Shown in pieces: positions 1-64,000 of a DNA stretch of 64,000 nucleotides (positions within the stretch are counted from its first letter, which is position 1; every line of letters starts with the position of its first letter). Under the pieces are notes generated by a model. It was not told the origin of the DNA. It was given only the letters and a program-made list of their open reading frames with translations, and searched no databases. Origin of the DNA: Candidatus Latescibacterota bacterium (lineage in GTDB: Bacteria > Latescibacterota > UBA2968 > UBA8231). A program made the position numbers and the translations under genes. Location of the stretch: assembly GCA_965223905.1 (NCBI GenBank), contig CBDCXV010000001.1:192001-256000 (forward strand), read 5' to 3'.

Positions 1-18
1 GCCGCAACGGCGGTCACT

Positions 19-1002
19 TCAGTGGGCCTCGCGGTAGTGTGCTTTCAGGAGGTCTTCGCCGAAGTCGTTGTGCAGATCCCGCCACACTGCGTGGATGTGG
101 TTGGCGTCGTTTTGCGTGTTGTCGTACTCGGCCAGGAAGACCGGTCCCTGCACCCGGTAATAGTGCCCCTCGCCGCGCTCCGCGGGGCCTGCCCAGGCAA
201 AGCGGGCTTTTGCGTAGTCGGCGTGCTCCAGCCTGGCGTGCTCCACTGCGGCGACGGCTTCGGGCAGGCGGTCGACGTAGACGGCGACCAGGTCCTTGAG
301 CTGCCGGAGCTGCGCGGCGTTCATGTCGGTGCCGGCCAATCCTTCGGGCTTCACTTCTCCGCGGACGTGGGGGACGGCCCTGGTGAGGATGTCGGAAGGC
401 GCCTCCCGGGCCACGACCGCCTCCCGGCGCTGCTCGCCGTCGAGATCGATCAACAGCGCCCTCGCCATCTCCTCCTCCTCCTTCAGGGCCCGCAAGCCCT
501 GGCGCGCACCGTGGCGCACTTCGGCAGGGTTGGCGCCGAAGAAAACCGGGCTGGCTGAAATCAGCTCGCCGTGGAGAACCGTGTTGTTCAGCGAGATGTG
601 ATGGCCCTCGAAGCGCCACCCCCACGCCCCTTCGTCCCCGGGGGTTCCGAACAAGGTCACGTAATACAGGCCGGGATCGCGCGCGAACTTCCGTCCATCC
701 CCTTCGACCTCTGCAAGGATCGGTTCGAGCTCGATGATGGTGTTGGCGCGCCGGTGGGCGGCGGAGCTCAGGCCGGTGTGGATCAGGTTCTGGGTGAGGC
801 TGCGCTGCCGGGAATCCATCTCCTTGAGAGGCAGCCCGGTCCGGTCGCGGGGGATGTAGTGCCAGTTCTCCCGTTCCTCATCCTCGAAATCCAGCACCGC
901 CTTGACGCGCTGATCGGAGCTGAAGGTTGCGAGCAACGCAGCCGCGGCGTCGGCCATGCGCCTCGCCGTCTCTGTCCGCACCAAGCTGTCTTCGGCTGTC
1001 AA
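19..1002 (-). CDS. DUF3500-family protein
   Basis: 327-aa ORF with family-typical motifs WHYIP, GWRFEGHHISLN and EYDNTQNDANHIHAVWRDLHNDFG. The TTG start overlaps the stop of the upstream cupin gene. Confidence 0.8.
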   Translation of the reverse strand: MTAEDSLVRTETARRMADAAAALLATFSSDQRVKAVLDFEDEERENWHYIPRDRTGLPLKEMDSRQRSLTQNLIHTGLSSAAHRRANTIIELEPILAEVEGDGRKFARDPGLYYVTLFGTPGDEGAWGWRFEGHHISLNNTVLHGELISASPVFFGANPAEVRHGARQGLRALKEEEEMARALLIDLDGEQRREAVVAREAPSDILTRAVPHVRGEVKPEGLAGTDMNAAQLRQLKDLVAVYVDRLPEAVAAVEHARLEHADYAKARFAWAGPAERGEGHYYRVQGPVFLAEYDNTQNDANHIHAVWRDLHNDFGEDLLKAHYREAH

Positions 1003-1772
1003 GATATACCTCGTTTCTTTGACTGGTCGGTGGGAGTCCTTGTGCTCAAGTCGTCGTCGAGGTCAATCGTCGCGACCTCCTCGCCGGGAATCGCCACGGC
1101 AATGCGCAGGAAGTCGAGCGGGGCACTGTCGGGGTTGTAGATGCCGTGACCCTTTCCGATGCCCTGATAGGTCACGGACCCGGATCCGACCGCGAAGGTC
1201 TCCCCGTCGACGGTCATGTAGCCGCGGCCCCCGAGAACGACGAAGCACTCCTCGAGGGCCTCGTGAAAGTGGTAGCCGACCGCGCTTCCCGGAGACAGAA
1301 TCGCGTGGTCGAGAAAGGTCCAGCTGCTGGAAAAATCACCGGGCCCCCAGATGTGGCGGGTCGCAATTTCTCCGCCCCCCCCGTGGATGGACGGCCGCCT
1401 CGTCAGCTTTCCGGCATCGACCGAGTCGACCCGCAGGTGACCGAGCGACGGCGCCTCCGCAAGGTCGACGACTATCGAGAGGGCGGTGCAGGTCCCTGCC
1501 GTCGCCCGCAGGCGGGAGGCTCCCGTGGCCACGACCGCTGCAGTTTCCCCGACCTCTGCGACGGTGCCGTTGGCTTCGAAACACGCCTTCCCCCTCAGAA
1601 CGAGGAACCCCTGCTCACAATCGTCGTCGGGCAATTCGGCGGCTTCCCCCGGAGGGAGCTCCACGAGATCGAAGATCCGCCACGGAGTGGCGAAAGCCGC
1701 CCCGGGAAAGACCGGTCGCGAGCTCGCCTTGCTGATCTCCCTTTCAAATGGAAGTTGTGCGTGTCTGACCAC
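999..1772 (-). CDS. Tandem cupin-domain protein
   Basis: C-terminal cupin motif GYHFHEALEECFVVLGGRG...HGIYN plus a degenerate N-terminal cupin. Start moved to GTG at 1772 (purine-rich GGAAGAGG upstream); the ORF-track extension to 2018 looks non-coding. Confidence 0.7.
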   Translation of the reverse strand: MVRHAQLPFEREISKASSRPVFPGAAFATPWRIFDLVELPPGEAAELPDDDCEQGFLVLRGKACFEANGTVAEVGETAAVVATGASRLRATAGTCTALSIVVDLAEAPSLGHLRVDSVDAGKLTRRPSIHGGGGEIATRHIWGPGDFSSSWTFLDHAILSPGSAVGYHFHEALEECFVVLGGRGYMTVDGETFAVGSGSVTYQGIGKGHGIYNPDSAPLDFLRIAVAIPGEEVATIDLDDDLSTRTPTDQSKKRGIS

Positions 1773-2188
1773 CTGATTTGCCCTGCCTCTTCCGGGTAGG
1801 CGCAAAAAGTATGGGCAGCTCCGGCGCCGGCGCCACTGAAGCGACCTCCGAAACCCGGCGCCCCGCAGCCCATGGCGAGGCCCCTTCGATTGCGAGGACG
1901 GGCCACAGGCGCCCGATACCGGGATGGCCACGTTTCTCAGTAACCGGAATGTTGTGGGGACCGAGCGCCCCCGAGTGATCGCAAGGGGACGCCGGCTGCC
2001 CGACTGCCTGCTTGCCACGCCACACAGGCCAAAGGGGCAGTGCGGAATCCGCTCTGCTACAGGGCTGGTTCTGCCTTGAAGGGGAGAGCCCTGCTAAATG
2101 GGATGCCGCCGAGCAGACCGATTCCGGCAGGTCGGCAGCCAGGTTGTAATTGAATCGTGGACACCTGGCCTTCCCGACTGAGTCGCCG

Positions 2189-2668
2189 TCAACGAGCGGT
2201 GCAACGGGCCTCGTGGGCGAGCAGGAATTCCTTGATTTCCATCCCGCCGGAATAGCCGGTAAGGCTGCCGTCGCTGCCGACGACTCGGTGGCACGGGACG
2301 ATTATGGGGAGCGGATTGTTGCCGTTGGCTGCTCCGACGGCGCGACTCGCCTTCGGTCGGCAGACACGACGCGCGATTTCCCCGTACGATGCGGTCTCGG
2401 CGAAAGGAATTCGGGTCAGTTCGCTCCACACGGCCTGCTGGAAGGCGGTGCCACCTGGAGCCAGGGGCAGGTCGAACTGCGTCAGGTGTCCGGAGAAATA
2501 GGAATCGAGCTGCGCGCGGGCGCCGAATGCAGGCTCCGATGCGGCCATCCAGTCGGAAGCGGGCTCGACAGCCTTGCTCCCTTCGAGAAAGCTCACCCGG
2601 GTCAAACCGCGTTCCTTCCAGGCCAGAAGCAGGGCACCAAGCGGGCTTTCGATGGTCGCGTATTGCAC
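2189..2668 (-). CDS. ogt: Methylated-DNA--protein-cysteine methyltransferase
   Basis: Active-site PCHRV, GTAFQQAVW, SYGEIA, RAVGAANGNNP; 159 aa. Confidence 0.95.
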   Translation of the reverse strand: MQYATIESPLGALLLAWKERGLTRVSFLEGSKAVEPASDWMAASEPAFGARAQLDSYFSGHLTQFDLPLAPGGTAFQQAVWSELTRIPFAETASYGEIARRVCRPKASRAVGAANGNNPLPIIVPCHRVVGSDGSLTGYSGGMEIKEFLLAHEARCTAR

Positions 2669-2789
2669 CGAAGATGCCTGAGTTGAGTTCAGCCGGAGAT
2701 TGTGAAGCGAACACCATCGCCGGAGCAGCCCAGCCAGGGACTGCTTCGGACGCGTCTGGACCTAAGGCCGAGGATGGAGGGAGGCCCGC

Positions 2790-3053
2790 CTAACTCGCCG
2801 GTGACGGTTCTTCCTCGAAGTAATCGGTCCTGATCGTTTTCAGATAATCCTGAAGGGCGGCTCCGTCAGCAGGAAGATCGAGGACATCGGAAAAGGGCCA
2901 CATGTCTCCCTGGAGAAACTCCACGGCACTCATCTGGTCCTGACCGGTGGGGCCCGCAGCCATGTCTTTGATGGCTTGAAGGATGACTGCCGCAGCGAGG
3001 CGGCGGTGACCGTCAAACTGGGAGCGATACGCTGATTTACGTTCTTTTGCCAT
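2790..3053 (-). CDS. Small hypothetical protein (87 aa)
   Basis: ATG start, protein-like composition, AT-rich promoter-like upstream region; motif LAAAVILQAIKD. Confidence 0.65.
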   Translation of the reverse strand: MAKERKSAYRSQFDGHRRLAAAVILQAIKDMAAGPTGQDQMSAVEFLQGDMWPFSDVLDLPADGAALQDYLKTIRTDYFEEEPSPAS

Positions 3054-3325
3054 TTCTCAAAGCCAGTATGGGAACATTCACAACCTGTATTTGGTCTTGA
3101 AATCGCAGCCTAAATCTAAGCATTGAAAGGACGTTTCGACAGGCTTTGAGATCCGGTTTTTTTGAATTTTCCGCGGACGTGCGAATCTTGGATCAGATGG
3201 CGCCGCGCGACCGGGAAATGGCGCAATCCATTTAATTTCAATCTGTTATGGAATTGTGGAAAAGCCCGGAATCACCTTGCTGTACCCCCGCAGAAGGACA
3301 GCTCTGACCTCCGGCGAAGCGATTC

Positions 3326-4589
3326 TCAGGCCAGGATCCCTATCACGCACCCGGTCAGCATAGTCGCCAGTGTTCCCGCAACCAGGGAGCGCAATCCGAG
3401 ACGGGCGAGATCGGGCCGTCTCTCCGGGGCGATCCCCCCGATTCCGCCGATCATGATCGCCACCGAACCGAAGTTGGCAAACCCGCACAGCGCATAGGTC
3501 GCCACGAGGAAGCCGCGAGGGCTCAGGGGTGCGGACTCGCTCGACATCATCCGGGAGAGCTTCAACGTAGGCGACGAATTCGTTCAGGATCGTCTTTAGC
3601 CCGAGCAGTTTTCCAACACTGGCCGCTTCCTGCCAGGTGATCCCCATGAACCAGGCCGGAATCCGGAACGCGGACCCCAGCCCCGCCTGCAGACTCCACG
3701 AACCCGCTGCAGCCCCGTTGACGAGTCTGTCCGCAAGCCCGACCAAGGCGTTGCCGAGAGCGACGAGACCGATGAATGCAATCAGCATCGCCAGGATATT
3801 GATGAAGAGGTGCATCCCTTCGGTCGCCCCGCGCGCGGCCGCGTCCAGGCCGTTGCCGGTGTCCTCTTCGGGCAGCTCGGCAACGACTCCGGCAGTCGCC
3901 GGTTCCCCTGTCTCGGGCATCATCAGCTTCGCCACGGCGATTGCCGCCGGGGCGCTGATGACGGAGGCGGTGAAAAGGTGGCCTGCAATTTCGGCATTCA
4001 CCCCGGACAGCATGCTGGCGTAGACGACCATGACCGTTCCCGCGATCGTCGCCATGCCTGCTGTCATCAGGCAGAAGAGCTCGCTCTGGGTCAGGCCTGC
4101 TACGTAGGGGCGAATCAGCAGCGGCGCTTCCGTCATACCGAGAAAGATGTTGGCGGAGACACCCACGGCCTCGGCACTGCTGATTCCGAAGGCCCGCTGC
4201 ATGAAACGGCTCATACCGCGGATCAGCCAGGGCAGGAACCGGTAGTGGTACAAAACCCTGGAAAGCGATGCGACGAATACGAGGATGGCGGCGATCTCGA
4301 GGGCAATCGTCGCTCCGTACGCGGCCGTGAAGTCAGGGTTCGAGAGCCCGGCGAACAGAAGCGACTCGTTCGCCTTCAGAGCCGTCTTACGGAGCAGGTC
4401 GGTAAGCCCCCCGATCAGGGCGAAAACCTGGTGGCGCAAGCCGGTATGCAGAAGCAGGGCAGCGAAACCCACCTGCATCGCCGCAGCGATGAGGAGGATG
4501 CGCACCGGAACTCCGCCGCGGCGGGAACCGCACGCCCAGGCGATCAGGAGCAGCACCCCGTACCCGAAAGCGCTGTGCAGGGCGGACAT
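3326..4589 (-). pseudogene. nupC: NupC/CNT-family nucleoside transporter, frameshifted near 3560 (pseudogene or assembly indel)
   Basis: The N-terminal frame has NIFLGMTEAPL, MATIAGTV and KTILNEFVAY. The conserved C-terminus TYALCGFANFGSVAIMIGGIG...GTLATMLTG is in a different frame (3326-3565). Confidence 0.85.
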
Positions 4590-4595
4590 CGACCT

Positions 4596-5261
4596 CTACC
4601 ACCCTGTCTGGGAGGCGACCGCCGCAAGCGCCTTCTCGACCACCTCGTTGCCCGAACCGCCGCCGGGAAGTCGGACCGCCCCCTCCCACACAGGAAGCCC
4701 GCCGACGGCGCCGCAAAACGATTCGAACCAGGGACTGTCGGTACGCGACCCGCGCGCCGCCATGCGCGCCCGCCACTCCTCGATTCCGGGGGGGTCGAGG
4801 TGAATCACGACCAGCTTCGACGGGGCGATCCTGTCACGCAGCGAAGTCCACAGGTGCTCGACACCCAGCTCCGGCCCCCATCCGCCGACCAGGAATACCG
4901 TGCGCGCACCCACCAGGTTGGCACAGGCGGCGGCCGCGGCGGTCCCGTACTCGATCGGGCGCAGTCGCTCCCAGTACAGATCGGTGCCGTAGGCTTCTTC
5001 TGTCGGGGTTGCGGTCTGCCGGGCGATCTCGAGAATGAAGGGACCTGAGCACCAGTCCTTGTCCACTGTAAACGATCCCGGAAGCAGCCGCTGCAGCGCT
5101 CCAGCCAGGCTGCTCTTGCCGGATCCGGGGGGGCCGGCGATGACGGCGAGCCGAGCTGCCGCCGAGCCGGGAGCTGCGGCCCTGATCACCGCCTCTACCG
5201 TAGGCAGCGGACGCGGGGCGGATTCGGCGTACCCTCCACCCAGAAGGGAGACGCCCCTCAC
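4596..5261 (-). CDS. P-loop small-molecule kinase-like protein (AAA_33/CPT-like)
   Basis: Walker A GPPGSGKS, then VDKD and a lid-like RMAARGSRTD. The GTG start at 5261 overlaps the upstream TGA (GTGA). Confidence 0.75.
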   Translation of the reverse strand: MRGVSLLGGGYAESAPRPLPTVEAVIRAAAPGSAAARLAVIAGPPGSGKSSLAGALQRLLPGSFTVDKDWCSGPFILEIARQTATPTEEAYGTDLYWERLRPIEYGTAAAAACANLVGARTVFLVGGWGPELGVEHLWTSLRDRIAPSKLVVIHLDPPGIEEWRARMAARGSRTDSPWFESFCGAVGGLPVWEGAVRLPGGGSGNEVVEKALAAVASQTGW

Positions 5262-6394
5262 TGCTTTCCACCGCGGCGAAACGCTGCGAAATCGAGCCCT
5301 GTGACCAGGAGTGCGGCCGCCAAGGCGAGCACCAACGCGAGCGGCGTGGGCGACCTGGTCAGCAGCAGGGTTCCCCCAACAGCTACCGCCGTCGCCGCAT
5401 ACAGGACAAGGACGCTGTCGCGGCGTGACAGTCCCAGGCGCACGAGGCGATGGCTGGTGTGGTTCTGGTCCCCGTGCCAGGGGGGGATCCGACGCGACAG
5501 GCGGATGGCCACCACAGAAGCGAGGTCGTAAGCCGGCACGGCCAGCACGAGAAGCGGCAGGAGAGCGGCCTGGCCATCGAAAGCCTGCATTTCGACGAGG
5601 CGCCGAGTGACGAGGACGCTGAGGCCACCGGCGACGAAACCGAGGAACAAGGCCCCGCTGTCCCCCATGAACACGGTGGCCCGGGGAAAGTTGAAAACCA
5701 GAAACCCGCACGCTGATCCGATGAGGAGCAGTCCCAGGAGCGCCGCGGGAATATGGCCGCATGCCAGAGACAGGCTGACCAACCCGGACAGGGCTATCGC
5801 TGCAACTCCCGCGGCCAGCCCTTCCATGTTGTCCAACATGTTGAAGGCGTTCGTTATCGAAGCGATCCATACAGCGCTGAGGGCTGCCGACAAAAGCGGC
5901 TCGGAGCCGGCAATCGGCAGTCTGAAACCCGGGATCCACCCTGCGAGCAAGGTGGCGATAGCCAGCTGCGCCGCGAGGCGAAACTGCGGCGACAGCCCGC
6001 GAAAATCATCGACCATGCCGACCAGCCAGACCACCGAGGCGCAGGCGAACAAGGCTGCTGCCTGGCTCACTTCAAAAACTGTGGTCGGAAAGTTGCCGAA
6101 CGGAGTCACCCAGTAAGGTGCCCAGGGGCTGATCCAGCCGGAGCCGTCCCGGAGCAGGCCGGACGCCTCGCGCAGGACCGCGGCCAGCCCCCCCGCGGCG
6201 GGAAGCAGGCAGGCGGCATACATGGCGACTCCGCCTCCGTACGGGGTGACTTGGCGATGGGATTTGTATGAGGCGCGGCCGGGATCGTCGACCAGACCAA
6301 CCTTGAGGGCCAGCCGGCGGGCTATTGGAACCCCCAACAGGGTGGCAAGCATCGATGCCGCGGCGACAGCGGCGAGGTGCCAGGGCGCGTTCAC
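5258..6394 (-). CDS. WecA/TagO-like undecaprenyl-phosphate HexNAc-1-phosphate transferase (MraY/GT4 family)
   Basis: VDDP..KSH..TPYGGG, GMVDD, NAFNMLDNMEGLA, FNFPRATVFMGDSG, DQNHTSHRL; about 11 hydrophobic segments. Start estimated at GTG 6394. Confidence 0.9.
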   Translation of the reverse strand: MNAPWHLAAVAAASMLATLLGVPIARRLALKVGLVDDPGRASYKSHRQVTPYGGGVAMYAACLLPAAGGLAAVLREASGLLRDGSGWISPWAPYWVTPFGNFPTTVFEVSQAAALFACASVVWLVGMVDDFRGLSPQFRLAAQLAIATLLAGWIPGFRLPIAGSEPLLSAALSAVWIASITNAFNMLDNMEGLAAGVAAIALSGLVSLSLACGHIPAALLGLLLIGSACGFLVFNFPRATVFMGDSGALFLGFVAGGLSVLVTRRLVEMQAFDGQAALLPLLVLAVPAYDLASVVAIRLSRRIPPWHGDQNHTSHRLVRLGLSRRDSVLVLYAATAVAVGGTLLLTRSPTPLALVLALAAALLVTGLDFAAFRRGGKQ

Positions 6395-6575
6395 TCGGCG
6401 GTGTCGTCTGAACAGGCGTTTCCAGGCTCTGGCGTTCGGGAATATGCGGCACCCCCGGGGGGGGCCGCACCCGTCCCGGGGGGCCAACCGAGCAGGCCGG
6501 AAACTGCCCGTCCGCAGCCTGGGTTTCCGAGGCCAGGGAAGCGCTTGCAGGTGCCCGGCACACCCTTGGATTCGA

Positions 6576-6603
6576 TTGACATAAAAAACCGTCCGGTTAC
6601 CTT
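6576..6603 (+). promoter_or_regulatory. Putative sigma70 promoter
   Basis: TTGACA (6576-6581), 16-nt spacer, TACCTT (6598-6603), upstream of the 6647 ORF. Confidence 0.5.
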
Positions 6604-6646
6604 CAACCCGTGATAAGTATAGAAAAATTAGAAAGGTAGACCACAT

Positions 6647-9600
6647 TTGCGAGTTCTGAAAACCACCGGAAAAACAGCGTTTTACGCGGCGATTCCGACG
6701 CTGATTCTCGCGTTGGCGCCACCTGCCGAAGCCCAGCTGACCAGCTTTCAGACCGATCACTACGTCATCAGCTATTTCCCCGGCGCCGAAGGCACGGCGC
6801 GCCGGGTGGCAGAGGTCGCCGAAGAGGTTTTCGCGCCGCTGGCAGCGGCGTACGGGTATTACGACGAGTACTCCCCGATTCACATCGTCGTTCTCGACAA
6901 CAGCGATTTCGGAAACGGCGCCGCGGACAACTACAGCAACACCGTCTACATCTGGGCCTCGGCCCTCGACTGGGAGATCCGCGGCGACCACCCCTGGATC
7001 AAGAACGTCCTCACCCACGAGATCTCCCACGTCATGACCCTGGACAAGGCGCGCAAGAGGTGGCCCTTCCGCGTCGCCCTGTTTTCGGTCTCCCGGTTCG
7101 ACTCCAACCCCGACATCAGCTTCAATTTCCCGCTTTACTATCTGAACACCCCTGCGTGGTGGGTGGAGGGAATCGCCCAATTCGCTCCCACGCAGTTCGG
7201 GTGGGACACATGGGATTCCCATCGCGACATGCTGCTGCGGATGGCGGTGCTCGAGGACGACCTGTCTACGCTGAACGAGATGGGCGGCCTGAGGCACCGC
7301 GCCGGCGGCTACCGCGGCGAGCAGGTCTACAATCAGGGCTTCGGACTGCTGATGTACACGGCGGCGACGTACGGCTCGGAAAAGGTTGAGGAACTGCAGG
7401 ACAATGTCGGGTCGTTGAGTTTCGACCCGGCGATTCGCAAGGTGCTCGGCATTTCGGCCGACCAGCTGTACGACGACTGGGTCCGCTTCATGGAGGACCA
7501 GTACGGCCAGCAAGTGGAAGAGATTGTCGCGGAGGGGTTCTTCGAGGGAAACGAGCTCGGGGACGTCAACGAAGGAGTGATCGACTTCCACCCATCGTAT
7601 TCGCCAGACGGCAGCAAACTCGCCTACATCACCAGCCAGAACCGGGACTACCGCATCCCGTACGTCGCCATCTACGACTTCGATACGCAAAAGAAAAAAG
7701 TCCTCAAGGAGTTCGTCGACACCCGGATATCCTGGTTTCCCGACTCCGACAAAATTCTGTTTCTACGCAACAAGAGCGGCTACAACGACCTCTTCGTCTA
7801 CGACATCGAAAAAGAAAAGGAGCACCGCATCAGCGCCGGCATGCGCGCCAGGGACCCGAACGTCTCCCCGGACGGGGAGCGCATCGCATTCGTCCGCCTC
7901 CGCGACGGCAACCACAGCCTCTGTCTGATCGATAACGACGGCACCGACCTCGTCCAGCTCACCAACCACAACGACCGCACCCAGATCTACGCACCGCGAT
8001 GGTCCCCCGACGGCAAGTGGATCCTGTTCAGCATTTTCAGCGGCGAAGACCGCGACATCGCCATGATGCGGGCGGACAGTCCACCCCTGCCCAAGAAAAC
8101 GGGCCTGCGTCCGCCCAAGGACGACACGCCGGACTCGCTGAAGGTTTTCCCCGACAGTCTGGCCTTTCCAGCCGCGGACTCCTCGGGATTCACCCCACTG
8201 CTGGCGTCGTCCGCGGACGAGCGCGATCCGTACTGGCTGCCGGACGGAAGCGGCTTCGTCTTCGCCTGCGACCGCACCGGCATCTTCAACATCTACCAGT
8301 ACACCCTGGCGACCGGAGAGGTGCGGCAGCTCACCAACGTACTTGGCGGGGCCTTCTCGCCCACCGTGTCGACTGACGGGCGCGTGACCTACGCCAGCTA
8401 CCACGCCAACAATTTCGACCTCTACGAATTCGAACTCGACGGGGCCGGGGAACGCACCGTCCACTGGGATCCCCTGGCCGACCGCGACTATCAAACCGTA
8501 GTTCGCGGGCCGAAACTTTCGGAGGAGTACAGCGTTTTCCGCTACCGCGGCCGGCGCGTGCTCGACATCATTCCCCTGTTTCAGGTCGGACCGACCTTCA
8601 TCGGCAATACATTCGGACTCAACCAGATCAGCGGTGGCGGCCAGATCTCCGTCGGTGAAACCCTCGGCGGCGACGTCTTCCGCTTCTGGGGGATCCTCGG
8701 CAAGAACTTTCGCGAGAGCACCGATCTCAACACCGATTTCGGCATCTACGCAGAGCGCAGACTGCTCCCTGCCGTCGGCAACAACCGCACCTTCAACCCT
8801 TCTCTGTGGGCGGGATGGCGGCGCCGAGAGGTCGACTGGGTAATCCGCGGGAGCCAGGTGGACGTTCGCGTCGACACTGTGGCAAATACGATCTACCCGG
8901 CGCCAGTGGACACCGCCAACCTGCTGATCCCGAACGCCATCCGCTACCGCTACGAGGGAGAAGCGAGGAAGGATCTGTTCAAGGATGTTTTTCAGCTGTG
9001 GTCCGTCGGGGTAGATCTGCCGGTCAGCAGGCGGCAACAGCTGACGGCGTTGTACACCAACCGCAACTACGACGAGAACTGGTCGCTGCATCGGTATCGC
9101 CAGCGCCTCGAGACATTCATAGTCCAGGACAGCGTCGACATTACCGGGACCTTGCCTCGCTCCCTTACCAGTCTCGACACCACGACGGTGACTCCGGACG
9201 ACCAGTATTCATTTTATGACGATCTGGAATTCTTCACCTCGAACGATCTGACCTTGGCGTGGAATTACCGCAGGATCAAACCGACCTCAGATCGCATGAT
9301 CAATGCGACGGGGCGCTCGATCGCCCTCATCTACCGCTACATGAAGTCCAACCTCGCCGATTCGCTCGCCTTTACGGTGGATGACGGCATGCCCCACGAC
9401 CTGCTGATACCCGCGCGGCGTCCCCTGACTGTCAACGAGTACGTAGGGGCCTATACCGAGAGGGTAGGGCTGCCGTTTCGCAACACCCTGACCTGGGAGG
9501 TCATTGCAGCCTACCGCAACCTCCGCGTGAAACCATCGTACACACCGGAAGGGGGATTCTTCGAAGGCCGCTACTACTGGCCCCTGCGCTACTACCTGGG

Positions 9601-10000
9601 GGGGCGAAACTTTCTTAGCGGATATCCGTATTTCACACGCTCCGGCTCAAAGCTCCTGTACGGCCGCTTTGCCTACGGGTTTCCCGTGTTTCGCCGTCTC
9701 AACCTGGGTTTCCTGAACTTCAATTTCACCAAGGTCTACGCCGAGCTGTTTGCCGAGACCGGGGCGGTCGGCAACTTTCGCACGCTGAAGCTCGAGGACT
9801 TCGATAGCGAGTCGTTTTTGTCGGACGTCGGCGGGGAGGTGCGCATGGAGCTGTACACCTTCTACCGCATTCCGATGCGGGCCTTCTTCCAGATTGCCCA
9901 TCCCCTCAACCGCGATCGCGTCGAACTCGACCCTGACGAGCCGGAACTCGACAAATGGCGCTATTACTTCGGTCTCGGACTGGTGGGACGAGGGTTGTAG
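6647..10000 (+). CDS. Secreted protein: HExxH metallopeptidase-like domain, TolB/PD40 beta-propeller, probable Omp85-like C-terminal barrel
   Basis: Signal peptide (AEA-Q); LTHEISH...WWVEGIAQ gluzincin motif; repeated (Y/W)SPDG motifs; amphipathic beta-strand C-terminus ending RYYFGLG. Confidence 0.8.
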   Translation: MRVLKTTGKTAFYAAIPTLILALAPPAEAQLTSFQTDHYVISYFPGAEGTARRVAEVAEEVFAPLAAAYGYYDEYSPIHIVVLDNSDFGNGAADNYSNTVYIWASALDWEIRGDHPWIKNVLTHEISHVMTLDKARKRWPFRVALFSVSRFDSNPDISFNFPLYYLNTPAWWVEGIAQFAPTQFGWDTWDSHRDMLLRMAVLEDDLSTLNEMGGLRHRAGGYRGEQVYNQGFGLLMYTAATYGSEKVEELQDNVGSLSFDPAIRKVLGISADQLYDDWVRFMEDQYGQQVEEIVAEGFFEGNELGDVNEGVIDFHPSYSPDGSKLAYITSQNRDYRIPYVAIYDFDTQKKKVLKEFVDTRISWFPDSDKILFLRNKSGYNDLFVYDIEKEKEHRISAGMRARDPNVSPDGERIAFVRLRDGNHSLCLIDNDGTDLVQLTNHNDRTQIYAPRWSPDGKWILFSIFSGEDRDIAMMRADSPPLPKKTGLRPPKDDTPDSLKVFPDSLAFPAADSSGFTPLLASSADERDPYWLPDGSGFVFACDRTGIFNIYQYTLATGEVRQLTNVLGGAFSPTVSTDGRVTYASYHANNFDLYEFELDGAGERTVHWDPLADRDYQTVVRGPKLSEEYSVFRYRGRRVLDIIPLFQVGPTFIGNTFGLNQISGGGQISVGETLGGDVFRFWGILGKNFRESTDLNTDFGIYAERRLLPAVGNNRTFNPSLWAGWRRREVDWVIRGSQVDVRVDTVANTIYPAPVDTANLLIPNAIRYRYEGEARKDLFKDVFQLWSVGVDLPVSRRQQLTALYTNRNYDENWSLHRYRQRLETFIVQDSVDITGTLPRSLTSLDTTTVTPDDQYSFYDDLEFFTSNDLTLAWNYRRIKPTSDRMINATGRSIALIYRYMKSNLADSLAFTVDDGMPHDLLIPARRPLTVNEYVGAYTERVGLPFRNTLTWEVIAAYRNLRVKPSYTPEGGFFEGRYYWPLRYYLGGRNFLSGYPYFTRSGSKLLYGRFAYGFPVFRRLNLGFLNFNFTKVYAELFAETGAVGNFRTLKLEDFDSESFLSDVGGEVRMELYTFYRIPMRAFFQIAHPLNRDRVELDPDEPELDKWRYYFGLGLVGRGL

Positions 10001-10009
10001 GAGAATCAG

Positions 10010-10138
10010 GTGGTCCGGGTCGACCTTCGAAAACTGGCACTGAGACTGAAGGTCGTGGAGATGCTCAGGATCTACGCTGAACGCAGACAGGTGCGCGACG
10101 CGCCGGCCCTGTGGCGCCGTCTGATCCGCCCGAACTAG
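10010..10138 (+). CDS. Putative 42-aa basic protein (not in the ORF track)
   Basis: AGGAG 6 nt before GTG. Translates MVRVDLRKLALRLKVVEMLRIYAERRQVRDAPALWRRLIRPN; the TAG stop lies in the CTAG IS target. Confidence 0.45.
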   Translation: MVRVDLRKLALRLKVVEMLRIYAERRQVRDAPALWRRLIRPN

Positions 10139-11307
10139 TGTCCCGTCGCAGAAATAACTAGCGTAATATCCGCTTCGTGGGTCCTTTTCTCCAAGGATCT
10201 TTTCCAAAGGAGAGACCCGATGCGATCAGGACGCCCGTTGGTTCCGTTTGAATTGAGTGAACCGACCCGGAAGCAATTGCAATCCCTAGTCCACTCCCGC
10301 AGTACTCCCCAAGGTCTGGTTCGTCGGGCAGAGATCGTTCTGCTGGCCGCCGACGGGTGGCCCAACCTGGCCATTGCCAGCTGTTTGTCCACTTCGCCGG
10401 CGACCGTTGGAAAATGGCGCAAGCGCTTTGTGGAGCAAGGTCTCATGGGCCTGTATGACGAGCTGCGTCCGGGGGCGCCGCGCTCCATCGATGACGAGCA
10501 GGTGGCGGCGGTGGTATACAAGACGCTCCACGAGAAGCCCGAACACCAGACCCAGTGGACGGTGCGCTCCATGGCGGCCGCGTCGGGGATATCCAAGGAC
10601 ACGGTGCATCGCATCTGGCGCACTTTCGGCTTGCAGCCCCATCGGCAGAAGACCTTCAAACTGTCCACCGATCCCTTCTTCGTGGAGAAAGTGCGCGACA
10701 TCGTCGGTCTGTATCTGCATCCTCCCGAGCATGCCCTGGTGTTATGCGTAGACGAGAAGAGCCAGATCCAGGCCCTGGAGCGCCCTCAGCCGTTGCTGCC
10801 TTTGGGCCTGGGCTATGTGGAAGGGGTACCCCACGACTACAAACGCCATGGCACGACCACCCTGTTTGCGGCGCTCAACATCGAGAGCGGAGAGGTCATA
10901 GCGCAGTGTAAGCCGCGCCATCGGCCTCAGGGATTTCTCCAGTTTCTTGGCCACATCAAGGCTCAGGTACCGGCGCATCTGGACATTCATCTGGTGGTCG
11001 ATAACTACGCTACCCACAAACACGCCAAAGTAAAGCAGTGGTTGGCCCGACACCCCCGCTTCCACCTCCATTTCACCCCGACCTATGCGTGCTGGCTCAA
11101 CCAGGTGGAGATCTGGTTCGGCATCCTCACGCGGCGGACGATTCGACGCGGCTCCTTCAGGAAGGTGAAGGAATTGATCCGTCGCATTGAGCACTTCACG
11201 GACCATTGGAACCAAAAGGCCCACCCTTTCGTATGGACGGCCACGGCCGATTCCATCCTCGCAAAGATCAAAAGACTTTGTGAGCGAATTTCTGCGACAG
11301 GACACTA
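10136..11307 (+). mobile_element. IS630-family insertion sequence
   Basis: Terminal inverted repeats: left CTAGTGTCCCGTCGCAGAAAT (from 10135), right ATTTCTGCGACAGGACACTAG (to 11308), 20/21 match. TA at both ends within CTAG; single transposase. Confidence 0.95.
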
Positions 11308-11308
11308 G
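10220..11308 (+). CDS. IS630-family transposase
   Basis: N-terminal HTH (VGKWRKRF...RPGAP); DDE residues in VDEKS, VVDNY and WLNQVE; uninterrupted 362 aa. Confidence 0.95.
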   Translation: MRSGRPLVPFELSEPTRKQLQSLVHSRSTPQGLVRRAEIVLLAADGWPNLAIASCLSTSPATVGKWRKRFVEQGLMGLYDELRPGAPRSIDDEQVAAVVYKTLHEKPEHQTQWTVRSMAAASGISKDTVHRIWRTFGLQPHRQKTFKLSTDPFFVEKVRDIVGLYLHPPEHALVLCVDEKSQIQALERPQPLLPLGLGYVEGVPHDYKRHGTTTLFAALNIESGEVIAQCKPRHRPQGFLQFLGHIKAQVPAHLDIHLVVDNYATHKHAKVKQWLARHPRFHLHFTPTYACWLNQVEIWFGILTRRTIRRGSFRKVKELIRRIEHFTDHWNQKAHPFVWTATADSILAKIKRLCERISATGH

Positions 11309-11343
11309 TGCCTGCGCGCGCAATTCTGCGTGAACTCGGCCGC
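11308..11343 (+). repeat. Degenerate dispersed repeat (MITE-like), copy adjacent to IS630
   Basis: 11318-11343 matches the reverse complement of 58862-58887 at 23/26, and GTGCCTGC is also shared. Confidence 0.55.
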
Positions 11344-11450
11344 CCCTGCATCCCGGCTGGCCGCTTGGAGATTTCGTGAAACGCGACATCCTTTCCATGT
11401 GCGGTTGGCGCCATTCCATACGGGCTTTCCGGAGGGTGAGCCGGGGGCCG

Positions 11451-12179
11451 GTGAAAATCCAGCGATTCAAAGCCGGTCTGTTGCTCGCCGCGGCCATTTC
11501 GGCCTGCGAGGAGGGTCCTCCTCCCGACCCAGCGCATGCCCGCATGCGGATGAAGACGGAAGCCCTTCGCGAGCAGATCTCCGCCTCCCCTGACTCGCAG
11601 CGTCTCCACTACCGCCTTGGCATGGTGTTCGCCGAATTCGGTTACCTGGATTCGGCCTGCATCGCTCTCGAACGCTGCCTTCTCATCGACTCCGCCATCC
11701 CCGAGGTCCACTTCGAGCTCGGAGACCTGTACCTGCAGCAGAACAAGGTCGACGCCGCGGCTGCGGCTTACGAACAGGCCGTGAGATACAAACCGGACTG
11801 GGTCGACGCCTTCAACAATCTGGGATTCGTTTACAAGAAAGCGGGTCGACTCGACCTCGCCGAGTCGGCGTACGAGCGCGCCCTGCTACTCGACTCGAGC
11901 TTTGTGCAGGCGTACAACAACCTCGGTCAAGTGTACAAGCAGAGGGGGGAGTGGAGCGAAGCGATCCGTCTGTACCAAAAAGCTATTGCAGCCCGGCCCA
12001 TGTTTCAGGAAGCCTACCTGAACTTGGCCATGGCGTACAAGAGCAACGGCGACCACGACAAGGAAACCGAGATTCTGCAGGATATCGTCGAACTGTTCGG
12101 CACCGCCGAAAAGTGGGGAGCCTACGCCGAAAGTCGCCTTGCGGAGCTGCAGGCATTCGGCGGCAGCTCCACCCTATAG
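11451..12179 (+). CDS. TPR-repeat lipoprotein
   Basis: Lipobox-like LLLAAAISAC after GTG 11451; multiple TPR units (AFNNLG, AYNNLG, AYLNLA). Confidence 0.8.
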   Translation: MKIQRFKAGLLLAAAISACEEGPPPDPAHARMRMKTEALREQISASPDSQRLHYRLGMVFAEFGYLDSACIALERCLLIDSAIPEVHFELGDLYLQQNKVDAAAAAYEQAVRYKPDWVDAFNNLGFVYKKAGRLDLAESAYERALLLDSSFVQAYNNLGQVYKQRGEWSEAIRLYQKAIAARPMFQEAYLNLAMAYKSNGDHDKETEILQDIVELFGTAEKWGAYAESRLAELQAFGGSSTL

Positions 12180-12182
12180 GAG

Positions 12183-12569
12183 CTACTCCTCCGCCTGCCC
12201 CTGCTTCCTGCGTTCGAAGAGCTGCAGGTTGATGTCGTTGGGCCCTTCGAAGAAGGCCAGGTGAATGCCCCCGGCTCCCGCGTCGAAAGGCTCCTTCGTT
12301 ATCGTCACCCCCTTTTGCCGCAGCTCCTCGGTTACCGCCTCGATCTCCTCTACCGCGAAAGATACGTGGTGAAAGCCCACCGGGTGCCCCGTTGACTTCG
12401 CGGGCATCAGCTCGAGGATGATGTCGCCTGCCTTCATGAAAACGTAGTCGTCGTCATCCTCGTTCGGGAAACGCTCGATGACTTCGAGCCCGAGGGTTTC
12501 GGTGAAAAAGCCCACCGCGCTTTCCACGTCGTCCGTCACGAACGCGATTTTGTGAATCCTATTGACCAT
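12183..12569 (-). CDS. VOC/glyoxalase-family protein
   Basis: MVNRIHKIAFVTDDVESAVGFFTETLGL, ILEL, GFHHVSF, FFEGP; start ATG 12569. Confidence 0.85.
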   Translation of the reverse strand: MVNRIHKIAFVTDDVESAVGFFTETLGLEVIERFPNEDDDDYVFMKAGDIILELMPAKSTGHPVGFHHVSFAVEEIEAVTEELRQKGVTITKEPFDAGAGGIHLAFFEGPNDINLQLFERRKQGQAEE

Positions 12570-12592
12570 CGGTCGACTCCCGGGAATTTGGA

Positions 12593-13150
12593 TTATTGGG
12601 ATTGCAGTCGCAGAACGCGGCGAACGTAATCGAGACTCGACGCCAACAGCAGGGTTGTTGCTACAGCGACAGCCGCCTGTGCGAGCCCTCGCGGAGCCGC
12701 AAAGACGTACCCGGCAAGGGCGAGAACCATGGTGGCCGTGGCCGCCTTGCCCAGCGGGGAGGCCGGAAGGACGAGTCCACGAGTTCGAAACAGATATACG
12801 CCGACCGAAACGATGGCGGCATCCCTGACGAGCTGCAAAGCCATCAGCCACCCCGGTAAATCGAACCACACCACCAGCGCCAGGCCGAGTCCACCGACCG
12901 CTATCTTGTCGGCCAGGGGATCGAGAATCTTGCCGGTTCGGGAAACGAGCCCGAACCGGCGAGCAAAATAGCCGTCGAGGAAGTCGGTCGCAGCGGCCCC
13001 GATCAGCAGAACTCCCGAAAACCACGAAGCCCCGGTGCCATCGCCGGTTTCGGCATCGCGGCGCAAGCTCAACAGCAACGCGGGAACAAGAGCGACGCGA
13101 AGAGCGCTGAGCGCATTCGGAAGCGCGGAAAGGATACCGCCGGCCATCAC
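12593..13150 (-). CDS. CDP-alcohol phosphatidyltransferase (PgsA-like)
   Basis: PNALSALR and the signature TDFLDGYFARR...GKILDPLADK. Confidence 0.9.
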   Translation of the reverse strand: MMAGGILSALPNALSALRVALVPALLLSLRRDAETGDGTGASWFSGVLLIGAAATDFLDGYFARRFGLVSRTGKILDPLADKIAVGGLGLALVVWFDLPGWLMALQLVRDAAIVSVGVYLFRTRGLVLPASPLGKAATATMVLALAGYVFAAPRGLAQAAVAVATTLLLASSLDYVRRVLRLQSQ

Positions 13151-14859
13151 CTCAGCAACTCTTCGGCGTGCTGTCGCGCTGTTTCCGATACCGACTCCCC
13201 GGCCAGAAGACGAGCTACTTCCTCTCGGCGTTCAGCCACATCGGACAGGGGATAGACCTCGGTCACGGTGCGCCCACGGCGCTGGATCTTGCGCACCGAA
13301 AAATGACAATCTGCGAGGCTCGCTATCTGCGGCAGGTGAGTGATCGCAATCGCCTGGTGGGAGTGGGCGAGGTCCTTGAGCCGCTGCCCGACAGCGCTGG
13401 CAGTGCGACCGGAAATACCGGAGTCGATCTCGTCGAAAACGAGGGTCGACACCACGTCCCGCTCGGCGATGATCCCCTTGAGCACTAGCATGATGCGCGA
13501 GATTTCGCCGCCCGAGGCGACTCGGGCGAGGGGGCGAGGCGGCTCCCCGGGGTTTGCGGAAATGAAAAAAGCCACCTTCTCGACCCCGGAGGCGTCGGCC
13601 CGGTAGCGGACCCCATCGATTTCTACCAGGCCGTCCGGATCCCGCTCCCGAGTGCACCTCGCTTCGAAGCTGGCGCCGGGGATGCCCAGGGCTCCGAGTC
13701 CTTTCTCAACTTCTCCTGCCAGCGCCGACGCCGCTCGCTCGCGCCGTCCTGACAGAACCAGACAGTCCCGGGCAAACCTTTCGGCGATCTCTGCGTGGCC
13801 ACTGCCCGCCGCGGCGATCGCGCTCTCTATTTCCTCCAGGCGATCCCCTGCCACCTCCAGTTCCCGGGCGGTCCGGGCTACGTCGGCCAGTGTGCCTCCG
13901 TACTTTCGAGTCAGGCGGTGCAGCTCGAACAGACGCTCCCGCGCCTGCTCGAGCCGCTCGGGATTCGGCTCCAAGCGATTGAGATACTCCCGGAATCTGG
14001 CGGCTACGTCCTCGGCGCGAAACAGCAGTTGCTCCACCTCCTCGGCGAGCTGCCCGAGACGAGGGTCGATCTCCACAAGTCGATCCAGCTGGCGCCGGCA
14101 CCCCCCGAGAACCTCCACGGTAGCTCCGTCTTCCCGGTACAGTCGATCGAAGACGGAACCCACTTCGGAGGAGAGTTCGGCTTGGTTTGCCAGTACTCTC
14201 ACCTCCGTTTCCAGGATTTCGTCTTCTCCCTCTTCGGGACCGATTCGCCGGATTTCCTCCAGCTGGAAACCCCGGAGTTCTTCCTCTCTCAGCAACTCGG
14301 CGCGTTCCCGCTCGAGGTTCGCCAGTTCCTCTGCGCAGCGCTCGACCTCGTTGAACGAGGCTCCCACTGAAGCTGCGGATTCCCCCAGTTGTGCGCAGTC
14401 GTCGAGAAAACGGGCGTGTTGGTCTTCGTCGAGAAGGGACTGGTGCTCGTGCTGGCCGTGAAGGTCGATCAATGCTCCGCCAATCTCCTGCAGCTTTTTC
14501 AGGGGCACGATACGGCCGTCGACAAAGGCGCGGGAACGGACGTTCTCCCTGATTTCGCGCCGAAGTACGAGCTGTTGGCCGTCGACCTCGACCCCCATCC
14601 GCCCCAGCCTGTCCAATGCTGCACTACCGGCGGCCTCGGCCTCATCGAATTCGAACAACCCCTCGACCACACAGCGGTCGCAGCCGCCGCGAATCAGATC
14701 GGATCGCGCCGGCCCACCGAGAATGCAGTTCAGGGCGCCGAGTAGGATCGACTTCCCGGCGCCCGTTTCTCCGGTAATGATATTGAGACCCCGGCCGAAC
14801 TCGATCTCGGAACGCTCTATCAAGGCGAAATTTTGGATGAGGAGCCGGGTCAGCATCAC
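13147..14859 (-). CDS. recN: DNA repair protein RecN
   Basis: GETGAGKS, IDLHGQHEHQ, ASGGEISR, FDEIDSG, ITHLPQIA; central coiled coil. Confidence 0.97.
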   Translation of the reverse strand: MMLTRLLIQNFALIERSEIEFGRGLNIITGETGAGKSILLGALNCILGGPARSDLIRGGCDRCVVEGLFEFDEAEAAGSAALDRLGRMGVEVDGQQLVLRREIRENVRSRAFVDGRIVPLKKLQEIGGALIDLHGQHEHQSLLDEDQHARFLDDCAQLGESAASVGASFNEVERCAEELANLERERAELLREEELRGFQLEEIRRIGPEEGEDEILETEVRVLANQAELSSEVGSVFDRLYREDGATVEVLGGCRRQLDRLVEIDPRLGQLAEEVEQLLFRAEDVAARFREYLNRLEPNPERLEQARERLFELHRLTRKYGGTLADVARTARELEVAGDRLEEIESAIAAAGSGHAEIAERFARDCLVLSGRRERAASALAGEVEKGLGALGIPGASFEARCTRERDPDGLVEIDGVRYRADASGVEKVAFFISANPGEPPRPLARVASGGEISRIMLVLKGIIAERDVVSTLVFDEIDSGISGRTASAVGQRLKDLAHSHQAIAITHLPQIASLADCHFSVRKIQRRGRTVTEVYPLSDVAERREEVARLLAGESVSETARQHAEELLR

Positions 14860-14868
14860 CGCCTGCCT

Positions 14869-15135
14869 TCAATCGCCAGTATCGAAATCCTGTTCGGGTG
14901 CCTCTTCGAGAAACTCGAGCTCGAACTCTCCACCAACTTTCTCGATCAGCACTTGGACCCGCTTGCGCGTCTGATCCAGCATCCTGCCACAGACACGCGA
15001 GGCAGCAACTCCCCGCTCGAAGACCAGAAGGGACTCCTCCAGCGTCAGAGCCCCGGATTCCAGGCGCTCCACGCTTTCTTCCAGCAGCGCCATCGCCTCT
15101 TCGAAGCTTTGCGGCACGGTCGAATCTTCAGTCAT
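14869..15135 (-). CDS. xseB: Exodeoxyribonuclease VII small subunit
   Basis: SFEEAMALLEESVERLESGALTLEESL...FERG; directly after xseA. Confidence 0.93.
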   Translation of the reverse strand: MTEDSTVPQSFEEAMALLEESVERLESGALTLEESLLVFERGVAASRVCGRMLDQTRKRVQVLIEKVGGEFELEFLEEAPEQDFDTGD

Positions 15136-16378
15136 TGTCTTTCGTCCCAGTTGCCGTTCGGATGGTGAACCGCCTACTCGATGAAACCTCTTCGACCAGA
15201 CAGCCCGCCTCACCCTCTGCGAAACGCAACCGCAGGCGGTCCCCGGGAATCAGGTCGCCGCCGCGGCTCACGGGCAGTCCGCTTCCGGCACGTGAACAGT
15301 AGGCAAAACCACGCGACAACCCGGCGAGGGGATCGGTCGATTTCAGCCGCAGTACGGAGGTCCTGAACCGAACCCCCGTTTTGATCAGGTGTCGGTCCAG
15401 GGTGTCGGCGAGCCGGCCGCGCATCTCGTCCAGGCCCTGTTCCGACTGCACCAAGCGCCCCCGCAGGGCATCCAGCAGGCGCTCCGGTTCTCGGTCTTCG
15501 AGGTGCTGGCGGGATTCGGCGAGACCTTTGCGCACGACCCGCAGCAGGTCTTTGGTACGAGCTGCCACTTGCCTCCGCAGCTCCATCTGGTCGGGAGTTG
15601 CCAGCTCCGCGGCAGCGGAAGGGGTTGGTGCGCGGATATCCGCCACGTAATCGGCGATCGTGTAGTCGATCTCGTGACCGACGGCAGACACCACCGGAAC
15701 CCTGGAGTCATGGATCGCGCGGGCCACCACTTCCTCGTTGAATGGCCAGAGGTCCTCCGGCGATCCTCCGCCGCGACCGACGATCAATAAATCCGCTTCG
15801 GAATGGGCGTTCAGATCGGCGATGCCATTTGCGATTGCCTGGGCGGCTCCGGGGCCTTGTACCCGTGTCGGGCGCAGCACGATCTGCACTCCCGGTGAGC
15901 GCCGCTGCACGATCTGAAGAATGTCCCGTATCGCGGCTCCGCGGGCAGAGGTTACAACGCCCACACACCGCGGGAAGCGGGGCAGGGGTTTCTTCCGTTC
16001 CTCCGCAAACAGGCCCTCGGCTTCTAGGCGGGCGCGCAAGCGCTCGAAAGTGACCGCCATTTCCCCGACCCCGACCGGCTGCACCCAGTACACCTGCAAC
16101 TGGTAGCGCCCTCCGCGCTCGTAGACCGAGACGTTTCCGTAGACAAGCAACTGCACACCGGGCTCGGGAATAAAGGTCAGTTCGCGGGCGTAAAATCGAA
16201 ACATCACGCAACTGATCTGACTCGACTCGTCTCGCAACGTCCAGTAGCAGTGCCCCGACGAGGCACGCGAAAAATCGGATACCTCGCCGATGACCCACCC
16301 CATCTCCAGCGACTCTTCAAGGACGCTTTTGACTCGCGCCGTGATCTCCGAGACCGTCAGGGCCTGGTTCGCCATCAC
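15128..16378 (-). CDS. xseA: Exodeoxyribonuclease VII large subunit
   Basis: GEVSDF..SGHCYWTL, GRGGGSPEDLWPFNEE, SAVGHEID, APTPSAAAE. Confidence 0.97.
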   Translation of the reverse strand: MMANQALTVSEITARVKSVLEESLEMGWVIGEVSDFSRASSGHCYWTLRDESSQISCVMFRFYARELTFIPEPGVQLLVYGNVSVYERGGRYQLQVYWVQPVGVGEMAVTFERLRARLEAEGLFAEERKKPLPRFPRCVGVVTSARGAAIRDILQIVQRRSPGVQIVLRPTRVQGPGAAQAIANGIADLNAHSEADLLIVGRGGGSPEDLWPFNEEVVARAIHDSRVPVVSAVGHEIDYTIADYVADIRAPTPSAAAELATPDQMELRRQVAARTKDLLRVVRKGLAESRQHLEDREPERLLDALRGRLVQSEQGLDEMRGRLADTLDRHLIKTGVRFRTSVLRLKSTDPLAGLSRGFAYCSRAGSGLPVSRGGDLIPGDRLRLRFAEGEAGCLVEEVSSSRRFTIRTATGTKDND

Positions 16379-17193
16379 TCTTCCTCGTCGTCCGGGGGCC
16401 AGGGGGCCCTTTGGACCTCCGCGATCTGCAGGCGCTCGATGCCGCGGGCGCGGCCGTCCGCCTCATCGATGTCGACTACTGCGCCGCAGAAGACAGCCCT
16501 GCCTTCTGCTGGCTTGAAGCGTGTCGGCACCTGCTCGACGAAACGTTTGACGGCGATTTCGGGTCGTGTGCCGATCACTGAATCCTGGACACCCGTCATC
16601 CCCGCGTCCGTGATGTAGGCTGTTCCTCCAGAGAGCACTCGTTCGTCTGCCGTTTGAACATGAGTGTGCGTACCGATTACAGCCGAGGCGATACCGTCGA
16701 AATAGCGGCCGAGAGCAACCTTTTCCGCTGTCGCTTCGGCGTGAAAGTCGACGAACACGACGGGGGTTTCTCTTTTGAGCCGCTCGACTTCCGCCCGCCC
16801 GAGCACGAAGGGGCAGTTGATGGTGGGCATGAAGGTCCGCCCCTGCAAATTGACGACCGCCACGGGCGTTCCGGACTTCGCGGTTACGATGGTCGATCCG
16901 GACCCGGGAGCCTCCTTGGGGTAATTGAACGGCCGCAGCACCCTGTCCGACTTGGACAGGAAACGGGAGAAATCGGCACGGTTCCAGATGTGATTACCGG
17001 AGGTAATTACATCTACCCCGTAACTGTGCAGCTTGCGGGCGATCGTTTCGGTCATTCCGAAACCGCCGGCGGCATTCTCCCCGTTGGCTATGCACAGATC
17101 GATTTCGCGTTCGCGCACCAAGCGTGGGATTATGTCAGCCGCGACTCGTCTCCCGGGCCGGGCGTAGATGTCGGCTGCGAAAAGGATTCTCAA
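16375..17193 (-). CDS. YmdB/TIGR00282-family metallophosphoesterase
   Basis: NGENAAGGFG, TSGNH, VDFHAEATAEK, GTHTHVQTAD; usual position after rny. Confidence 0.93.
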   Translation of the reverse strand: MRILFAADIYARPGRRVAADIIPRLVREREIDLCIANGENAAGGFGMTETIARKLHSYGVDVITSGNHIWNRADFSRFLSKSDRVLRPFNYPKEAPGSGSTIVTAKSGTPVAVVNLQGRTFMPTINCPFVLGRAEVERLKRETPVVFVDFHAEATAEKVALGRYFDGIASAVIGTHTHVQTADERVLSGGTAYITDAGMTGVQDSVIGTRPEIAVKRFVEQVPTRFKPAEGRAVFCGAVVDIDEADGRARGIERLQIAEVQRAPWPPDDEEE

Positions 17194-17207
17194 TGCGGGC
17201 GGCGGCG

Positions 17208-18770
17208 TCAGCGGGCGAAATGAACCGCGCGCACCTCGCGTATAACGCAGACCTTGATCTGGCCCGGCTGTCCGAGTTCTTCCTCAAGGGTCTCGGTAAT
17301 CTCGTCGGCCAGCTGATCGGCATAAGTATCGTCGACTGCGGCGCTGTCGACGAGGACGCGAACTTCCCTTCCGTTTTGAAGCGCATAGGCGGTTCTGACG
17401 CCGGGGTTGGCGCTGGCGATCTCCTCGATCTCACGCATGCGTCGCACGTAATCCTCCGCCTTGTCCTTGCGGGCGCCAGGCCGGCTGGTCGAAATCTCAT
17501 CCGCTGCCTTGACGATGATGGCAATCGCGGAACGAGTAGGTGTCTCGAGATCGTGAGTCTCGATTACCTCGACGACTTCCGGGCTTTCGCCGCACTTGCG
17601 CGCCAGAGCCCCGCTCGACTGGGCGCTGTCGGCGCCGATCTGAAAATCCAGCGCCTTGCCGATGTCGTGAAGCAGTCCGGCACGGCCCGCCAGGTTGGCG
17701 TCGATTTCGAGACGCTCCGCCATGGTGCCTGCGAGCATGCCGACCTCCAGACAGTGAACCAGAAGGTTCTGGCCGTAGCTGGAAAGGAATCTCAACTTGC
17801 CGAGGAGTTCGAGCAGCGGTTCAGCCATGTCGTGGATGCCTAGGTCGAAAGCCGCTTTGGATCCCGACTCGCGAATCATCTCCTCGACGTCCTCCCGAGC
17901 TTTCTCGTACGCTTCCTCGATGCGTCCGGGGTGAATGCGGCCATCGAGGATGAGCTTTTCCAGAGTGCTCCTCGCCACCTCGCGGCGCAACGGATCAAAG
18001 CTGGAGAGCATGACGATTCCGGGAGTATCGTCGACGATGACCTCGACACCAGTAATCATGTCGAAGGAGCGAATATTGCGGCCGTCGCGACCGATGATCC
18101 GCCCCTTCATCTCCTCCGAGGGAAGGCTGACGACGGAGACCGTGCTCTCCCGCGCCAAATCTCCTGCGTAGCGCTGGATGGACCAGGATATGATCTCCCT
18201 GGCTTCGCGATTCGCCATCGCCACAGCCTCGTCCTTGATCTCGCGAACCTTGCGCGCGGCGAACTGGCGCGCGCTGTCTTCCTCCTGCTCGATGAGCATG
18301 ATCCTGGCTTCGGCCTGGCTCAGGCCCGCCAATTCCTCGAGAAAACGCCCCTGTTCGCTGACGCGGTCATTCACTCTTTCCTCCTTTGCCGCGATATGTT
18401 CCTCGCGCCGCGACAGCTCCTTCTCTGTCTTCAGGAGACTCCGCTCCTTGCTTTCGAGCACATCGACTTTGCGGTCGAGCTGGTGTTCGCGCTCCAACAG
18501 GCCGGTCTCCAGTTCCCGCAGCGATCGTTTGGAGTTCTCAATTTCGCGTTCCAAGGGCTCGCGCTCCCGCCGCCACTCGTCTTTGGCTTCGAGCTCTGCG
18601 GTCTTCTTCATCGACTCGACCTCTACTCGCGCTTCCTCGACGATGCGCTGAACTCTTTGCTGGGCATCTGCGGCCCTCCCACGCCGCAGGCGGCCGTTCA
18701 CTAACCACCCGATCACAGCACCGACCGCCACCAATGCAAAAGCCGACAATATGGCGCCTGCCATTACCAT
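17208..18770 (-). CDS. rny: Ribonuclease Y
   Basis: N-terminal TM helix, coiled coil, KH domain (MKGRIIGRDGRNIR), HD domain (GLLHDIGKA), SRPGAR. Confidence 0.95.
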   Translation of the reverse strand: MVMAGAILSAFALVAVGAVIGWLVNGRLRRGRAADAQQRVQRIVEEARVEVESMKKTAELEAKDEWRREREPLEREIENSKRSLRELETGLLEREHQLDRKVDVLESKERSLLKTEKELSRREEHIAAKEERVNDRVSEQGRFLEELAGLSQAEARIMLIEQEEDSARQFAARKVREIKDEAVAMANREAREIISWSIQRYAGDLARESTVSVVSLPSEEMKGRIIGRDGRNIRSFDMITGVEVIVDDTPGIVMLSSFDPLRREVARSTLEKLILDGRIHPGRIEEAYEKAREDVEEMIRESGSKAAFDLGIHDMAEPLLELLGKLRFLSSYGQNLLVHCLEVGMLAGTMAERLEIDANLAGRAGLLHDIGKALDFQIGADSAQSSGALARKCGESPEVVEVIETHDLETPTRSAIAIIVKAADEISTSRPGARKDKAEDYVRRMREIEEIASANPGVRTAYALQNGREVRVLVDSAAVDDTYADQLADEITETLEEELGQPGQIKVCVIREVRAVHFAR

Positions 18771-18782
18771 ATTTTTGGGGAT

Positions 18783-19193
18783 TTATGGGTCTTCCCGGGC
18801 GGGATTCGCCTCGGCAGCGGAGGAATGCTGCCGGTCCCATCCAGCCTCGGCTTGCCGTTCAGCGGCAATATCGGAGGGCCACCGAGGACCGACATCCTGC
18901 AACAGCTTGCCGAGACTCGACGTCAGGCGAGAGGTGCGCATGGCTATATCGGCTTCCGTCGATTGGTAGCGCTGGCGGAGACCGAAAAGCTCGTCGATGA
19001 GCTCAAGGGCGGCGATAATCGCCGTATGCCAAGGAGTCCGGGAACCGTGAACCGATTGGACGCGCCGCAATCTCTCATCGACCAAGGCAGCAACTTCCGC
19101 AATCTGCCGCGAAGTCATATCGTCGCTGCCGGCGAAGGTGTACTTCCGGTCCAGAATGTCGACAACCACTCCGCCGCTGTGATCGCTATCCAT
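18783..19193 (-). CDS. zapA: Cell division protein ZapA
   Basis: VDILDRKY...VAALVDERL...AIIAALELIDEL; conserved position between pheT and rny. Confidence 0.8.
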   Translation of the reverse strand: MDSDHSGGVVVDILDRKYTFAGSDDMTSRQIAEVAALVDERLRRVQSVHGSRTPWHTAIIAALELIDELFGLRQRYQSTEADIAMRTSRLTSSLGKLLQDVGPRWPSDIAAERQAEAGWDRQHSSAAEANPAREDP

Positions 19194-19243
19194 CGATACT
19201 CCTCGGGGAAGGGTCCGTCATCTATTCCCAGAGGAAATTGGAT

Positions 19244-19522
19244 CTATTCTGCTGCCTCTGGATGCTCAACTGCAACCTGCTCGAGACGAGCCAGGATTTC
19301 TTGGATTTTTCCCCTTACCTGCTCGCGGTCCGCCGTCGCCTGACGGTTCTCTTCATCCGCCTTCGCGATCCGGGCCTTCAGCTCTTCGATCTCGACCTTT
19401 AGCAATTCACCGGCTTCCACCTGAGCCCGAAGCGTCTCGTTTTCCTGCCGGAACTGCTCCAGCACCCCGAGGAGGCGGTCCACTTCACTTTCAAGGCGCC
19501 TGAAATTTCCATCTACTCCCAT
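19244..19522 (-). CDS. ZapB-like coiled-coil protein
   Basis: 92-aa coiled coil ending VRGKIQEILARLE, upstream of zapA. Confidence 0.7.
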   Translation of the reverse strand: MGVDGNFRRLESEVDRLLGVLEQFRQENETLRAQVEAGELLKVEIEELKARIAKADEENRQATADREQVRGKIQEILARLEQVAVEHPEAAE

Positions 19523-21924
19523 CCCGTTCGTTTCTCCTGTCTTGAACGCAACCTGACACCGAAGACTTCCCCCAAATGCCCCAGCACCCGCGCGATGACC
19601 GCGTCCGCCTCTCGATCCTGCAAGGTACGCTCCGGCGAGCGCAATAGCAGGTTGAAGGCAAGACTCTTTTCACCGGGGGCTACTTGGTCCCCGGTGTAGA
19701 CGTCGAACAACTCGACGGATTCGATCAACTTCAGATCGACATGCCGGACAGCCGCGATTACATCCCCTGCCGGAACCGATGCATCCAACAGGATGGCGAG
19801 ATCGCGTTCGACCGGGGGAAACTTCGGAGGCGGATGAAAGGCAGCGTCGCGCGCCCTCCAAGCCATCGCCAATACCTCGAAATCCAGCTCAAAAATATAC
19901 ACTGGTTCGGGCAGATCAAATGCTTCGCGAAGGTCGCGGCTGCACTCTCCGAGATTTCCCGCCGATTTCCCCGCAATGGTCACTTCAGCACAGTGCCCGA
20001 CCCGCATCAGAGGATGTGCTCCGTTGTGAAAACCGGGGCTCAGATCCTCCGTTATCGACTCGATCAAACCTTTGAGATCGAGAAAATCTACCTGCCGACG
20101 CTCGCCTCGCCAGGAGGAGCGCGTACCAAGGCCGAACCACAGTCCCCCCAATCGCAGCCTTTCTGCATGCCGGGAACCGGCGCGAAAATCACCTTGGAAA
20201 AAACATTTTCCTAGCTCGAATATGCAGACAGTGTGAGCGCGACGGTTGAAATTGCGGCGAGCGGCATCGGCGAGGCTGGGGATCAGGGAAGAACGCAACA
20301 GGTCGCCGGAGGTCGCCGGATTGGCCAGTTCCGGTGCAGATGGCAACCGATCCCATGAGATCCAACCGCCGTCGACGATGGTGCTGGTAACTACTTCGTC
20401 GGCCCCGGCCGCCGCCATTCGCTGCCGAAACTCCTGTTGCAGCTCGAAGCCGCTCACGACCGCGCTTTCGAGCGGACCCCGAAGAGCCCTGCTCGCTTCG
20501 ATGCCGTCGTACCCGTAAATGCGGCCTACCTCTTCGACCAGATCGACCTCGCGCTGCAGATCTGGGCGAAAACCAGGAACCGTGACCTGCAAGGAGTCGC
20601 CCAGAAGGTCGACGTCGCACCCGAGCAGTTCGAGAATTCGCCTGCATTCGCGCACCTGCAATCCCGTCGACAACAGGGCATTCGCCCACTTCGTGCGTAG
20701 CGGAATCCTTGGCCGCTGCAGGGGGAATGGGTAGGCATCGATACTACCGGGAGCGACGCGGCCTCCAGTCAACTCGGCGAGCAAGCCTGCAGCCCGGTCG
20801 CTGGCTACAGGTGGCAACTCCCAGTCGGTGCCGCGCTCGAAGCGTGCGGATGCCTCCGTGCTCAGACCCAGCCGCCGCGCCCCAGCTCGCGTCTTTTCCG
20901 GCAAAAAATAGGCCGACTCCAGAAGGATGTCGGTCGTCCCGCCGGTCACCTCCGTCGCCGCACCTCCCATGATGCCGGCGAGGGCGATCGGCCGCTGGCG
21001 GTCGGCGATAACCAACACGCTGTTATCGAGGTCGCACTCGCTGCCGTCCAGCAACCTCAGCCGCTCTCCGATGCACGCCCTGCGAACCACCACGGCCCCA
21101 TCTGGAATCTTCGCCAGATCGAAGGCGTGAAGGGGTTGCCCAAGCTCGAGCATCGCGAAGTTGGTCACGTCGACGACGTTGTTGACAGGACGCATTCCCA
21201 CCGCGTGCAGACGCCGCTGCATCCACTCCGGGGAGGGGCCGATTTCGACGCCGCGGACAACCCGACAAACATAGCGCGGGCAGCCATCGGCATCTTCGAT
21301 CTCGACGCTGGCCGAAGCGGTAACCGACTCTCCCGATTCAGCCGGCGCCTTTTCGGGCCGCCTGAGCTCGGATCCGGTCAGGGCTCGTATCTCCCTTGCA
21401 ATTCCGACGACGGAGAGGCAGTCGGGGCGGTTGGGAGTAACCTCGAATTCTACGACCACATCATCGAGACCGGCCGCCTCCGCGAAAGGCGCTCCCACCC
21501 TGCAATCTGCGGGCAGAACGAGGATACGGTCGGCGTCGGTTCCGAGATCGAGCTCCTCTTCCGAACAGATCATACCCTCCGACTCCACCCCCCTGATTCG
21601 AGTTCGTTCTATAACGGTGCCGTCCGGTAGGGTGTTGCCAGGGAGGAGCACCGCGACCTTCTGGCCGGTTGCAACGTTGAGAGCACCACAGACTATGGTC
21701 GCTCGGGCCGCCTCGCCGATGTCTACCTGACACACGCTCAACTTGTCGGCTCGGGGATGTCGAGAACGAGCGGTTACATGTCCGACGACGACACCGTGGT
21801 AACGCTCGCCGAGATCGTCCAGGGATTCGCATTCGAGACCGGACATGGTAAGGCGCTTTTCGAGCTCGACTGCATCCCAGTCGAAGTCGATGTACTCCCG
21901 GAGCCAATTGAGGGTGACTTTCAA
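19513..21924 (-). CDS. pheT: Phenylalanine--tRNA ligase beta subunit
   Basis: MKVTLNWLREY, tRNA-binding OB domain, TPNRPDCLS, GQPLHAFD, FDX-ACB C-terminus. Confidence 0.97.
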   Translation of the reverse strand: MKVTLNWLREYIDFDWDAVELEKRLTMSGLECESLDDLGERYHGVVVGHVTARSRHPRADKLSVCQVDIGEAARATIVCGALNVATGQKVAVLLPGNTLPDGTVIERTRIRGVESEGMICSEEELDLGTDADRILVLPADCRVGAPFAEAAGLDDVVVEFEVTPNRPDCLSVVGIAREIRALTGSELRRPEKAPAESGESVTASASVEIEDADGCPRYVCRVVRGVEIGPSPEWMQRRLHAVGMRPVNNVVDVTNFAMLELGQPLHAFDLAKIPDGAVVVRRACIGERLRLLDGSECDLDNSVLVIADRQRPIALAGIMGGAATEVTGGTTDILLESAYFLPEKTRAGARRLGLSTEASARFERGTDWELPPVASDRAAGLLAELTGGRVAPGSIDAYPFPLQRPRIPLRTKWANALLSTGLQVRECRRILELLGCDVDLLGDSLQVTVPGFRPDLQREVDLVEEVGRIYGYDGIEASRALRGPLESAVVSGFELQQEFRQRMAAAGADEVVTSTIVDGGWISWDRLPSAPELANPATSGDLLRSSLIPSLADAARRNFNRRAHTVCIFELGKCFFQGDFRAGSRHAERLRLGGLWFGLGTRSSWRGERRQVDFLDLKGLIESITEDLSPGFHNGAHPLMRVGHCAEVTIAGKSAGNLGECSRDLREAFDLPEPVYIFELDFEVLAMAWRARDAAFHPPPKFPPVERDLAILLDASVPAGDVIAAVRHVDLKLIESVELFDVYTGDQVAPGEKSLAFNLLLRSPERTLQDREADAVIARVLGHLGEVFGVRLRSRQEKRTGWE

Positions 21925-21978
21925 AACTCAGCTCGTAGTAGGGGTCGTCCCATGGGCGACCGACTGAAATCGCACATG

Positions 21979-22992
21979 TCAGAACTGGCGCGTGAACCGC
22001 AGGTCGTTTTCGAGAAACAGCCGGATATCGCCGATGCCGCGGCGAATCATCTCGATCCGCTCGAAACCGAGCCCGAAGGCGAACCCGGTGTACACCTCCG
22101 GGTCATATCCGACCGCCTCGAACACGTTCGGATCGACCATGCCGGCTCCGCCGATTTCGATCCAGCCGGTGCCTTTGCAGACCCGGCAGGTGCGCTGGTC
22201 GCCCCCGCACAGACTGCAGGAGAAGTCGCACTCGACGCTGGGTTCGGTAAAGGGGAAGAAGTGGGGCCTCAGCCTGGTCTGGATACCCTCTCCCAAAATG
22301 CCGCGGCCGATCGCCGTCAGGGTCCCCTTCAAGTCGGCCATGGAGACCCCTTTGTCGACGTAGAGCCCTTCGATCTGGTGGAACACCATGTGGTGGGTGG
22401 CGTCGATGCTGTCGCGCCGGTAGCAGCGACCCGGACAGACGATTCGGACCGGGGGACTGACCTGCTCCATGACCCGTATCTGCACGGTCGAAGTCTGTGT
22501 CCTGAGCAGCTCGCCATTCTTGAGGTAGATGGTAGCGTGCAGATCCCGGGCGGGGTGATTGGCCGGGGTGTTGAGGGCGTCGAAATTGTGATACTCGTCC
22601 TCGATTTCGGGACCTTCGGCGATGGCGAATCCCATATCCCGGAGGATGCCGATTATCTCATCCGCGACGCGGGTCAGTGGATGCAGTTTGCCCGTCGCCG
22701 GCCGCCGGCCTGGGAGCGTTACATCGACGCCTTCGTCAGCATCGATCTCTTCTTCGAGTTGGCTCTGCCGCGCTGCCAAGGCTTGTTCGATCACGGACCG
22801 AAGCTCACCGCTGGCCTGTCCGACGGCAGGTCGTTGGGCTGCCGGCAAGGATCCGATGCCGCTCATGATCTCGCGCAGTCGGCTTCTGCGGCCCGTGAGC
22901 TGAACCCGGACCTCCTCGAGAGTTCTGACGTCCCTGGCCGCGGCAATCAACTCTTCAGCATGCGCCTTCAGTATCTCTATCTCATTCAGCAT
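21979..22992 (-). CDS. pheS: Phenylalanine--tRNA ligase alpha subunit
   Basis: HPAR, LLRTQTS, FHQIEG, FPFTEPS, GFAFGLG. Confidence 0.98.
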   Translation of the reverse strand: MLNEIEILKAHAEELIAAARDVRTLEEVRVQLTGRRSRLREIMSGIGSLPAAQRPAVGQASGELRSVIEQALAARQSQLEEEIDADEGVDVTLPGRRPATGKLHPLTRVADEIIGILRDMGFAIAEGPEIEDEYHNFDALNTPANHPARDLHATIYLKNGELLRTQTSTVQIRVMEQVSPPVRIVCPGRCYRRDSIDATHHMVFHQIEGLYVDKGVSMADLKGTLTAIGRGILGEGIQTRLRPHFFPFTEPSVECDFSCSLCGGDQRTCRVCKGTGWIEIGGAGMVDPNVFEAVGYDPEVYTGFAFGLGFERIEMIRRGIGDIRLFLENDLRFTRQF

Positions 22993-23123
22993 TGCCTGAC
23001 TCCACCGCGGCGCCCCATCGGTTACATCACCGGGAACTCCATCGGCTCGGTCGGAAAGATTGCGAAAAGTGGGCTGCCGCGAGTCGCAGGGGGCTCAAAG
23101 TCGACGCCCCACAGGTTCGCGAC

Positions 23124-23477
23124 CTACAGGTGTGACTTGGCCTCTTCGACGACCGACGCAAAGGCGCCTGGATCGCGAACGGCCAGATCGGCGAGGATTT
23201 TTCGATTTACGGCGATGTCGGCCCGGGAAAGGCCGTTCATCAATTGACTGTACGACAGTCCATGAAGACGTGCTGCCGCGTTGATACGTACGATCCAAAG
23301 ACGACGGAATTCCCGCTTGCGATTGCGCCGATCGCGGTACGCGTATGCCTGGGCGCGATTCACCGCCTCTCTGGCAGTTCTGAACAGACGTCCTCGAGCT
23401 CCGAAGTATCCCTTGGCCTGTTTCAGGACCTTTTTTCGCCGCCGTCTGGAAGCGACGCTGTTCTTGGCGCGGGGCAT
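23124..23477 (-). CDS. rplT: 50S ribosomal protein L20
   Basis: [30 protein letters not shown]. Confidence 0.98.
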
Positions 23478-23479
23478 AC

Positions 23480-23677
23480 CTACTTCATTCCCAAGGCTCG
23501 CCTGACGTTAACGCTGTCGGCAGTGGAGACTTCGAGGTTCTGCCGCAATTCACGTTTTCGCTTCGGCGATCGCTTACGCAGCTTGTGGGTGCCATACGCC
23601 TTCTGCCGCTTCAGATTGGAGCCACCGCGCCGCTTGAAACGCTTGCCAGAAGATCTGTGTGTCTTGAGCTTGGGCAT
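23480..23677 (-). CDS. rpmI: 50S ribosomal protein L35
   Basis: [15 protein letters not shown]; 65 aa; directly before rplT. Confidence 0.95.
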
Positions 23678-23710
23678 TTTCCGGGGTTCGTCGCCGTAGG
23701 GGAATCTTCA

Positions 23711-23739
23711 AATATAGACGGCCTGCTCCCACCCGGCAA
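23711..23739 (-). promoter_or_regulatory. Putative sigma70 promoter for rpmI-rplT
   Basis: Minus strand TTGCCG-N17-TATATT, ending 33 nt upstream of the rpmI start. Confidence 0.55.
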
Positions 23740-23750
23740 GAACGCCGGGG

Positions 23751-26700
23751 CTACTTCAGCAGCGTGACCTTGTGCATACGGTCGAAGCCGGCGATCTGGA
23801 CTCGGATCACATACACCCCTGAAGCTACCTCCAAACCCGATTCGTCTCTGCCATCCCACCTCCACAGGTGGAATCCCCGGGACAGCTGCTCCTCGTAAAC
23901 CCGCACGATGCGGCCTAGAAGGTCGATAACCCGCACCTGCACCCACTCGCTTTCGGAAAGGAAGAAGGAAATCGCCGTATCCGGATTGAACGGATTCGGA
24001 TACGGTGCATCGAGGACGATTTCGGTAGGGAGCGGGGACACTGCCACCGGCGGCGGCGGCGCGGTCGCCACCACGCGGCGATTCTCCTTCCCGACATAGG
24101 ACAGTACCGAACCGACGCGAACCTCACTCTTCTCCTGGGACAGCCGCCGGAACAGTATCGCACCCACGTCGGCGTTTGCGAACGGAGGGTGTCGCCCGCT
24201 GAGAGCGACCGCCACTGAGGTTGCTCCGTTGCTGCCGGGCTGCAGCCAGACCAGGGGCTTTGCCTGTTCCGGGGGAACGTACTCGGCGAACTGGAGAACC
24301 AGGGGGTCGTATTCCAGCCCGGCCGCGAAGCCGCGTAGATGATCCTCTCCAACCCAGCGCAGAGTGAGCTCGACAACCTCGGAACCGCGGGGCCGCGGAT
24401 CCAAGCTTGCCCGCAGGCCGAGGGCATCGGCTTGCGCTACATCAGCGACCGGTTTGGCTCTTGCCCCGAAGTGATCGGCAAACAGGAAGAAATCGTCCAA
24501 TCCGACCCCGCCGTCACCGTTGAGATCGTAACGGGAATCGAAATCAGGTTCCCCTTCGCGGCTTCCGAAATGATCGGCAAGAAGGAAGAAATCCTTGAAA
24601 TCGGTGTCGCCATCGCGATCGAAGTCGCCGGCCTGGCCAGCGCCGAGGTCCACCTCCACGATCAAGGCAGGTGTCAGGACGTCGCTGGCGGTCTGCCCTT
24701 CAGTTAGCAGTTTGACCTCACGCAACTCCACAGTCGTCTCAAGCTTTTCAGCGAGAGTCGAACTGACGGAGAACACGGCGCGTCCCAGAAATCCATCTCC
24801 GTCAGCTGGCCCCACGAGGGGATCCGCAGCCACCTGAATCAGAACCTGGCCCGGTGATGGCGCCGATGCCTCAGGCAGAACGGAGTTGCCCGCGGCGGCG
24901 AGCAGGCTGGTCCCGGATGCGTCGAATTCGACGAATTCCAGGATTTCGGGGTCAAATACCAGAAACAGTGAGTAGGATATCACACTGGCGACATCGAAAG
25001 CGTACGCCTCGAGCGCCAGCCGGTCACCCGCTTCCAGCGAGACAGTATGGACGCCTTGGTTGCCTGCTGAACTGTCCGCGTCGATGGCGACCGTCGTCGG
25101 CACGATTCCGATACCGGAAACCGCAACTGAGACTTCGGCCTGGTCGCTGTCGCTGGTAGCGAAGGCGATGGTGCTCGCCGCGGCCCCACGCGTCGCGGGG
25201 ATAAACCGCAATTCGAGGGTCGTCGAGTCATCGACGGCGACCGTGCTCGATCCGAAAACTACGGAGAACGCGAGATCGCCCACATGCAGTTGACTGATTT
25301 CAAGGTCGGCGTGGCCCTCGTTGACGATGTCGATAACCACCGATCCGGTATCGCCGATTGCCACCCTGCCGAAATCGACGGCCTCGGCGATGGATCGCAG
25401 GCGCGCCATTCGACGCCCATCGACGAACCAGACGCTCGTCGTCGTATCCTGCAGATCGGCGACCAGCACGGCGACCGTATCGACGCTCGCCACGTCAGGG
25501 ATGTAGGAGAAGGCGGAGTCGGCTTCCCCGGCCTGCTCAGTACTGTCGACATACCAAGTGAAACTGATTGTATCTCCCTCTTCGTCCGACGCTCTGACCA
25601 TCAAAGTCACTTCGGTTTCCGGCTCGAGGAATACCGTACTGTCGGCGGGAATACGCACGATTGCGGGCGCATCGTTGACGGCTTCCACATCGAGAGTAAA
25701 GCTCTGCATCGCCGTTTGACCTGCGGGGTCGGAGGCATTGAGGGTTATCGGCACCTCTCCGGTATCAGCTGCCGCTGGCGTCCACTCTACGAGGCCGGTG
25801 GGGCTTATCGACATCTGCTCCGGACCTGTGGCAACCTCATAGGACAGCTTTTCCCCCTCTTCGTCGACGGCTAGCAGTTCGTACCTGTACAGAGAGTCCT
25901 CGAGTGCGGTCGTCTCCGGAGTTCCGGAGATCACCGGCGGATCGTCGACTTCGACCACCGTAATCTCGAATCGCGTCGTGTCGGCTGCCCCCGCCAGGTC
26001 CACTACCTTGACCGCCACGGGATTGACACCGACATCCTCCTGCAAAGGTGTCCACGACAGGTTGCCGAGGGTGTCGACCGCTGCCATGTCGGGTGCGGTC
26101 GTGAGGGCATAGCTGAGGGAATCGGCCGGATCGACATCGGACCCGAAGCCGACCAGCGCCAGCCGGAACTCCACATCCTCGAAAATCGAGGTGTCCGCCA
26201 GGGAGGCAAGCACCGGCGGGTCGTTGGTGTTGATCACACGCAGCGTGAAAGGATGAGGACTGCTGGCGCCTTCGCTGTCGGTAACCCTTACCTCGACCGC
26301 TGCCGTGCCGACGTTTTCCTGGGCCGGCGTCCATTGCAAAACGCCGAGCTCGTCGAGCACCATTCCGGAAGGCCCACTGACGAGTGTGAAAGTGATGTTA
26401 TCTCCATCCTGATCTTCCGCTTCAATCCTGTAGGACAGCAGTGAATCCTCGAACACCTGCGTCGGCGGAGTACTGACAACGAACGGCGGCTCGTTGTCCG
26501 ATTTTACCCGCAGCGGAAAGATGTGGAATCCGTGGCCGGTATGGCTGTATACCTGTGCCTCGACGAGATACTTTCCGGTGTCCGCTGCGACAGGTGTCCA
26601 GGAGTGGGGAGGCAAGCCGGATATCTTCGTCAATTCCGTCGGTCCCCGGTGGAAATCGATGTGTATAACCTCCTGCCTGGGCTCGAATACAGGATCATAG

Positions 26701-28235
26701 ATGAACTCCTCCCCGACGGCGACGACGCTGTCCGGCAGGGTAGCGATCAGCAGCTCGGTGTGCTCTCCGGGGGCCGGAGTTCCCGCCGTCCGAGGCCCTC
26801 CGAACCTGCCGATGTCGTTGCGTGGTCCGGTCCCGGATCTGTCACGGTCGTTCATTGCGGCAATCGGGTTCCCGGAATCCCGGGCCGGTGAGGTCTGCTT
26901 CAACTCGAAGCGGAGAACGTCGAGGTTGAAGAACTCGGGATCGTCCACGATGTTGCCCCCGACATGCTCCTCGTCCGCCGCCCAGCCCGGGACCAGTGCG
27001 TTCAGAGCCGCCACGGCTCCGATCGTATCGGGCACCATGCTGATCTCCACCTGCGGACCTGTGTCCGTCAAGTCGGGAAAGTCTTTGGCCGTGAACACCT
27101 CGATGCGATACTTGAGGAATTCGTTCGCCCCTCCCCCGGGCGGAAAAATCTCCACGAGGACCTCGTGGGATCCGACATCGTCCATGGTTGGCGTAAACCG
27201 AATGGTGCGCTCCTCCTCGATCAGGGATGCGGAGGCGTCCAGCGGAGTCGTGCGGGCTTTGAAGATATAGAAGTCGACGTCTCCTTCGACCCCGATGACG
27301 TACTCGTACTCGACCCCTACCTGGGCGACAGTGTCAGGCTCGTTGGTGAAGAAGCTGGGGACCGAGACCCCCTGCTCTTCGAGTGTCAACGTATCCCGCA
27401 CGGTCTTCAGTACCTTGATGCTGTCAGCGTTGTCCGAGACGTAGAGGAGGTCCCAGTTCCAGAACATGTTGTAGCGCACCAGGGGGGTGTCCAGCATCGA
27501 TGGAATGGCGATCGCCGGGTCGACTCCGGTGGAGAAGATGTTGCTGCTTACGTCGACGCGTCCCCCCGATGTGGTGATGGCCGGCGAGTTGTTGTTGTGG
27601 AAGGTATTGTTTCGGATCGTATCTGGTTTGGTGGTATCGGCTATCGTGTTGTGAATCTCGACCAGGCCCCTGCCGATTCCGGTTTCGCCGTTTTCGCGCA
27701 CAATATTATTGAAAAAACTCAGCTGTCCGCGGTTCATGTAAATCAAATCGCCCCAGATCTCGGCGACGTTTCGCACGAACAGGTTCTCCGCAACGCGCAG
27801 GGTGCAGGCCCGGCAGGATACTACCCCCCCGGTTTCCGCGCTACCGTTGACGAAGGTGAAATTGCGCAGAACGAACTCGGCACCTTCTTCTGTTATTTCG
27901 AAAAACCTCCCCCTGCCCTCGGCGTCGAGGTTGGCGCCGTTCGTATGAACGAAAATGTCTCTTTCGGAAATCTCGATCGGAAACGATTCCGCGGTGGTGC
28001 TCGGCGAATAGGTGCCCGAGGCGATGTCGATCACGTGCGGTTTTCCGTGATCGAAGAGGTGGGCTACCTGGATCGCATGTGAGATGGAGCGGAACGGTGT
28101 TGTGTCGCTTTGGGCGCTCTGGATGCTTCTCCGGTCATCGCCGGTTTCTGCGTTGACGAAAAACCGTACCCCGTGGGCAGGAGCAACTGACCAATAGCCG
28201 AAAAACAGCAGCAGCGCCGCGGTGCTGAACCGCAT
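23751..28235 (-). CDS. Large secreted multidomain protein (DUF1565/beta-helix, cadherin-like Ig repeats, cohesin-like, dockerin/EF-hand-like, FlgD/T9SS-type tail)
   Basis: Signal peptide; FFVNAETGDD..PFRSISHA; repeated NDPP/DDPP/NDAP...WTP units; GDFDRDGDTDFKDFF and DLNGDGGVGLDDFF; tail PYPNPFNP...WDGRD...ASGVY. Confidence 0.85.
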   Translation of the reverse strand: MRFSTAALLLFFGYWSVAPAHGVRFFVNAETGDDRRSIQSAQSDTTPFRSISHAIQVAHLFDHGKPHVIDIASGTYSPSTTAESFPIEISERDIFVHTNGANLDAEGRGRFFEITEEGAEFVLRNFTFVNGSAETGGVVSCRACTLRVAENLFVRNVAEIWGDLIYMNRGQLSFFNNIVRENGETGIGRGLVEIHNTIADTTKPDTIRNNTFHNNNSPAITTSGGRVDVSSNIFSTGVDPAIAIPSMLDTPLVRYNMFWNWDLLYVSDNADSIKVLKTVRDTLTLEEQGVSVPSFFTNEPDTVAQVGVEYEYVIGVEGDVDFYIFKARTTPLDASASLIEEERTIRFTPTMDDVGSHEVLVEIFPPGGGANEFLKYRIEVFTAKDFPDLTDTGPQVEISMVPDTIGAVAALNALVPGWAADEEHVGGNIVDDPEFFNLDVLRFELKQTSPARDSGNPIAAMNDRDRSGTGPRNDIGRFGGPRTAGTPAPGEHTELLIATLPDSVVAVGEEFIYDPVFEPRQEVIHIDFHRGPTELTKISGLPPHSWTPVAADTGKYLVEAQVYSHTGHGFHIFPLRVKSDNEPPFVVSTPPTQVFEDSLLSYRIEAEDQDGDNITFTLVSGPSGMVLDELGVLQWTPAQENVGTAAVEVRVTDSEGASSPHPFTLRVINTNDPPVLASLADTSIFEDVEFRLALVGFGSDVDPADSLSYALTTAPDMAAVDTLGNLSWTPLQEDVGVNPVAVKVVDLAGAADTTRFEITVVEVDDPPVISGTPETTALEDSLYRYELLAVDEEGEKLSYEVATGPEQMSISPTGLVEWTPAAADTGEVPITLNASDPAGQTAMQSFTLDVEAVNDAPAIVRIPADSTVFLEPETEVTLMVRASDEEGDTISFTWYVDSTEQAGEADSAFSYIPDVASVDTVAVLVADLQDTTTSVWFVDGRRMARLRSIAEAVDFGRVAIGDTGSVVIDIVNEGHADLEISQLHVGDLAFSVVFGSSTVAVDDSTTLELRFIPATRGAAASTIAFATSDSDQAEVSVAVSGIGIVPTTVAIDADSSAGNQGVHTVSLEAGDRLALEAYAFDVASVISYSLFLVFDPEILEFVEFDASGTSLLAAAGNSVLPEASAPSPGQVLIQVAADPLVGPADGDGFLGRAVFSVSSTLAEKLETTVELREVKLLTEGQTASDVLTPALIVEVDLGAGQAGDFDRDGDTDFKDFFLLADHFGSREGEPDFDSRYDLNGDGGVGLDDFFLFADHFGARAKPVADVAQADALGLRASLDPRPRGSEVVELTLRWVGEDHLRGFAAGLEYDPLVLQFAEYVPPEQAKPLVWLQPGSNGATSVAVALSGRHPPFANADVGAILFRRLSQEKSEVRVGSVLSYVGKENRRVVATAPPPPVAVSPLPTEIVLDAPYPNPFNPDTAISFFLSESEWVQVRVIDLLGRIVRVYEEQLSRGFHLWRWDGRDESGLEVASGVYVIRVQIAGFDRMHKVTLLK

Positions 28236-28546
28236 TATCCAGAAATTTCCCCGTTTTCAGAGGGCCGTCGGATCGATGCTTTTGGGGAGTATCCGACTTC
28301 CCGGGCTTCGAGAAGTTCCCGCACCTGAGGTCGCACGAAAACCGTCTCCAGCGGCAGGTTGACAATCTCGTCGAGCATCAGCCGAATTCGTTCTGCCAGG
28401 GACAGACTGGAGTCGACCAGCAGGAATCGCTTCCCGCCGAGCCTGCACATCCCCCCCCTGCTACCCTCCAGATCCGCGATGCGGATCTCGACTCCAAGCT
28501 GCTCGGTAACAGCCTCGAGTTCCCTATGAATGGCAGCATTATCCAT
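28235..28546 (-). CDS. Conserved hypothetical protein (103 aa)
   Basis: LGVEIR..GGMCRL..LLVD...VRPQVRELL; stop overlaps the next ATG (TAATG). Confidence 0.7.
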   Translation of the reverse strand: MDNAAIHRELEAVTEQLGVEIRIADLEGSRGGMCRLGGKRFLLVDSSLSLAERIRLMLDEIVNLPLETVFVRPQVRELLEAREVGYSPKASIRRPSENGEISG

Positions 28547-28719
28547 GCTGCACGTATGTATGTAAAATGACCTTAACCCAAAGTCTACACATCATTTACA
28601 TAAGATAATCAAATCGCTGGTTGGTGAACAGCTGATTTGTTGATAGAATATCTCCCGCGGCACGAGAACCGGTCAAAGCCGACCCCACGGGTTGCGAGCG
28701 ATGCTTAAATGGTGATGCG

Positions 28720-29580
28720 ATGACGGCTGCAGGTGAGATTTCCTGGGTATTGGTGACCAATGACGACGGCTGCGATTCGCCGGCATTGGTCCCGTTGATG
28801 CGCGAATTGCTGGCCCGGGCAGAGGTGAGCGCCCTGGTTCCCGAAAGGGAATACAGCTGGTCTTCGAAGACCATGAGTCGCTTCGGCGTGCTGGAATTGA
28901 GCGGGTGCGAACGCGACGGAATTACGTTCTTCGCCGCCAACGGCTCCCCGGCCGACTGCGCCAACCTGGGAATACACAAACTCAAACCTAGCAAACCCGA
29001 GCTGCTGGTTTCCGGCATCAATATCGGCGCGAACGCCGGTCTGGGGTACCTGCTGAGCTCCGGCACCATCGGCGCAGCTATCGAAGGCATGCTCAGCGGC
29101 ATTCCCGCGGTGGCGCTTTCGCTGCAGCTACACAGCGACGACTACCGGGACTGGAGGACTAACCGCAACCCCGATCGCCTCGCCGGCACCTTTTGCAGGG
29201 CGGCGGCAGTAGCAGCTGATATCGTCGGCGAAGTAATGGCCGGGGGCCTGCCTTCGGAAGCTTCGATTCTTTCGGTAAACATGCCGCCTGACGTAACACG
29301 GGACAGCCCGAGGCGGTTCTCCGGAGTCACCGATTCGCGCTACGGATCTTTCTTCAGCGAGACCGAGGAAGGCAGGTACGTTTACGGATTCGACAAACTG
29401 GATTTCTTCGCTACTCCCACTGTGCCGTCGGACCGTCCTGGGGACCTCGCAACCCTTGCCGGCGGCACCGTGGCGATGACCCCGCTCCGTTTCGATCTCA
29501 ACGTGGAAGCGAGTGCCCAGGACCGCTGCCGATTCGAACGGGGAGCCACAAAGAGCAGAAAGTCCACGAAGAACGAGTGA
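28720..29580 (+). CDS. surE: 5'/3'-nucleotidase SurE
   Basis: LVTNDDG, GSPADC, LVSGINIGAN, SSGTIGAAIEG. Confidence 0.92.
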   Translation: MTAAGEISWVLVTNDDGCDSPALVPLMRELLARAEVSALVPEREYSWSSKTMSRFGVLELSGCERDGITFFAANGSPADCANLGIHKLKPSKPELLVSGINIGANAGLGYLLSSGTIGAAIEGMLSGIPAVALSLQLHSDDYRDWRTNRNPDRLAGTFCRAAAVAADIVGEVMAGGLPSEASILSVNMPPDVTRDSPRRFSGVTDSRYGSFFSETEEGRYVYGFDKLDFFATPTVPSDRPGDLATLAGGTVAMTPLRFDLNVEASAQDRCRFERGATKSRKSTKNE

Positions 29581-30920
29581 GACCTCCTCAACGCACACAC
29601 CTGCCCGCATGCCCTCGGCAGGCAGGAGTGGCGACGGCCATTTTCGTTTCCGCGGCTTGCTGGATGATCGCGGTCCGTGCTCTTTTGCCCTCCGCCGCGG
29701 TTGCGGCTGCCGATTCCAACAATGCGCACCCTGCTGTTGTTCCAGACTCGACGAAATCGATAACCGGCAAACTGGAAGCGGTTCGGTGGATGGCAAAGAG
29801 GCGCCAGTTCACCCTTGGGGGCGTCGACTACGGGTTCACCGGGCTCCCTATTCTGTATTTCAGTCCATCCAACGGATGGAATTACGGAACACGATTGCAG
29901 CTAGCCGACTACAGTCGCAGACCCTACCGCTTCAAGCTGACGTTCTTCTCCCAGAATTCCACTGCTGGGCGCATCCACTATTTCCTCAAGCTCAGGGTGC
30001 CCCGCATCTCCGGCACCGGTTTCGGGGTACGCCTGCTGGCCAGTGTCAAGCGGGATATCCGGGTGCGCTATTACGGGCTGGGAAACGACAGCGAATACAA
30101 CAAGGGCTTCGTCGACAGGGAGCACTCGGAGTTTATCGACGAAGACTATTACCACTATATACTCCACTCTCCCCGGCTGCTGATGAGCCTCCTGAGGGAG
30201 ATCTACGGTCCCATGCTCCTCTCGGTCGGCTTCGGACTGGAACGCACCGACGTCGACCGGCGCGGGGACACCGCCTTCTACGTCGTCAACGACCCCCCGG
30301 ACGGCGTCAAGGACGGAATTACCGGGTTCGCAAGTATCACTGTGCGTTGGGACACCCGCGATGACCCGGTCATCCCCAGAACGGGGACCTTTCACGAGTG
30401 GTCGTACGAATCGTCGCGCAACTCGTTGTTGGGTCTGCTGTTCGAGCGCATCGACTTCCAGCGTTTGACGTTCACCGACAGCCGCTACTTGCCGCTGTCG
30501 ACACGTCTCAATCTCGCCCACCGCACCGTTCTCGATGTCCTGAAGGGCACGGTGCCACTATATGCCTATGGAGAGATCGGAGGCAGCCGCCGCATGAAGG
30601 GACTCGGAGGCTCGGACTCCCTGCGCGGCTTCGACCGGCAACGTTTCACAGACAACGTCCGCCTTATCACGAATACCGAACTCCGCTTTCACGTGCGTTC
30701 GGACCGCCTTTTCAAGCAATACATCGAGTGGCACACCGTGCTGTTCATCGATTCGGGCCAGGCGCAGCCAGGACTCAAGAGACTGGATGCCTTCGAATTG
30801 CACTGGACCGCAGGGGTCGCACAGCGGCTCTACTGGAACTCTGATTTCGTGATCCGCCTGGAAATCGGTTTCTCCAAGGAGCAGACCTACACCGGTCTCA
30901 AATACCGCAACATATTCTGA
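29577..30920 (+). CDS. Omp85/BamA-TamA-family surface-antigen barrel protein
   Basis: WDTRDD, LRGFDRQRF (Omp85 VRGY/F-like motif), terminal Phe; no POTRA repeats evident. Confidence 0.75.
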   Translation: MRPPQRTHLPACPRQAGVATAIFVSAACWMIAVRALLPSAAVAAADSNNAHPAVVPDSTKSITGKLEAVRWMAKRRQFTLGGVDYGFTGLPILYFSPSNGWNYGTRLQLADYSRRPYRFKLTFFSQNSTAGRIHYFLKLRVPRISGTGFGVRLLASVKRDIRVRYYGLGNDSEYNKGFVDREHSEFIDEDYYHYILHSPRLLMSLLREIYGPMLLSVGFGLERTDVDRRGDTAFYVVNDPPDGVKDGITGFASITVRWDTRDDPVIPRTGTFHEWSYESSRNSLLGLLFERIDFQRLTFTDSRYLPLSTRLNLAHRTVLDVLKGTVPLYAYGEIGGSRRMKGLGGSDSLRGFDRQRFTDNVRLITNTELRFHVRSDRLFKQYIEWHTVLFIDSGQAQPGLKRLDAFELHWTAGVAQRLYWNSDFVIRLEIGFSKEQTYTGLKYRNIF

Positions 30921-30998
30921 TCGCCTGCCGCCGGATATTCCCCGAAATGCGGAAGAAGGGGAACTCCAACAAAAACTGGCTGCAGTAGTGAATCAGGC

Positions 30999-31040
30999 CT
31001 AGTGTCCTGTCCCGGAAATAGATTGCCAGAATTCGGCCGC
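30999..31040 (+). repeat. Solitary IS630-type terminal repeat / MITE remnant
   Basis: CTAGTGTCCTGTCCCGGAAATA matches the IS630 left end at 19/22, and is followed by GAATTCGGCCGC, also present in the other degenerate copies. Confidence 0.65.
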
Positions 31041-31089
31041 CGAGGCACGCGGGTCGCAGGCACCTAAGCGAGTGCCGAGGGAAGGTCGT

Positions 31090-31956
31090 TCAGCCTGCAA
31101 CGGCGGCTGCAGACTCTGGAGCCAGCAGGCCCATCAGCCGAGACAGAGTGGGGGCCAGTTCATCCCGGCGCACCACGCGATCGATGAAACCATGCCGCAG
31201 CACGTTCTCCGCTATCTGAAACCCATCCGGAAGCTCGTCGACTCCGAGGAACTGCTTGATGACGGAGGGTCCGGCGAATCCGACGCGGGCCCCCGGCTCG
31301 GCGAGGATGACGTCCCCGAGCATTGCAAAGCTGGCCGTCACTCCCCCGTACGTCGGATCTGCCAATACCGATACATAGAGCAGGCCGGAATCGGAAAAGC
31401 GCCGCAGCCGGGCGCTTATCTTGGCCATCTGCATCAGCGAAAAAGTGCTTTCCTGCATCCGGGCTCCGCCCGACTGACAGACGATGATCAGTGTGCGCCG
31501 GTCGGCGATGGCGCGATCTATCAAGCGCGCGATTTTCTCTCCCGTTGCCCCTCCCATGCTTCCGAGGATGTAGCGGGTATCCATGATACCGAGGGCGACG
31601 AGGTGACTGTCGAGCAAGCCGGCGCCTGTCCAAACCGCTTCGTTGAGTTTGCTGGCCTTGCGTCCGTCGCGGATTCGGTCGGTGTAACGGCGATGGTCGC
31701 GAAAGCGCAGGGGATCGGCGGTTGCGATGCCGGCGTTCAACTCCTCGACCGTCCCAGGGTCGAACAGCAGGTCGACGTATTTGTCGAAGCCGATGTGAAA
31801 GTGGTTTTCGCAGCGTGGGCAGACCCAGCCATTGCGCTGGAGGGCATTGTGATACGTGGCCTCGCCGCATTGATCGCACTTCGACCAGATACCCTCAGGG
31901 CTCTCGCGACGGATGCGGGTCAGAATCCCGCTTTTCATTTTTTCGAACCAGCTCAC
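31090..31956 (-). CDS. accD: Acetyl-CoA carboxylase carboxyltransferase beta subunit
   Basis: Zn finger KCDQC...CPRC, GSMG, SGGARMQE, PTYGGVTASFAMLGD. Confidence 0.96.
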   Translation of the reverse strand: MSWFEKMKSGILTRIRRESPEGIWSKCDQCGEATYHNALQRNGWVCPRCENHFHIGFDKYVDLLFDPGTVEELNAGIATADPLRFRDHRRYTDRIRDGRKASKLNEAVWTGAGLLDSHLVALGIMDTRYILGSMGGATGEKIARLIDRAIADRRTLIIVCQSGGARMQESTFSLMQMAKISARLRRFSDSGLLYVSVLADPTYGGVTASFAMLGDVILAEPGARVGFAGPSVIKQFLGVDELPDGFQIAENVLRHGFIDRVVRRDELAPTLSRLMGLLAPESAAAVAG

Positions 31957-31986
31957 TTTTTCTCCATGCGGCGCAGCGAATTCCGC

Positions 31987-32358
31987 CTACACCAATCCCC
32001 GGCGCCGCAGGCCGAACAGCGCCACTCCGGCTGTGATCAGAAGGCCGACCGACAGGATGGTTGCCGAATCCCATTGCCGCCGCCTAGTGCCTCGCTCCGG
32101 GACGGGATCAGACCCGCCTTCGACGCCAACGCGTTCCCACAAATGCTCTGGGACTTCCCGGGAAGGCACCTCTTCGGGGATCACGGCGCGGTCGACCACG
32201 CCTTTGACGCGGCGAAACAGGTCGAGCAACTCCCGCGCCTGTGGTTCGAAGACAATCCGTTCTCCGATTTCGGCCAGCTCCTCGCTGTCGAGCTCACAAT
32301 CGATGTATTTCGACAGCGGTTTTTCCAGTTTCTCCTTGCTCCACGGCAGTATCGACAT
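31987..32358 (-). CDS. Putative anti-sigma factor with one C-terminal TM helix
   Basis: LSKYIDCEL resembles the anti-sigma N-terminal motif; follows the ECF gene; hydrophobic tail then RRR. Confidence 0.65.
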   Translation of the reverse strand: MSILPWSKEKLEKPLSKYIDCELDSEELAEIGERIVFEPQARELLDLFRRVKGVVDRAVIPEEVPSREVPEHLWERVGVEGGSDPVPERGTRRRQWDSATILSVGLLITAGVALFGLRRRGLV

Positions 32359-32387
32359 ACGTTGCCTCTCGATCCCGGTGGGCGCGC

Positions 32388-33038
32388 TCAGACGAGCCCG
32401 TGCCGGCGCAGTTTCGGCAGCAGCCTGCGGCGCGCGCTGTAAATTCGGGAACTGACGGTTCCGATCGGGACCCCCAGCACGCGGGCAATCTCTTCGTACG
32501 ACAGTTCTTCCATGCTGTTGAGCATCAGGGCTTCGCGAAGTCCCTCGGGCAGTTCGTCCACCAACCTGAGCACCACGCGCCGGGTTTCGGCAGAAATACA
32601 CTCCGCTTCCGGATTGGCGGAGAATGCTCGAGGATCCGGGGGGTTGAACAAATCGTCGTTTCCGTGGTGCAATCCCAGCCGGTACCAGTTGCTGCGCGAG
32701 CGGTCGCGGCGACGATTGAGGCTGAGGCGCAGGACGATGCGCAGAATCCAGGTTTTCAGCGAGGAATTGCCGCGAAAGCTGACCAGCGCCGCGTGAATCT
32801 TCACGAATGCGTCCTGAACGACTTCCTCGGCGTCTTCAGGATCCAGCAGCACCCGGTAGGCCAACCCGTACGCCAGGGAGTGAAATTCCCTGACAAGTTC
32901 GGCGAAGGCCGAGCCGTCTCCGGCCACTATGCGGCCAATGCGCTCCTCTTCGCCCGCGCCGACTTCGGGTCTCGCGTTTTCGACGAGCTTCAACTCTGCT
33001 CTTCTGCTGGGCGAAGATCTGTCTGCAGGTGACCCCAT
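32388..33038 (-). CDS. ECF (RpoE-type) RNA polymerase sigma factor
   Basis: DAEEVVQDAF, FRGNSSLKTWILRI, LSYEEIARVLGVPIGTVSSRIYSAR. Start uncertain (33038 or 33107). Confidence 0.92.
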   Translation of the reverse strand: MGSPADRSSPSRRAELKLVENARPEVGAGEEERIGRIVAGDGSAFAELVREFHSLAYGLAYRVLLDPEDAEEVVQDAFVKIHAALVSFRGNSSLKTWILRIVLRLSLNRRRDRSRSNWYRLGLHHGNDDLFNPPDPRAFSANPEAECISAETRRVVLRLVDELPEGLREALMLNSMEELSYEEIARVLGVPIGTVSSRIYSARRRLLPKLRRHGLV

Positions 33039-33136
33039 GATAGATACCCCAATCGACACCGATGCCTGTATGCCTGTTCGGCGAAAGCGAGCCCCGACGA
33101 CAGGCATATTGACATAGCTATTTGTAAAATAAGAAG

Positions 33137-36100
33137 ATGGATCTTCTCATCGGGCGTTGTCAATTGCTCGCTAAGGCAACCATTGTTTCCCTGTTTGCCG
33201 GTTGCGGGGCAGTATCGGCGGTAATGCCGGACGAGGGTCTGGAAGCGAGGCTGAAGGACCGAATCGAGCGGCTGGCGGCCATGGGCTCGAGGGTTACCGG
33301 ATATCCCGGCGCCTCCGCAGCCCCGAGATACCTGACGGACTACCTGAAAAACCTGGGTGTGCCCGAAATCCACCAGCGGCGGTTTCACACTCCCGTCCCC
33401 CTCGACCATGGGGCCGTCCTGCGCCTCGCAGTGGGACCGGATACGAGCGCGTACGAGCTCCTCCACATGTTGCCCAACCTGGTACGCACTTCCACCGTCC
33501 CCTTTCCCGGAATCACCGGTCTCCTGTTCTACGCCGGAAGCGGTGAACCTTTCGAGATGGAGGGTTCCCGAATCAAGGGAGCCGTCGCCGTCTTCGAATA
33601 CGACTGCGGCCGTCGCTGGGTTCGCGCCTTCGACCTCGGCGCGGAAGCCGTCATCTTCCTGGCGCCCTCCGACCCTGGAGGCAGCCATCGTTGGGAAAGC
33701 TCGCAGAAGTATCTGACGACGCCGGCCGACTTGCCGCGATTCTACGCCCCGGCACCCGCGAGCATGGCACTGCGGGCCGTGCTGTCCGACACCTCGCGGC
33801 AGGTGCCCGGACACCGTGCGGTCATCTCCGGAAGCATGGTCTGGCACAACGTGACCGGCCAAACCGTCGTCGCCGTGATTCCGGGCACTGACCCCACCCT
33901 TGCCCACGAGGCCGTAGTTGTCGGCTCGTACTACGACGCCATCTCCGCAGTGCCGGCCATGGCTCCGGGGGCCGATCAGGCGAGCGGTGTGGCTGCCTGG
34001 ATGGAGCTGGCTGCCGCTCTGGCAGCCAGCCCGCCCCGGCGCACCGCCGTTCTCGTGGCGACGGCAGGGCACTTTCAAGCGCTGGCAGGAATGCGCGATT
34101 TCATCGCTTTCCTGCGCTCCTTCGACACGGCGGGGAAAGGAAGCGTCGAGAGTCCCCAAGCTCCCTCACTGGATCAGCCGTTGAGAGCCCTTCTCTCCGA
34201 TCTGGAGATCGAATGCTACATCGGCCTCGACCTTAGTTCCCGCAGCCGGCAGCTGGCACTCTTACAGGGCGGCCCACCGTACCGAGTGCGCCGAATCCCA
34301 CCTTCGATTTTCGACCCGATCACCTCGTTTACCGAGACGTACGAGGAGCGCCACCTTCGGGGTGAGATGATTCTCGGCGGGGCGTTGAAGCCCCTGCGCC
34401 GGCGCCGGCTCATCGGTGCCCTGCCGGAGCGGATTCCGGTCTCCGGGTCGGTGGCTGCGCTGTCCGGTATGCTGGGGGTGACCCTGGTTTCGGCAGGGGA
34501 CGAACGCTCCCGTTTCGATTCACCGGGCGATCTCCCCGGGGGGTTGGAGTACGCCGACCTCGCGGCACAGACCCGCTTCGTCGTGGCCCTGATCCAACAC
34601 CTTATCGACGCAGATATCGACATGTCCCCCGAGGGCGGGAGCGACTCCTTCGGCAGGCTTGACGGGCGCGTTGTGAGTTGGGGTCCACACAGTTACCAGC
34701 CGGACGAACCGGTCGCTGGAGCTCTCGTTCGCGTGCGCACTTTCGGCAAGGCGACCGTGGGGGTGCGCGCGGATCCGCTGGCGATGACCGGCGACGACGG
34801 GCGCTTCACGGTGACCGGTCTCGAGGCCCGGACGCTCTACCTTAAACCGGCGCATCTCGAGGCCTACGTGGTCGATCCAGCGTCAGGCAAGGTAGTCGCC
34901 GCTCTCGATCGCGGTCCGCTCGGAATCGGCAAATACCCCGCCGAAGTCATCATGGACGATCTCGAGAAGGAGTGCACCCTGGTGACTTTCCCTTGCGCCG
35001 GGGTGACCCTTTTCGACCTCGTGGACCCCCGCCGGCTGGCGGTTCTCGACCAGGTCCGGATCCTGGAGTCTGGAAAAGAGGCGGAACCCACGAGCTTCGG
35101 CTACTGCCTCCCACCCACAGCCGCTCAGGTCGAGCGCAACGCCTACCACCACCTCATCGGACCCGACACCGAAAGCACAGCGGTGCTGTTCGTTCCTCCC
35201 GGCACGGACTTCAAGGTGATTCTTGCCGGTGGCCGCTTCGGCCTCGGCCGCCGCGGCCTGCTTCTCAACAGCCGCCCGAATGCCGCCACCGGTTCCGGGT
35301 ATCCGGCGAGCGCTTCCCGAGTGCCGGCGACGGCATTGCACCTCGCCCGCGACACCCACCGGCTCAACCGCGATCGCCTGCAGCAACTGGAATCGCACGG
35401 AATCAGCAGCTCGCTTCTGACGGACTTGAACGGCGCCGCGGAAGCAGCTCTGAGAAAAGCAAGCGCCGCCTGCGAAGAGGGCCGCAACAATGCCTGCACG
35501 GGAGGGAGCCGCCGCGCCTGGGCGCTCGCATCGCAGGCATACGGGGCGACGCAGAGTCTGTCTGCCGGCGCCGTCCAGGGTGTCGTGTTCGTTTTGTTTC
35601 TGCTGATTCCCTTCGCGGTCCTGGCGGAACGCCTGTTGCTGGCGAGCCGTGGAATCCGCGGTCAGGTCGTCGGCTCGGTCGCCGTTTTCGCAGTCGCCTT
35701 CACCGCCCTGCGATCTTCTCACCCTTCCTTTAAACTGTCGCTCTACCCCTCGCTGATCCTGCTCGGATTCGCCATCCTGTCCCTGAGCCTGACGGTGATC
35801 GGTCTGGGGATAGCGCGCCTCAACGCGCAGCTGCGGGCGGCCGAATCCTCCGCATCCATCCTCCACCGCGCCGGCACCGCGAGGGGGGGGGTTCTCTGGC
35901 GTGCCTTCGCGCTGGGTGTCGCACAGATGCGCCGACGTCCCTGGAGAACGGCGCTCACCGCGGCGACACTCGTGCTGTTGACCTGCACCCTGACCTCGTT
36001 CACATCGGTACGGGCCGGTCATCGTTCCAACCGCACCCCGATCTCCGGCCACCTCCCGGACCGTGCCAGCCTCCCTGCCCTTGTAGTGCGCATGCCCGAG

Positions 36101-37570
36101 TTCGCCGCCATCGAGGCCCCCGTGATCGACCACCTCGCGTTGCGTTTTGCCAGTGGTACGATCGTGCCGCGCAGGTGGTACCTGAAGCCGGTGCAAGTGC
36201 GGAGCCGTACCGGCAACAGCCGTATCGAGGCGGTTGCAGGGGTTTCGGCTTTCGAAAACCGCGTCAACCCGATCGACGACGCCCTGCTTGCAGGGCGATG
36301 GATGGACCCCGGTGAACTCGCCTGTGTGCTGCCGGCGAACCAAGCGGACCTTCTCGGCGTGCAAGACGACCACCTCGGTACCGCCACCGTCCGCGTCCTC
36401 GGCACTGACTACCCGGTCGTGGGCATTATCGACGCCGAGCGCTTCGACCAGCTACGCGATATCTCCGGCGACCCGTTGACACCCCTCGACTTCGAAGTCC
36501 ACCAGCCGGACGAGAAACGGGTCGGCATCGATCGCGATGGCCTGCAGCCGGCCTTCGTCCACTTGTCCAGCCGACAGATACTCTTCCTCTCCAACGACAC
36601 GGTGGCGCGCTGGGGGGAGTGGTCCCGCGTCGCCTCGATCGCCGTCCTCTTCGAGAATCCGGGGACCGCCCGCCGGGAGATCGACGAAATGGCCCTGACC
36701 TCCGAGCTCAACCTCTTCGCCCGCCTGGACGACGGTACCTTTCGCATCAACACCGTCGGAGTACGCGTCTTCAGCGGCCAGCGCGGTGTTTGGATCCCGC
36801 TGTTGATCGCTGCACTGATCGCCTTCAACACCATGCTGGGAAGCGTGTACGAGCGCCTTTCCGAGATCGGGACTCTGAACGCCATCGGACTCGCCCCAGG
36901 TCACGTGGCCGGGCTCTTCCTCGCCGAAGCCGGCGCCTTCTGCCTGCTGAGCGCGGTGCTGGGATCTCTCCTCGGATTCGGAATCGCCCAGGCCGGCACC
37001 TTCGACCTGCTTCCCGGGCTGACAGTCAACTATTCGTCTCTGTCGGCTGTCGCCACCGTGGCCGCGGTGATGGCCGTGGTCCTCGCCTCGGCGGCCTACC
37101 CTGCGCGCATGGCCTCGCGGATCTGCACGCCGGGGATCGAGCGCAGCTGGACCTTGCCGCCACCGCGGGGAGACCTCCTGACGCTGTCGCTGCCCTTCTC
37201 CCTGAACCGGAAAGAGGCCCACGGCTTCGCGCGGTTCCTGCGCGAATACCTCGGGGCTTTCGACGATCAATCGATCGGGGCGGTGTTCTACGCCGAAGCC
37301 ATCGCGGAGAAGTCAGCGGGAGAAATCGACGCCCGGGTCTGGTTGGCTCCTTTCGACCAGGGAGTTTCCCAGACGGTTCGGCTGATTCCCATGCCCGATG
37401 TCGACCAGCGGTTCTTCACGTTCAGAGCAGCCATACAGCGGCTTTCCGGAAACGAGTCCACTTGGTGGCGGGCAAACCGGATTTTCGTCGACTCGCTTCG
37501 CAAGCAGTTTCTCATCTGGCGCAACCTCGCAGCTGAGCACCGGGCCGCCTACCTGGAGACAGGGCCATGA
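33137..37570 (+). CDS. M28-peptidase-like / prealbumin-like / MacB-FtsX permease fusion protein
   Basis: VVVGSYYDA...PGADQASG (M28 fold, metal ligands altered); PVAGALVRV..TGDDGRFTV; TM bundle; RRRPWRTALT; SVYERLSEIGTLNAIG...LFLAEA (FtsX). Confidence 0.8.
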   Translation: MDLLIGRCQLLAKATIVSLFAGCGAVSAVMPDEGLEARLKDRIERLAAMGSRVTGYPGASAAPRYLTDYLKNLGVPEIHQRRFHTPVPLDHGAVLRLAVGPDTSAYELLHMLPNLVRTSTVPFPGITGLLFYAGSGEPFEMEGSRIKGAVAVFEYDCGRRWVRAFDLGAEAVIFLAPSDPGGSHRWESSQKYLTTPADLPRFYAPAPASMALRAVLSDTSRQVPGHRAVISGSMVWHNVTGQTVVAVIPGTDPTLAHEAVVVGSYYDAISAVPAMAPGADQASGVAAWMELAAALAASPPRRTAVLVATAGHFQALAGMRDFIAFLRSFDTAGKGSVESPQAPSLDQPLRALLSDLEIECYIGLDLSSRSRQLALLQGGPPYRVRRIPPSIFDPITSFTETYEERHLRGEMILGGALKPLRRRRLIGALPERIPVSGSVAALSGMLGVTLVSAGDERSRFDSPGDLPGGLEYADLAAQTRFVVALIQHLIDADIDMSPEGGSDSFGRLDGRVVSWGPHSYQPDEPVAGALVRVRTFGKATVGVRADPLAMTGDDGRFTVTGLEARTLYLKPAHLEAYVVDPASGKVVAALDRGPLGIGKYPAEVIMDDLEKECTLVTFPCAGVTLFDLVDPRRLAVLDQVRILESGKEAEPTSFGYCLPPTAAQVERNAYHHLIGPDTESTAVLFVPPGTDFKVILAGGRFGLGRRGLLLNSRPNAATGSGYPASASRVPATALHLARDTHRLNRDRLQQLESHGISSSLLTDLNGAAEAALRKASAACEEGRNNACTGGSRRAWALASQAYGATQSLSAGAVQGVVFVLFLLIPFAVLAERLLLASRGIRGQVVGSVAVFAVAFTALRSSHPSFKLSLYPSLILLGFAILSLSLTVIGLGIARLNAQLRAAESSASILHRAGTARGGVLWRAFALGVAQMRRRPWRTALTAATLVLLTCTLTSFTSVRAGHRSNRTPISGHLPDRASLPALVVRMPEFAAIEAPVIDHLALRFASGTIVPRRWYLKPVQVRSRTGNSRIEAVAGVSAFENRVNPIDDALLAGRWMDPGELACVLPANQADLLGVQDDHLGTATVRVLGTDYPVVGIIDAERFDQLRDISGDPLTPLDFEVHQPDEKRVGIDRDGLQPAFVHLSSRQILFLSNDTVARWGEWSRVASIAVLFENPGTARREIDEMALTSELNLFARLDDGTFRINTVGVRVFSGQRGVWIPLLIAALIAFNTMLGSVYERLSEIGTLNAIGLAPGHVAGLFLAEAGAFCLLSAVLGSLLGFGIAQAGTFDLLPGLTVNYSSLSAVATVAAVMAVVLASAAYPARMASRICTPGIERSWTLPPPRGDLLTLSLPFSLNRKEAHGFARFLREYLGAFDDQSIGAVFYAEAIAEKSAGEIDARVWLAPFDQGVSQTVRLIPMPDVDQRFFTFRAAIQRLSGNESTWWRANRIFVDSLRKQFLIWRNLAAEHRAAYLETGP

Positions 37571-39548
37571 GCACCACGAACCCTGCCGCCAACCGCGGGG
37601 AGGTGCAGGCAGAGTATCGCGATCTGCTGGCCACTCCACGGGAGTTCGCGGACGGCTTCACGGGGCGCACGGTACTTGGGGCATTCTTCATTGGCTTCCT
37701 GATGATGCCCGGAGCGATTTACATGGGCCTGATCGCTGGTTCGAGTCTCGGGCCGGCGGCGGAGTGGGTTACCATAATCCTGTTCGCCGAGGTGGCGCGG
37801 CGCTCATTCGCCCCTCTCGGCCGCCAGGAGATCTACGTCCTGTACTACATCGCCGGCGGACTGACGCACGTCATCGGCGGTGTCATGCTGGCCGGGGGAC
37901 CCTTCGCCAGCCTGATCTGGCATCAGTACCTCGTCCAGTCCCAGGTCGGGCAGGCACTCGTCATAGCCGAGCAGATCCCGGCCTGGGTTTCCCCTCCGGC
38001 CGATTCCCCCGCCATTGTCGAACGTGATTTCCTGCACCGGGACTGGCTCCTCCCCGCGATGCTCCTGGTAGCCGGGCAGGTGCTGGCACGCGCCGAGTGG
38101 TTCGGCCTCGGCTACCTGCTCTTCCGCGTCACCTCGGACGCCGAGCGCATGCCGTTCCCACTGGCGGCGGTTGCGGCGCAGGGGGCCACCGCCCTGGCCG
38201 AAAGCGATCAGGCGCATGCGAGCTGGCGCTGGCGCCTGTTCTGTATCGGCATGGGAATAGGGATCCTGTTTGGAACGGTGTTCATCGGGCTGCCGGCCCT
38301 GTCCGGTCTCGTCGCCGCGCGTCCCCTCGAGCTCCTGCCCATACCGTGGATCGACTTCACCCGCGACTTCGAGAACCAGCTCCCCGCGGCCACCCTAGGA
38401 ATCGGCACCGACCTCGGGCTTGTCCTCGCCGGATTCGTCCTGCCCTTCTGGGTTGTCGCCGGGTCGTTCGCCGCAGTTGCTTTTCAGACGGCTGCCAACC
38501 CGATCCTGCAGCAGGCGGGTCTGCTCGAGCGCTGGCAACCCGGGATGGATGCGATTGCGACACACTTCTCCAACGACCTAGACATCTGGCTGAGTGTATA
38601 TATCGGCACCGGCGCCGCGGTGGCCGCCGCTGGAATCGCCCAGGCGGCAACCTCCTTCCGCCGCAATGGCAAAGGAAAGGGTGCCCCCCCGCCACCAAGC
38701 CGAGGGGACTTTCCCCTGTGGGCTGCGGCGATGGCATACCTGCTGGCAGCTGCCGGGTACGTCCTCCTGTGCCGGCAGCTGCTTGCCGATGATCGCTTTC
38801 CCCTGCTATTCCTGCTCGCCTTTGCGTTCCTGCTGACCCCCCTGATCTCCTACGTCAATGCCCGCATGATCGGCCTGACCGGACAGACCGCCGGGATCCC
38901 CCTGGTGCGCGAGGGGGCCTTCCTGCTCAGCGGCTATCGCGGTGTCGACATCTGGTTCGCGCCCATTCCCTTCAGCGATCACGGACGACGCGCCCAGCTG
39001 TTCCGCGAGGTGGAACTGACGGGGACCCGTTTCACCAGCATCCTCAAGGCGGAACTGCTGATTCTGCCTGTGGCGCTAGGGTGCGGCTTTCTTTTCTGGG
39101 CTCTGATCTGGAAACTGCAGCCGATTCCGTCGCTGGCCTTTCCGTTTGCCCAGAAGTACTGGCACCTGTTCGCCATGCGGCAGTTTTTGTGGTTCTCCTT
39201 TACGACCGAGGGTGGTCTCGATCTGCCGGAGGTCGTGCATTCCGGCTGGGTCGCAGCGCCTTCTCTCTCACCGGCGTCGCGCTCGTCGCCGCCAGCGTGT
39301 GGGGATTCCCGCTGGCCCTGGTTTACGGATTCATCCGCGGTCTGCAGTCAATGCCCCATCTGCTCATACCCGAAATGCTGGGGGCATGCCTCGGCCGCTA
39401 TTACTTCGAGCGCCGCTTCGGACGCAACCGCTGGCGCCGCTGGGCGCCCGTATTGATGGCCGGCTTCGCTTGCGGCAACGGCCTGATCGGCATGGCCGCC
39501 GTCGCCATCGTCCTGATCGCCCGCTCCGTCGCTCAGCTTCCTTACTGA
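37567..39548 (+). CDS. OPT-like polytopic membrane transporter, frameshifted near 39257
   Basis: Many TM segments; GPAAEWVTIILF, DAERMPFPLA. The hydrophobic C-terminus (WAPVLMAGFACG..LIGM) is in frame 39081-39548. Confidence 0.7.
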
Positions 39549-39555
39549 GAACTCG

Positions 39556-41481
39556 ATGCCGGTGACAACCCCGCGTTCCATCGCTTTGGCTGTCGCCGCC
39601 ATTTTCCTAGGCTCCTGGTCGATTCAGCGAGTTGATCTCGTTTACGCGGGACCCTCCCTGACTTACGGCCCGCTTCCCGCACTGCCGATTGCCCTATTGC
39701 TGCTCCTGGTCCTCCTGCGCCGCCTAGGGGCTGGCTGGCTTCAGTTCAAAGAGGGCGAACTGCTAGGGTGTTACCTGATGACTGCTGTCGGCCTTCCGTT
39801 GGCGGCCGGGGGGTACACCCACTACCTGCTTCCCGGGCTGGTCACCGGTTTTTTCCAGTTCAGCGACCCTGCCGGGCGGTACTACCCCTTTCTCAAACTG
39901 ATTCCCGACTGGATGGTGCCTGGCCGCGAAGGCAGCCTCGCCGTAGACGGGTTCTTCCAGGGTCGAGTCGACGTGCCTTGGACAGCCTGGGCGCTGCCCC
40001 TGATGGCATGGGCAGCGCTCGCCATCGCCTTCTGTGCCGCCATGTGGGGGTGCATGACGCTGCTGCGCAAGCGCTGGCTTCAGGAGGAACGCCTGCGCCT
40101 CCCACTCGCCGAACTGCCCCTGACTCTCGCGCTCAACGGTTGGGAACTGCTGCGCAGCAAGGCATTCGCGGTCGGCGCCGCGGTGCCGGTCCTGATCTAC
40201 GGGCTGAACGGACTCCACCACTACCACGTTTTCCCGGCGGAAATCCCGCTGTCCTTCAACTTCGCGGAAGTGCTGACAGAACAGCCGTGGGCAGCCATTG
40301 CTCCTTTCACCTCGCGGTTCGAATTCACCGTCTCCCCATTCCTGGTCGGGATCGCCTACCTGCTGTCAGTCGAAGTCGCCTTCAGCACCTGGTTCTTTTT
40401 CCTTCTGACCCGGGGGCAACTCCTCGTCGCCGAACTATTAGGGCGAAGTGGCGATCAGGGCGTCTTCATCGGGCTCGGGGGACAGTGGCGGGAATGGCCA
40501 AATTTCACACCCCACCTGCATGCACAGGCCCGCGGCGGCCTGCTCTGTCTGGCAGTGCTGAGCCTTTGGGCTGCGCGCAAGGCACTTGCCGATGCCTGGC
40601 GGCTAGCGCTGTGCAACCGGGGCCATGAGCGCCTGGGCTTTCTTTGCTTGACGGCTGGCAGTGCCGGCCTCCTCGCCTGGGGGCACGCTGCCGGCCTCTC
40701 GCTCCCCCTAGGGGCAATCTTCGTCCTCATGCTGCTGCTGACGGCCATCGGGATGGCCCGCCTGCGCCTGGACGCCGGTCTACCCGTGGTCAGCGTTTAC
40801 TTCCTAGTTCCCAACCTTCTCTTCTTTGCCCGGGGAACCGGCCCGGGTGTTTTCAGCCCTTCCGAATACGTCGCCCTTGCGTTTCTCAACCTCCTGAGCT
40901 ATTCCGGAATCGCCGCGGTGACTATGCTGCACGTCGAAGGCTGGAAGATGTCCGGGGCGCTGCGCACCGGCGCCACTCATATCGGGGCAGCCGTCGGGGT
41001 GGGCTTGCTCGCGGGTCTGGCCTGTGGTTTCTGGTCGATGCTTGAACTGGTGTACGATCCGGGGATCTTTACCCTCGATCGCCACGGCGGTGCCCGTTCG
41101 GCAGCCCGCCTGGGCCGCTACTACCACTACCTGTACTCCGAGGCGGGAACCCGCCCGGCTGGTCCCGACCTCATCAGAATGGGCGCCGTGGCAGCGGGAT
41201 TCGCCGTCACTGCAGCTCTCTCATTTCTGCGCACCCTGTTCACTCAACTGCCGTTTCACCCGGCCGGATTCGTCTACGGAACCGGTATCGGCTACCTGAT
41301 CTGGGGGTCCGCGCTGATCGGCTGGACCGTCAAGGTTCTCGTAGTCCGTTACGGAGGAGCTGCGCAGTATCGCCGCCTGCGCCCCTTCTTCATGGGGCTG
41401 ATCGTGGGAGACCTTTTGATGCGTCTGATGTGGGCCGCGGTTTCCCTGCTCGGCGAGCCCGGAGGCGGGTACCGCATTTGA
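39556..41481 (+). CDS. DUF6785/DUF6784-like polytopic membrane protein (OPT-related)
   Basis: PW..W..PL..W, LRKRWLQEERL.LPL, PFHPAGF, VRYGG..YRRLRPFFMGLIVGD; many TM segments. Confidence 0.75.
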   Translation: MPVTTPRSIALAVAAIFLGSWSIQRVDLVYAGPSLTYGPLPALPIALLLLLVLLRRLGAGWLQFKEGELLGCYLMTAVGLPLAAGGYTHYLLPGLVTGFFQFSDPAGRYYPFLKLIPDWMVPGREGSLAVDGFFQGRVDVPWTAWALPLMAWAALAIAFCAAMWGCMTLLRKRWLQEERLRLPLAELPLTLALNGWELLRSKAFAVGAAVPVLIYGLNGLHHYHVFPAEIPLSFNFAEVLTEQPWAAIAPFTSRFEFTVSPFLVGIAYLLSVEVAFSTWFFFLLTRGQLLVAELLGRSGDQGVFIGLGGQWREWPNFTPHLHAQARGGLLCLAVLSLWAARKALADAWRLALCNRGHERLGFLCLTAGSAGLLAWGHAAGLSLPLGAIFVLMLLLTAIGMARLRLDAGLPVVSVYFLVPNLLFFARGTGPGVFSPSEYVALAFLNLLSYSGIAAVTMLHVEGWKMSGALRTGATHIGAAVGVGLLAGLACGFWSMLELVYDPGIFTLDRHGGARSAARLGRYYHYLYSEAGTRPAGPDLIRMGAVAAGFAVTAALSFLRTLFTQLPFHPAGFVYGTGIGYLIWGSALIGWTVKVLVVRYGGAAQYRRLRPFFMGLIVGDLLMRLMWAAVSLLGEPGGGYRI

Positions 41482-41532
41482 CAACCGAAGTCGTTCAATC
41501 GTAACATTTTGCCAGTTTTGCTGCTCCAAAGA

Positions 41533-41572
41533 GCGGTGTATATTCCCCATCTGCGGTGTATATTCCCCATCT
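41533..41572 (+). repeat. Perfect 20-bp tandem duplication
   Basis: GCGGTGTATATTCCCCATCT occurs twice (41533-41552 and 41553-41572). Confidence 0.9.
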
Positions 41573-41573
41573 A

Positions 41574-42788
41574 ATGAACTCGCCGGTACACAGAGCTTTC
41601 ACAGAAATACTGCGGAGGCTTCCAAAATTTGCCCCGTCCGTTTCTGCGGGGATCGTCCTAGCCATGTTCGCCTTGGGGCTGTCCCTGCCCGATGCAGGGG
41701 CCGAGACCGGCGAACCCGTAGCCGCAGACAGCCTTCGCAAATACCGGTTTCTCGCCAAAACCGCTCGCGAAAAGAAGCAGACTGAAGACGCGCTGCGATA
41801 CTACGGGCAGGTGATCCACTACAAGCCCGACGATCTCAAAGCCCATTATTTCAGCGGCAGCCTGCTCGCAAACAAGGGAGACACGGCGGCAGCGAAACGG
41901 CACTTGCTCATCTGTGTCGCCCTCGACTCCCTGCACGTCAACAGCAACGTGCTGTTGACGCAACTCTACCTGCGCCAGGAAGATCCCGATTCGGCTTGGG
42001 TGTTCCTGGAGCCCGTTTTCGACATCAAGCCCGCAGTCTCGAAGTACCACCGGTTCAGGCGCCAAATCGCGGATCTCCATCGCATCCAGGGAAACCACAA
42101 AGCCGCTATTTCTCACTACGAAGCGCTGGCAGCCAACAGCGAAACCGACGCGCGTCAGATCTTCGAGCTGCTCTCCCAGCTGCACGAAGCCAATGGCGAC
42201 ACGGAACAGGCTCTTGCCTTGAGTTCGCGCGCCTTGTCGTCCCCGGCCTCCGAAACGAGCCCGTCCGCGATTGAAATACTCAGCCGCGTGCTGGAGCTGC
42301 AGGCCAGTAGCGGTGATCGTTCAGGTGCCTACGAAACGCTCAGACAGTTGGTGCGCCTCGACTCCCTGAGCAGGTATTCCTACTTCGACCGCATGGCTGC
42401 GATCGCTACCGATGCCGGCGATCTTTCGCAGCAGGTGGAAGGGCTCGAGGGTATGGTCGAAGCCCAACCACATGACCTGGGCCCATTGGCTACACTGGTC
42501 GAGCTCCACCTGAAGGGCAACGATCTCAACGCTGCTTCGACCTGGCTGCGTAGGGGCCTCAAGGTCGACAAAAAGGACGGCCACCTGCTGCTGCTTCAGG
42601 GTGAGCTGTTGATACTGCAAGGAGACGAAGATGCGGCAATTGCCGCTTTCGAACGGTCGCGACAGGATCCCGAGTGGGAAAAAGTCGCACAACAGCGCAT
42701 CTGGCAGCTGCGACCCCCGGAAACTGAAGAAGAGAAGCTGAAACGGTCATTCTTCGGAGCAAGTGAAGAAGACCAAACCGGTGGCTGA
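41574..42788 (+). CDS. TPR-repeat periplasmic protein
   Basis: Hydrophobic signal segment followed by helical TPR-like repeats; upstream of exbB. Start uncertain (41556, 41574 or 41664). Confidence 0.75.
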   Translation: MNSPVHRAFTEILRRLPKFAPSVSAGIVLAMFALGLSLPDAGAETGEPVAADSLRKYRFLAKTAREKKQTEDALRYYGQVIHYKPDDLKAHYFSGSLLANKGDTAAAKRHLLICVALDSLHVNSNVLLTQLYLRQEDPDSAWVFLEPVFDIKPAVSKYHRFRRQIADLHRIQGNHKAAISHYEALAANSETDARQIFELLSQLHEANGDTEQALALSSRALSSPASETSPSAIEILSRVLELQASSGDRSGAYETLRQLVRLDSLSRYSYFDRMAAIATDAGDLSQQVEGLEGMVEAQPHDLGPLATLVELHLKGNDLNAASTWLRRGLKVDKKDGHLLLLQGELLILQGDEDAAIAAFERSRQDPEWEKVAQQRIWQLRPPETEEEKLKRSFFGASEEDQTGG

Positions 42789-42834
42789 ACAGTCGCCAAA
42801 CGGGCCAACGCTGGCCTCCAGCTGAGGAGAGATT

Positions 42835-43458
42835 ATGTGGGAATTGTTTCAGGATGGTGGATGGGCGATGTATCCACTGGTAGTACTGCTGGTGCTCGGA
42901 ATCGCCATTGCCATCGAAAGACTGATCAACCTGAGCCGAGCAGGTATCGACGCAAACGCGTTTTCCCAGAACCTTGAAGAGGCCCTGAGGTCTGGCGGGC
43001 CCGACGAGGCCGCACGGATCTGTTCGGAAACGCGGGGGCCCGTCGCCTCGGTCATCCACGCCGGTTTGTTGCGAATGCACCGCGGCATCGATCACGTGGA
43101 AAAGGCGATCGACAATGCCGGAGCAGTGGAGATGGCTTTCCTCGAACGAGGTATGGTCTGGCTTTCCACGGTCGCCAACCTCGCTCCCATGATCGGCTTC
43201 CTCGGGACAGTGAGTGGGATGATCACCGCTTTCCAAGCGATCGAAAGGGCCGGCGACGTTGAACCGTCCATGGTTGCCGGAGGAATTTCGGAGGCGCTTA
43301 TCACTACGGCATCCGGTCTTATCGTCGGTATCATCATTCAATTCCTTCACAACTTTTTCGCATCCAGGATCGACCGTATCATCGCCGACATGCAAGAGCA
43401 TACTGCCGGTTTCGTCGACCTGCTGGCGGAAACGGGTCAGGCTGACGCCGCGCAATAA
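42835..43458 (+). CDS. exbB: MotA/TolQ/ExbB proton channel protein
   Basis: APMIGFLGTVSGMI, GISEALITTASGL; RBS GAGGAG. Confidence 0.9.
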   Translation: MWELFQDGGWAMYPLVVLLVLGIAIAIERLINLSRAGIDANAFSQNLEEALRSGGPDEAARICSETRGPVASVIHAGLLRMHRGIDHVEKAIDNAGAVEMAFLERGMVWLSTVANLAPMIGFLGTVSGMITAFQAIERAGDVEPSMVAGGISEALITTASGLIVGIIIQFLHNFFASRIDRIIADMQEHTAGFVDLLAETGQADAAQ

Positions 43459-43498
43459 AAGCGCCGCAGAGCCAATCCACTGACAGCGCCGGAATCGG

Positions 43499-43912
43499 AT
43501 GAACTGGAAACGAGGGCACAGAGTCCCGCCGGAGATACCTACCGCCTCGATGGCGGATATCGCCTTTCTTCTGATTGTCTTCTTCCTTGTGACGACGACG
43601 ATGAATCAGGACAAGGGCCTGTCTTTGCACCTGCCGCCGTTTGGTGAAAGCAAAGAGATCAAGCAGAAGAACATCTGCAACGTCTGGATCAACGAACGGG
43701 ACGAAATCGCCTTCTTCGAAAACGAAAATCTGACCTTGGTTTCTTTCGGTGATCTCCGAGGCCAGATACAGAGCCGACTCGCGGCCAACGACAAACTTAT
43801 CATTTCGCTGAAGGCGGAACGCGGGGCCACGTATCGGATGTTTGTCGACGTACTCGACGAACTCAAACTGGCGGGCGCGACCCGCATCTCGATCGCGGAG
43901 CCTGAGCAGTGA
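43499..43912 (+). CDS. exbD: ExbD/TolR-family protein
   Basis: IPTASMADIAFLLIVFFLVTT. Confidence 0.9.
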   Translation: MNWKRGHRVPPEIPTASMADIAFLLIVFFLVTTTMNQDKGLSLHLPPFGESKEIKQKNICNVWINERDEIAFFENENLTLVSFGDLRGQIQSRLAANDKLIISLKAERGATYRMFVDVLDELKLAGATRISIAEPEQ

Positions 43913-44328
43913 AGTTCAACCGCAAAGCAACGGTCGCCAGTGTGATCCCGACAGCTTCCATGGCGGACATCTCTTTTCTGCTGCTGGTTTTTTTCATGGT
44001 GTCGACCGTGTTTGTCCGCTACCGCGGCATTCCGGTTGAATTGCCCGACGCAAAAAGTGTCGAAAAACTCGAGATGAGGAGGCATGTGACCAGCGTCTGG
44101 GTCAGCAAAACCGGTTTGGTCAATATTGACGACCAAACGGTTCTGCTCGAACAGGTGGGGCAGCTCATCTACTCCAAACTGAGCGCGAATCCTCGGCTGA
44201 TAATCTCCATCAAGGGAGATGGCGAAGCCGAATTCGGTGTCATTTCCGATGTCCTGCAGGAGCTGCGCAAAGTTGAGGCATTGCGCGTCAATTTCGCCAC
44301 CGACCGGGAGAAGCAGCCACAGCCATGA
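43909..44328 (+). CDS. exbD: ExbD/TolR-family protein (second copy)
   Basis: IPTASMADISFLLLVFFMVST. Confidence 0.9.
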   Translation: MKFNRKATVASVIPTASMADISFLLLVFFMVSTVFVRYRGIPVELPDAKSVEKLEMRRHVTSVWVSKTGLVNIDDQTVLLEQVGQLIYSKLSANPRLIISIKGDGEAEFGVISDVLQELRKVEALRVNFATDREKQPQP

Positions 44329-45011
44329 CCAGCGCCGGCATCCCGCAGCGGCCTTGGAAAATGCCGCGACGAAAAGCGCCTGAAGCGGATCTTCGGCAGA
44401 CCTACCGCAAGGCCTTCTGGCTCTCGGTTGCCGCCTCCACCGCAGCTCATGCCCTGCTATTCATCATTTTTCCATCGTTCGAAGTCGAAGCCTTCGAAAA
44501 GCCGCAAGCCCCGGTCATTATCGAGCTGGAGCAGATACCGGAAACCCGCCAGGAACGGCGTCCGCCGCCTCCGCCACGACCCGTCGTCCCGATTCCCACC
44601 GACAGCGAAGACATTCCTGACGACGTTACCATCGAAACTACTGAACTTGACCTTTTCGACGATTTGGCACCCCCGCCTGAATTTGACGAGCTCCCCAGCA
44701 TAGAGGTCGAAGAAGAGGAAGAGGAGATTGTCGACCTCTGGAAGGTCGAGAAGAAACCGGTGCGGAAGAAGCAGGTTCGACCCGAATATCCGGTGATCGC
44801 CCGAAAAGCAGGTATCGAGGGCTCGGTAACGGTCACCGTACTGATCGGCAAGGACGGCAAGGTCGAGGCGATCGGTCAGATAGTCGGCAACGAAATCTTC
44901 CACGAAGCCGCCAAGGCGGCCGCCCTGAAAACGGAGTTTACACCCGCGATCCAGAACGACAAGCCGGTCAAAGTGTGGGTTAGTCTCCCGTTCAAATTCC
45001 ACCTCAATTGA
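44325..45011 (+). CDS. tonB: Energy transducer TonB
   Basis: TM helix with S..H motif, Pro-rich linker, PEYPVIARKAGIEG...FTPA. Confidence 0.9.
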   Translation: MTSAGIPQRPWKMPRRKAPEADLRQTYRKAFWLSVAASTAAHALLFIIFPSFEVEAFEKPQAPVIIELEQIPETRQERRPPPPPRPVVPIPTDSEDIPDDVTIETTELDLFDDLAPPPEFDELPSIEVEEEEEEIVDLWKVEKKPVRKKQVRPEYPVIARKAGIEGSVTVTVLIGKDGKVEAIGQIVGNEIFHEAAKAAALKTEFTPAIQNDKPVKVWVSLPFKFHLN

Positions 45012-45198
45012 ACCTTTGGCTGCGCTGATCCACGCGATCACGGTTGCCATTTAGGATATTTACATCTCGGAGGTGCTCTTGATGCATCGATTTTGGAAGC
45101 CACCGAGATCCCTCCAAGCATCTCCCCGCCGGTAGGTACACACATCCCCGAATAACGCCACCTCGTGCACAACAACAAAGGTGGTCGGGAGGTCGCAC

Positions 45199-45654
45199 AT
45201 GCGTTGCCCGTTTTGCGATCATCAGGACGACCGCGTGGTCGACTCGAGGTCGTGCCGCGATGGCCAAGCCATCCGCAGACGCCGGGAGTGCATCAACTGC
45301 AATCAGCGGTTCACCACCTACGAATACATCGAACACGCGCCGCTGACCATCATCAAGCGTGACGGCAGTCGGGAGCCTTTCGACCGAGGCAAACTCCTCG
45401 AAAAGATTCGCCTCGCCTGCTACAAGACACCCGTCTCCAGCGATCAGATCGAAGAACTCGTCGACCAGATCGAAAGCGAGTTGGGCAACCTCACCGAAAA
45501 GGAAGTGCCGAGCATTCAGGTTGGTGAGCTGGTCATGGATGCGTTGCGCAGGTTGAACGAAGTCGCCTATGTCCGATTTGCGTCGGTATATCGACAATTC
45601 AGGGACAAGAGCGATTTCGTCCGCGAGTTGGAGCAGCTCTCGCCGGCCCCTTGA
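45199..45654 (+). CDS. nrdR: Transcriptional repressor NrdR
   Basis: MRCPFC..VVDSR..IRRRREC..C..RFTTYE, ATP cone, VAYVRFASVYR. Confidence 0.97.
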   Translation: MRCPFCDHQDDRVVDSRSCRDGQAIRRRRECINCNQRFTTYEYIEHAPLTIIKRDGSREPFDRGKLLEKIRLACYKTPVSSDQIEELVDQIESELGNLTEKEVPSIQVGELVMDALRRLNEVAYVRFASVYRQFRDKSDFVRELEQLSPAP

Positions 45655-45820
45655 GAACCTTGGCGGCGCTCCACCCATTTTGCGAGGCGCCGCACTAAAC
45701 GCCTGCTCGCCTGCAAGGGCAAATTTCCGCCTCCGTCAGGCATCCACCACCGTAGAAAATCGACGTTTTTGAGCCTCCTCAGCCCCGCCGGGAGATCGAT
45801 CCCGGTCTTTTTGAAATTCC

Positions 45821-45850
45821 TTGACACGCTCGAATCAAGGGCTGTATATT
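45821..45850 (+). promoter_or_regulatory. Putative sigma70 promoter of nrdJ
   Basis: TTGACA (45821-45826)-N18-TATATT (45845-45850). Confidence 0.65.
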
Positions 45851-45860
45851 CGAGACGTTT

Positions 45861-45876
45861 CTACAAGATCTTGTGT
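45861..45876. promoter_or_regulatory. NrdR box upstream of nrdJ
   Basis: CTACAAGATCTTGTGT fits the consensus acaCwAtATaTwGtgt and lies just downstream of the -10. A weaker candidate lies 31 nt downstream. Confidence 0.7.
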
Positions 45877-46050
45877 TCCGCTTGGTAGACAGCAGGAGAT
45901 AATGTGGTTCCCAGCGGAACTGATGTCCTCTTGTATTCTCCCCGCATATCCTCCTGTATATACTGATTTTGGGGCCTTTTGGGCTGGCGCTGAGCTTGGC
46001 CCAAAGGCGGAGCCCGTATTTTGCGCGCGATGCGCACAAGAGAGGGAAAA

Positions 46051-48444
46051 ATGTCGTCCAATATCCATGAATCAGGGGCCTCCGAAACCGCAGACGATAC
46101 CGCGGCAAAGAAAGGCCATCGCCTCGAGGACTTACTGGCTCAGGTGGAAGGTCGCGGCTACAGGCGCAACGGCCACGACGACATTCTGAAAAATGCGGCA
46201 GACGCAGGGACATACTATGCCGGCAATGATCTTGCGATCGATGTTCTGCGCAGCAAGTACCTGGCTCCGGGAGAGACCGGACCCCTGCAAATGTGGGACC
46301 GCATCGCCCGGGCGATGGCCTCGGTAGAAAAGGAGGAGGCCCACTGGTACAACCGCTTCTTCACCCTTCTTCTCGACTTCAAGTTCATCCCCGGGGGTCG
46401 AGTTATGCACGGGGCAGGCCGTGACGAAGCCCGCCGCAAACCTACGCTCTCCAACTGCTACGTCATTCCCATAGAACAGGACAGCCTCGAGGGTATTTAC
46501 CGCTGCTTGAGTGAATCGGCGATGGTGTACCGGACCGGCGGCGGGGTCGGTACTGACCTGTCGTCGCTGCGGCCCAAGGGTGCACCGGTCAACGCGACCG
46601 TCGACCGGTCTCCGGGGTGCACCGCTTTCATGAACCTGTTGAGCGAAAGCACCAACGCGGTGTCCCAGGCGGGCAGGCGAGGTGCGCTGATGCTGACTCT
46701 ACGGGTCGATCATCCCGACATCGAGGACTTCATAACCATCAAGAATGACGTTACCCGAACCAAGGTGCAGTACGCCAACATCAGCGTTCTGATAACCCAC
46801 GAGTTCATGGAAGCCGTCCTTGGCGACACGGACTTCGACCTCAGGTGGGGAGGAAAGGTGTACCGCACCGTGCGCGCGCGGGATCTGTGGAACACCATCA
46901 TCGCCAATGCCCATTCCAGCGCTGAGCCTGGGATCATCTTCTGGGACACGATGAAGGAGTACCACAACGTCGAATATGCCAATCCGCTGACCAGCACCAA
47001 CCCCTGCGGCGAACAGCCCCTGGCTTCGTACACTGCGTGCAACCTCGGCAATCTCAATCTGGTGAAGTTCGTCCATGAAGACGGCACATTCGATTTCGAG
47101 GATCTGGCCGAGAGCACCCGGGTCGCGACCCGTTTTCTCGACGACGTCATCGATTACAACATGGACAATCACGCCCTTCCAAAGATCAGAGAGGCGGTGG
47201 AATCGGACCGTCGCGTCGGGCTGGGTATCACAGGCTTGGCGGACGCGCTGATACTCATGAAGCTGAGGTACGACTCGGACGAGGCGCTCGACGCGGTCGA
47301 GAAGGTGATGCAGACGATCTGTTACTCCTCCTACGAGACTTCCATCGACCTTGCGAGCGAAAAAGGACCCTTCACGCTGTTCGACTGGAACGGCATTTCG
47401 CAAAGCAAGTTCATTCAGAGTCTGCCGAAGAGCATTCAGGACCGCGCAAAGAAAAATGGCTTGCGCAACGCGACCCTGATCACGGTTCCTCCGGTCGGGA
47501 CCGGGTCCATCGTCGCCCAGACGACTTCGGGCATCGAGCCGATCTTCTGCACCAGCTACAAGCGGCGAGTCAAACAGGCAGACGGAGAATCTTTCCGCGA
47601 GTATAAAGTGTATCACCCGCTGATTCAGCGCCTCTTCGGCGACGACGAGAACCTGCCCGACTACGTCGTAAGTTCACACGAAATCGATCCGTATTCCCGT
47701 GTAAGGATGCAGGGGATCATACAGAAGTACACCGACAGCAGCATCTCTTCGACGATCAATCTGGCGGAGGAAACAAGTGCAGAGACGGTGGGGGACATCT
47801 ACATCACCGCCTATAGGGAGGGCCTCAAGGGCGTAACCGTCTACAGGGAGGGAAGCCGCCAGGGAATCCTGCAGACCGCAGACAGTCAGAAGGAGAAGCA
47901 GCCACCGCAGAAAGAGGATACTCCTGCAGCCGAAGCTCCGTCGGCTTCCAGGCGCAGCGAGCGCGGCTACCACCCGCGCCGCCGGCCGGCGGTCACCACC
48001 GGTGTGACCGAACGCATCCGCACCGGGGAGGGCAACATTTACGTCACTATCAACGAGGACGACCAAGGACTGTGCGAGGTTTTCAGCACCATCGGCAAGG
48101 CGGGAGGAAACGCCGCCGCGCAATCCGAAGCGATCAGCAGACTGATTTCGATAGCGCTGCGCTCGGGAATCGACCCGCAGGAAATCGTGAAGTCCCTGAA
48201 GGGTATATCCGGACCCACCCCGGTCTGGGAAGACGGCGAACTGATCCTGTCGGCACCTGACGCCATAGGCCGCGCTCTCGAGCGCTTTCTGCAGCGTGGA
48301 GTGGAACCTGGTGCCGAGTCCGCGGGCTCGGATCCCGATAGCAGGGAGGCCAAATCGAGCGCCACCTGCCCGGAGTGCGGCTCGACAGTCGTGCACGAGA
48401 GCAACTGCCTCAATTGCAAGCACTGCGGCTGGTCCAAGTGCTGA
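46051..48444 (+). CDS. nrdJ: Class II (adenosylcobalamin-dependent) ribonucleotide reductase with TSCPD-like domain and C-terminal Zn ribbon
   Basis: TLSNCYV, GGGVG, RRGALM, TNPCGEQ, ACNLG, GLKGVTVYR, CPECG...CKHCGWSKC; no N-terminal ATP cone. Confidence 0.93.
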   Translation: MSSNIHESGASETADDTAAKKGHRLEDLLAQVEGRGYRRNGHDDILKNAADAGTYYAGNDLAIDVLRSKYLAPGETGPLQMWDRIARAMASVEKEEAHWYNRFFTLLLDFKFIPGGRVMHGAGRDEARRKPTLSNCYVIPIEQDSLEGIYRCLSESAMVYRTGGGVGTDLSSLRPKGAPVNATVDRSPGCTAFMNLLSESTNAVSQAGRRGALMLTLRVDHPDIEDFITIKNDVTRTKVQYANISVLITHEFMEAVLGDTDFDLRWGGKVYRTVRARDLWNTIIANAHSSAEPGIIFWDTMKEYHNVEYANPLTSTNPCGEQPLASYTACNLGNLNLVKFVHEDGTFDFEDLAESTRVATRFLDDVIDYNMDNHALPKIREAVESDRRVGLGITGLADALILMKLRYDSDEALDAVEKVMQTICYSSYETSIDLASEKGPFTLFDWNGISQSKFIQSLPKSIQDRAKKNGLRNATLITVPPVGTGSIVAQTTSGIEPIFCTSYKRRVKQADGESFREYKVYHPLIQRLFGDDENLPDYVVSSHEIDPYSRVRMQGIIQKYTDSSISSTINLAEETSAETVGDIYITAYREGLKGVTVYREGSRQGILQTADSQKEKQPPQKEDTPAAEAPSASRRSERGYHPRRRPAVTTGVTERIRTGEGNIYVTINEDDQGLCEVFSTIGKAGGNAAAQSEAISRLISIALRSGIDPQEIVKSLKGISGPTPVWEDGELILSAPDAIGRALERFLQRGVEPGAESAGSDPDSREAKSSATCPECGSTVVHESNCLNCKHCGWSKC

Positions 48445-48481
48445 AACAAAAACGACCGCGCCCTGACAACGCGGTTCTGGA

Positions 48482-48526
48482 AATAAAAAAGGGACGTGAT
48501 CCGACCTGATCGCGTCCCTTTTTATT
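48482..48526. terminator. Bidirectional intrinsic terminator
   Basis: AATAAAAAA-GGGACGTGATC-loop-GATCGCGTCCC-TTTTTATT between convergent genes. Confidence 0.85.
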
Positions 48527-48538
48527 GTCTCTCCGATT

Positions 48539-49297
48539 TCAGTTCACGTCGAGAACGAGTCCGTCGTACGCCAACTCAACATTGTCGGGCAGGAAGACAT
48601 TTGTTGCTTCGTGATCCAGTTCGTGCGCGATGTGTGTGAAGAAAGTCCGCCTCGGCTTCAGTTCGTCGACGACATCGAGCGCCTCTTCTATGTTGAAGTG
48701 GGTCGGGTGTTCGGTGTGTCGCAAGGCGTCCAGAACGAGCACGTCGAGATCGCGCAACTGGGCCATGGATTCCGGCGGGATCCGATTGCAGTCCGTCACG
48801 TAGGCGAACTGCCCGATGCGGAACGCGAGCACCGGCAATCTTCCGTGATACACGGTGATGGGATGGATCTGCAGGCCGAACAGCGTGATCGTACCGTTGA
48901 TCAGGTGCAGGTCCAGCCGTGGAAGCGACTGCGGATAAGGTGAATCGAAAGCGTAATCGAACACCCGGTTGATGCGCTCCAGGGTGTTGTGATCGGCAAA
49001 ACAGGGCAGTGGTTCGTCGCGGCCGAAGCAGTAGCACCGCAGGTCGTCGAGTCCATGCAGGTGGTCGGCGTGGCCATGCGTAAACATTACGGCATCGAGG
49101 CGGCGAACTTCGTAGCGAAGAGCCTGAGTGCGTAGATCAGGCGTAGTGTCGACAAGAAGGACCCGATCTCCAAACTCGATCAGTATGGAACAGCGGAGCC
49201 GCTTGTTGCGGGGATTTTCCGACAGGCAAACCGGGCAGTCGCAGCCGATGCGGGGAACCCCGACCGAGGTCCCGGTCCCCAACAGGGTTACCTTCAC
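48539..49297 (-). CDS. PhnP-like MBL-fold metallo-hydrolase
   Basis: LGTGTSVGVP.IGC.C.VC, THGHADHLHGLDDLR, AYDGL. Confidence 0.9.
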   Translation of the reverse strand: MKVTLLGTGTSVGVPRIGCDCPVCLSENPRNKRLRCSILIEFGDRVLLVDTTPDLRTQALRYEVRRLDAVMFTHGHADHLHGLDDLRCYCFGRDEPLPCFADHNTLERINRVFDYAFDSPYPQSLPRLDLHLINGTITLFGLQIHPITVYHGRLPVLAFRIGQFAYVTDCNRIPPESMAQLRDLDVLVLDALRHTEHPTHFNIEEALDVVDELKPRRTFFTHIAHELDHEATNVFLPDNVELAYDGLVLDVN

Positions 49298-50064
49298 TGC
49301 GGGCTCCGAGAATCTGCGCTCGGCAAAGTCAGCACATCGGGACCATCGTCGGTGACTGCGACGGTGTGCTCGAAGTGGGCGACAGTGGTGCCATCCCGCG
49401 TCGAAGTTGTCCAGCCGTCTTCGGCGACGACTACGTCCGGTTTACCCATACTGAGAATCGGTTCAATGGCGACGACGAGGCCCGGCTGCAACTTCGGTCC
49501 CCGCCCCGGGGAGCCATAGTTTGGAATGTGGGGAGCTTCGTGCAAAGCCCGCCCGATTCCATGGCCTCCGAACTCACGGACGACCGACATGCCGTTGGCC
49601 TCCGCCCGAGACTGGATGGCATGAGAAATATCCGATAAACGTCCGCGCGACCGGGCTTTGCTGATACCGTCATGGAGGGCCGCGCGGGTCGTGTCGAGAA
49701 GATGCTGCTGGGCACTCGTGATGAAGCCCACCCCGAGCGAAAAAGCGCCATCCCCGAAATAACCATCCAGCTTGACGCCGACGTCAACGCTTAGGATATC
49801 TCCGGTGTGAAGCGCTTCGGGCCGCGGGAATCCGTGCACCGCTTCGTCGTTTACGGAAGCACATATGCTGGCAGGAAAGCCGTGATACCCTTTGAATGCG
49901 GGGTGGGCGCCATGGCCTCGGATCGTTTCTTCGGCCAAACGGTCAAGTTCGAGGGTTGAAACACCGGGCCGTGCGGCTGCTACCAGCGCCTGCTGAACCA
50001 AAAACACGATACGGCAACTGGCACGGATCTTCTCGATCTCCTCCGGAGTTCTTATCGTGACCAT
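49294..50064 (-). CDS. map: Methionine aminopeptidase type I
   Basis: CASVNDEAVHG, DVG....GD, GHGIG..LHE.P, IEP, HFEHT. Confidence 0.96.
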   Translation of the reverse strand: MVTIRTPEEIEKIRASCRIVFLVQQALVAAARPGVSTLELDRLAEETIRGHGAHPAFKGYHGFPASICASVNDEAVHGFPRPEALHTGDILSVDVGVKLDGYFGDGAFSLGVGFITSAQQHLLDTTRAALHDGISKARSRGRLSDISHAIQSRAEANGMSVVREFGGHGIGRALHEAPHIPNYGSPGRGPKLQPGLVVAIEPILSMGKPDVVVAEDGWTTSTRDGTTVAHFEHTVAVTDDGPDVLTLPSADSRSPQ

Positions 50065-50229
50065 GGTGTCAAAGGTCCTGCCAGCCGATTGTCGGCACCC
50101 GGGAAAAATTCAACCGGATGTCCATTTGTGGTTGTTTTTAAAGAAGGTTGTGGGACTTTGGCAATTACGGAAAATGTGTGTGGACGGAAATTGTACCGGG
50201 GTTGCTGGAGGTTTGCTATGCTCTGAAGC

Positions 50230-50245
50230 GCTCTATATATTGGGA
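50230..50245. promoter_or_regulatory. Candidate NrdR box upstream of topA
   Basis: GCTCTATATATTGGGA contains a perfect core CTATATATTG. Confidence 0.5.
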
Positions 50246-50342
50246 AAAATGTGGCGGCATTGGCAAAATTGAGGTATCCGACTCAATATGCAGATTTAGA
50301 TCTTATTGGCTTAAAGCATATCAACAACTACGGCACAAGGTA

Positions 50343-52598
50343 ATGGCAAAATCACTCGTTGTAGTAGAATCACCTGCAAAGGCGACCACAATCAACAAGA
50401 TTCTCGGCAAGGACTACCTGGTCAAGTCCTGCATGGGACATGTGCGCGACCTGCCTCCAAAGGAGTTGGGCGTCGACGTCGACAACGATTTCAATCCCCG
50501 GTACGTCACCATCAGGGGCAAGGGAAAGATTCTGGCGGACTTGCGCAAGGCCGCCCGGACAGCGGACGAGATCTATCTCGCAACCGACCCGGACCGCGAA
50601 GGCGAGGCGATAGCCTGGCACGTTGCCCACGCAATCGGCAACAAGGATGACCTTCCGGTCAAACGCATCCTGTTCAACGAAATCACCCCGAAGGCAGTGC
50701 GCGAGTCGATCGCCAAGTCGGGAAAGCTCGACCTCAGAAAGGTCAACGCCCAACAGGCACGCCGCGTGCTCGACCGCTTGGTGGGGTACGAAATCAGCCC
50801 GTTGTTGTGGAAGGTGATACACGCAGGCCTGTCGGCCGGGCGGGTGCAATCGGTCGCCCTTCGTATGATCTGCGAGCGAGATGCTGAAATCAACGCCTTC
50901 GAGCCGCAGGAGTACTGGACGATCGATGCCTTGCTCAAACAGAAAAATGGTTCTGCCACTCTTTCTGCCGAAGGCGAACTTCCTGCCTTCACGGCGCGAT
51001 TGCTGCAGCACCGCAACGAGAAGCTCGTCATATCGAACCAGGAACAGGCGGACGCCATCGTCGCCGATCTGCGCAAGGCGGATTTCGCCGTCAAGCAGGT
51101 GAAGCGGAAAGAGCAGCGGCGGCGGCCCTCACCCCCTTTCATCACCAGCACTTTGCAGCAGGATGCGGCCCGGCGACTGCGCTTCACCGTCAAGCGCACC
51201 ATGGCTGTGGCACAACAGCTCTACGAAGGGATCGAGGTACAGGGGGAGACTCGTGGTTTGATCACTTACATGCGAACCGACTCGGTGCGAGTCTCCGATG
51301 ACGCCATTGCCGAGGTCCGCGAGCATATCGGCAAGACGTACGGAGAGAAGTACCTTCCTTCAAAACCGAATGTCTACAAAACCCGGCGCGGAGCGCAGGA
51401 CGCTCACGAGGCGATCCGACCCACGTACCTGGACCTGCTTCCCGGTGAGCTGAAAAACAGGTTGAGTCCGGACCAGGCCAAGCTCTACACCCTCATCTGG
51501 AAACGCTTCGTCGCTTCGCAGATGGGACCCCAGGTTCTCGATATCACCAGCGTCGACATTTCCGCCGCCGACTATCTGCTGCGAACCACCGGGTCGCGTA
51601 CGAAGTTCCCTGGGTTCTCCGTGCTCTACACGGAAAGCAGAGAAGATGAAGGGGACAGCGAGAGGACCCAGTTCCCTCCCGGAATCGCAGCCGGACAGGA
51701 GCTCGACGCCCTGCACCTGAAGCCGGAACAGCATTTCACCAAGCCTCCCCCTAGGTACTCCGAAGCATCCCTCGTAAAAGAGCTCGAGGCGAAAGGTATC
51801 GGCAGACCCAGCACCTACGCGCAGATCATTAGCACCCTGCAGGATCGGGAGTACGTGGAAAAACTGGACCGCTACTTCGTGGCCACGGAGCGCGGACAAA
51901 CGGTCAACAAGCTTCTTATCGAGACCTTTCCCACCATCTTCGACGTCCGCTTTACCGCAAAAATGGAAGACGAACTCGACCGCATTGAGGACGGCAAGGA
52001 GAACTGGGTGGAGACGGTGCGCCAGTTTTATGGATCCTGGAGCGATTCCTTGAAGGATGCGAACTCGCGACGTCGCGAGCTCAAGCAGTCCCTGCAGGAA
52101 GAGACCGACATTGTCTGCGAGGATTGCAATCGCAAAATGGTTGTGAAGTGGGGCCGAAACGGCCGTTTCCTCGCATGCCCGGGCTACCCGCATTGCAAGA
52201 ATACCAAACCTCTCGAACAGGATCAGGAGCAGGGGCGGACCGACGAAAAGTGCGAGCTTTGCAGCTCTCCAATGGTCGTCAAGACCGGGCTCTACGGACG
52301 CTTTCTCGCCTGCAGCGGATACCCCGATTGTCGCAACGTCAAACCGTACTCGCTCGGGATATCCTGCCCGGAGCAGGACTGTGGTGGTGAAGTGGTGGAG
52401 AAGCAATCCCGAAAGGGGAAGGTGTTCTACAGCTGCAATCAGTACCCGAATTGCAGGTTCGCCAGCTGGGACAAACCGGTGGAAGGTCCCTGTCCTCACT
52501 GCGAAGCGCCGCTCCTGTACGAAAAGAACAGCCGGAACGGGGCGCCGATGCTGCTCTGCCGCGTGTGCGAAAACCGGTTCGAAAACACTGCCGCTTGA
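50343..52598 (+). CDS. topA: DNA topoisomerase I
   Basis: VVESPAKA, ATDPDREGE, SAGRVQS, LITYMRTD, GIGRPSTY, C-terminal Zn-ribbon repeats. Confidence 0.98.
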   Translation: MAKSLVVVESPAKATTINKILGKDYLVKSCMGHVRDLPPKELGVDVDNDFNPRYVTIRGKGKILADLRKAARTADEIYLATDPDREGEAIAWHVAHAIGNKDDLPVKRILFNEITPKAVRESIAKSGKLDLRKVNAQQARRVLDRLVGYEISPLLWKVIHAGLSAGRVQSVALRMICERDAEINAFEPQEYWTIDALLKQKNGSATLSAEGELPAFTARLLQHRNEKLVISNQEQADAIVADLRKADFAVKQVKRKEQRRRPSPPFITSTLQQDAARRLRFTVKRTMAVAQQLYEGIEVQGETRGLITYMRTDSVRVSDDAIAEVREHIGKTYGEKYLPSKPNVYKTRRGAQDAHEAIRPTYLDLLPGELKNRLSPDQAKLYTLIWKRFVASQMGPQVLDITSVDISAADYLLRTTGSRTKFPGFSVLYTESREDEGDSERTQFPPGIAAGQELDALHLKPEQHFTKPPPRYSEASLVKELEAKGIGRPSTYAQIISTLQDREYVEKLDRYFVATERGQTVNKLLIETFPTIFDVRFTAKMEDELDRIEDGKENWVETVRQFYGSWSDSLKDANSRRRELKQSLQEETDIVCEDCNRKMVVKWGRNGRFLACPGYPHCKNTKPLEQDQEQGRTDEKCELCSSPMVVKTGLYGRFLACSGYPDCRNVKPYSLGISCPEQDCGGEVVEKQSRKGKVFYSCNQYPNCRFASWDKPVEGPCPHCEAPLLYEKNSRNGAPMLLCRVCENRFENTAA

Positions 52599-53584
52599 GC
52601 AGTGCCGGCCGAGGCCGCGCGGCCCTGGAGAGCGAACCTCTACCCGATTCTACCGCACGATCCGAGGACGCCCCGAACCCCTCTGCGCCCCTCGAAGACG
52701 GCATCGCCCACTTTCTACATCACCTGCAGAAGAGCGGCCGCCCCGCTTCGACCATTGGTGCATACCGCTCCGACCTGAATCAGTTCGCCCTCTTCGTGCA
52801 TCCGCGAACGGCAGACGCGTCGATCGGTTCCATCGGCCGCGGACTGGTAGGCAAGTTCCTGTGCGAACAAAAACGGAAAAACAAACCTGCAACCGCCCAG
52901 CGAAAACTTTCCGCGGTGAAATCGCTGTTTCGCTTCCTGCGGCGCTCCGGCGTTCGCGATGACGACCCCGCAGCCGGACTGAGGGTCGGCACCAGACCGC
53001 AACCCGTAGAGCCCCGCCTCGGAAAGGAGGCTCTTGCCGAGGTGATCGAAAAAACGCCGGCCGACAGCTTCGCCGCGGTCCGCGACCGCGCTATCATCGA
53101 AATCCTGTACGGAGGTGGGTTGCGGCTCGGGGAGCTGGTCGCGCTGAATCTGACCTCGCTGGAACTCGGATCGGGAATGTTGAAACTCGGCCCGCCGGAC
53201 GCACCGAGGCTCGTGCCGATCGGTTCTCGTGCCGCGGCCACGATGAGGGAATACCTGCTGTGCCGGGCGGACCTTCTGGTCGACAAGGAGATTGCCGGTA
53301 TCGACGCCGGCGCCCTTTTCCTCAACACCTCGGGTAAGCGCCTCCACCGCAGGACGGTGCAACGCATCGTCGAACGCCTGCTGACCTCGGTGAACGGGGG
53401 CGGCCCGCGAACATTGCGGCGCGCCTGCGCCGACCACATGCTCGGAGCCGGTGCCGACGCCGTCGCCGTCGCCGAAATGCTGGGGCGGAGAACCCCTGCT
53501 TCCGCCAACGCCTCCACTGACGATGAAATGGTGCTGCTGGGCCTGCGCACCACCTACGCGGGCAGCCACCCTCGAGACCACTGA
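52595..53584 (+). CDS. XerC-like tyrosine recombinase homologue with degenerate active site
   Basis: TIGAYRSDL, RKLSAVKSLFRFL, RDRAIIEILYGGGLR, terminal HPR; follows topA (TTGA overlap). Catalytic H, H and Y are not present. Confidence 0.8.
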   Translation: MSSAGRGRAALESEPLPDSTARSEDAPNPSAPLEDGIAHFLHHLQKSGRPASTIGAYRSDLNQFALFVHPRTADASIGSIGRGLVGKFLCEQKRKNKPATAQRKLSAVKSLFRFLRRSGVRDDDPAAGLRVGTRPQPVEPRLGKEALAEVIEKTPADSFAAVRDRAIIEILYGGGLRLGELVALNLTSLELGSGMLKLGPPDAPRLVPIGSRAAATMREYLLCRADLLVDKEIAGIDAGALFLNTSGKRLHRRTVQRIVERLLTSVNGGGPRTLRRACADHMLGAGADAVAVAEMLGRRTPASANASTDDEMVLLGLRTTYAGSHPRDH

Positions 53585-53689
53585 CCGGGACATCCTCGAA
53601 GACGAGTACCTCAGCCGCTACGTTCTGTGATTACTCGATCCTGTCCGCCGGCCGGAGCACTGTCCTCCCCTGTCGGCGAGCCTCCCCGT

Positions 53690-55333
53690 ATGCCGCCCTG
53701 CATCCCGGATCCGGGACCACGTCGGCACTGGTTTTCCCTGCTCCTGGTCGCCGTCGCCTTCTCCGGAGCACACTGTGCCAAGGTCGGCAGGCCACCGGGC
53801 GGGGAGGTCGACAGGACGGCCCCGGAAATCGTCGGCCATACCCCGGCGGCCGACGAAACGGAGGTGGCGGTGGAGAGCGCCATCGTTCTCCGTTTCAGCG
53901 AAGGAATGGATCGCAGGCGAACCGAGGAGGCGATCTTCATCGCTCCGCGAGCCGAGCTGGGCTTCCGTTGGAAAGGTCGCACGCTCGAAGCCTCCCCTGG
54001 CCGCCTTCTCGAGAAGCAGACCTACGTGATCACCGTCGGGACCGACACCAGGGACCGGCGCGGCAACTCGCTGCCGGAACCGTACACCTTCGCCTTCGCC
54101 ACCGGGGAGGAATTGAATCAGGGGCGGCTCCACGGCCGCGTCTACGAGGAAGCGAGGCCTGCGGCCGGGGCCCGGGTATGGGCCTACGATGTCCGCCACT
54201 TCGAGGGACGCGCAGGCAGCGATCTCCCAGACTATCAGACGCAAGCCTCGCAGGACGGCTCATACGAATTCAAACGCCTTTCCGCAGGGCGTTTCCTCGT
54301 GATCGCATTTGGCGATAAAAACCGCAATTCGCGCCGGGACGCCGGCGAATCACTTGCCCTGCCCGCCCGCATTCACGACCTCTCGCAGAGCCAAAATGTC
54401 CATGCAGGAGATCTGCTGATGGTCAAAGGACAACTGACCGCCCCCCGGCTGAAGCGGGTACAGGCCCTCGACGAGAACCGACTCCTCCTGGCCTTCGACC
54501 GCGAGGTGAACCCCCTGGACTCCGAAGTTGAAATCAATGGGCTCGAGGTGCAGGCAGTCTATTCCAAGGCCGGCGACCGAACCAGGCTGTACGTCCTCAC
54601 CGGCCCCCAGCAGGCAGGGGCAAAATACCGTTTCGCCAGGCTCGTCGTAGAGAAGCAGCAGGTTTCGTGGGACCAGCCGTGGCGCGCCAGCACCCGAAAG
54701 GACAAGAAGGCTCCTTCCGTGGTCTCGGTTACCCCCTCGAAAATGGGAGCTGCCGGCGATTCACTGGCGCTCGAGTTCGACGAGGGGATGTCCACGGATA
54801 CCCCGGGCGATGATTTCTGGATCGAGACCGACTCGACCACGTCGGTAGACGGTACCTGGAGATGGGAAACTCCGACGCGGTTGGTGTTGGTTCCGCACGA
54901 GTCCCTGAAACCGGGATCCAATTCCCTGCGAGGCCGGCTCGGACATCTGAGCGACCGCGCCGGCCTCGCCCCGGCCGACAGCCTTGTCGAGCTCGACTTC
55001 GAGGTGCTCCCGGCATCCGAGCTGCCGTCTCTCTCCGGGACGGTCAGTGGGGAATCCCTCCTCGATCTGAGCGAAGTGATGGTAGTCGCCAGGCCTGTAT
55101 CGGGTGAGGGCACCTACACCGCCGATTCCGACAGCAATGGAGCCTTCTCCCTCGAGAAGGTGCTTCCCGGAGAGTATTCGGTGATGGCGTTTGCCGACCG
55201 CAACGGCAATCGCGTAGCGGATGCCGGTACCCCGGATCCCTTCACGCCGGCTGAAGCGGTTTCGGTCTCCGCCGACAAGGTGGTGGTTCGCAGAGGACAA
55301 TTGGCCGCTGGAATCGACCTCGAGCTCAGGTGA
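53690..55333 (+). CDS. Ig-like (Big_5/SbsA-type) domain lipoprotein
   Basis: Lipobox-like GAHC-AK..PPGG..D.TAP; FSEGMD; repeated DxNxN motifs. Confidence 0.75.
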   Translation: MPPCIPDPGPRRHWFSLLLVAVAFSGAHCAKVGRPPGGEVDRTAPEIVGHTPAADETEVAVESAIVLRFSEGMDRRRTEEAIFIAPRAELGFRWKGRTLEASPGRLLEKQTYVITVGTDTRDRRGNSLPEPYTFAFATGEELNQGRLHGRVYEEARPAAGARVWAYDVRHFEGRAGSDLPDYQTQASQDGSYEFKRLSAGRFLVIAFGDKNRNSRRDAGESLALPARIHDLSQSQNVHAGDLLMVKGQLTAPRLKRVQALDENRLLLAFDREVNPLDSEVEINGLEVQAVYSKAGDRTRLYVLTGPQQAGAKYRFARLVVEKQQVSWDQPWRASTRKDKKAPSVVSVTPSKMGAAGDSLALEFDEGMSTDTPGDDFWIETDSTTSVDGTWRWETPTRLVLVPHESLKPGSNSLRGRLGHLSDRAGLAPADSLVELDFEVLPASELPSLSGTVSGESLLDLSEVMVVARPVSGEGTYTADSDSNGAFSLEKVLPGEYSVMAFADRNGNRVADAGTPDPFTPAEAVSVSADKVVVRRGQLAAGIDLELR

Positions 55334-55342
55334 CGCAGCGAA

Positions 55343-55693
55343 ATGCGCTACCTCCAGATCCTCGGGGCCCTCTTGATTCTCGGCGTTATCGGAATCATCC
55401 AGTTCTCACGGCTGAAGCCGGAAGAAGCCGGCGAGATCGAGCTGACGGCCCGACTGGAGGCGTTTTACCTGATGCAGACGGAATACCGCAAGGAGCACCA
55501 GGTGTTTTTCAACCCGCAGGCGGAGCCGTACCGCAGCCAGTTGTCCTGGCTGGAGGAATGCGACTGCGAGGTGCGCTGGAGCCGCGAGGGGTTTTCCGTC
55601 GTCGCCCGCGCCGACTTCGACGGGGACGGAATCAGCGGGGTCTGGTACATCGGCCACGAGAGCCCCGAGATCGAGAAGCTGGCCGCGGACTAG
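55343..55693 (+). CDS. Small membrane-anchored pilin-like protein
   Basis: N-terminal hydrophobic helix, amphipathic helix L..FY..Q..Y, then ADFDGDG..VW.I. Confidence 0.55.
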   Translation: MRYLQILGALLILGVIGIIQFSRLKPEEAGEIELTARLEAFYLMQTEYRKEHQVFFNPQAEPYRSQLSWLEECDCEVRWSREGFSVVARADFDGDGISGVWYIGHESPEIEKLAAD

Positions 55694-55718
55694 CGCCAAC
55701 TTTCCCGACGGCAAGCCG

Positions 55719-56612
55719 CTACCGGTCCACCGGGTACACGTGTGACTCCACCCGCCCTCCCTTCGGGTAGGACCCGATTACGGCGACGCTGGCGGCGATT
55801 CCCCCTGCTTCGGCAAGCGCCTGATCGACCGGCTCTTCACCGACAGCCCCCTCAAAGTCGACGTACACGTCGTAGAGGTACGGCTCGCCGAGTCGTTTGC
55901 GCGACTCGACTCTGTGCAGTCGGAGCTGTCTCGATGCCAGGCAGGTCAGAATCTCACCCAGATCCCGGGCAGAATCCGCAAGGCTGATCACGGCGCTGGT
56001 CTTCATGTCGTCACTGCAGCTTTTCCCTGGGGCTCCGGCGACCACGAGAAAGCGGGTGTAGTTGTCCCGGCGCGATTCGATTGCCGAGGCGAGGACCTTC
56101 ATCCCGTGATCCGCGGCGGCCTGCGCCGGTGCGATGGCGGCATCCTCGAGCTGCCCCGCCTCCTTGATCATGGCTACGGCGCCGGCGGTATCGTACACCT
56201 CGTACAGCTCGACACCGTCGAGGGCGGACAGGAACTCCTCGCACTGGGACAGCGCCTGTGGATGAGAAGAGATGCGGCGAATCCGCGACAGGTCGCTGGC
56301 GGGGTTGCCGATCAGGCAGTGGCCGATGCGCAGCGCCAGCTCGCCGACTACCGGCAGCGGACTGCGAAGGAACAGGTCCCAGACCTCGTGGATACTGCCG
56401 GTCAGGGAGTTGTCGACCGGCGCCATACCGAAGGCTGCACTGCCCCCCCTCACCGCCTCGAACAGCTTTTCGAATGAAGAGCAGGCCACCAGGTCGAAGT
56501 TCGGGCCGAAGTATTCAAGAGCCGCCAGCTCGCTGTTGCTGCCTCGTTCTCCCTGTATGGCGATGCCCGTAAGCGATGAGGAGGAGGGCACGGCTCGATC
56601 AGTCCGGATCAT
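55719..56612 (-). CDS. pheA: Prephenate dehydratase (PDT + ACT, no chorismate mutase)
   Basis: IQGERGSNSE, PVDNSLTG, SHPQALSQC, DTAGA, NYTRF, ESR; start ATG 56612. Confidence 0.9.
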   Translation of the reverse strand: MIRTDRAVPSSSSLTGIAIQGERGSNSELAALEYFGPNFDLVACSSFEKLFEAVRGGSAAFGMAPVDNSLTGSIHEVWDLFLRSPLPVVGELALRIGHCLIGNPASDLSRIRRISSHPQALSQCEEFLSALDGVELYEVYDTAGAVAMIKEAGQLEDAAIAPAQAAADHGMKVLASAIESRRDNYTRFLVVAGAPGKSCSDDMKTSAVISLADSARDLGEILTCLASRQLRLHRVESRKRLGEPYLYDVYVDFEGAVGEEPVDQALAEAGGIAASVAVIGSYPKGGRVESHVYPVDR

Positions 56613-56614
56613 CG

Positions 56615-57409
56615 CTATACGGCGATGGCCATCGGAATGGGAGGATGCGGGCGGTAGTTGACCAGCCTGAAGTCTTCGAGGCGGAAAGAGAAGATGTCCT
56701 GGTTGCGGTCCTCTATTACCACCTGCGGCAGGGGGCGCGGGTCGCGGCCCAGTTGTTCGCGCAGCGACTCCACGTGGTTGCTGTAGATGTGAACGTCTCC
56801 GCCGGTCCACACGAAGTCGCCGGGAACGAATCCGCAGACCTGGGAGAGCATCATCGTCAACAGGCTGTAGCTGGCAATGTTGAACGGCACCCCGAGCCCG
56901 ACGTCGCAGCTGCGCTGGTAGAGTTGGCAGCTGAGCTTGTCGCCTGCCACGAAGAACTGGAACAGGCAGTGGCAGGGAGGCAGCGCCATGAGGTCGAGCT
57001 CTCCGACGTTCCAGGCCGAAACCACGAGCCTTCGACTGTGTGGATTGCTGCGCAACATCGCCACGAGCTCCCCGATCTGATCCACGGTCCGCCCGTCCGG
57101 GGCCGCCCACGAGCGCCACTGTTTTCCATAAATGGGACCCAGGTTGCCGGAAGCGTCTGCCCATTCGTCCCAGATTCCGACGGCGTGGTCGCGCAGGTAG
57201 GCGATGTTCGTGTCGCCGCGGAGAAACCACAACAGCTCGTGGATGACGGCGCGCAGGTTCAGCCTCTTGGTGGTCAGGCAGGGAAACCCCTCGCCGAGTT
57301 CGAAGCGCATCTGGTGTCCGAAGACGGCCAGGGTACCGGTTCCGGTCCGGTCCGGTTTTTCGACTCCTTCGTCGAGAATGCGATCGACCAGCTGCAGGTA
57401 TTGTTTCAC
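56615..57409 (-). CDS. thyA: Thymidylate synthase
   Basis: [32 protein letters not shown]; 264 aa from GTG 57409. Confidence 0.98.
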
Positions 57410-57524
57410 GGGTTTTTCTGCCAGAAAATTGCCATTGGGAGTCGGCCACAATATAGGAAAGCGGGATCGACACGTCCGACACGGGGTCGTGTTCCAACCT
57501 CTCAATCTGCCGCAAGTTCAAGTG

Positions 57525-57552
57525 TTGACAGCACTTCCAGAGCCTGTATACT
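57525..57552 (+). promoter_or_regulatory. Sigma70 promoter of the tRNA pair
   Basis: TTGACA-N16-TATACT, ending 11 nt before tRNA-Cys. Confidence 0.75.
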
Positions 57553-57563
57553 TGCTTTTCCGA

Positions 57564-57637
57564 GGCGGCGTAGCCAAGTGGTAAGGCCGAGGCCTGCAAA
57601 GCCTTTATCCCCGGTTCGATTCCGGGCGCCGCCTCCA
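57564..57637 (+). tRNA. tRNA-Cys(GCA)
   Basis: Acceptor stem GGCGGCG/CGCCGCC, anticodon loop CTGCAAA, GGTTCGATTCC, encoded CCA; 74 nt. Confidence 0.97.
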
Positions 57638-57679
57638 TTTTACTTTTCATGCCGCGCACAGCCCTCGTGCGCACCCGGG

Positions 57680-57768
57680 GCCGGGATGGCGAAATTGGTA
57701 TACGCGATGGACTTAAAATCCATTGGCCGTTTACGGCCGTGCCGGTTCGAATCCGGCTCCCGGCACCA
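57680..57768 (+). tRNA. tRNA-Leu(TAA)
   Basis: Acceptor stem GCCGGGA/TCCCGGC, anticodon loop CTTAAAA, long variable arm, GGTTCGAATCC, CCA. Confidence 0.97.
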
Positions 57769-57916
57769 GAAAAAACCACTGCTCGCGAGCTTCGCAAGCC
57801 TCTGAAAACGAGGCTCCGATCCCTTGCCGCCTGACCTCGGCCAATCCGGCTTGGCGGCGGCCCAACCGTGAAACAGCTGCACTCACCCCTGCAACGGTAG
57901 AAAGCCGAGGCTTGTC

Positions 57917-58792
57917 GTGGACAACCATGTAGGGTTCTTCCTCAACCTCGATCAGGGAAGCATGAGCGACGAGGAAGTCGTAAAGATGCTCGCCGAGACC
58001 GGGTATCAGTGCATCGAGTACGGACTGCAGCACCTCAATCCCCGAACCAGAAGCCCGTCCCAGTTGCGGCAACTGGTGGCAATGACGGAAGCCGGAGGGC
58101 TGACGGTGTCCGAATGGGTGATTCAGCGCGAATTCGTACATCGCGACGAGGCGGTCCGCAGGGATGAGCTCGAGCTGACGAGCGAGTGCATCCGCGCCGC
58201 CGGCGACCTGGGGATCGGGGTGGTCAACTGCTTTACCGGGCCGGCCCCCTTCATGGGTCTGGGAGCACCGGTCCTGCACCAGGAGATCTCCGAAGGGGAG
58301 GCCTGGGACATGGTCTGCAGCGGCTTCGAAGAGATCATTCCCGTCGCGGAAAAGGCGGGGGTCCGGATCGCCGTCGAGGCGGTCTACGGGATGGTATGCC
58401 GCGAATACTACACCCTGGCGGAGCTGCTGCGCCGTTTCGACTCGGACCACCTCGGGGTCAACTACGATCCCTCCCACATGGCGCTCCATTACAACACCGT
58501 TCCCTGGACCGTCCACCAGCTCGCGGAGCGCATTTTCCACTGCCACGTCAAGGATACGGCGGGGGTTCCCGGCAAGGTGTTGGGAGATACGTTCCTGTTT
58601 CCGTTCCTCGGGGAGGGCCGCGTCGACTGGTCCGGTTTTTTCGCCGCCATGAAACAGATCGACTACCAGGGCTGCCTCAGTGTGGAGTTCGAGGCGTTCG
58701 ACTACTTCGACGTAACCCTGAAGAAAGACCTCACCCGCGCCGCGCAGCTGTTCTACCGCGATTTCCAGAGCCTGAACGAACAGTTCGGGTAA
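57917..58792 (+). CDS. Sugar phosphate isomerase/epimerase (xylose-isomerase-like TIM barrel)
   Basis: IAVEA, VNYDPSH, HCHVKD, GEGRVDW, SVEFE. Confidence 0.88.
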   Translation: MDNHVGFFLNLDQGSMSDEEVVKMLAETGYQCIEYGLQHLNPRTRSPSQLRQLVAMTEAGGLTVSEWVIQREFVHRDEAVRRDELELTSECIRAAGDLGIGVVNCFTGPAPFMGLGAPVLHQEISEGEAWDMVCSGFEEIIPVAEKAGVRIAVEAVYGMVCREYYTLAELLRRFDSDHLGVNYDPSHMALHYNTVPWTVHQLAERIFHCHVKDTAGVPGKVLGDTFLFPFLGEGRVDWSGFFAAMKQIDYQGCLSVEFEAFDYFDVTLKKDLTRAAQLFYRDFQSLNEQFG

Positions 58793-58823
58793 ACGGGCTG
58801 ACCGCACCGCGGCGACTGGAGAT

Positions 58824-58919
58824 GGTGTCTGCCTGTTCCAGCGAAGGCAACGCGGCAAGCCGCGGCCGAATTCACGCGGAATTGTGCAAGGCAGGCACCG
58901 GGTGGCCGCTTCCACCCGG
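58824..58919. repeat. Palindrome-rich intergenic element containing a degenerate repeat copy
   Basis: GGTGTCTGCCT/AGGCAGGCACC stem enclosing two hairpins, followed by CCGGGTGG/CCACCCGG; part matches 11308-11343 in inverted orientation. Confidence 0.5.
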
Positions 58920-58935
58920 AACACTTTCCGCGGGG

Positions 58936-59523
58936 CTACGGCTTGCTGGCAAGCAGCTGGACCACGGCCTCGCGCCTTCCGCTTTCAACCTCGTTCTCCA
59001 CCTCGGCAAAATGCAGCAGTTCCCAGCCGGCAAACGCGCGCCGCAATTCCTCCGGATCGACGAGGTGGTCGGAATTGCTCGGGCCCCAGCCGAATTTCGC
59101 CTGGGCCTTCGCATAGGTTTGAAACAGGAAATGGCCGCCGCACTTGAGCGCGGCCCTGACAGATGGGAAAAGCGCCGGTTCGTGGAAGTAGAGGTTCGTC
59201 ACGAGATCCCATTTCTCCACACCGGCGTCGAAGGACAGCAGGTCGGCTGCAATCGTCTCGACTCCGACGCCTCGTTCGCCTGCAAGTCGGCGGCACCACG
59301 CCAATCCCGCGGGGGAGATGTCGACGGCGGTCACCGCGAACCCCTGTTCCGCCAGATAGACGGCGTTCCTGCCGGCTCCCGCGGCCAGGCACAGGGCGCG
59401 TCCCGGCTTCAGTTCCCCAACCGCCTGCACGAGAAACGGCACCGGCTCCCGGTTGGGCTCGAATCCGTCCGCCCTGTACCGGGATTCCCATTTCTCCTTG
59501 GGGGACGGTGACTGGCGTGTCAT
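58936..59523 (-). CDS. Class I SAM-dependent methyltransferase (TehB-like)
   Basis: WESRY, ALCLAAGAGRNAVYLA, AVDIS. Confidence 0.88.
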   Translation of the reverse strand: MTRQSPSPKEKWESRYRADGFEPNREPVPFLVQAVGELKPGRALCLAAGAGRNAVYLAEQGFAVTAVDISPAGLAWCRRLAGERGVGVETIAADLLSFDAGVEKWDLVTNLYFHEPALFPSVRAALKCGGHFLFQTYAKAQAKFGWGPSNSDHLVDPEELRRAFAGWELLHFAEVENEVESGRREAVVQLLASKP

Positions 59524-59526
59524 ATT

Positions 59527-60822
59527 GTGAAAACCTTCAATACCACTGCTTCAGGAGATAGTCCCTTGGCCGCCAACCAGGCAACCATACACTCCCGCGC
59601 CTTCTACGGCGACGAGGAAATCACCCTGACCTTTCCCGAGGGATGGGAGGTCACCGTGCTCGCTCCCGATGTGGCCCCCGCTCTCGGGGAATCCCAGCGC
59701 CGAGCGGCCTTCGACCAGCCGATCGGGACGCCGCGGATCGCCGACATGGCGCGCGGAAAAAAGAGCGCCGCCATCGTCGTCGACGATCTCAGCCGGCCGA
59801 CCCCGGCCAGCGAGCTGATCCCCTCGATACTGCGCGAACTGTCCGAAGCCGGCGTTCCAGCGGGTGAGATCCGCTTCGTCGTCGGTTGCGGCTCGCACCG
59901 GCCCCTGACCAGGGAAGAGATGGCCCTGAAAGTCGGTGCCGACATCGTCCGCGACTTTCCCGTCACCTGTCACAACTTCATGAGCGGAAAGCTGCGCGGC
60001 ATGGGCAACCTCGAAGACGGCACACCCGTCTTCATCGATCCGGTCGTCGCCGCTGCCGAGTTCAAGATCTGTCTCGGAGGCCTCTACCCGCACGGTTCGA
60101 TGGGATTCGGCGGCGGTTCCAAGCTGATTCTCCCCGGCATCTCGGGATTCGCGACGATGTTCTGCTTCCACACCTTCTACCCCGGTCGCGGCCATGCGGT
60201 CATCGATAATCACGGGGATCAACGCGACGGGAGAGATGTCTCCGAAGAGGTCGCCCGCCTTGCCGGGCTCGACGTCATCGTCAATGCCGTGCTCAATCAA
60301 AAACGCGAAGTGGCCGGGCTGTTCGTCGGTGATTTCGTCGCCGCCCACCGCAAGGCAGCGGCGTTCGCCAGGAAAACCTACGCGACTTCCATCCCGGAGC
60401 AGGTGCGGCGCCAGACCGATCTGCTCGTAGTCAACTGCTACCCCCTCGACTCCGACCCGATCCAGACCGGCAAGGCGTTTTGGCCGCGGCGGTACTTCGA
60501 CCGCACCTACACGGTCGCCATCAACCCCGCCTGCGACGGAATCTCCTACCACGGCCTGTACGACCGCCTGAACTACGAGCGCTTCCTGGAGAAGGAAAAG
60601 TCCCGGCCTGCGGCTGAATTCCCGCCTCCCCGAATCGGCAAACCGGACCAGGCACTGGTCTGGTCGGAGCATTTTCCCGTTGCGGATTTCTACGAAAGAC
60701 ATCCTCAGGACGTCCTCTTCCGCGATTGGGAAGAACTGTTGTCACAGCTTGCGGCCAAGCTGCCGGGCAACGCTCGGGTGGCCCTGTTCCCGTTCGCCAG
60801 CATCCAGGTCCTCGCCGACTGA
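59527..60822 (+). CDS. LarA (lactate racemase/DUF2088) superfamily protein
   Basis: PIGTP, VVDDLSRPTP, GSHR, PH..GFGGGSKLILPG. Confidence 0.82.
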   Translation: MKTFNTTASGDSPLAANQATIHSRAFYGDEEITLTFPEGWEVTVLAPDVAPALGESQRRAAFDQPIGTPRIADMARGKKSAAIVVDDLSRPTPASELIPSILRELSEAGVPAGEIRFVVGCGSHRPLTREEMALKVGADIVRDFPVTCHNFMSGKLRGMGNLEDGTPVFIDPVVAAAEFKICLGGLYPHGSMGFGGGSKLILPGISGFATMFCFHTFYPGRGHAVIDNHGDQRDGRDVSEEVARLAGLDVIVNAVLNQKREVAGLFVGDFVAAHRKAAAFARKTYATSIPEQVRRQTDLLVVNCYPLDSDPIQTGKAFWPRRYFDRTYTVAINPACDGISYHGLYDRLNYERFLEKEKSRPAAEFPPPRIGKPDQALVWSEHFPVADFYERHPQDVLFRDWEELLSQLAAKLPGNARVALFPFASIQVLAD

Positions 60823-60912
60823 ACGGAGCCTGCCCGGCAATTCGGCCCAACCAACCGCAAAAACCATCGGGGGATCCAGGCAAGGCAGGGCGCCAAACCG
60901 TAGCAGCGGACG

Positions 60913-61860
60913 CTACTTCCGGTCTCCTGTGCCGTAGCCCCCGTCGAAGAACGTCTTGAGGCCGGGGTGCTCCTGGATGTAGCTCTTGAGCTCGAGCACG
61001 ATGTTCTCCTGCAGCTGAATGCTGAGCCCGCCGTCGACAGGCAGGACCACGCCGGTGATGAAAGCGGCCTCCTCCGAGCAGAGAAAGGAGACCGCGTTGC
61101 CGATGTCCTCCGGCACCCCGGTGCGCCGCACCGGATACTGCAGCTCGTGCAGTCTGAATCCGGCTTCGTTTGCAACCTCCGACCACAGCTTCTCCAGGCC
61201 CTCGGTTACAATGTGTCCCGGGGCAATGGCGTTGACGGTGATTCCGAGCGGCCCGAAGTCGATCGCCATCTGGCGCGTGAGCCCGATTACCGCGGCCTTT
61301 CCGGATTCGTACACCATGGTCCCTGCCGCCTGCAGCAGACCGTGCACGGAGGAGATGTTGACGATGCGGCCAACCTCCATGGGCGGGGGAGAGCCGTGGC
61401 GTAGCCCGCCGCCCGCCCACGGCCCCGGATCGAACCCGGACGGCGGGCCCGAATCCGTCATCGCCGGCACCCCGTACTTGGCGCCGAGGAAATGGGCCAT
61501 CACCAGCAGGTCCATTCCCTTCCGCCAGGAATCGACGTCCACCTCGAGAGCGCTGCCGTCGGAAAATCCGATCACTCCGTAGGCGTTCTGAACGAGAATG
61601 TCGAGGCGTCCGTACTCGTCGACGGCGCGCTCCACCATGCTCCGGGCGACCTCTTCTTTCGATACGTCGCCGCGCATGGAGGACGCCGTACCTCCCGACT
61701 CCCGGATCCGCCCGGCGCTGGCATCAGCTCCGGCCTCGTCGATGTCGACGATGAGGACCTTCGACCCGTCGGCAGCCAGCTTGCGGGCGATTCCGGCGCC
61801 TATTCCGGTAGCCCCACCGGTAACGATGGCTGCCTTGCCCTGGTGTTTCATCTGGTTCAT
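60913..61860 (-). CDS. SDR-family oxidoreductase
   Basis: TGGATGIG, VNISS, YESGK, VNAIAPG, VDGG. Confidence 0.92.
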   Translation of the reverse strand: MNQMKHQGKAAIVTGGATGIGAGIARKLAADGSKVLIVDIDEAGADASAGRIRESGGTASSMRGDVSKEEVARSMVERAVDEYGRLDILVQNAYGVIGFSDGSALEVDVDSWRKGMDLLVMAHFLGAKYGVPAMTDSGPPSGFDPGPWAGGGLRHGSPPPMEVGRIVNISSVHGLLQAAGTMVYESGKAAVIGLTRQMAIDFGPLGITVNAIAPGHIVTEGLEKLWSEVANEAGFRLHELQYPVRRTGVPEDIGNAVSFLCSEEAAFITGVVLPVDGGLSIQLQENIVLELKSYIQEHPGLKTFFDGGYGTGDRK

Positions 61861-62045
61861 GGTCCTTCCCTCCTTTTTGGGTCAAACTGTCCGCTCCTCC
61901 CTGCAGCGGTCAAGCCCTTCGTGGCAACTCCGCCACAGTTTGGTTAGCCTCAAGGTCCCGTTGGACTCATCCTGTCTGTGGCCTCCGCCGGAGAGCTGGC
62001 CGCGTCAACGAGCTTCACTCCATCACCTTCAGCCCGCACGAATCG

Positions 62046-62948
62046 TTGAACACTTCCAGCCGCTTCGCGCCGGTTCTGGCTGCCTCGACCGCCTGCATCC
62101 TGGGCGGAACGATGGCAGTCGCCATGCGCTACCTGGTATCCTCCATCGACCCGGTCACCCTCGCCATTTTCCGCACCGGCGCAGGTGTCCTCTGTCTGTT
62201 GCCGGCGGCCTTGCTGACCCCGGGTCCGCGGTTCGCGCGGCGCGACCTGCTGCCGATTGCCCTCCTTGGAGTGATGTTCTTCGCGCTGTTCGGTCCCGGG
62301 TTCGCGACCGCCCTGAAGTACACCACCGCAACGCGTGCCGCTACCGTAATGGCCCTGGCGCCGATCGTCACCCTGCTGGCTGCGGCGGCGCTCGGGCGCG
62401 AGTCGCTTACGCGCAACAAGCTGCTGGGGGCCCTGCTCTCCATCGCCGGAGTCGCCGTCGTCGTTAGTGAGCCGGCTTCTTCGAACGCTGCCAAGGAAAG
62501 CCTGCGTGGAGACGCGATCGTCCTCGGGCTGGTCTGCCTGATCGCCCTTTTCAACACCTTGAGCCGTCCGTTCCTGCAGCGCTACCCACCGGTTCGCGTA
62601 ACGACCTGCTTCATGGCTTGCGGATGGGTGGCGATGTTCTCGGTATCGCTGGCCGCGGACTGGATCGAGCCGTTCCCGGAGCTTTCGGCCTTTCAATGGC
62701 TCGTTCTCCTCTACCTGGGCACCGTCGTCAGTGCCGTTCCCTCCTTCCTCTACCACTGGGCCCTGGGCAGGATCGAGGCAGGGCAGGTGACGGTGACTCT
62801 GGGGTTGAACCCGATTTCAGCGGCGTTTTTCGGAGTGCTGCTGCTCTCGGAGCCGCTCGCGTGGCAGCTTCTGGCCGGACTCGTGCTGGTTCTGGCGGGG
62901 ATTTATCTTTCCGCCCGCCCGCTGGCGAAGAAACCCTCCCGACCTTAG
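62046..62948 (+). CDS. DMT/EamA-family transporter
   Basis: About 10 TM segments in two EamA-like repeats (LGRE..; LLSE..). Confidence 0.88.
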   Translation: MNTSSRFAPVLAASTACILGGTMAVAMRYLVSSIDPVTLAIFRTGAGVLCLLPAALLTPGPRFARRDLLPIALLGVMFFALFGPGFATALKYTTATRAATVMALAPIVTLLAAAALGRESLTRNKLLGALLSIAGVAVVVSEPASSNAAKESLRGDAIVLGLVCLIALFNTLSRPFLQRYPPVRVTTCFMACGWVAMFSVSLAADWIEPFPELSAFQWLVLLYLGTVVSAVPSFLYHWALGRIEAGQVTVTLGLNPISAAFFGVLLLSEPLAWQLLAGLVLVLAGIYLSARPLAKKPSRP

Positions 62949-62953
62949 CGACC

Positions 62954-64000
62954 GTGCCGGCCAGACCGAATCTGCTGTTCATCATCGCCGACCAGCTGCG
63001 CCACGACTTTCTCGGCTGTTTCGGCGCCCCTTTTATCGATACCCCGAACATTGACCGCATCGCCCGCGAAGGGGTGCTCTACGAACAGGCGTACAGCCCC
63101 CACCCCGTCTGCGTGTCGGCGCGCGTCGCCCTGCTGACCGGCCTGGACGCCGTCAAGACAGGGGTCACCAACAACGGCCAGTTCCTGCGCCCGGATCACG
63201 CCGAAGCAGGTCTGCCTACGTGGCCTCAGATGCTGTCTGCTGCCGGGTATTTCACCAGCGCCATCGGCAAGATGCATTTCTATCCCTGGGATGAGGCGTT
63301 CGGCTTCGACCACCGCGTCATCTGCGAAGACAAGCGCTGGCTGCTGATCCAGGACGACTACTTCCACTTTCTCGCCCGCCACGGCCACCGCAAGTACCAC
63401 GGTAACGAGCACGAGGGGTATCACGAGAACCTCGGGGCGATTGTCAGCCTGCTGCCCTGGGAGTGCTATTGGGATCGCTTCGTAGGTCGCGAGGCAGCGG
63501 GCTTTCTGCGCACATGCCAAAGCAGGCCGTTCGCGGCGATGGTGAGCTTTCCGGGGCCTCACTGCCCGTACGATCCGACCCCGGAATACCTCGCCCGGTT
63601 CGACGAGGCGGACATGCCGGCTGCCGTTCCGGAAGTGGAGGGAGATCACCCCGGGCTCCGCCGCCTCAACATCGAGGGCAACAGGCTGCCCTGGAACGGC
63701 GTCGACTACAGCGAGTTCACCGAGGCGCGCAAGCGCAGGATTCGCGCCCATTACGCGGCGATGGTGAAGCAGATCGACGACCAGGTCGGCGAGATCCTTG
63801 CGGTCCTGGAAGAAAACGGGACTCTCGACGACACGCTGGTTCTGTTCACCTCGGATCACGGAGATTGCCTCGGCGACCACAACCTCATTGGCAAGGGGAT
63901 CTTCTTCGAGGGCAGCTGCCACATTCCGCTCGTCGTCAGCCGCCTCGAAGTGGAGGCGTGCCCCATCGTCCACCGTCTTCGAGCCGCTGCAGCGACCTGG
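62954..64000 (+). CDS. Sulfatase (formylglycine type), partial, runs off the window
   Basis: Translated by hand: MPARPNLLFIIADQLR...TPNIDRIAREG...PVCVSAR.ALLTG, GKMH, PHCPY, TSDHG. Missing from the ORF track because it has no stop in the window. Confidence 0.9.
   Translation, partial: MPARPNLLFIIADQLRHDFLGCFGAPFIDTPNIDRIAREGVLYEQAYSPHPVCVSARVALLTGLDAVKTGVTNNGQFLRPDHAEAGLPTWPQMLSAAGYFTSAIGKMHFYPWDEAFGFDHRVICEDKRWLLIQDDYFHFLARHGHRKYHGNEHEGYHENLGAIVSLLPWECYWDRFVGREAAGFLRTCQSRPFAAMVSFPGPHCPYDPTPEYLARFDEADMPAAVPEVEGDHPGLRRLNIEGNRLPWNGVDYSEFTEARKRRIRAHYAAMVKQIDDQVGEILAVLEENGTLDDTLVLFTSDHGDCLGDHNLIGKGIFFEGSCHIPLVVSRLEVEACPIVHRLRAAAATW

Follow-up and report, generated by a model that had tools for sequence, protein, structure and literature searches.

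If a giant FtsX-type membrane protein and two polytopic membrane proteins are encoded back to back, with no ABC ATPase beside them, what kind of system do they form, and does it have a motor at all? The question is raised by three close-packed genes of an uncultured Latescibacterota bacterium, found in a 64-kb stretch of DNA that we refer to as the window. All three open reading frames are on the plus strand, at 33137-37570 (1477 aa, here G1), 37567-39456 (G2), and 39556-41481 (641 aa, G3). The G1 stop and the G2 start share the ATGA at 37567-37570, and the true tail of G2, which is read in another frame, ends at 39548, leaving a 7-nt gap to the G3 ATG at 39556. The coordinates thus bear out the tight packing described in the original prediction. 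The features of the locus are:

32388..33107, minus strand: ECF-type sigma factor, divergent from G1 (Pfam Sigma70_r2 and Sigma70_r4_2)
33137..37570, plus strand: G1, giant membrane protein of 1477 aa (Pfam, profiles against the PDB, transmembrane topology)
33230..34108, plus strand: PA and degenerate M28 domain of G1, residues 32-324 (alignment to 2ek8)
36800..37123, plus strand: FtsX domain of G1, residues 1222-1329 (Pfam PF02687, 47.5 bits)
37567..39548, plus strand: G2, divergent OPT-fold polytopic protein, about 660 aa if the frame is restored (AF2 and Foldseek on the relative P0079)
39556..41481, plus strand: G3, DUF6785 and DUF6784, OPT fold, 641 aa (Pfam, AF2, Foldseek)
41556..42788, plus strand: TPR protein just 3′ of the triad (Pfam TPR families)
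42835-43458, plus strand: ExbB (Pfam)
43499-43912, plus strand: ExbD, first copy (Pfam)
43909-44328, plus strand: ExbD, second copy (Pfam)
44325-45011, plus strand: TonB (Pfam)

The true start of the sigma factor gene is probably downstream of the annotated one, and three of the six orthologous loci (L022-L024) also have a homologue 5′ of G1.

What is G1? Its N-terminus has a signal and a possible lipobox, LFAGC (residues 19-23). The periplasmic stretch extends to about residue 810, and is followed by three extra transmembrane (TM) helices (812-892), by the first helix of the FtsX module (TM1, 940-958), by TM2-4 (1217-1326), and by a cytoplasmic tail of 150 aa at the C-terminus, conserved and without family assignment. 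The FtsX assignment made in the original prediction stands well above the Pfam cut-off (residues 1222-1329, 47.5 bits vs. 25.5), with matches in 13 of 13 G1 homologues, and residues 1148-1328 match the profile of MacB (5nik, E-value 1.6e-12). The domain of about 255 residues between TM1 and TM2 is a putative MacB-like periplasmic domain, an assignment that has to be read with PF12704 matching only 2 of the 13 homologues and with the PDB profile alignment to MacB beginning at 1148. Between TM2 and TM3, the cytoplasmic coupling-helix motif YERLSEIGTLNAIGLAP aligns with MacB TERTREIGIRMAVGAR, and it is kept in 13/13 homologues: E1239 is nearly invariant, and R1240, G1251, L1252, A1253, and P1254 are invariant.

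The head of G1 had been proposed to be a pseudo-M28 peptidase, and this we can confirm. Pfam reports a partial Peptidase_M28 match (PF04389, residues 244-318, 27.1 bits vs. a cut-off of 21.3) covering only profile positions 2-72 of 193; the same family matches 12 of 13 homologues. Against PDB profiles, residues 32-324 match the aminopeptidase 2ek8 (E-value 7.8e-16), in the PA-then-M28 order of the PA-domain M28 aminopeptidases (2ek8, YwaD). Unlike those enzymes, G1 has Y-D in place of the template H-x-D, so that the first zinc-ligand His is a Tyr, and His-Phe in place of the catalytic/ligand Glu-Glu pair; both changes are kept across the family (Y266 and D267 are invariant among 13 homologues, and H312 nearly so). 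The alignment to 2ek8, whose alignable part does not extend to the C-terminal zinc ligands, thus shows neither a complete set of co-catalytic zinc ligands nor the general-base Glu. Most likely, then, the PA/M28-shaped head is a binding domain that has lost its peptidase chemistry. Nicalin and the transferrin receptor are non-catalytic M28 relatives, and both appear as weaker profile matches to G1 (E-values 7.7e-6 and 0.04). Because the ligand and catalytic residues are replaced and the M28 match is partial, the G1 head may be compared, by analogy, with such binding-only relatives.

The two other proteins had been called OPT-like and possible paralogues. In the window assembly, one G is missing behind 39255, which splits the G2 frame. 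Three runs, each of a different study, have one spanning contig apiece, and all three contigs include the extra G; in the 94%-identical relative P0079 (662 aa), the frame is unbroken at that site. We reject a biological frameshift in favor of an assembly error, and we read the fold of G2 from the model of P0079. The AF2 models have pLDDT 90.7 for G3 and 92.5 for P0079. For both, the top Foldseek match is the barley transporter HvYS1 (7wst_A) with probability 1.00: E-value 2.5e-9 and TM 0.69/0.73 for G3, E-value 4.9e-11 and TM 0.64/0.70 for P0079. Only the two HvYS1 chains (7wsr/7wst) appear at E ≤ 0.001, and the rest is noise. G3 and the relative of G2 thus share with the OPT/YSL family (PF03169) a whole-chain fold (TM 0.64-0.73), as proposed. 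Unlike OPT proteins proper, they have about 14% identity and the G2 and G3 of the window stay below the Pfam gathering score: PF03169 reports on G2 just the tail (15.5 bits vs. 25.8), and has no match on G3 or on the intact P0079. Some members of the wider G2 family (11 of 34 representatives) do pass that cut-off, and the NCBI label on G2 relatives is "peptide transporter". G3 matches DUF6785 (PF20581, 300.3 bits) and DUF6784 (PF20580, 87.5 bits) in N-to-C order, and these two families thereby gain a fold and, probably, a role. HvYS1 dimerizes via an antiparallel beta-sheet (PMC9691689); the models of G3 and P0079 have short beta-strands that might correspond to that sheet. As for paralogy, the motifs DAERMPFPLA (G2 residues 191-200) and QEERLRLPLA (G3 residues 177-186) are both present and are placed opposite each other by profile-profile comparison, and hhalign relates the two proteins with probability 92.7% (E-value 4e-7): they are distant paralogues.

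Do these genes travel together in other genomes? The original prediction had said that it could fall on this point. Matches to G1 number at least 644 in species-representative genomes of several uncultured phyla. Our set of 77 loci is biased towards close relatives because it represents the best 80 of those at least 644 matches. The neighborhood survey uses 52 well-flanked loci of other genomes (at least 2.5 kb upstream and at least 5 kb downstream). G2 and/or G3 adjoin G1 in 50 of the 52, from Latescibacterota, Armatimonadota, Poribacteria, and others: both in 25, G2 only in 19, G3 only in 6, and neither in 2. The gene order differs (G1-G2-G3, G1-G3-G2, G3-G1-G2), while adjacency is kept. Given the 19 loci with G2 only and the 6 with G3 only, a G2/G3 heterodimer is ruled out as a general rule. 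The source genome itself has seven G1 paralogues; six of their loci have an adjoining G2 and/or G3, and at the seventh their place is taken by a polytopic UPF0182 protein. The triad represents a conserved, uncharacterized membrane module, of which it is one paralogous copy. Our comparison with literature and databases found no paper on the module and no characterized match, in agreement with the claim that no characterized system has this architecture.

That the three proteins are independent and merely co-regulated around a common nutrient, with G1 processing or sensing in the periplasm, G2 and G3 importing in the ordinary way, and no complex, seems very unlikely to us: the gene order around G1 varies, and the DUF6785 fold works without G1, since most of the source genome's DUF6785 genes do not have a G1 gene nearby, but all four G2 copies of that genome are beside a G1, as is G2 in 44 of the 52 loci elsewhere, and the stop/start overlaps (ATGA in the triad) and the 7-nt gap suggest translational coupling.

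Where, then, is the ATPase? The original prediction held that there was none. This is right for the window: PF00005 (ABC ATPase) has no match from 79.7 kb to 321.8 kb of contig C1, hence none in the 64 kb. Nor do the seven G1 loci of the source genome have an ATPase gene in the 10 kb around them, and the 31 loci with G3, out of the 52, lack an ABC gene over the same distance. It does not hold for the system. In 13 of the 52 loci, an ABC gene is no more than 10 kb away from G1, and in related cassettes G1-G2 adjoins genes for a small FtsX protein and an ATPase of the LolD/MacB type. Five genomes of the same phylum (L097-L101), picked because G1 and the small FtsX there share one contig, have the full cassette, [G3]-G1-G2-G4-sFtsX-ABC. 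G4, a cytoplasmic protein without family assignment, is in all full cassettes, and Poribacteria cassettes have a PqqD-like protein.

The source genome has one orthologous pair, a 237-aa small FtsX with a 262-aa ATPase of the LolD/MacB type, at C1:853460-854992, about 620 kb from the triad. Its ATPase (C1:853460-854248) is 69-70% identical to the cassette-linked ATPases, compared with 54-58% for the next paralogue, and in a maximum likelihood tree of 36 rows it is nested in a clade (100/99) with all 22 linked ATPases; its small FtsX is 41-44% identical over the full length to the cassette-linked ones. Among the 121 genomes of one sample from the phylum, 108 have G1; the small FtsX is present in 101, never in more than one copy, and each of these 101 has G1 as well. 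The seven genomes with G1 and no small FtsX are 60-89% complete, and in family f10 both are absent (0/13 and 0/13). The phyletic pattern of the pair matches that of G1, a match that amounts to one independent contrast (f10 vs. the rest), as kin are not independent. Most likely, then, the gene for the system's ATPase is at another place in the genome. As no ATPase is near any of the genome's own G1 loci, use of the distant pair rests on orthology and co-distribution, from which a single trans module would serve all seven G1 paralogues.

Alternatively, G1 could in this lineage have been decoupled from any ABC motor and have become a passive or partner-driven receptor and scaffold for proton-driven carriers, the distant pair being a separate transporter. 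The missing ABC genes, in the window, around the seven G1 loci, and in the 31 loci with G3, favor such an ATPase-less machine, and the conserved cytoplasmic tail of G1 could stand in for the contact with a nucleotide-binding domain. On the other hand, G1 keeps the coupling-helix motif, the small FtsX and its ATPase occur in single copy and follow the distribution of G1, and where a genome has one G1 copy they are physically linked to G1-G2. We consider an ATPase-less machine unlikely.

In which direction would the system work? According to PMC12646458, every characterized type VII ABC system acts outward or within the periplasm. The OPT-fold proteins could push a product from the cytoplasm or the membrane outward, for instance a peptide or a lipid-linked molecule, with G1 as the transducer that extracts or relays it in the periplasm (as MacB, LolCDE, or YbbAP-TesA do), or G1 could control a periplasmic enzyme, as FtsEX does. 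PqqD-like domains are leader-peptide recognition elements for RiPPs; the handling of a cytoplasmic peptide, and so export, would account for the PqqD-like protein in some cassettes and for the cytoplasmic G4 no less well than import would. There are also SurA-like PPIase genes near two G1 paralogues.

The context of the locus fits nutrient uptake better. ExbB, ExbD, and TonB C-terminal domains are encoded together at 42835-45011; in the six orthologous loci (L019, L021-L024, L028), a TPR homologue 3′ of G3 and TonB downstream are kept in 6/6, and ExbB-ExbD-ExbD in 4/6. Three of the six ExbD clusters of the source genome have a G1 gene no more than 10 kb away, and a SusC-like TonB-dependent receptor adjoins the G1 paralogue in L010. 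The expanded DUF6785 paralogues neighbor degradative-looking secreted proteins (T9SS-tailed, carbohydrate-binding, or FG-GAP). Biosynthetic genes for a product were not seen in the loci examined. Moreover, characterized OPT members are importers, according to PMC9691689. To export or envelope biogenesis we give a low probability. A promoter-like site at 41478-41507 may part the TPR-Ton genes from the triad, such sites being no commoner here than in shuffled sequence.

The explanation that we favor, and to which we give somewhat less than an even chance, is that a mechanotransducer of the type VII ABC class (MacB/Lol/FtsEX-like) cooperates with OPT-fold carriers, probably to take up peptide-like oligomers. 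G1 would be an FtsX transmembrane module with a MacB-like core domain and the large PA/M28-shaped head on the periplasmic side, and G2 and G3 would be elevator-type, normally proton-coupled carriers in translational contact with it. The motor would lie outside the window, with the small FtsX probably pairing with G1 as LolC does with LolE. ATP-driven movement of the G1 ectodomain might capture a periplasmic peptide-like oligomer, and then pass it to the carriers or gate them for uptake; at the triad locus, the substrate would enter via outer-membrane transport energized by TonB/ExbBD. A more specific version, in which we have little confidence, is a hybrid transporter class: G1, a minimal FtsX, and a LolD-like ATPase physically coupled to OPT-fold elevator carriers, ATP gating or powering an otherwise proton-driven carrier, and one shared motor for 4-7 interchangeable G1-carrier units per cell. 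Counting against the favored explanation is the question of why such carriers would be coupled to an ABC motor, as OPT carriers are proton-driven and do not require one.

How different would this be from what is known? With MacAB-TolC, LolCDE, FtsEX-EnvC, and YbbAP-TesA the module shares the four FtsX helices, TM1 and TM2 being separated by a periplasmic domain, as well as the coupling-helix motif and an ancestral cassette that includes an ATPase of the LolD/MacB type. The two FtsX proteins are unlike each other, as in the asymmetric LolC/LolE pair, and in all these systems the work is done on a partner or domain in the periplasm (PMC12646458). Unlike them, G1 has about 800 extra periplasmic residues with the PA/M28-like head, three extra TM helices, and the cytoplasmic tail; its partners are OPT-fold polytopic proteins, the second FtsX subunit is almost without a periplasmic domain, and one trans ATPase pair would supply seven paralogues. 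For the OPT family, the difference is that G2 and G3 are encoded alongside a type VII ABC protein, and we know of no other OPT member that is. TRAP-T and TTT are binding-protein-dependent secondary transporters, and offer an analogy without homology: an extracytoplasmic binding module feeds an ion-driven carrier, whereas here the presumed binding module is membrane-anchored and joined to an ABC-type motor.

The known jobs of type VII ABC systems are few (efflux, lipoprotein release, cell-wall hydrolase control, and lipid extraction), and to our knowledge bacterial OPT-fold proteins have hardly been studied. If true, the pairing of the two would be a new job for the mechanotransmission mechanism, and could be a new route for coupling ATP to a secondary carrier. 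For annotation, the lesson is that an FtsX gene without an adjoining ATPase gene does not mean an ATPase-less system. And the expansion of DUF6785 to about 50 copies probably shapes how these bacteria feed.

The original prediction of a three-gene membrane machine rests on three tightly packed open reading frames, which are present as described, with the stop of the first overlapping the start of the second in an ATGA:

33137-37570, forward strand: G1, 1477 aa, a giant protein with a PA/M28-like head and a MacB/FtsX part
37567-39548, forward strand: G2, a polytopic membrane protein whose frame is broken near residue 563
39556-41481, forward strand: G3, 641 aa, a second polytopic membrane protein

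The true tail of G2 (…AQLPY) is read in a different frame up to 39548, 7 bases before the ATG of G3. Inspection of the DNA shows that one added G restores the frame, and P0079, a relative of 662 aa that is 94% identical to G2, is unbroken across the same site. When public contigs are aligned to 38600-39900, each of three runs, from as many studies, has a single spanning contig, and all three of these contigs (at word depths of 14.9, 27.2, and 39.5) carry the extra G behind 39255; one of the runs may be the window's own source. Therefore, the frameshift is an error of this assembly and not a pseudogene. Further single-base indel errors may exist elsewhere in this genome; examples are a G1/G3 locus at 602-610 kb of contig C10, spread over several frames, and a TAG within a DUF6785 match at C10:1885622-1887112. 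As for transcription, a 186-nt contig from an RNA library matches 38835-39020 without a mismatch, possibly by DNA carry-over, and a promoter/terminator scan finds no excess of either signal, with 2 promoter-like sites (2.2 expected) and 9 terminator-like sites (12.4 expected).

G3 is a DUF6785 and DUF6784 protein (300 and 87 bits in Pfam). G2 has no Pfam family, and no NCBIfam model matches G2, G3, or the cytoplasmic protein G4 that accompanies them in related cassettes. A jackhmmer search within the genome does not connect G2 with G3; only a profile-profile comparison (20 and 17 sequences, respectively) does, with probability 92.7%, E-value 4e-7, and 309 columns. It aligns the two motifs that had been noticed, and it supports distant paralogy. 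Searching PDB sequences with the two profiles retrieves no OPT entry: G2 has no matches, and G3 has three at chance level, to Ktr/YuaA. The AlphaFold2 models of G3 (35-row alignment, pLDDT 90.7, pTM 0.91) and of P0079 (82 rows, pLDDT 92.5) both match barley Yellow Stripe 1 (HvYS1, 7wst_A) in Foldseek, with E 2.5e-9 and TM 0.69/0.73 for G3, and E 4.9e-11 and TM 0.64/0.70 for P0079. No entries other than the two of HvYS1 reach E ≤ 0.001 in either search. A G2 profile compared to 1.84 billion representatives finds 1151 relatives, and Pfam OPT is matched at E ≤ 0.01 by 13 of the 34 relatives scanned, 11 of which pass the cut-off. By the structural matches and these OPT matches, G2 and G3 are two highly diverged lineages within the OPT superfamily, and the OPT-like nature proposed for both proteins is borne out by the predicted folds of G3 and P0079. 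HvYS1, according to PMC9691689, dimerises with itself through an antiparallel beta-sheet and is a proton-coupled transporter of the elevator type; Asp446, Asp490, and Asp494 are its proposed proton-site residues. Short beta-strands are present in both the G3 and P0079 models. Some G2-family proteins of 921-1083 aa (P0238, P0240, P0245) carry PDZ or beta-propeller (Reg_prop) inserts, and the genome's own G2 paralogues of 806-882 aa have an insert at the same region.

The N-terminus of G1 is a signal sequence with a possible lipobox (LFAGC), followed by about 800 periplasmic residues. Using profiles against the PDB, the first 300 of these match the M28 aminopeptidase 2ek8 (E 7.8e-16) and YwaD (E 9.8e-12), with Nicalin and the transferrin receptor weaker; only positions 2-72 of the 193 in the Pfam M28 model are covered. 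In the alignment with 2ek8, a PA-domain M28 aminopeptidase, G1 has a Tyr where the template has a zinc-ligand His, and His-Phe where it has Glu-Glu (general base and ligand). These replacements are kept in 13 homologues (Y266 and D267 invariant, H312 nearly so). The label "pseudo-M28" is fair. The remainder of G1, by hydropathy scan, is as follows:

residues 812-892: three extra transmembrane (TM) helices, with a cytoplasmic linker next
residues 940-958: FtsX TM1
between FtsX TM1 and TM2: periplasmic domain, about 255 residues
residues 1217-1326: FtsX TM2-4
cytoplasmic tail: 150 residues

The tail has no usable match in the ESM Atlas. The FtsX part matches MacB, YtrF, LolF, and LolC (profile against PDB) and retains the coupling-helix motif, which contacts the ATPase in proteins of the MacB/FtsX type. 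A complex prediction for G1 residues 800-1000 with P0079 scores 0.10 against a mark of 0.32, which speaks neither for nor against contact.

Homologues of G1 (75 matches) come mostly from Latescibacterota MAGs and bear no other names than "FtsX-like permease family protein" or "M28 family peptidase". With one genome scanned for each species, at least 644 places encode a G1 relative. The best 80 of these yielded 77 loci, spanning Latescibacterota, Armatimonadota, Poribacteria, WS1, Zipacnadia, and MAGs labelled Gemmatimonadota, which we scanned with HMMs made from the genome's own paralogues. We counted the 52 loci with flanks of at least 2.5 kb (upstream) and 5 kb (downstream), taking as neighbours genes on the same strand within 5 kb of G1. 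Among these 52, from the best 80 of at least 644 places, both G2 and G3 are near G1 in 25, G2 only in 19, G3 only in 6, and neither in 2, so the three genes do co-occur in other genomes, in whole or in part, in all but two cases. The gene order varies by subfamily (G1-G2-G3, G1-G3-G2, or G3-G1-G2), suggesting that adjacency itself is under selection. The window's order is found in six loci; all six have a TPR protein and TonB downstream, four have ExbB-ExbD-ExbD, and three a divergent ECF sigma gene. That the module, with its OPT-fold partners, is real we hold with high confidence.

The genome itself (7.9 Mb) has seven G1 paralogous loci, and all four of its G2 genes adjoin a G1:

one locus (the window): G1-G2-G3
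two loci: G1-G2
one locus: G2, G1, and a divergent G3
two loci: G1-G3, one split into several frames
one locus (L013): G1, then a UPF0182 polytopic protein

A rough gene call makes a 2315-aa G1-G3 "fusion" of C10:602054-609001; because the assembly has a proven indel error, we do not count it as a fusion, and several frames is the better call. L013 (C10:2120142-2127830) has two ExbD genes preceding G1 and, after it, a 939-aa UPF0182 protein (PF03699, 959 bits) with no OPT-fold gene; thus, the partners of G1 may be of more than one polytopic kind. Two other paralogues (L009 and L010, contig C11) have genes for SurA-like PPIases (569 and 575 aa) adjacent or nearby.

The absence of an ATPase, part of the original prediction, holds for the window, which has no ABC ATPase domain (PF00005; nearest matches on the contig at 79.7 kb and 321.8 kb, the window itself covering 192-256 kb), but not for related loci. 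In Armatimonadota, WS1, and Poribacteria, G1-G2 is accompanied, downstream or just upstream, by G4 (about 320 aa, from no known family), a small FtsX protein (sFtsX), and a LolD/MacB-type ATPase. In 13/52 loci (from the best 80 of at least 644) an ABC gene is found no more than 10 kb from G1, and all 13 are among the 21 loci without G3. G4 comes right after G2 in 29/77 loci of the same origin and in five further ones (L097-L101); it is cytoplasmic, has no Pfam or NCBIfam family, and matches only unnamed clusters in the ESM Atlas. The window's genome has exactly one orthologue of each:

L011:5989-6999 (contig C10), reverse strand: G4, after a G1-G2 pair
C1:854279-854992: sFtsX, 237 aa, with four helices and a short periplasmic loop (about 50 residues)
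C1:853460-854248: ATPase, 262 aa, beside sFtsX

The sFtsX-ATPase pair is about 620 kb from the window. Its ATPase shares 69-70% identity with the cassette-linked ATPases of other phyla, whereas the next paralogue reaches 54-58%. We built a maximum-likelihood tree from 22 linked ATPases and 14 of the genome's own paralogues. All the linked sequences fall in one clade (100/99), and the ATPase of the pair sits inside it, where its sister (99/95) is the linked ATPase from another genome of the phylum. A second own paralogue attaches at the base of this clade, with a long branch. In the 121 genomes sampled from the phylum, G1 occurs in 108 (1-7 matches each) and sFtsX in 101, always once and always with G1. 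The seven G1-only genomes are 60-89% complete, and one family (f10) has neither gene in any of 13 genomes, with completeness up to 97%. This pattern is a single contrast among relatives, and is therefore consistent with shared function rather than proof of it. Five same-phylum genomes, picked because searches put G1 and sFtsX on one contig (four with a single G1, one with two truncated G1 matches), all have [G3]-G1-G2-G4-sFtsX-ABC. Most simply, the ancestor would have had a six-gene cassette, whose motor genes were retained in a single copy after the G1-carrier units multiplied. We somewhat favor the module using this ATPase pair in trans.

DUF6785 matches occur in 58 places of the genome (56 above cut-off); our own gene call gives 53 ORFs, 33 of them of 600-720 aa, most away from G1. 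Their neighbours (for example, loci L001-L008 and L015-L018) include glycosidase-like genes, TPR proteins, and proteins that have T9SS sorting tails or F5/8-type-C or FG-GAP/ASPIC domains. These resemble polysaccharide- or protein-utilisation loci and look substrate-specific, each having an importer of its own. Three of the genome's six ExbD clusters are within 10 kb of a G1 gene; by rough arithmetic about 2% of the genome is that close, and therefore this is unlikely by chance. A SusC-like TonB-dependent receptor sits beside one G1 paralogue. The window also includes:

23751-28235, reverse strand: 1494-aa secreted protein, probably T9SS cargo, with DUF1565/beta-helix, He_PIG/Big_9/cadherin-like Ig domains, and a FlgD_ig/Por_Secre_tail-type C-terminus
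45181-48444, forward strand: NrdR repressor, then a ribonucleotide reductase with a C-terminal TSCPD domain

Housekeeping genes surround the triad (accD at 31090-31956, pheS and pheT at 19513-22992, and topA at 50148-52598).

How might the module work? In the reading that we adopt, G1, paired with sFtsX and two ATPase subunits supplied in trans, would form a type VII ABC mechanotransducer. Its inactive peptidase-shaped head would bind a peptide-like oligomer in the periplasm and deliver it for uptake to G2 and G3, the OPT-fold carriers, or gate these. Import of a peptide-like substrate is a tentative proposal, which we put at somewhat less than even chances. A serious rival is a role in export or in the envelope, as the characterised type VII systems all act outward or in the periplasm, according to PMC12646458, and a PqqD-like protein is found within Poribacteria cassettes (L076:22115-22678).

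Literature searches, with supplements outside their range, found nothing on DUF6785/DUF6784 and nothing relevant on FtsX with the M28 or OPT families, in line with the earlier statement that no characterised system of this architecture was known. The parts of the module are of known kinds; their combination is undescribed. New here are the finding that a Latescibacterota genome encodes the orthologous motor pair in trans, the agreement in phyletic pattern between this pair and G1, the complete cassette in the same phylum, the G2 frameshift as an assembly error, the link of the module to Ton genes, and the size of the DUF6785 expansion. In a bolder reading, the module may be a hybrid transporter.
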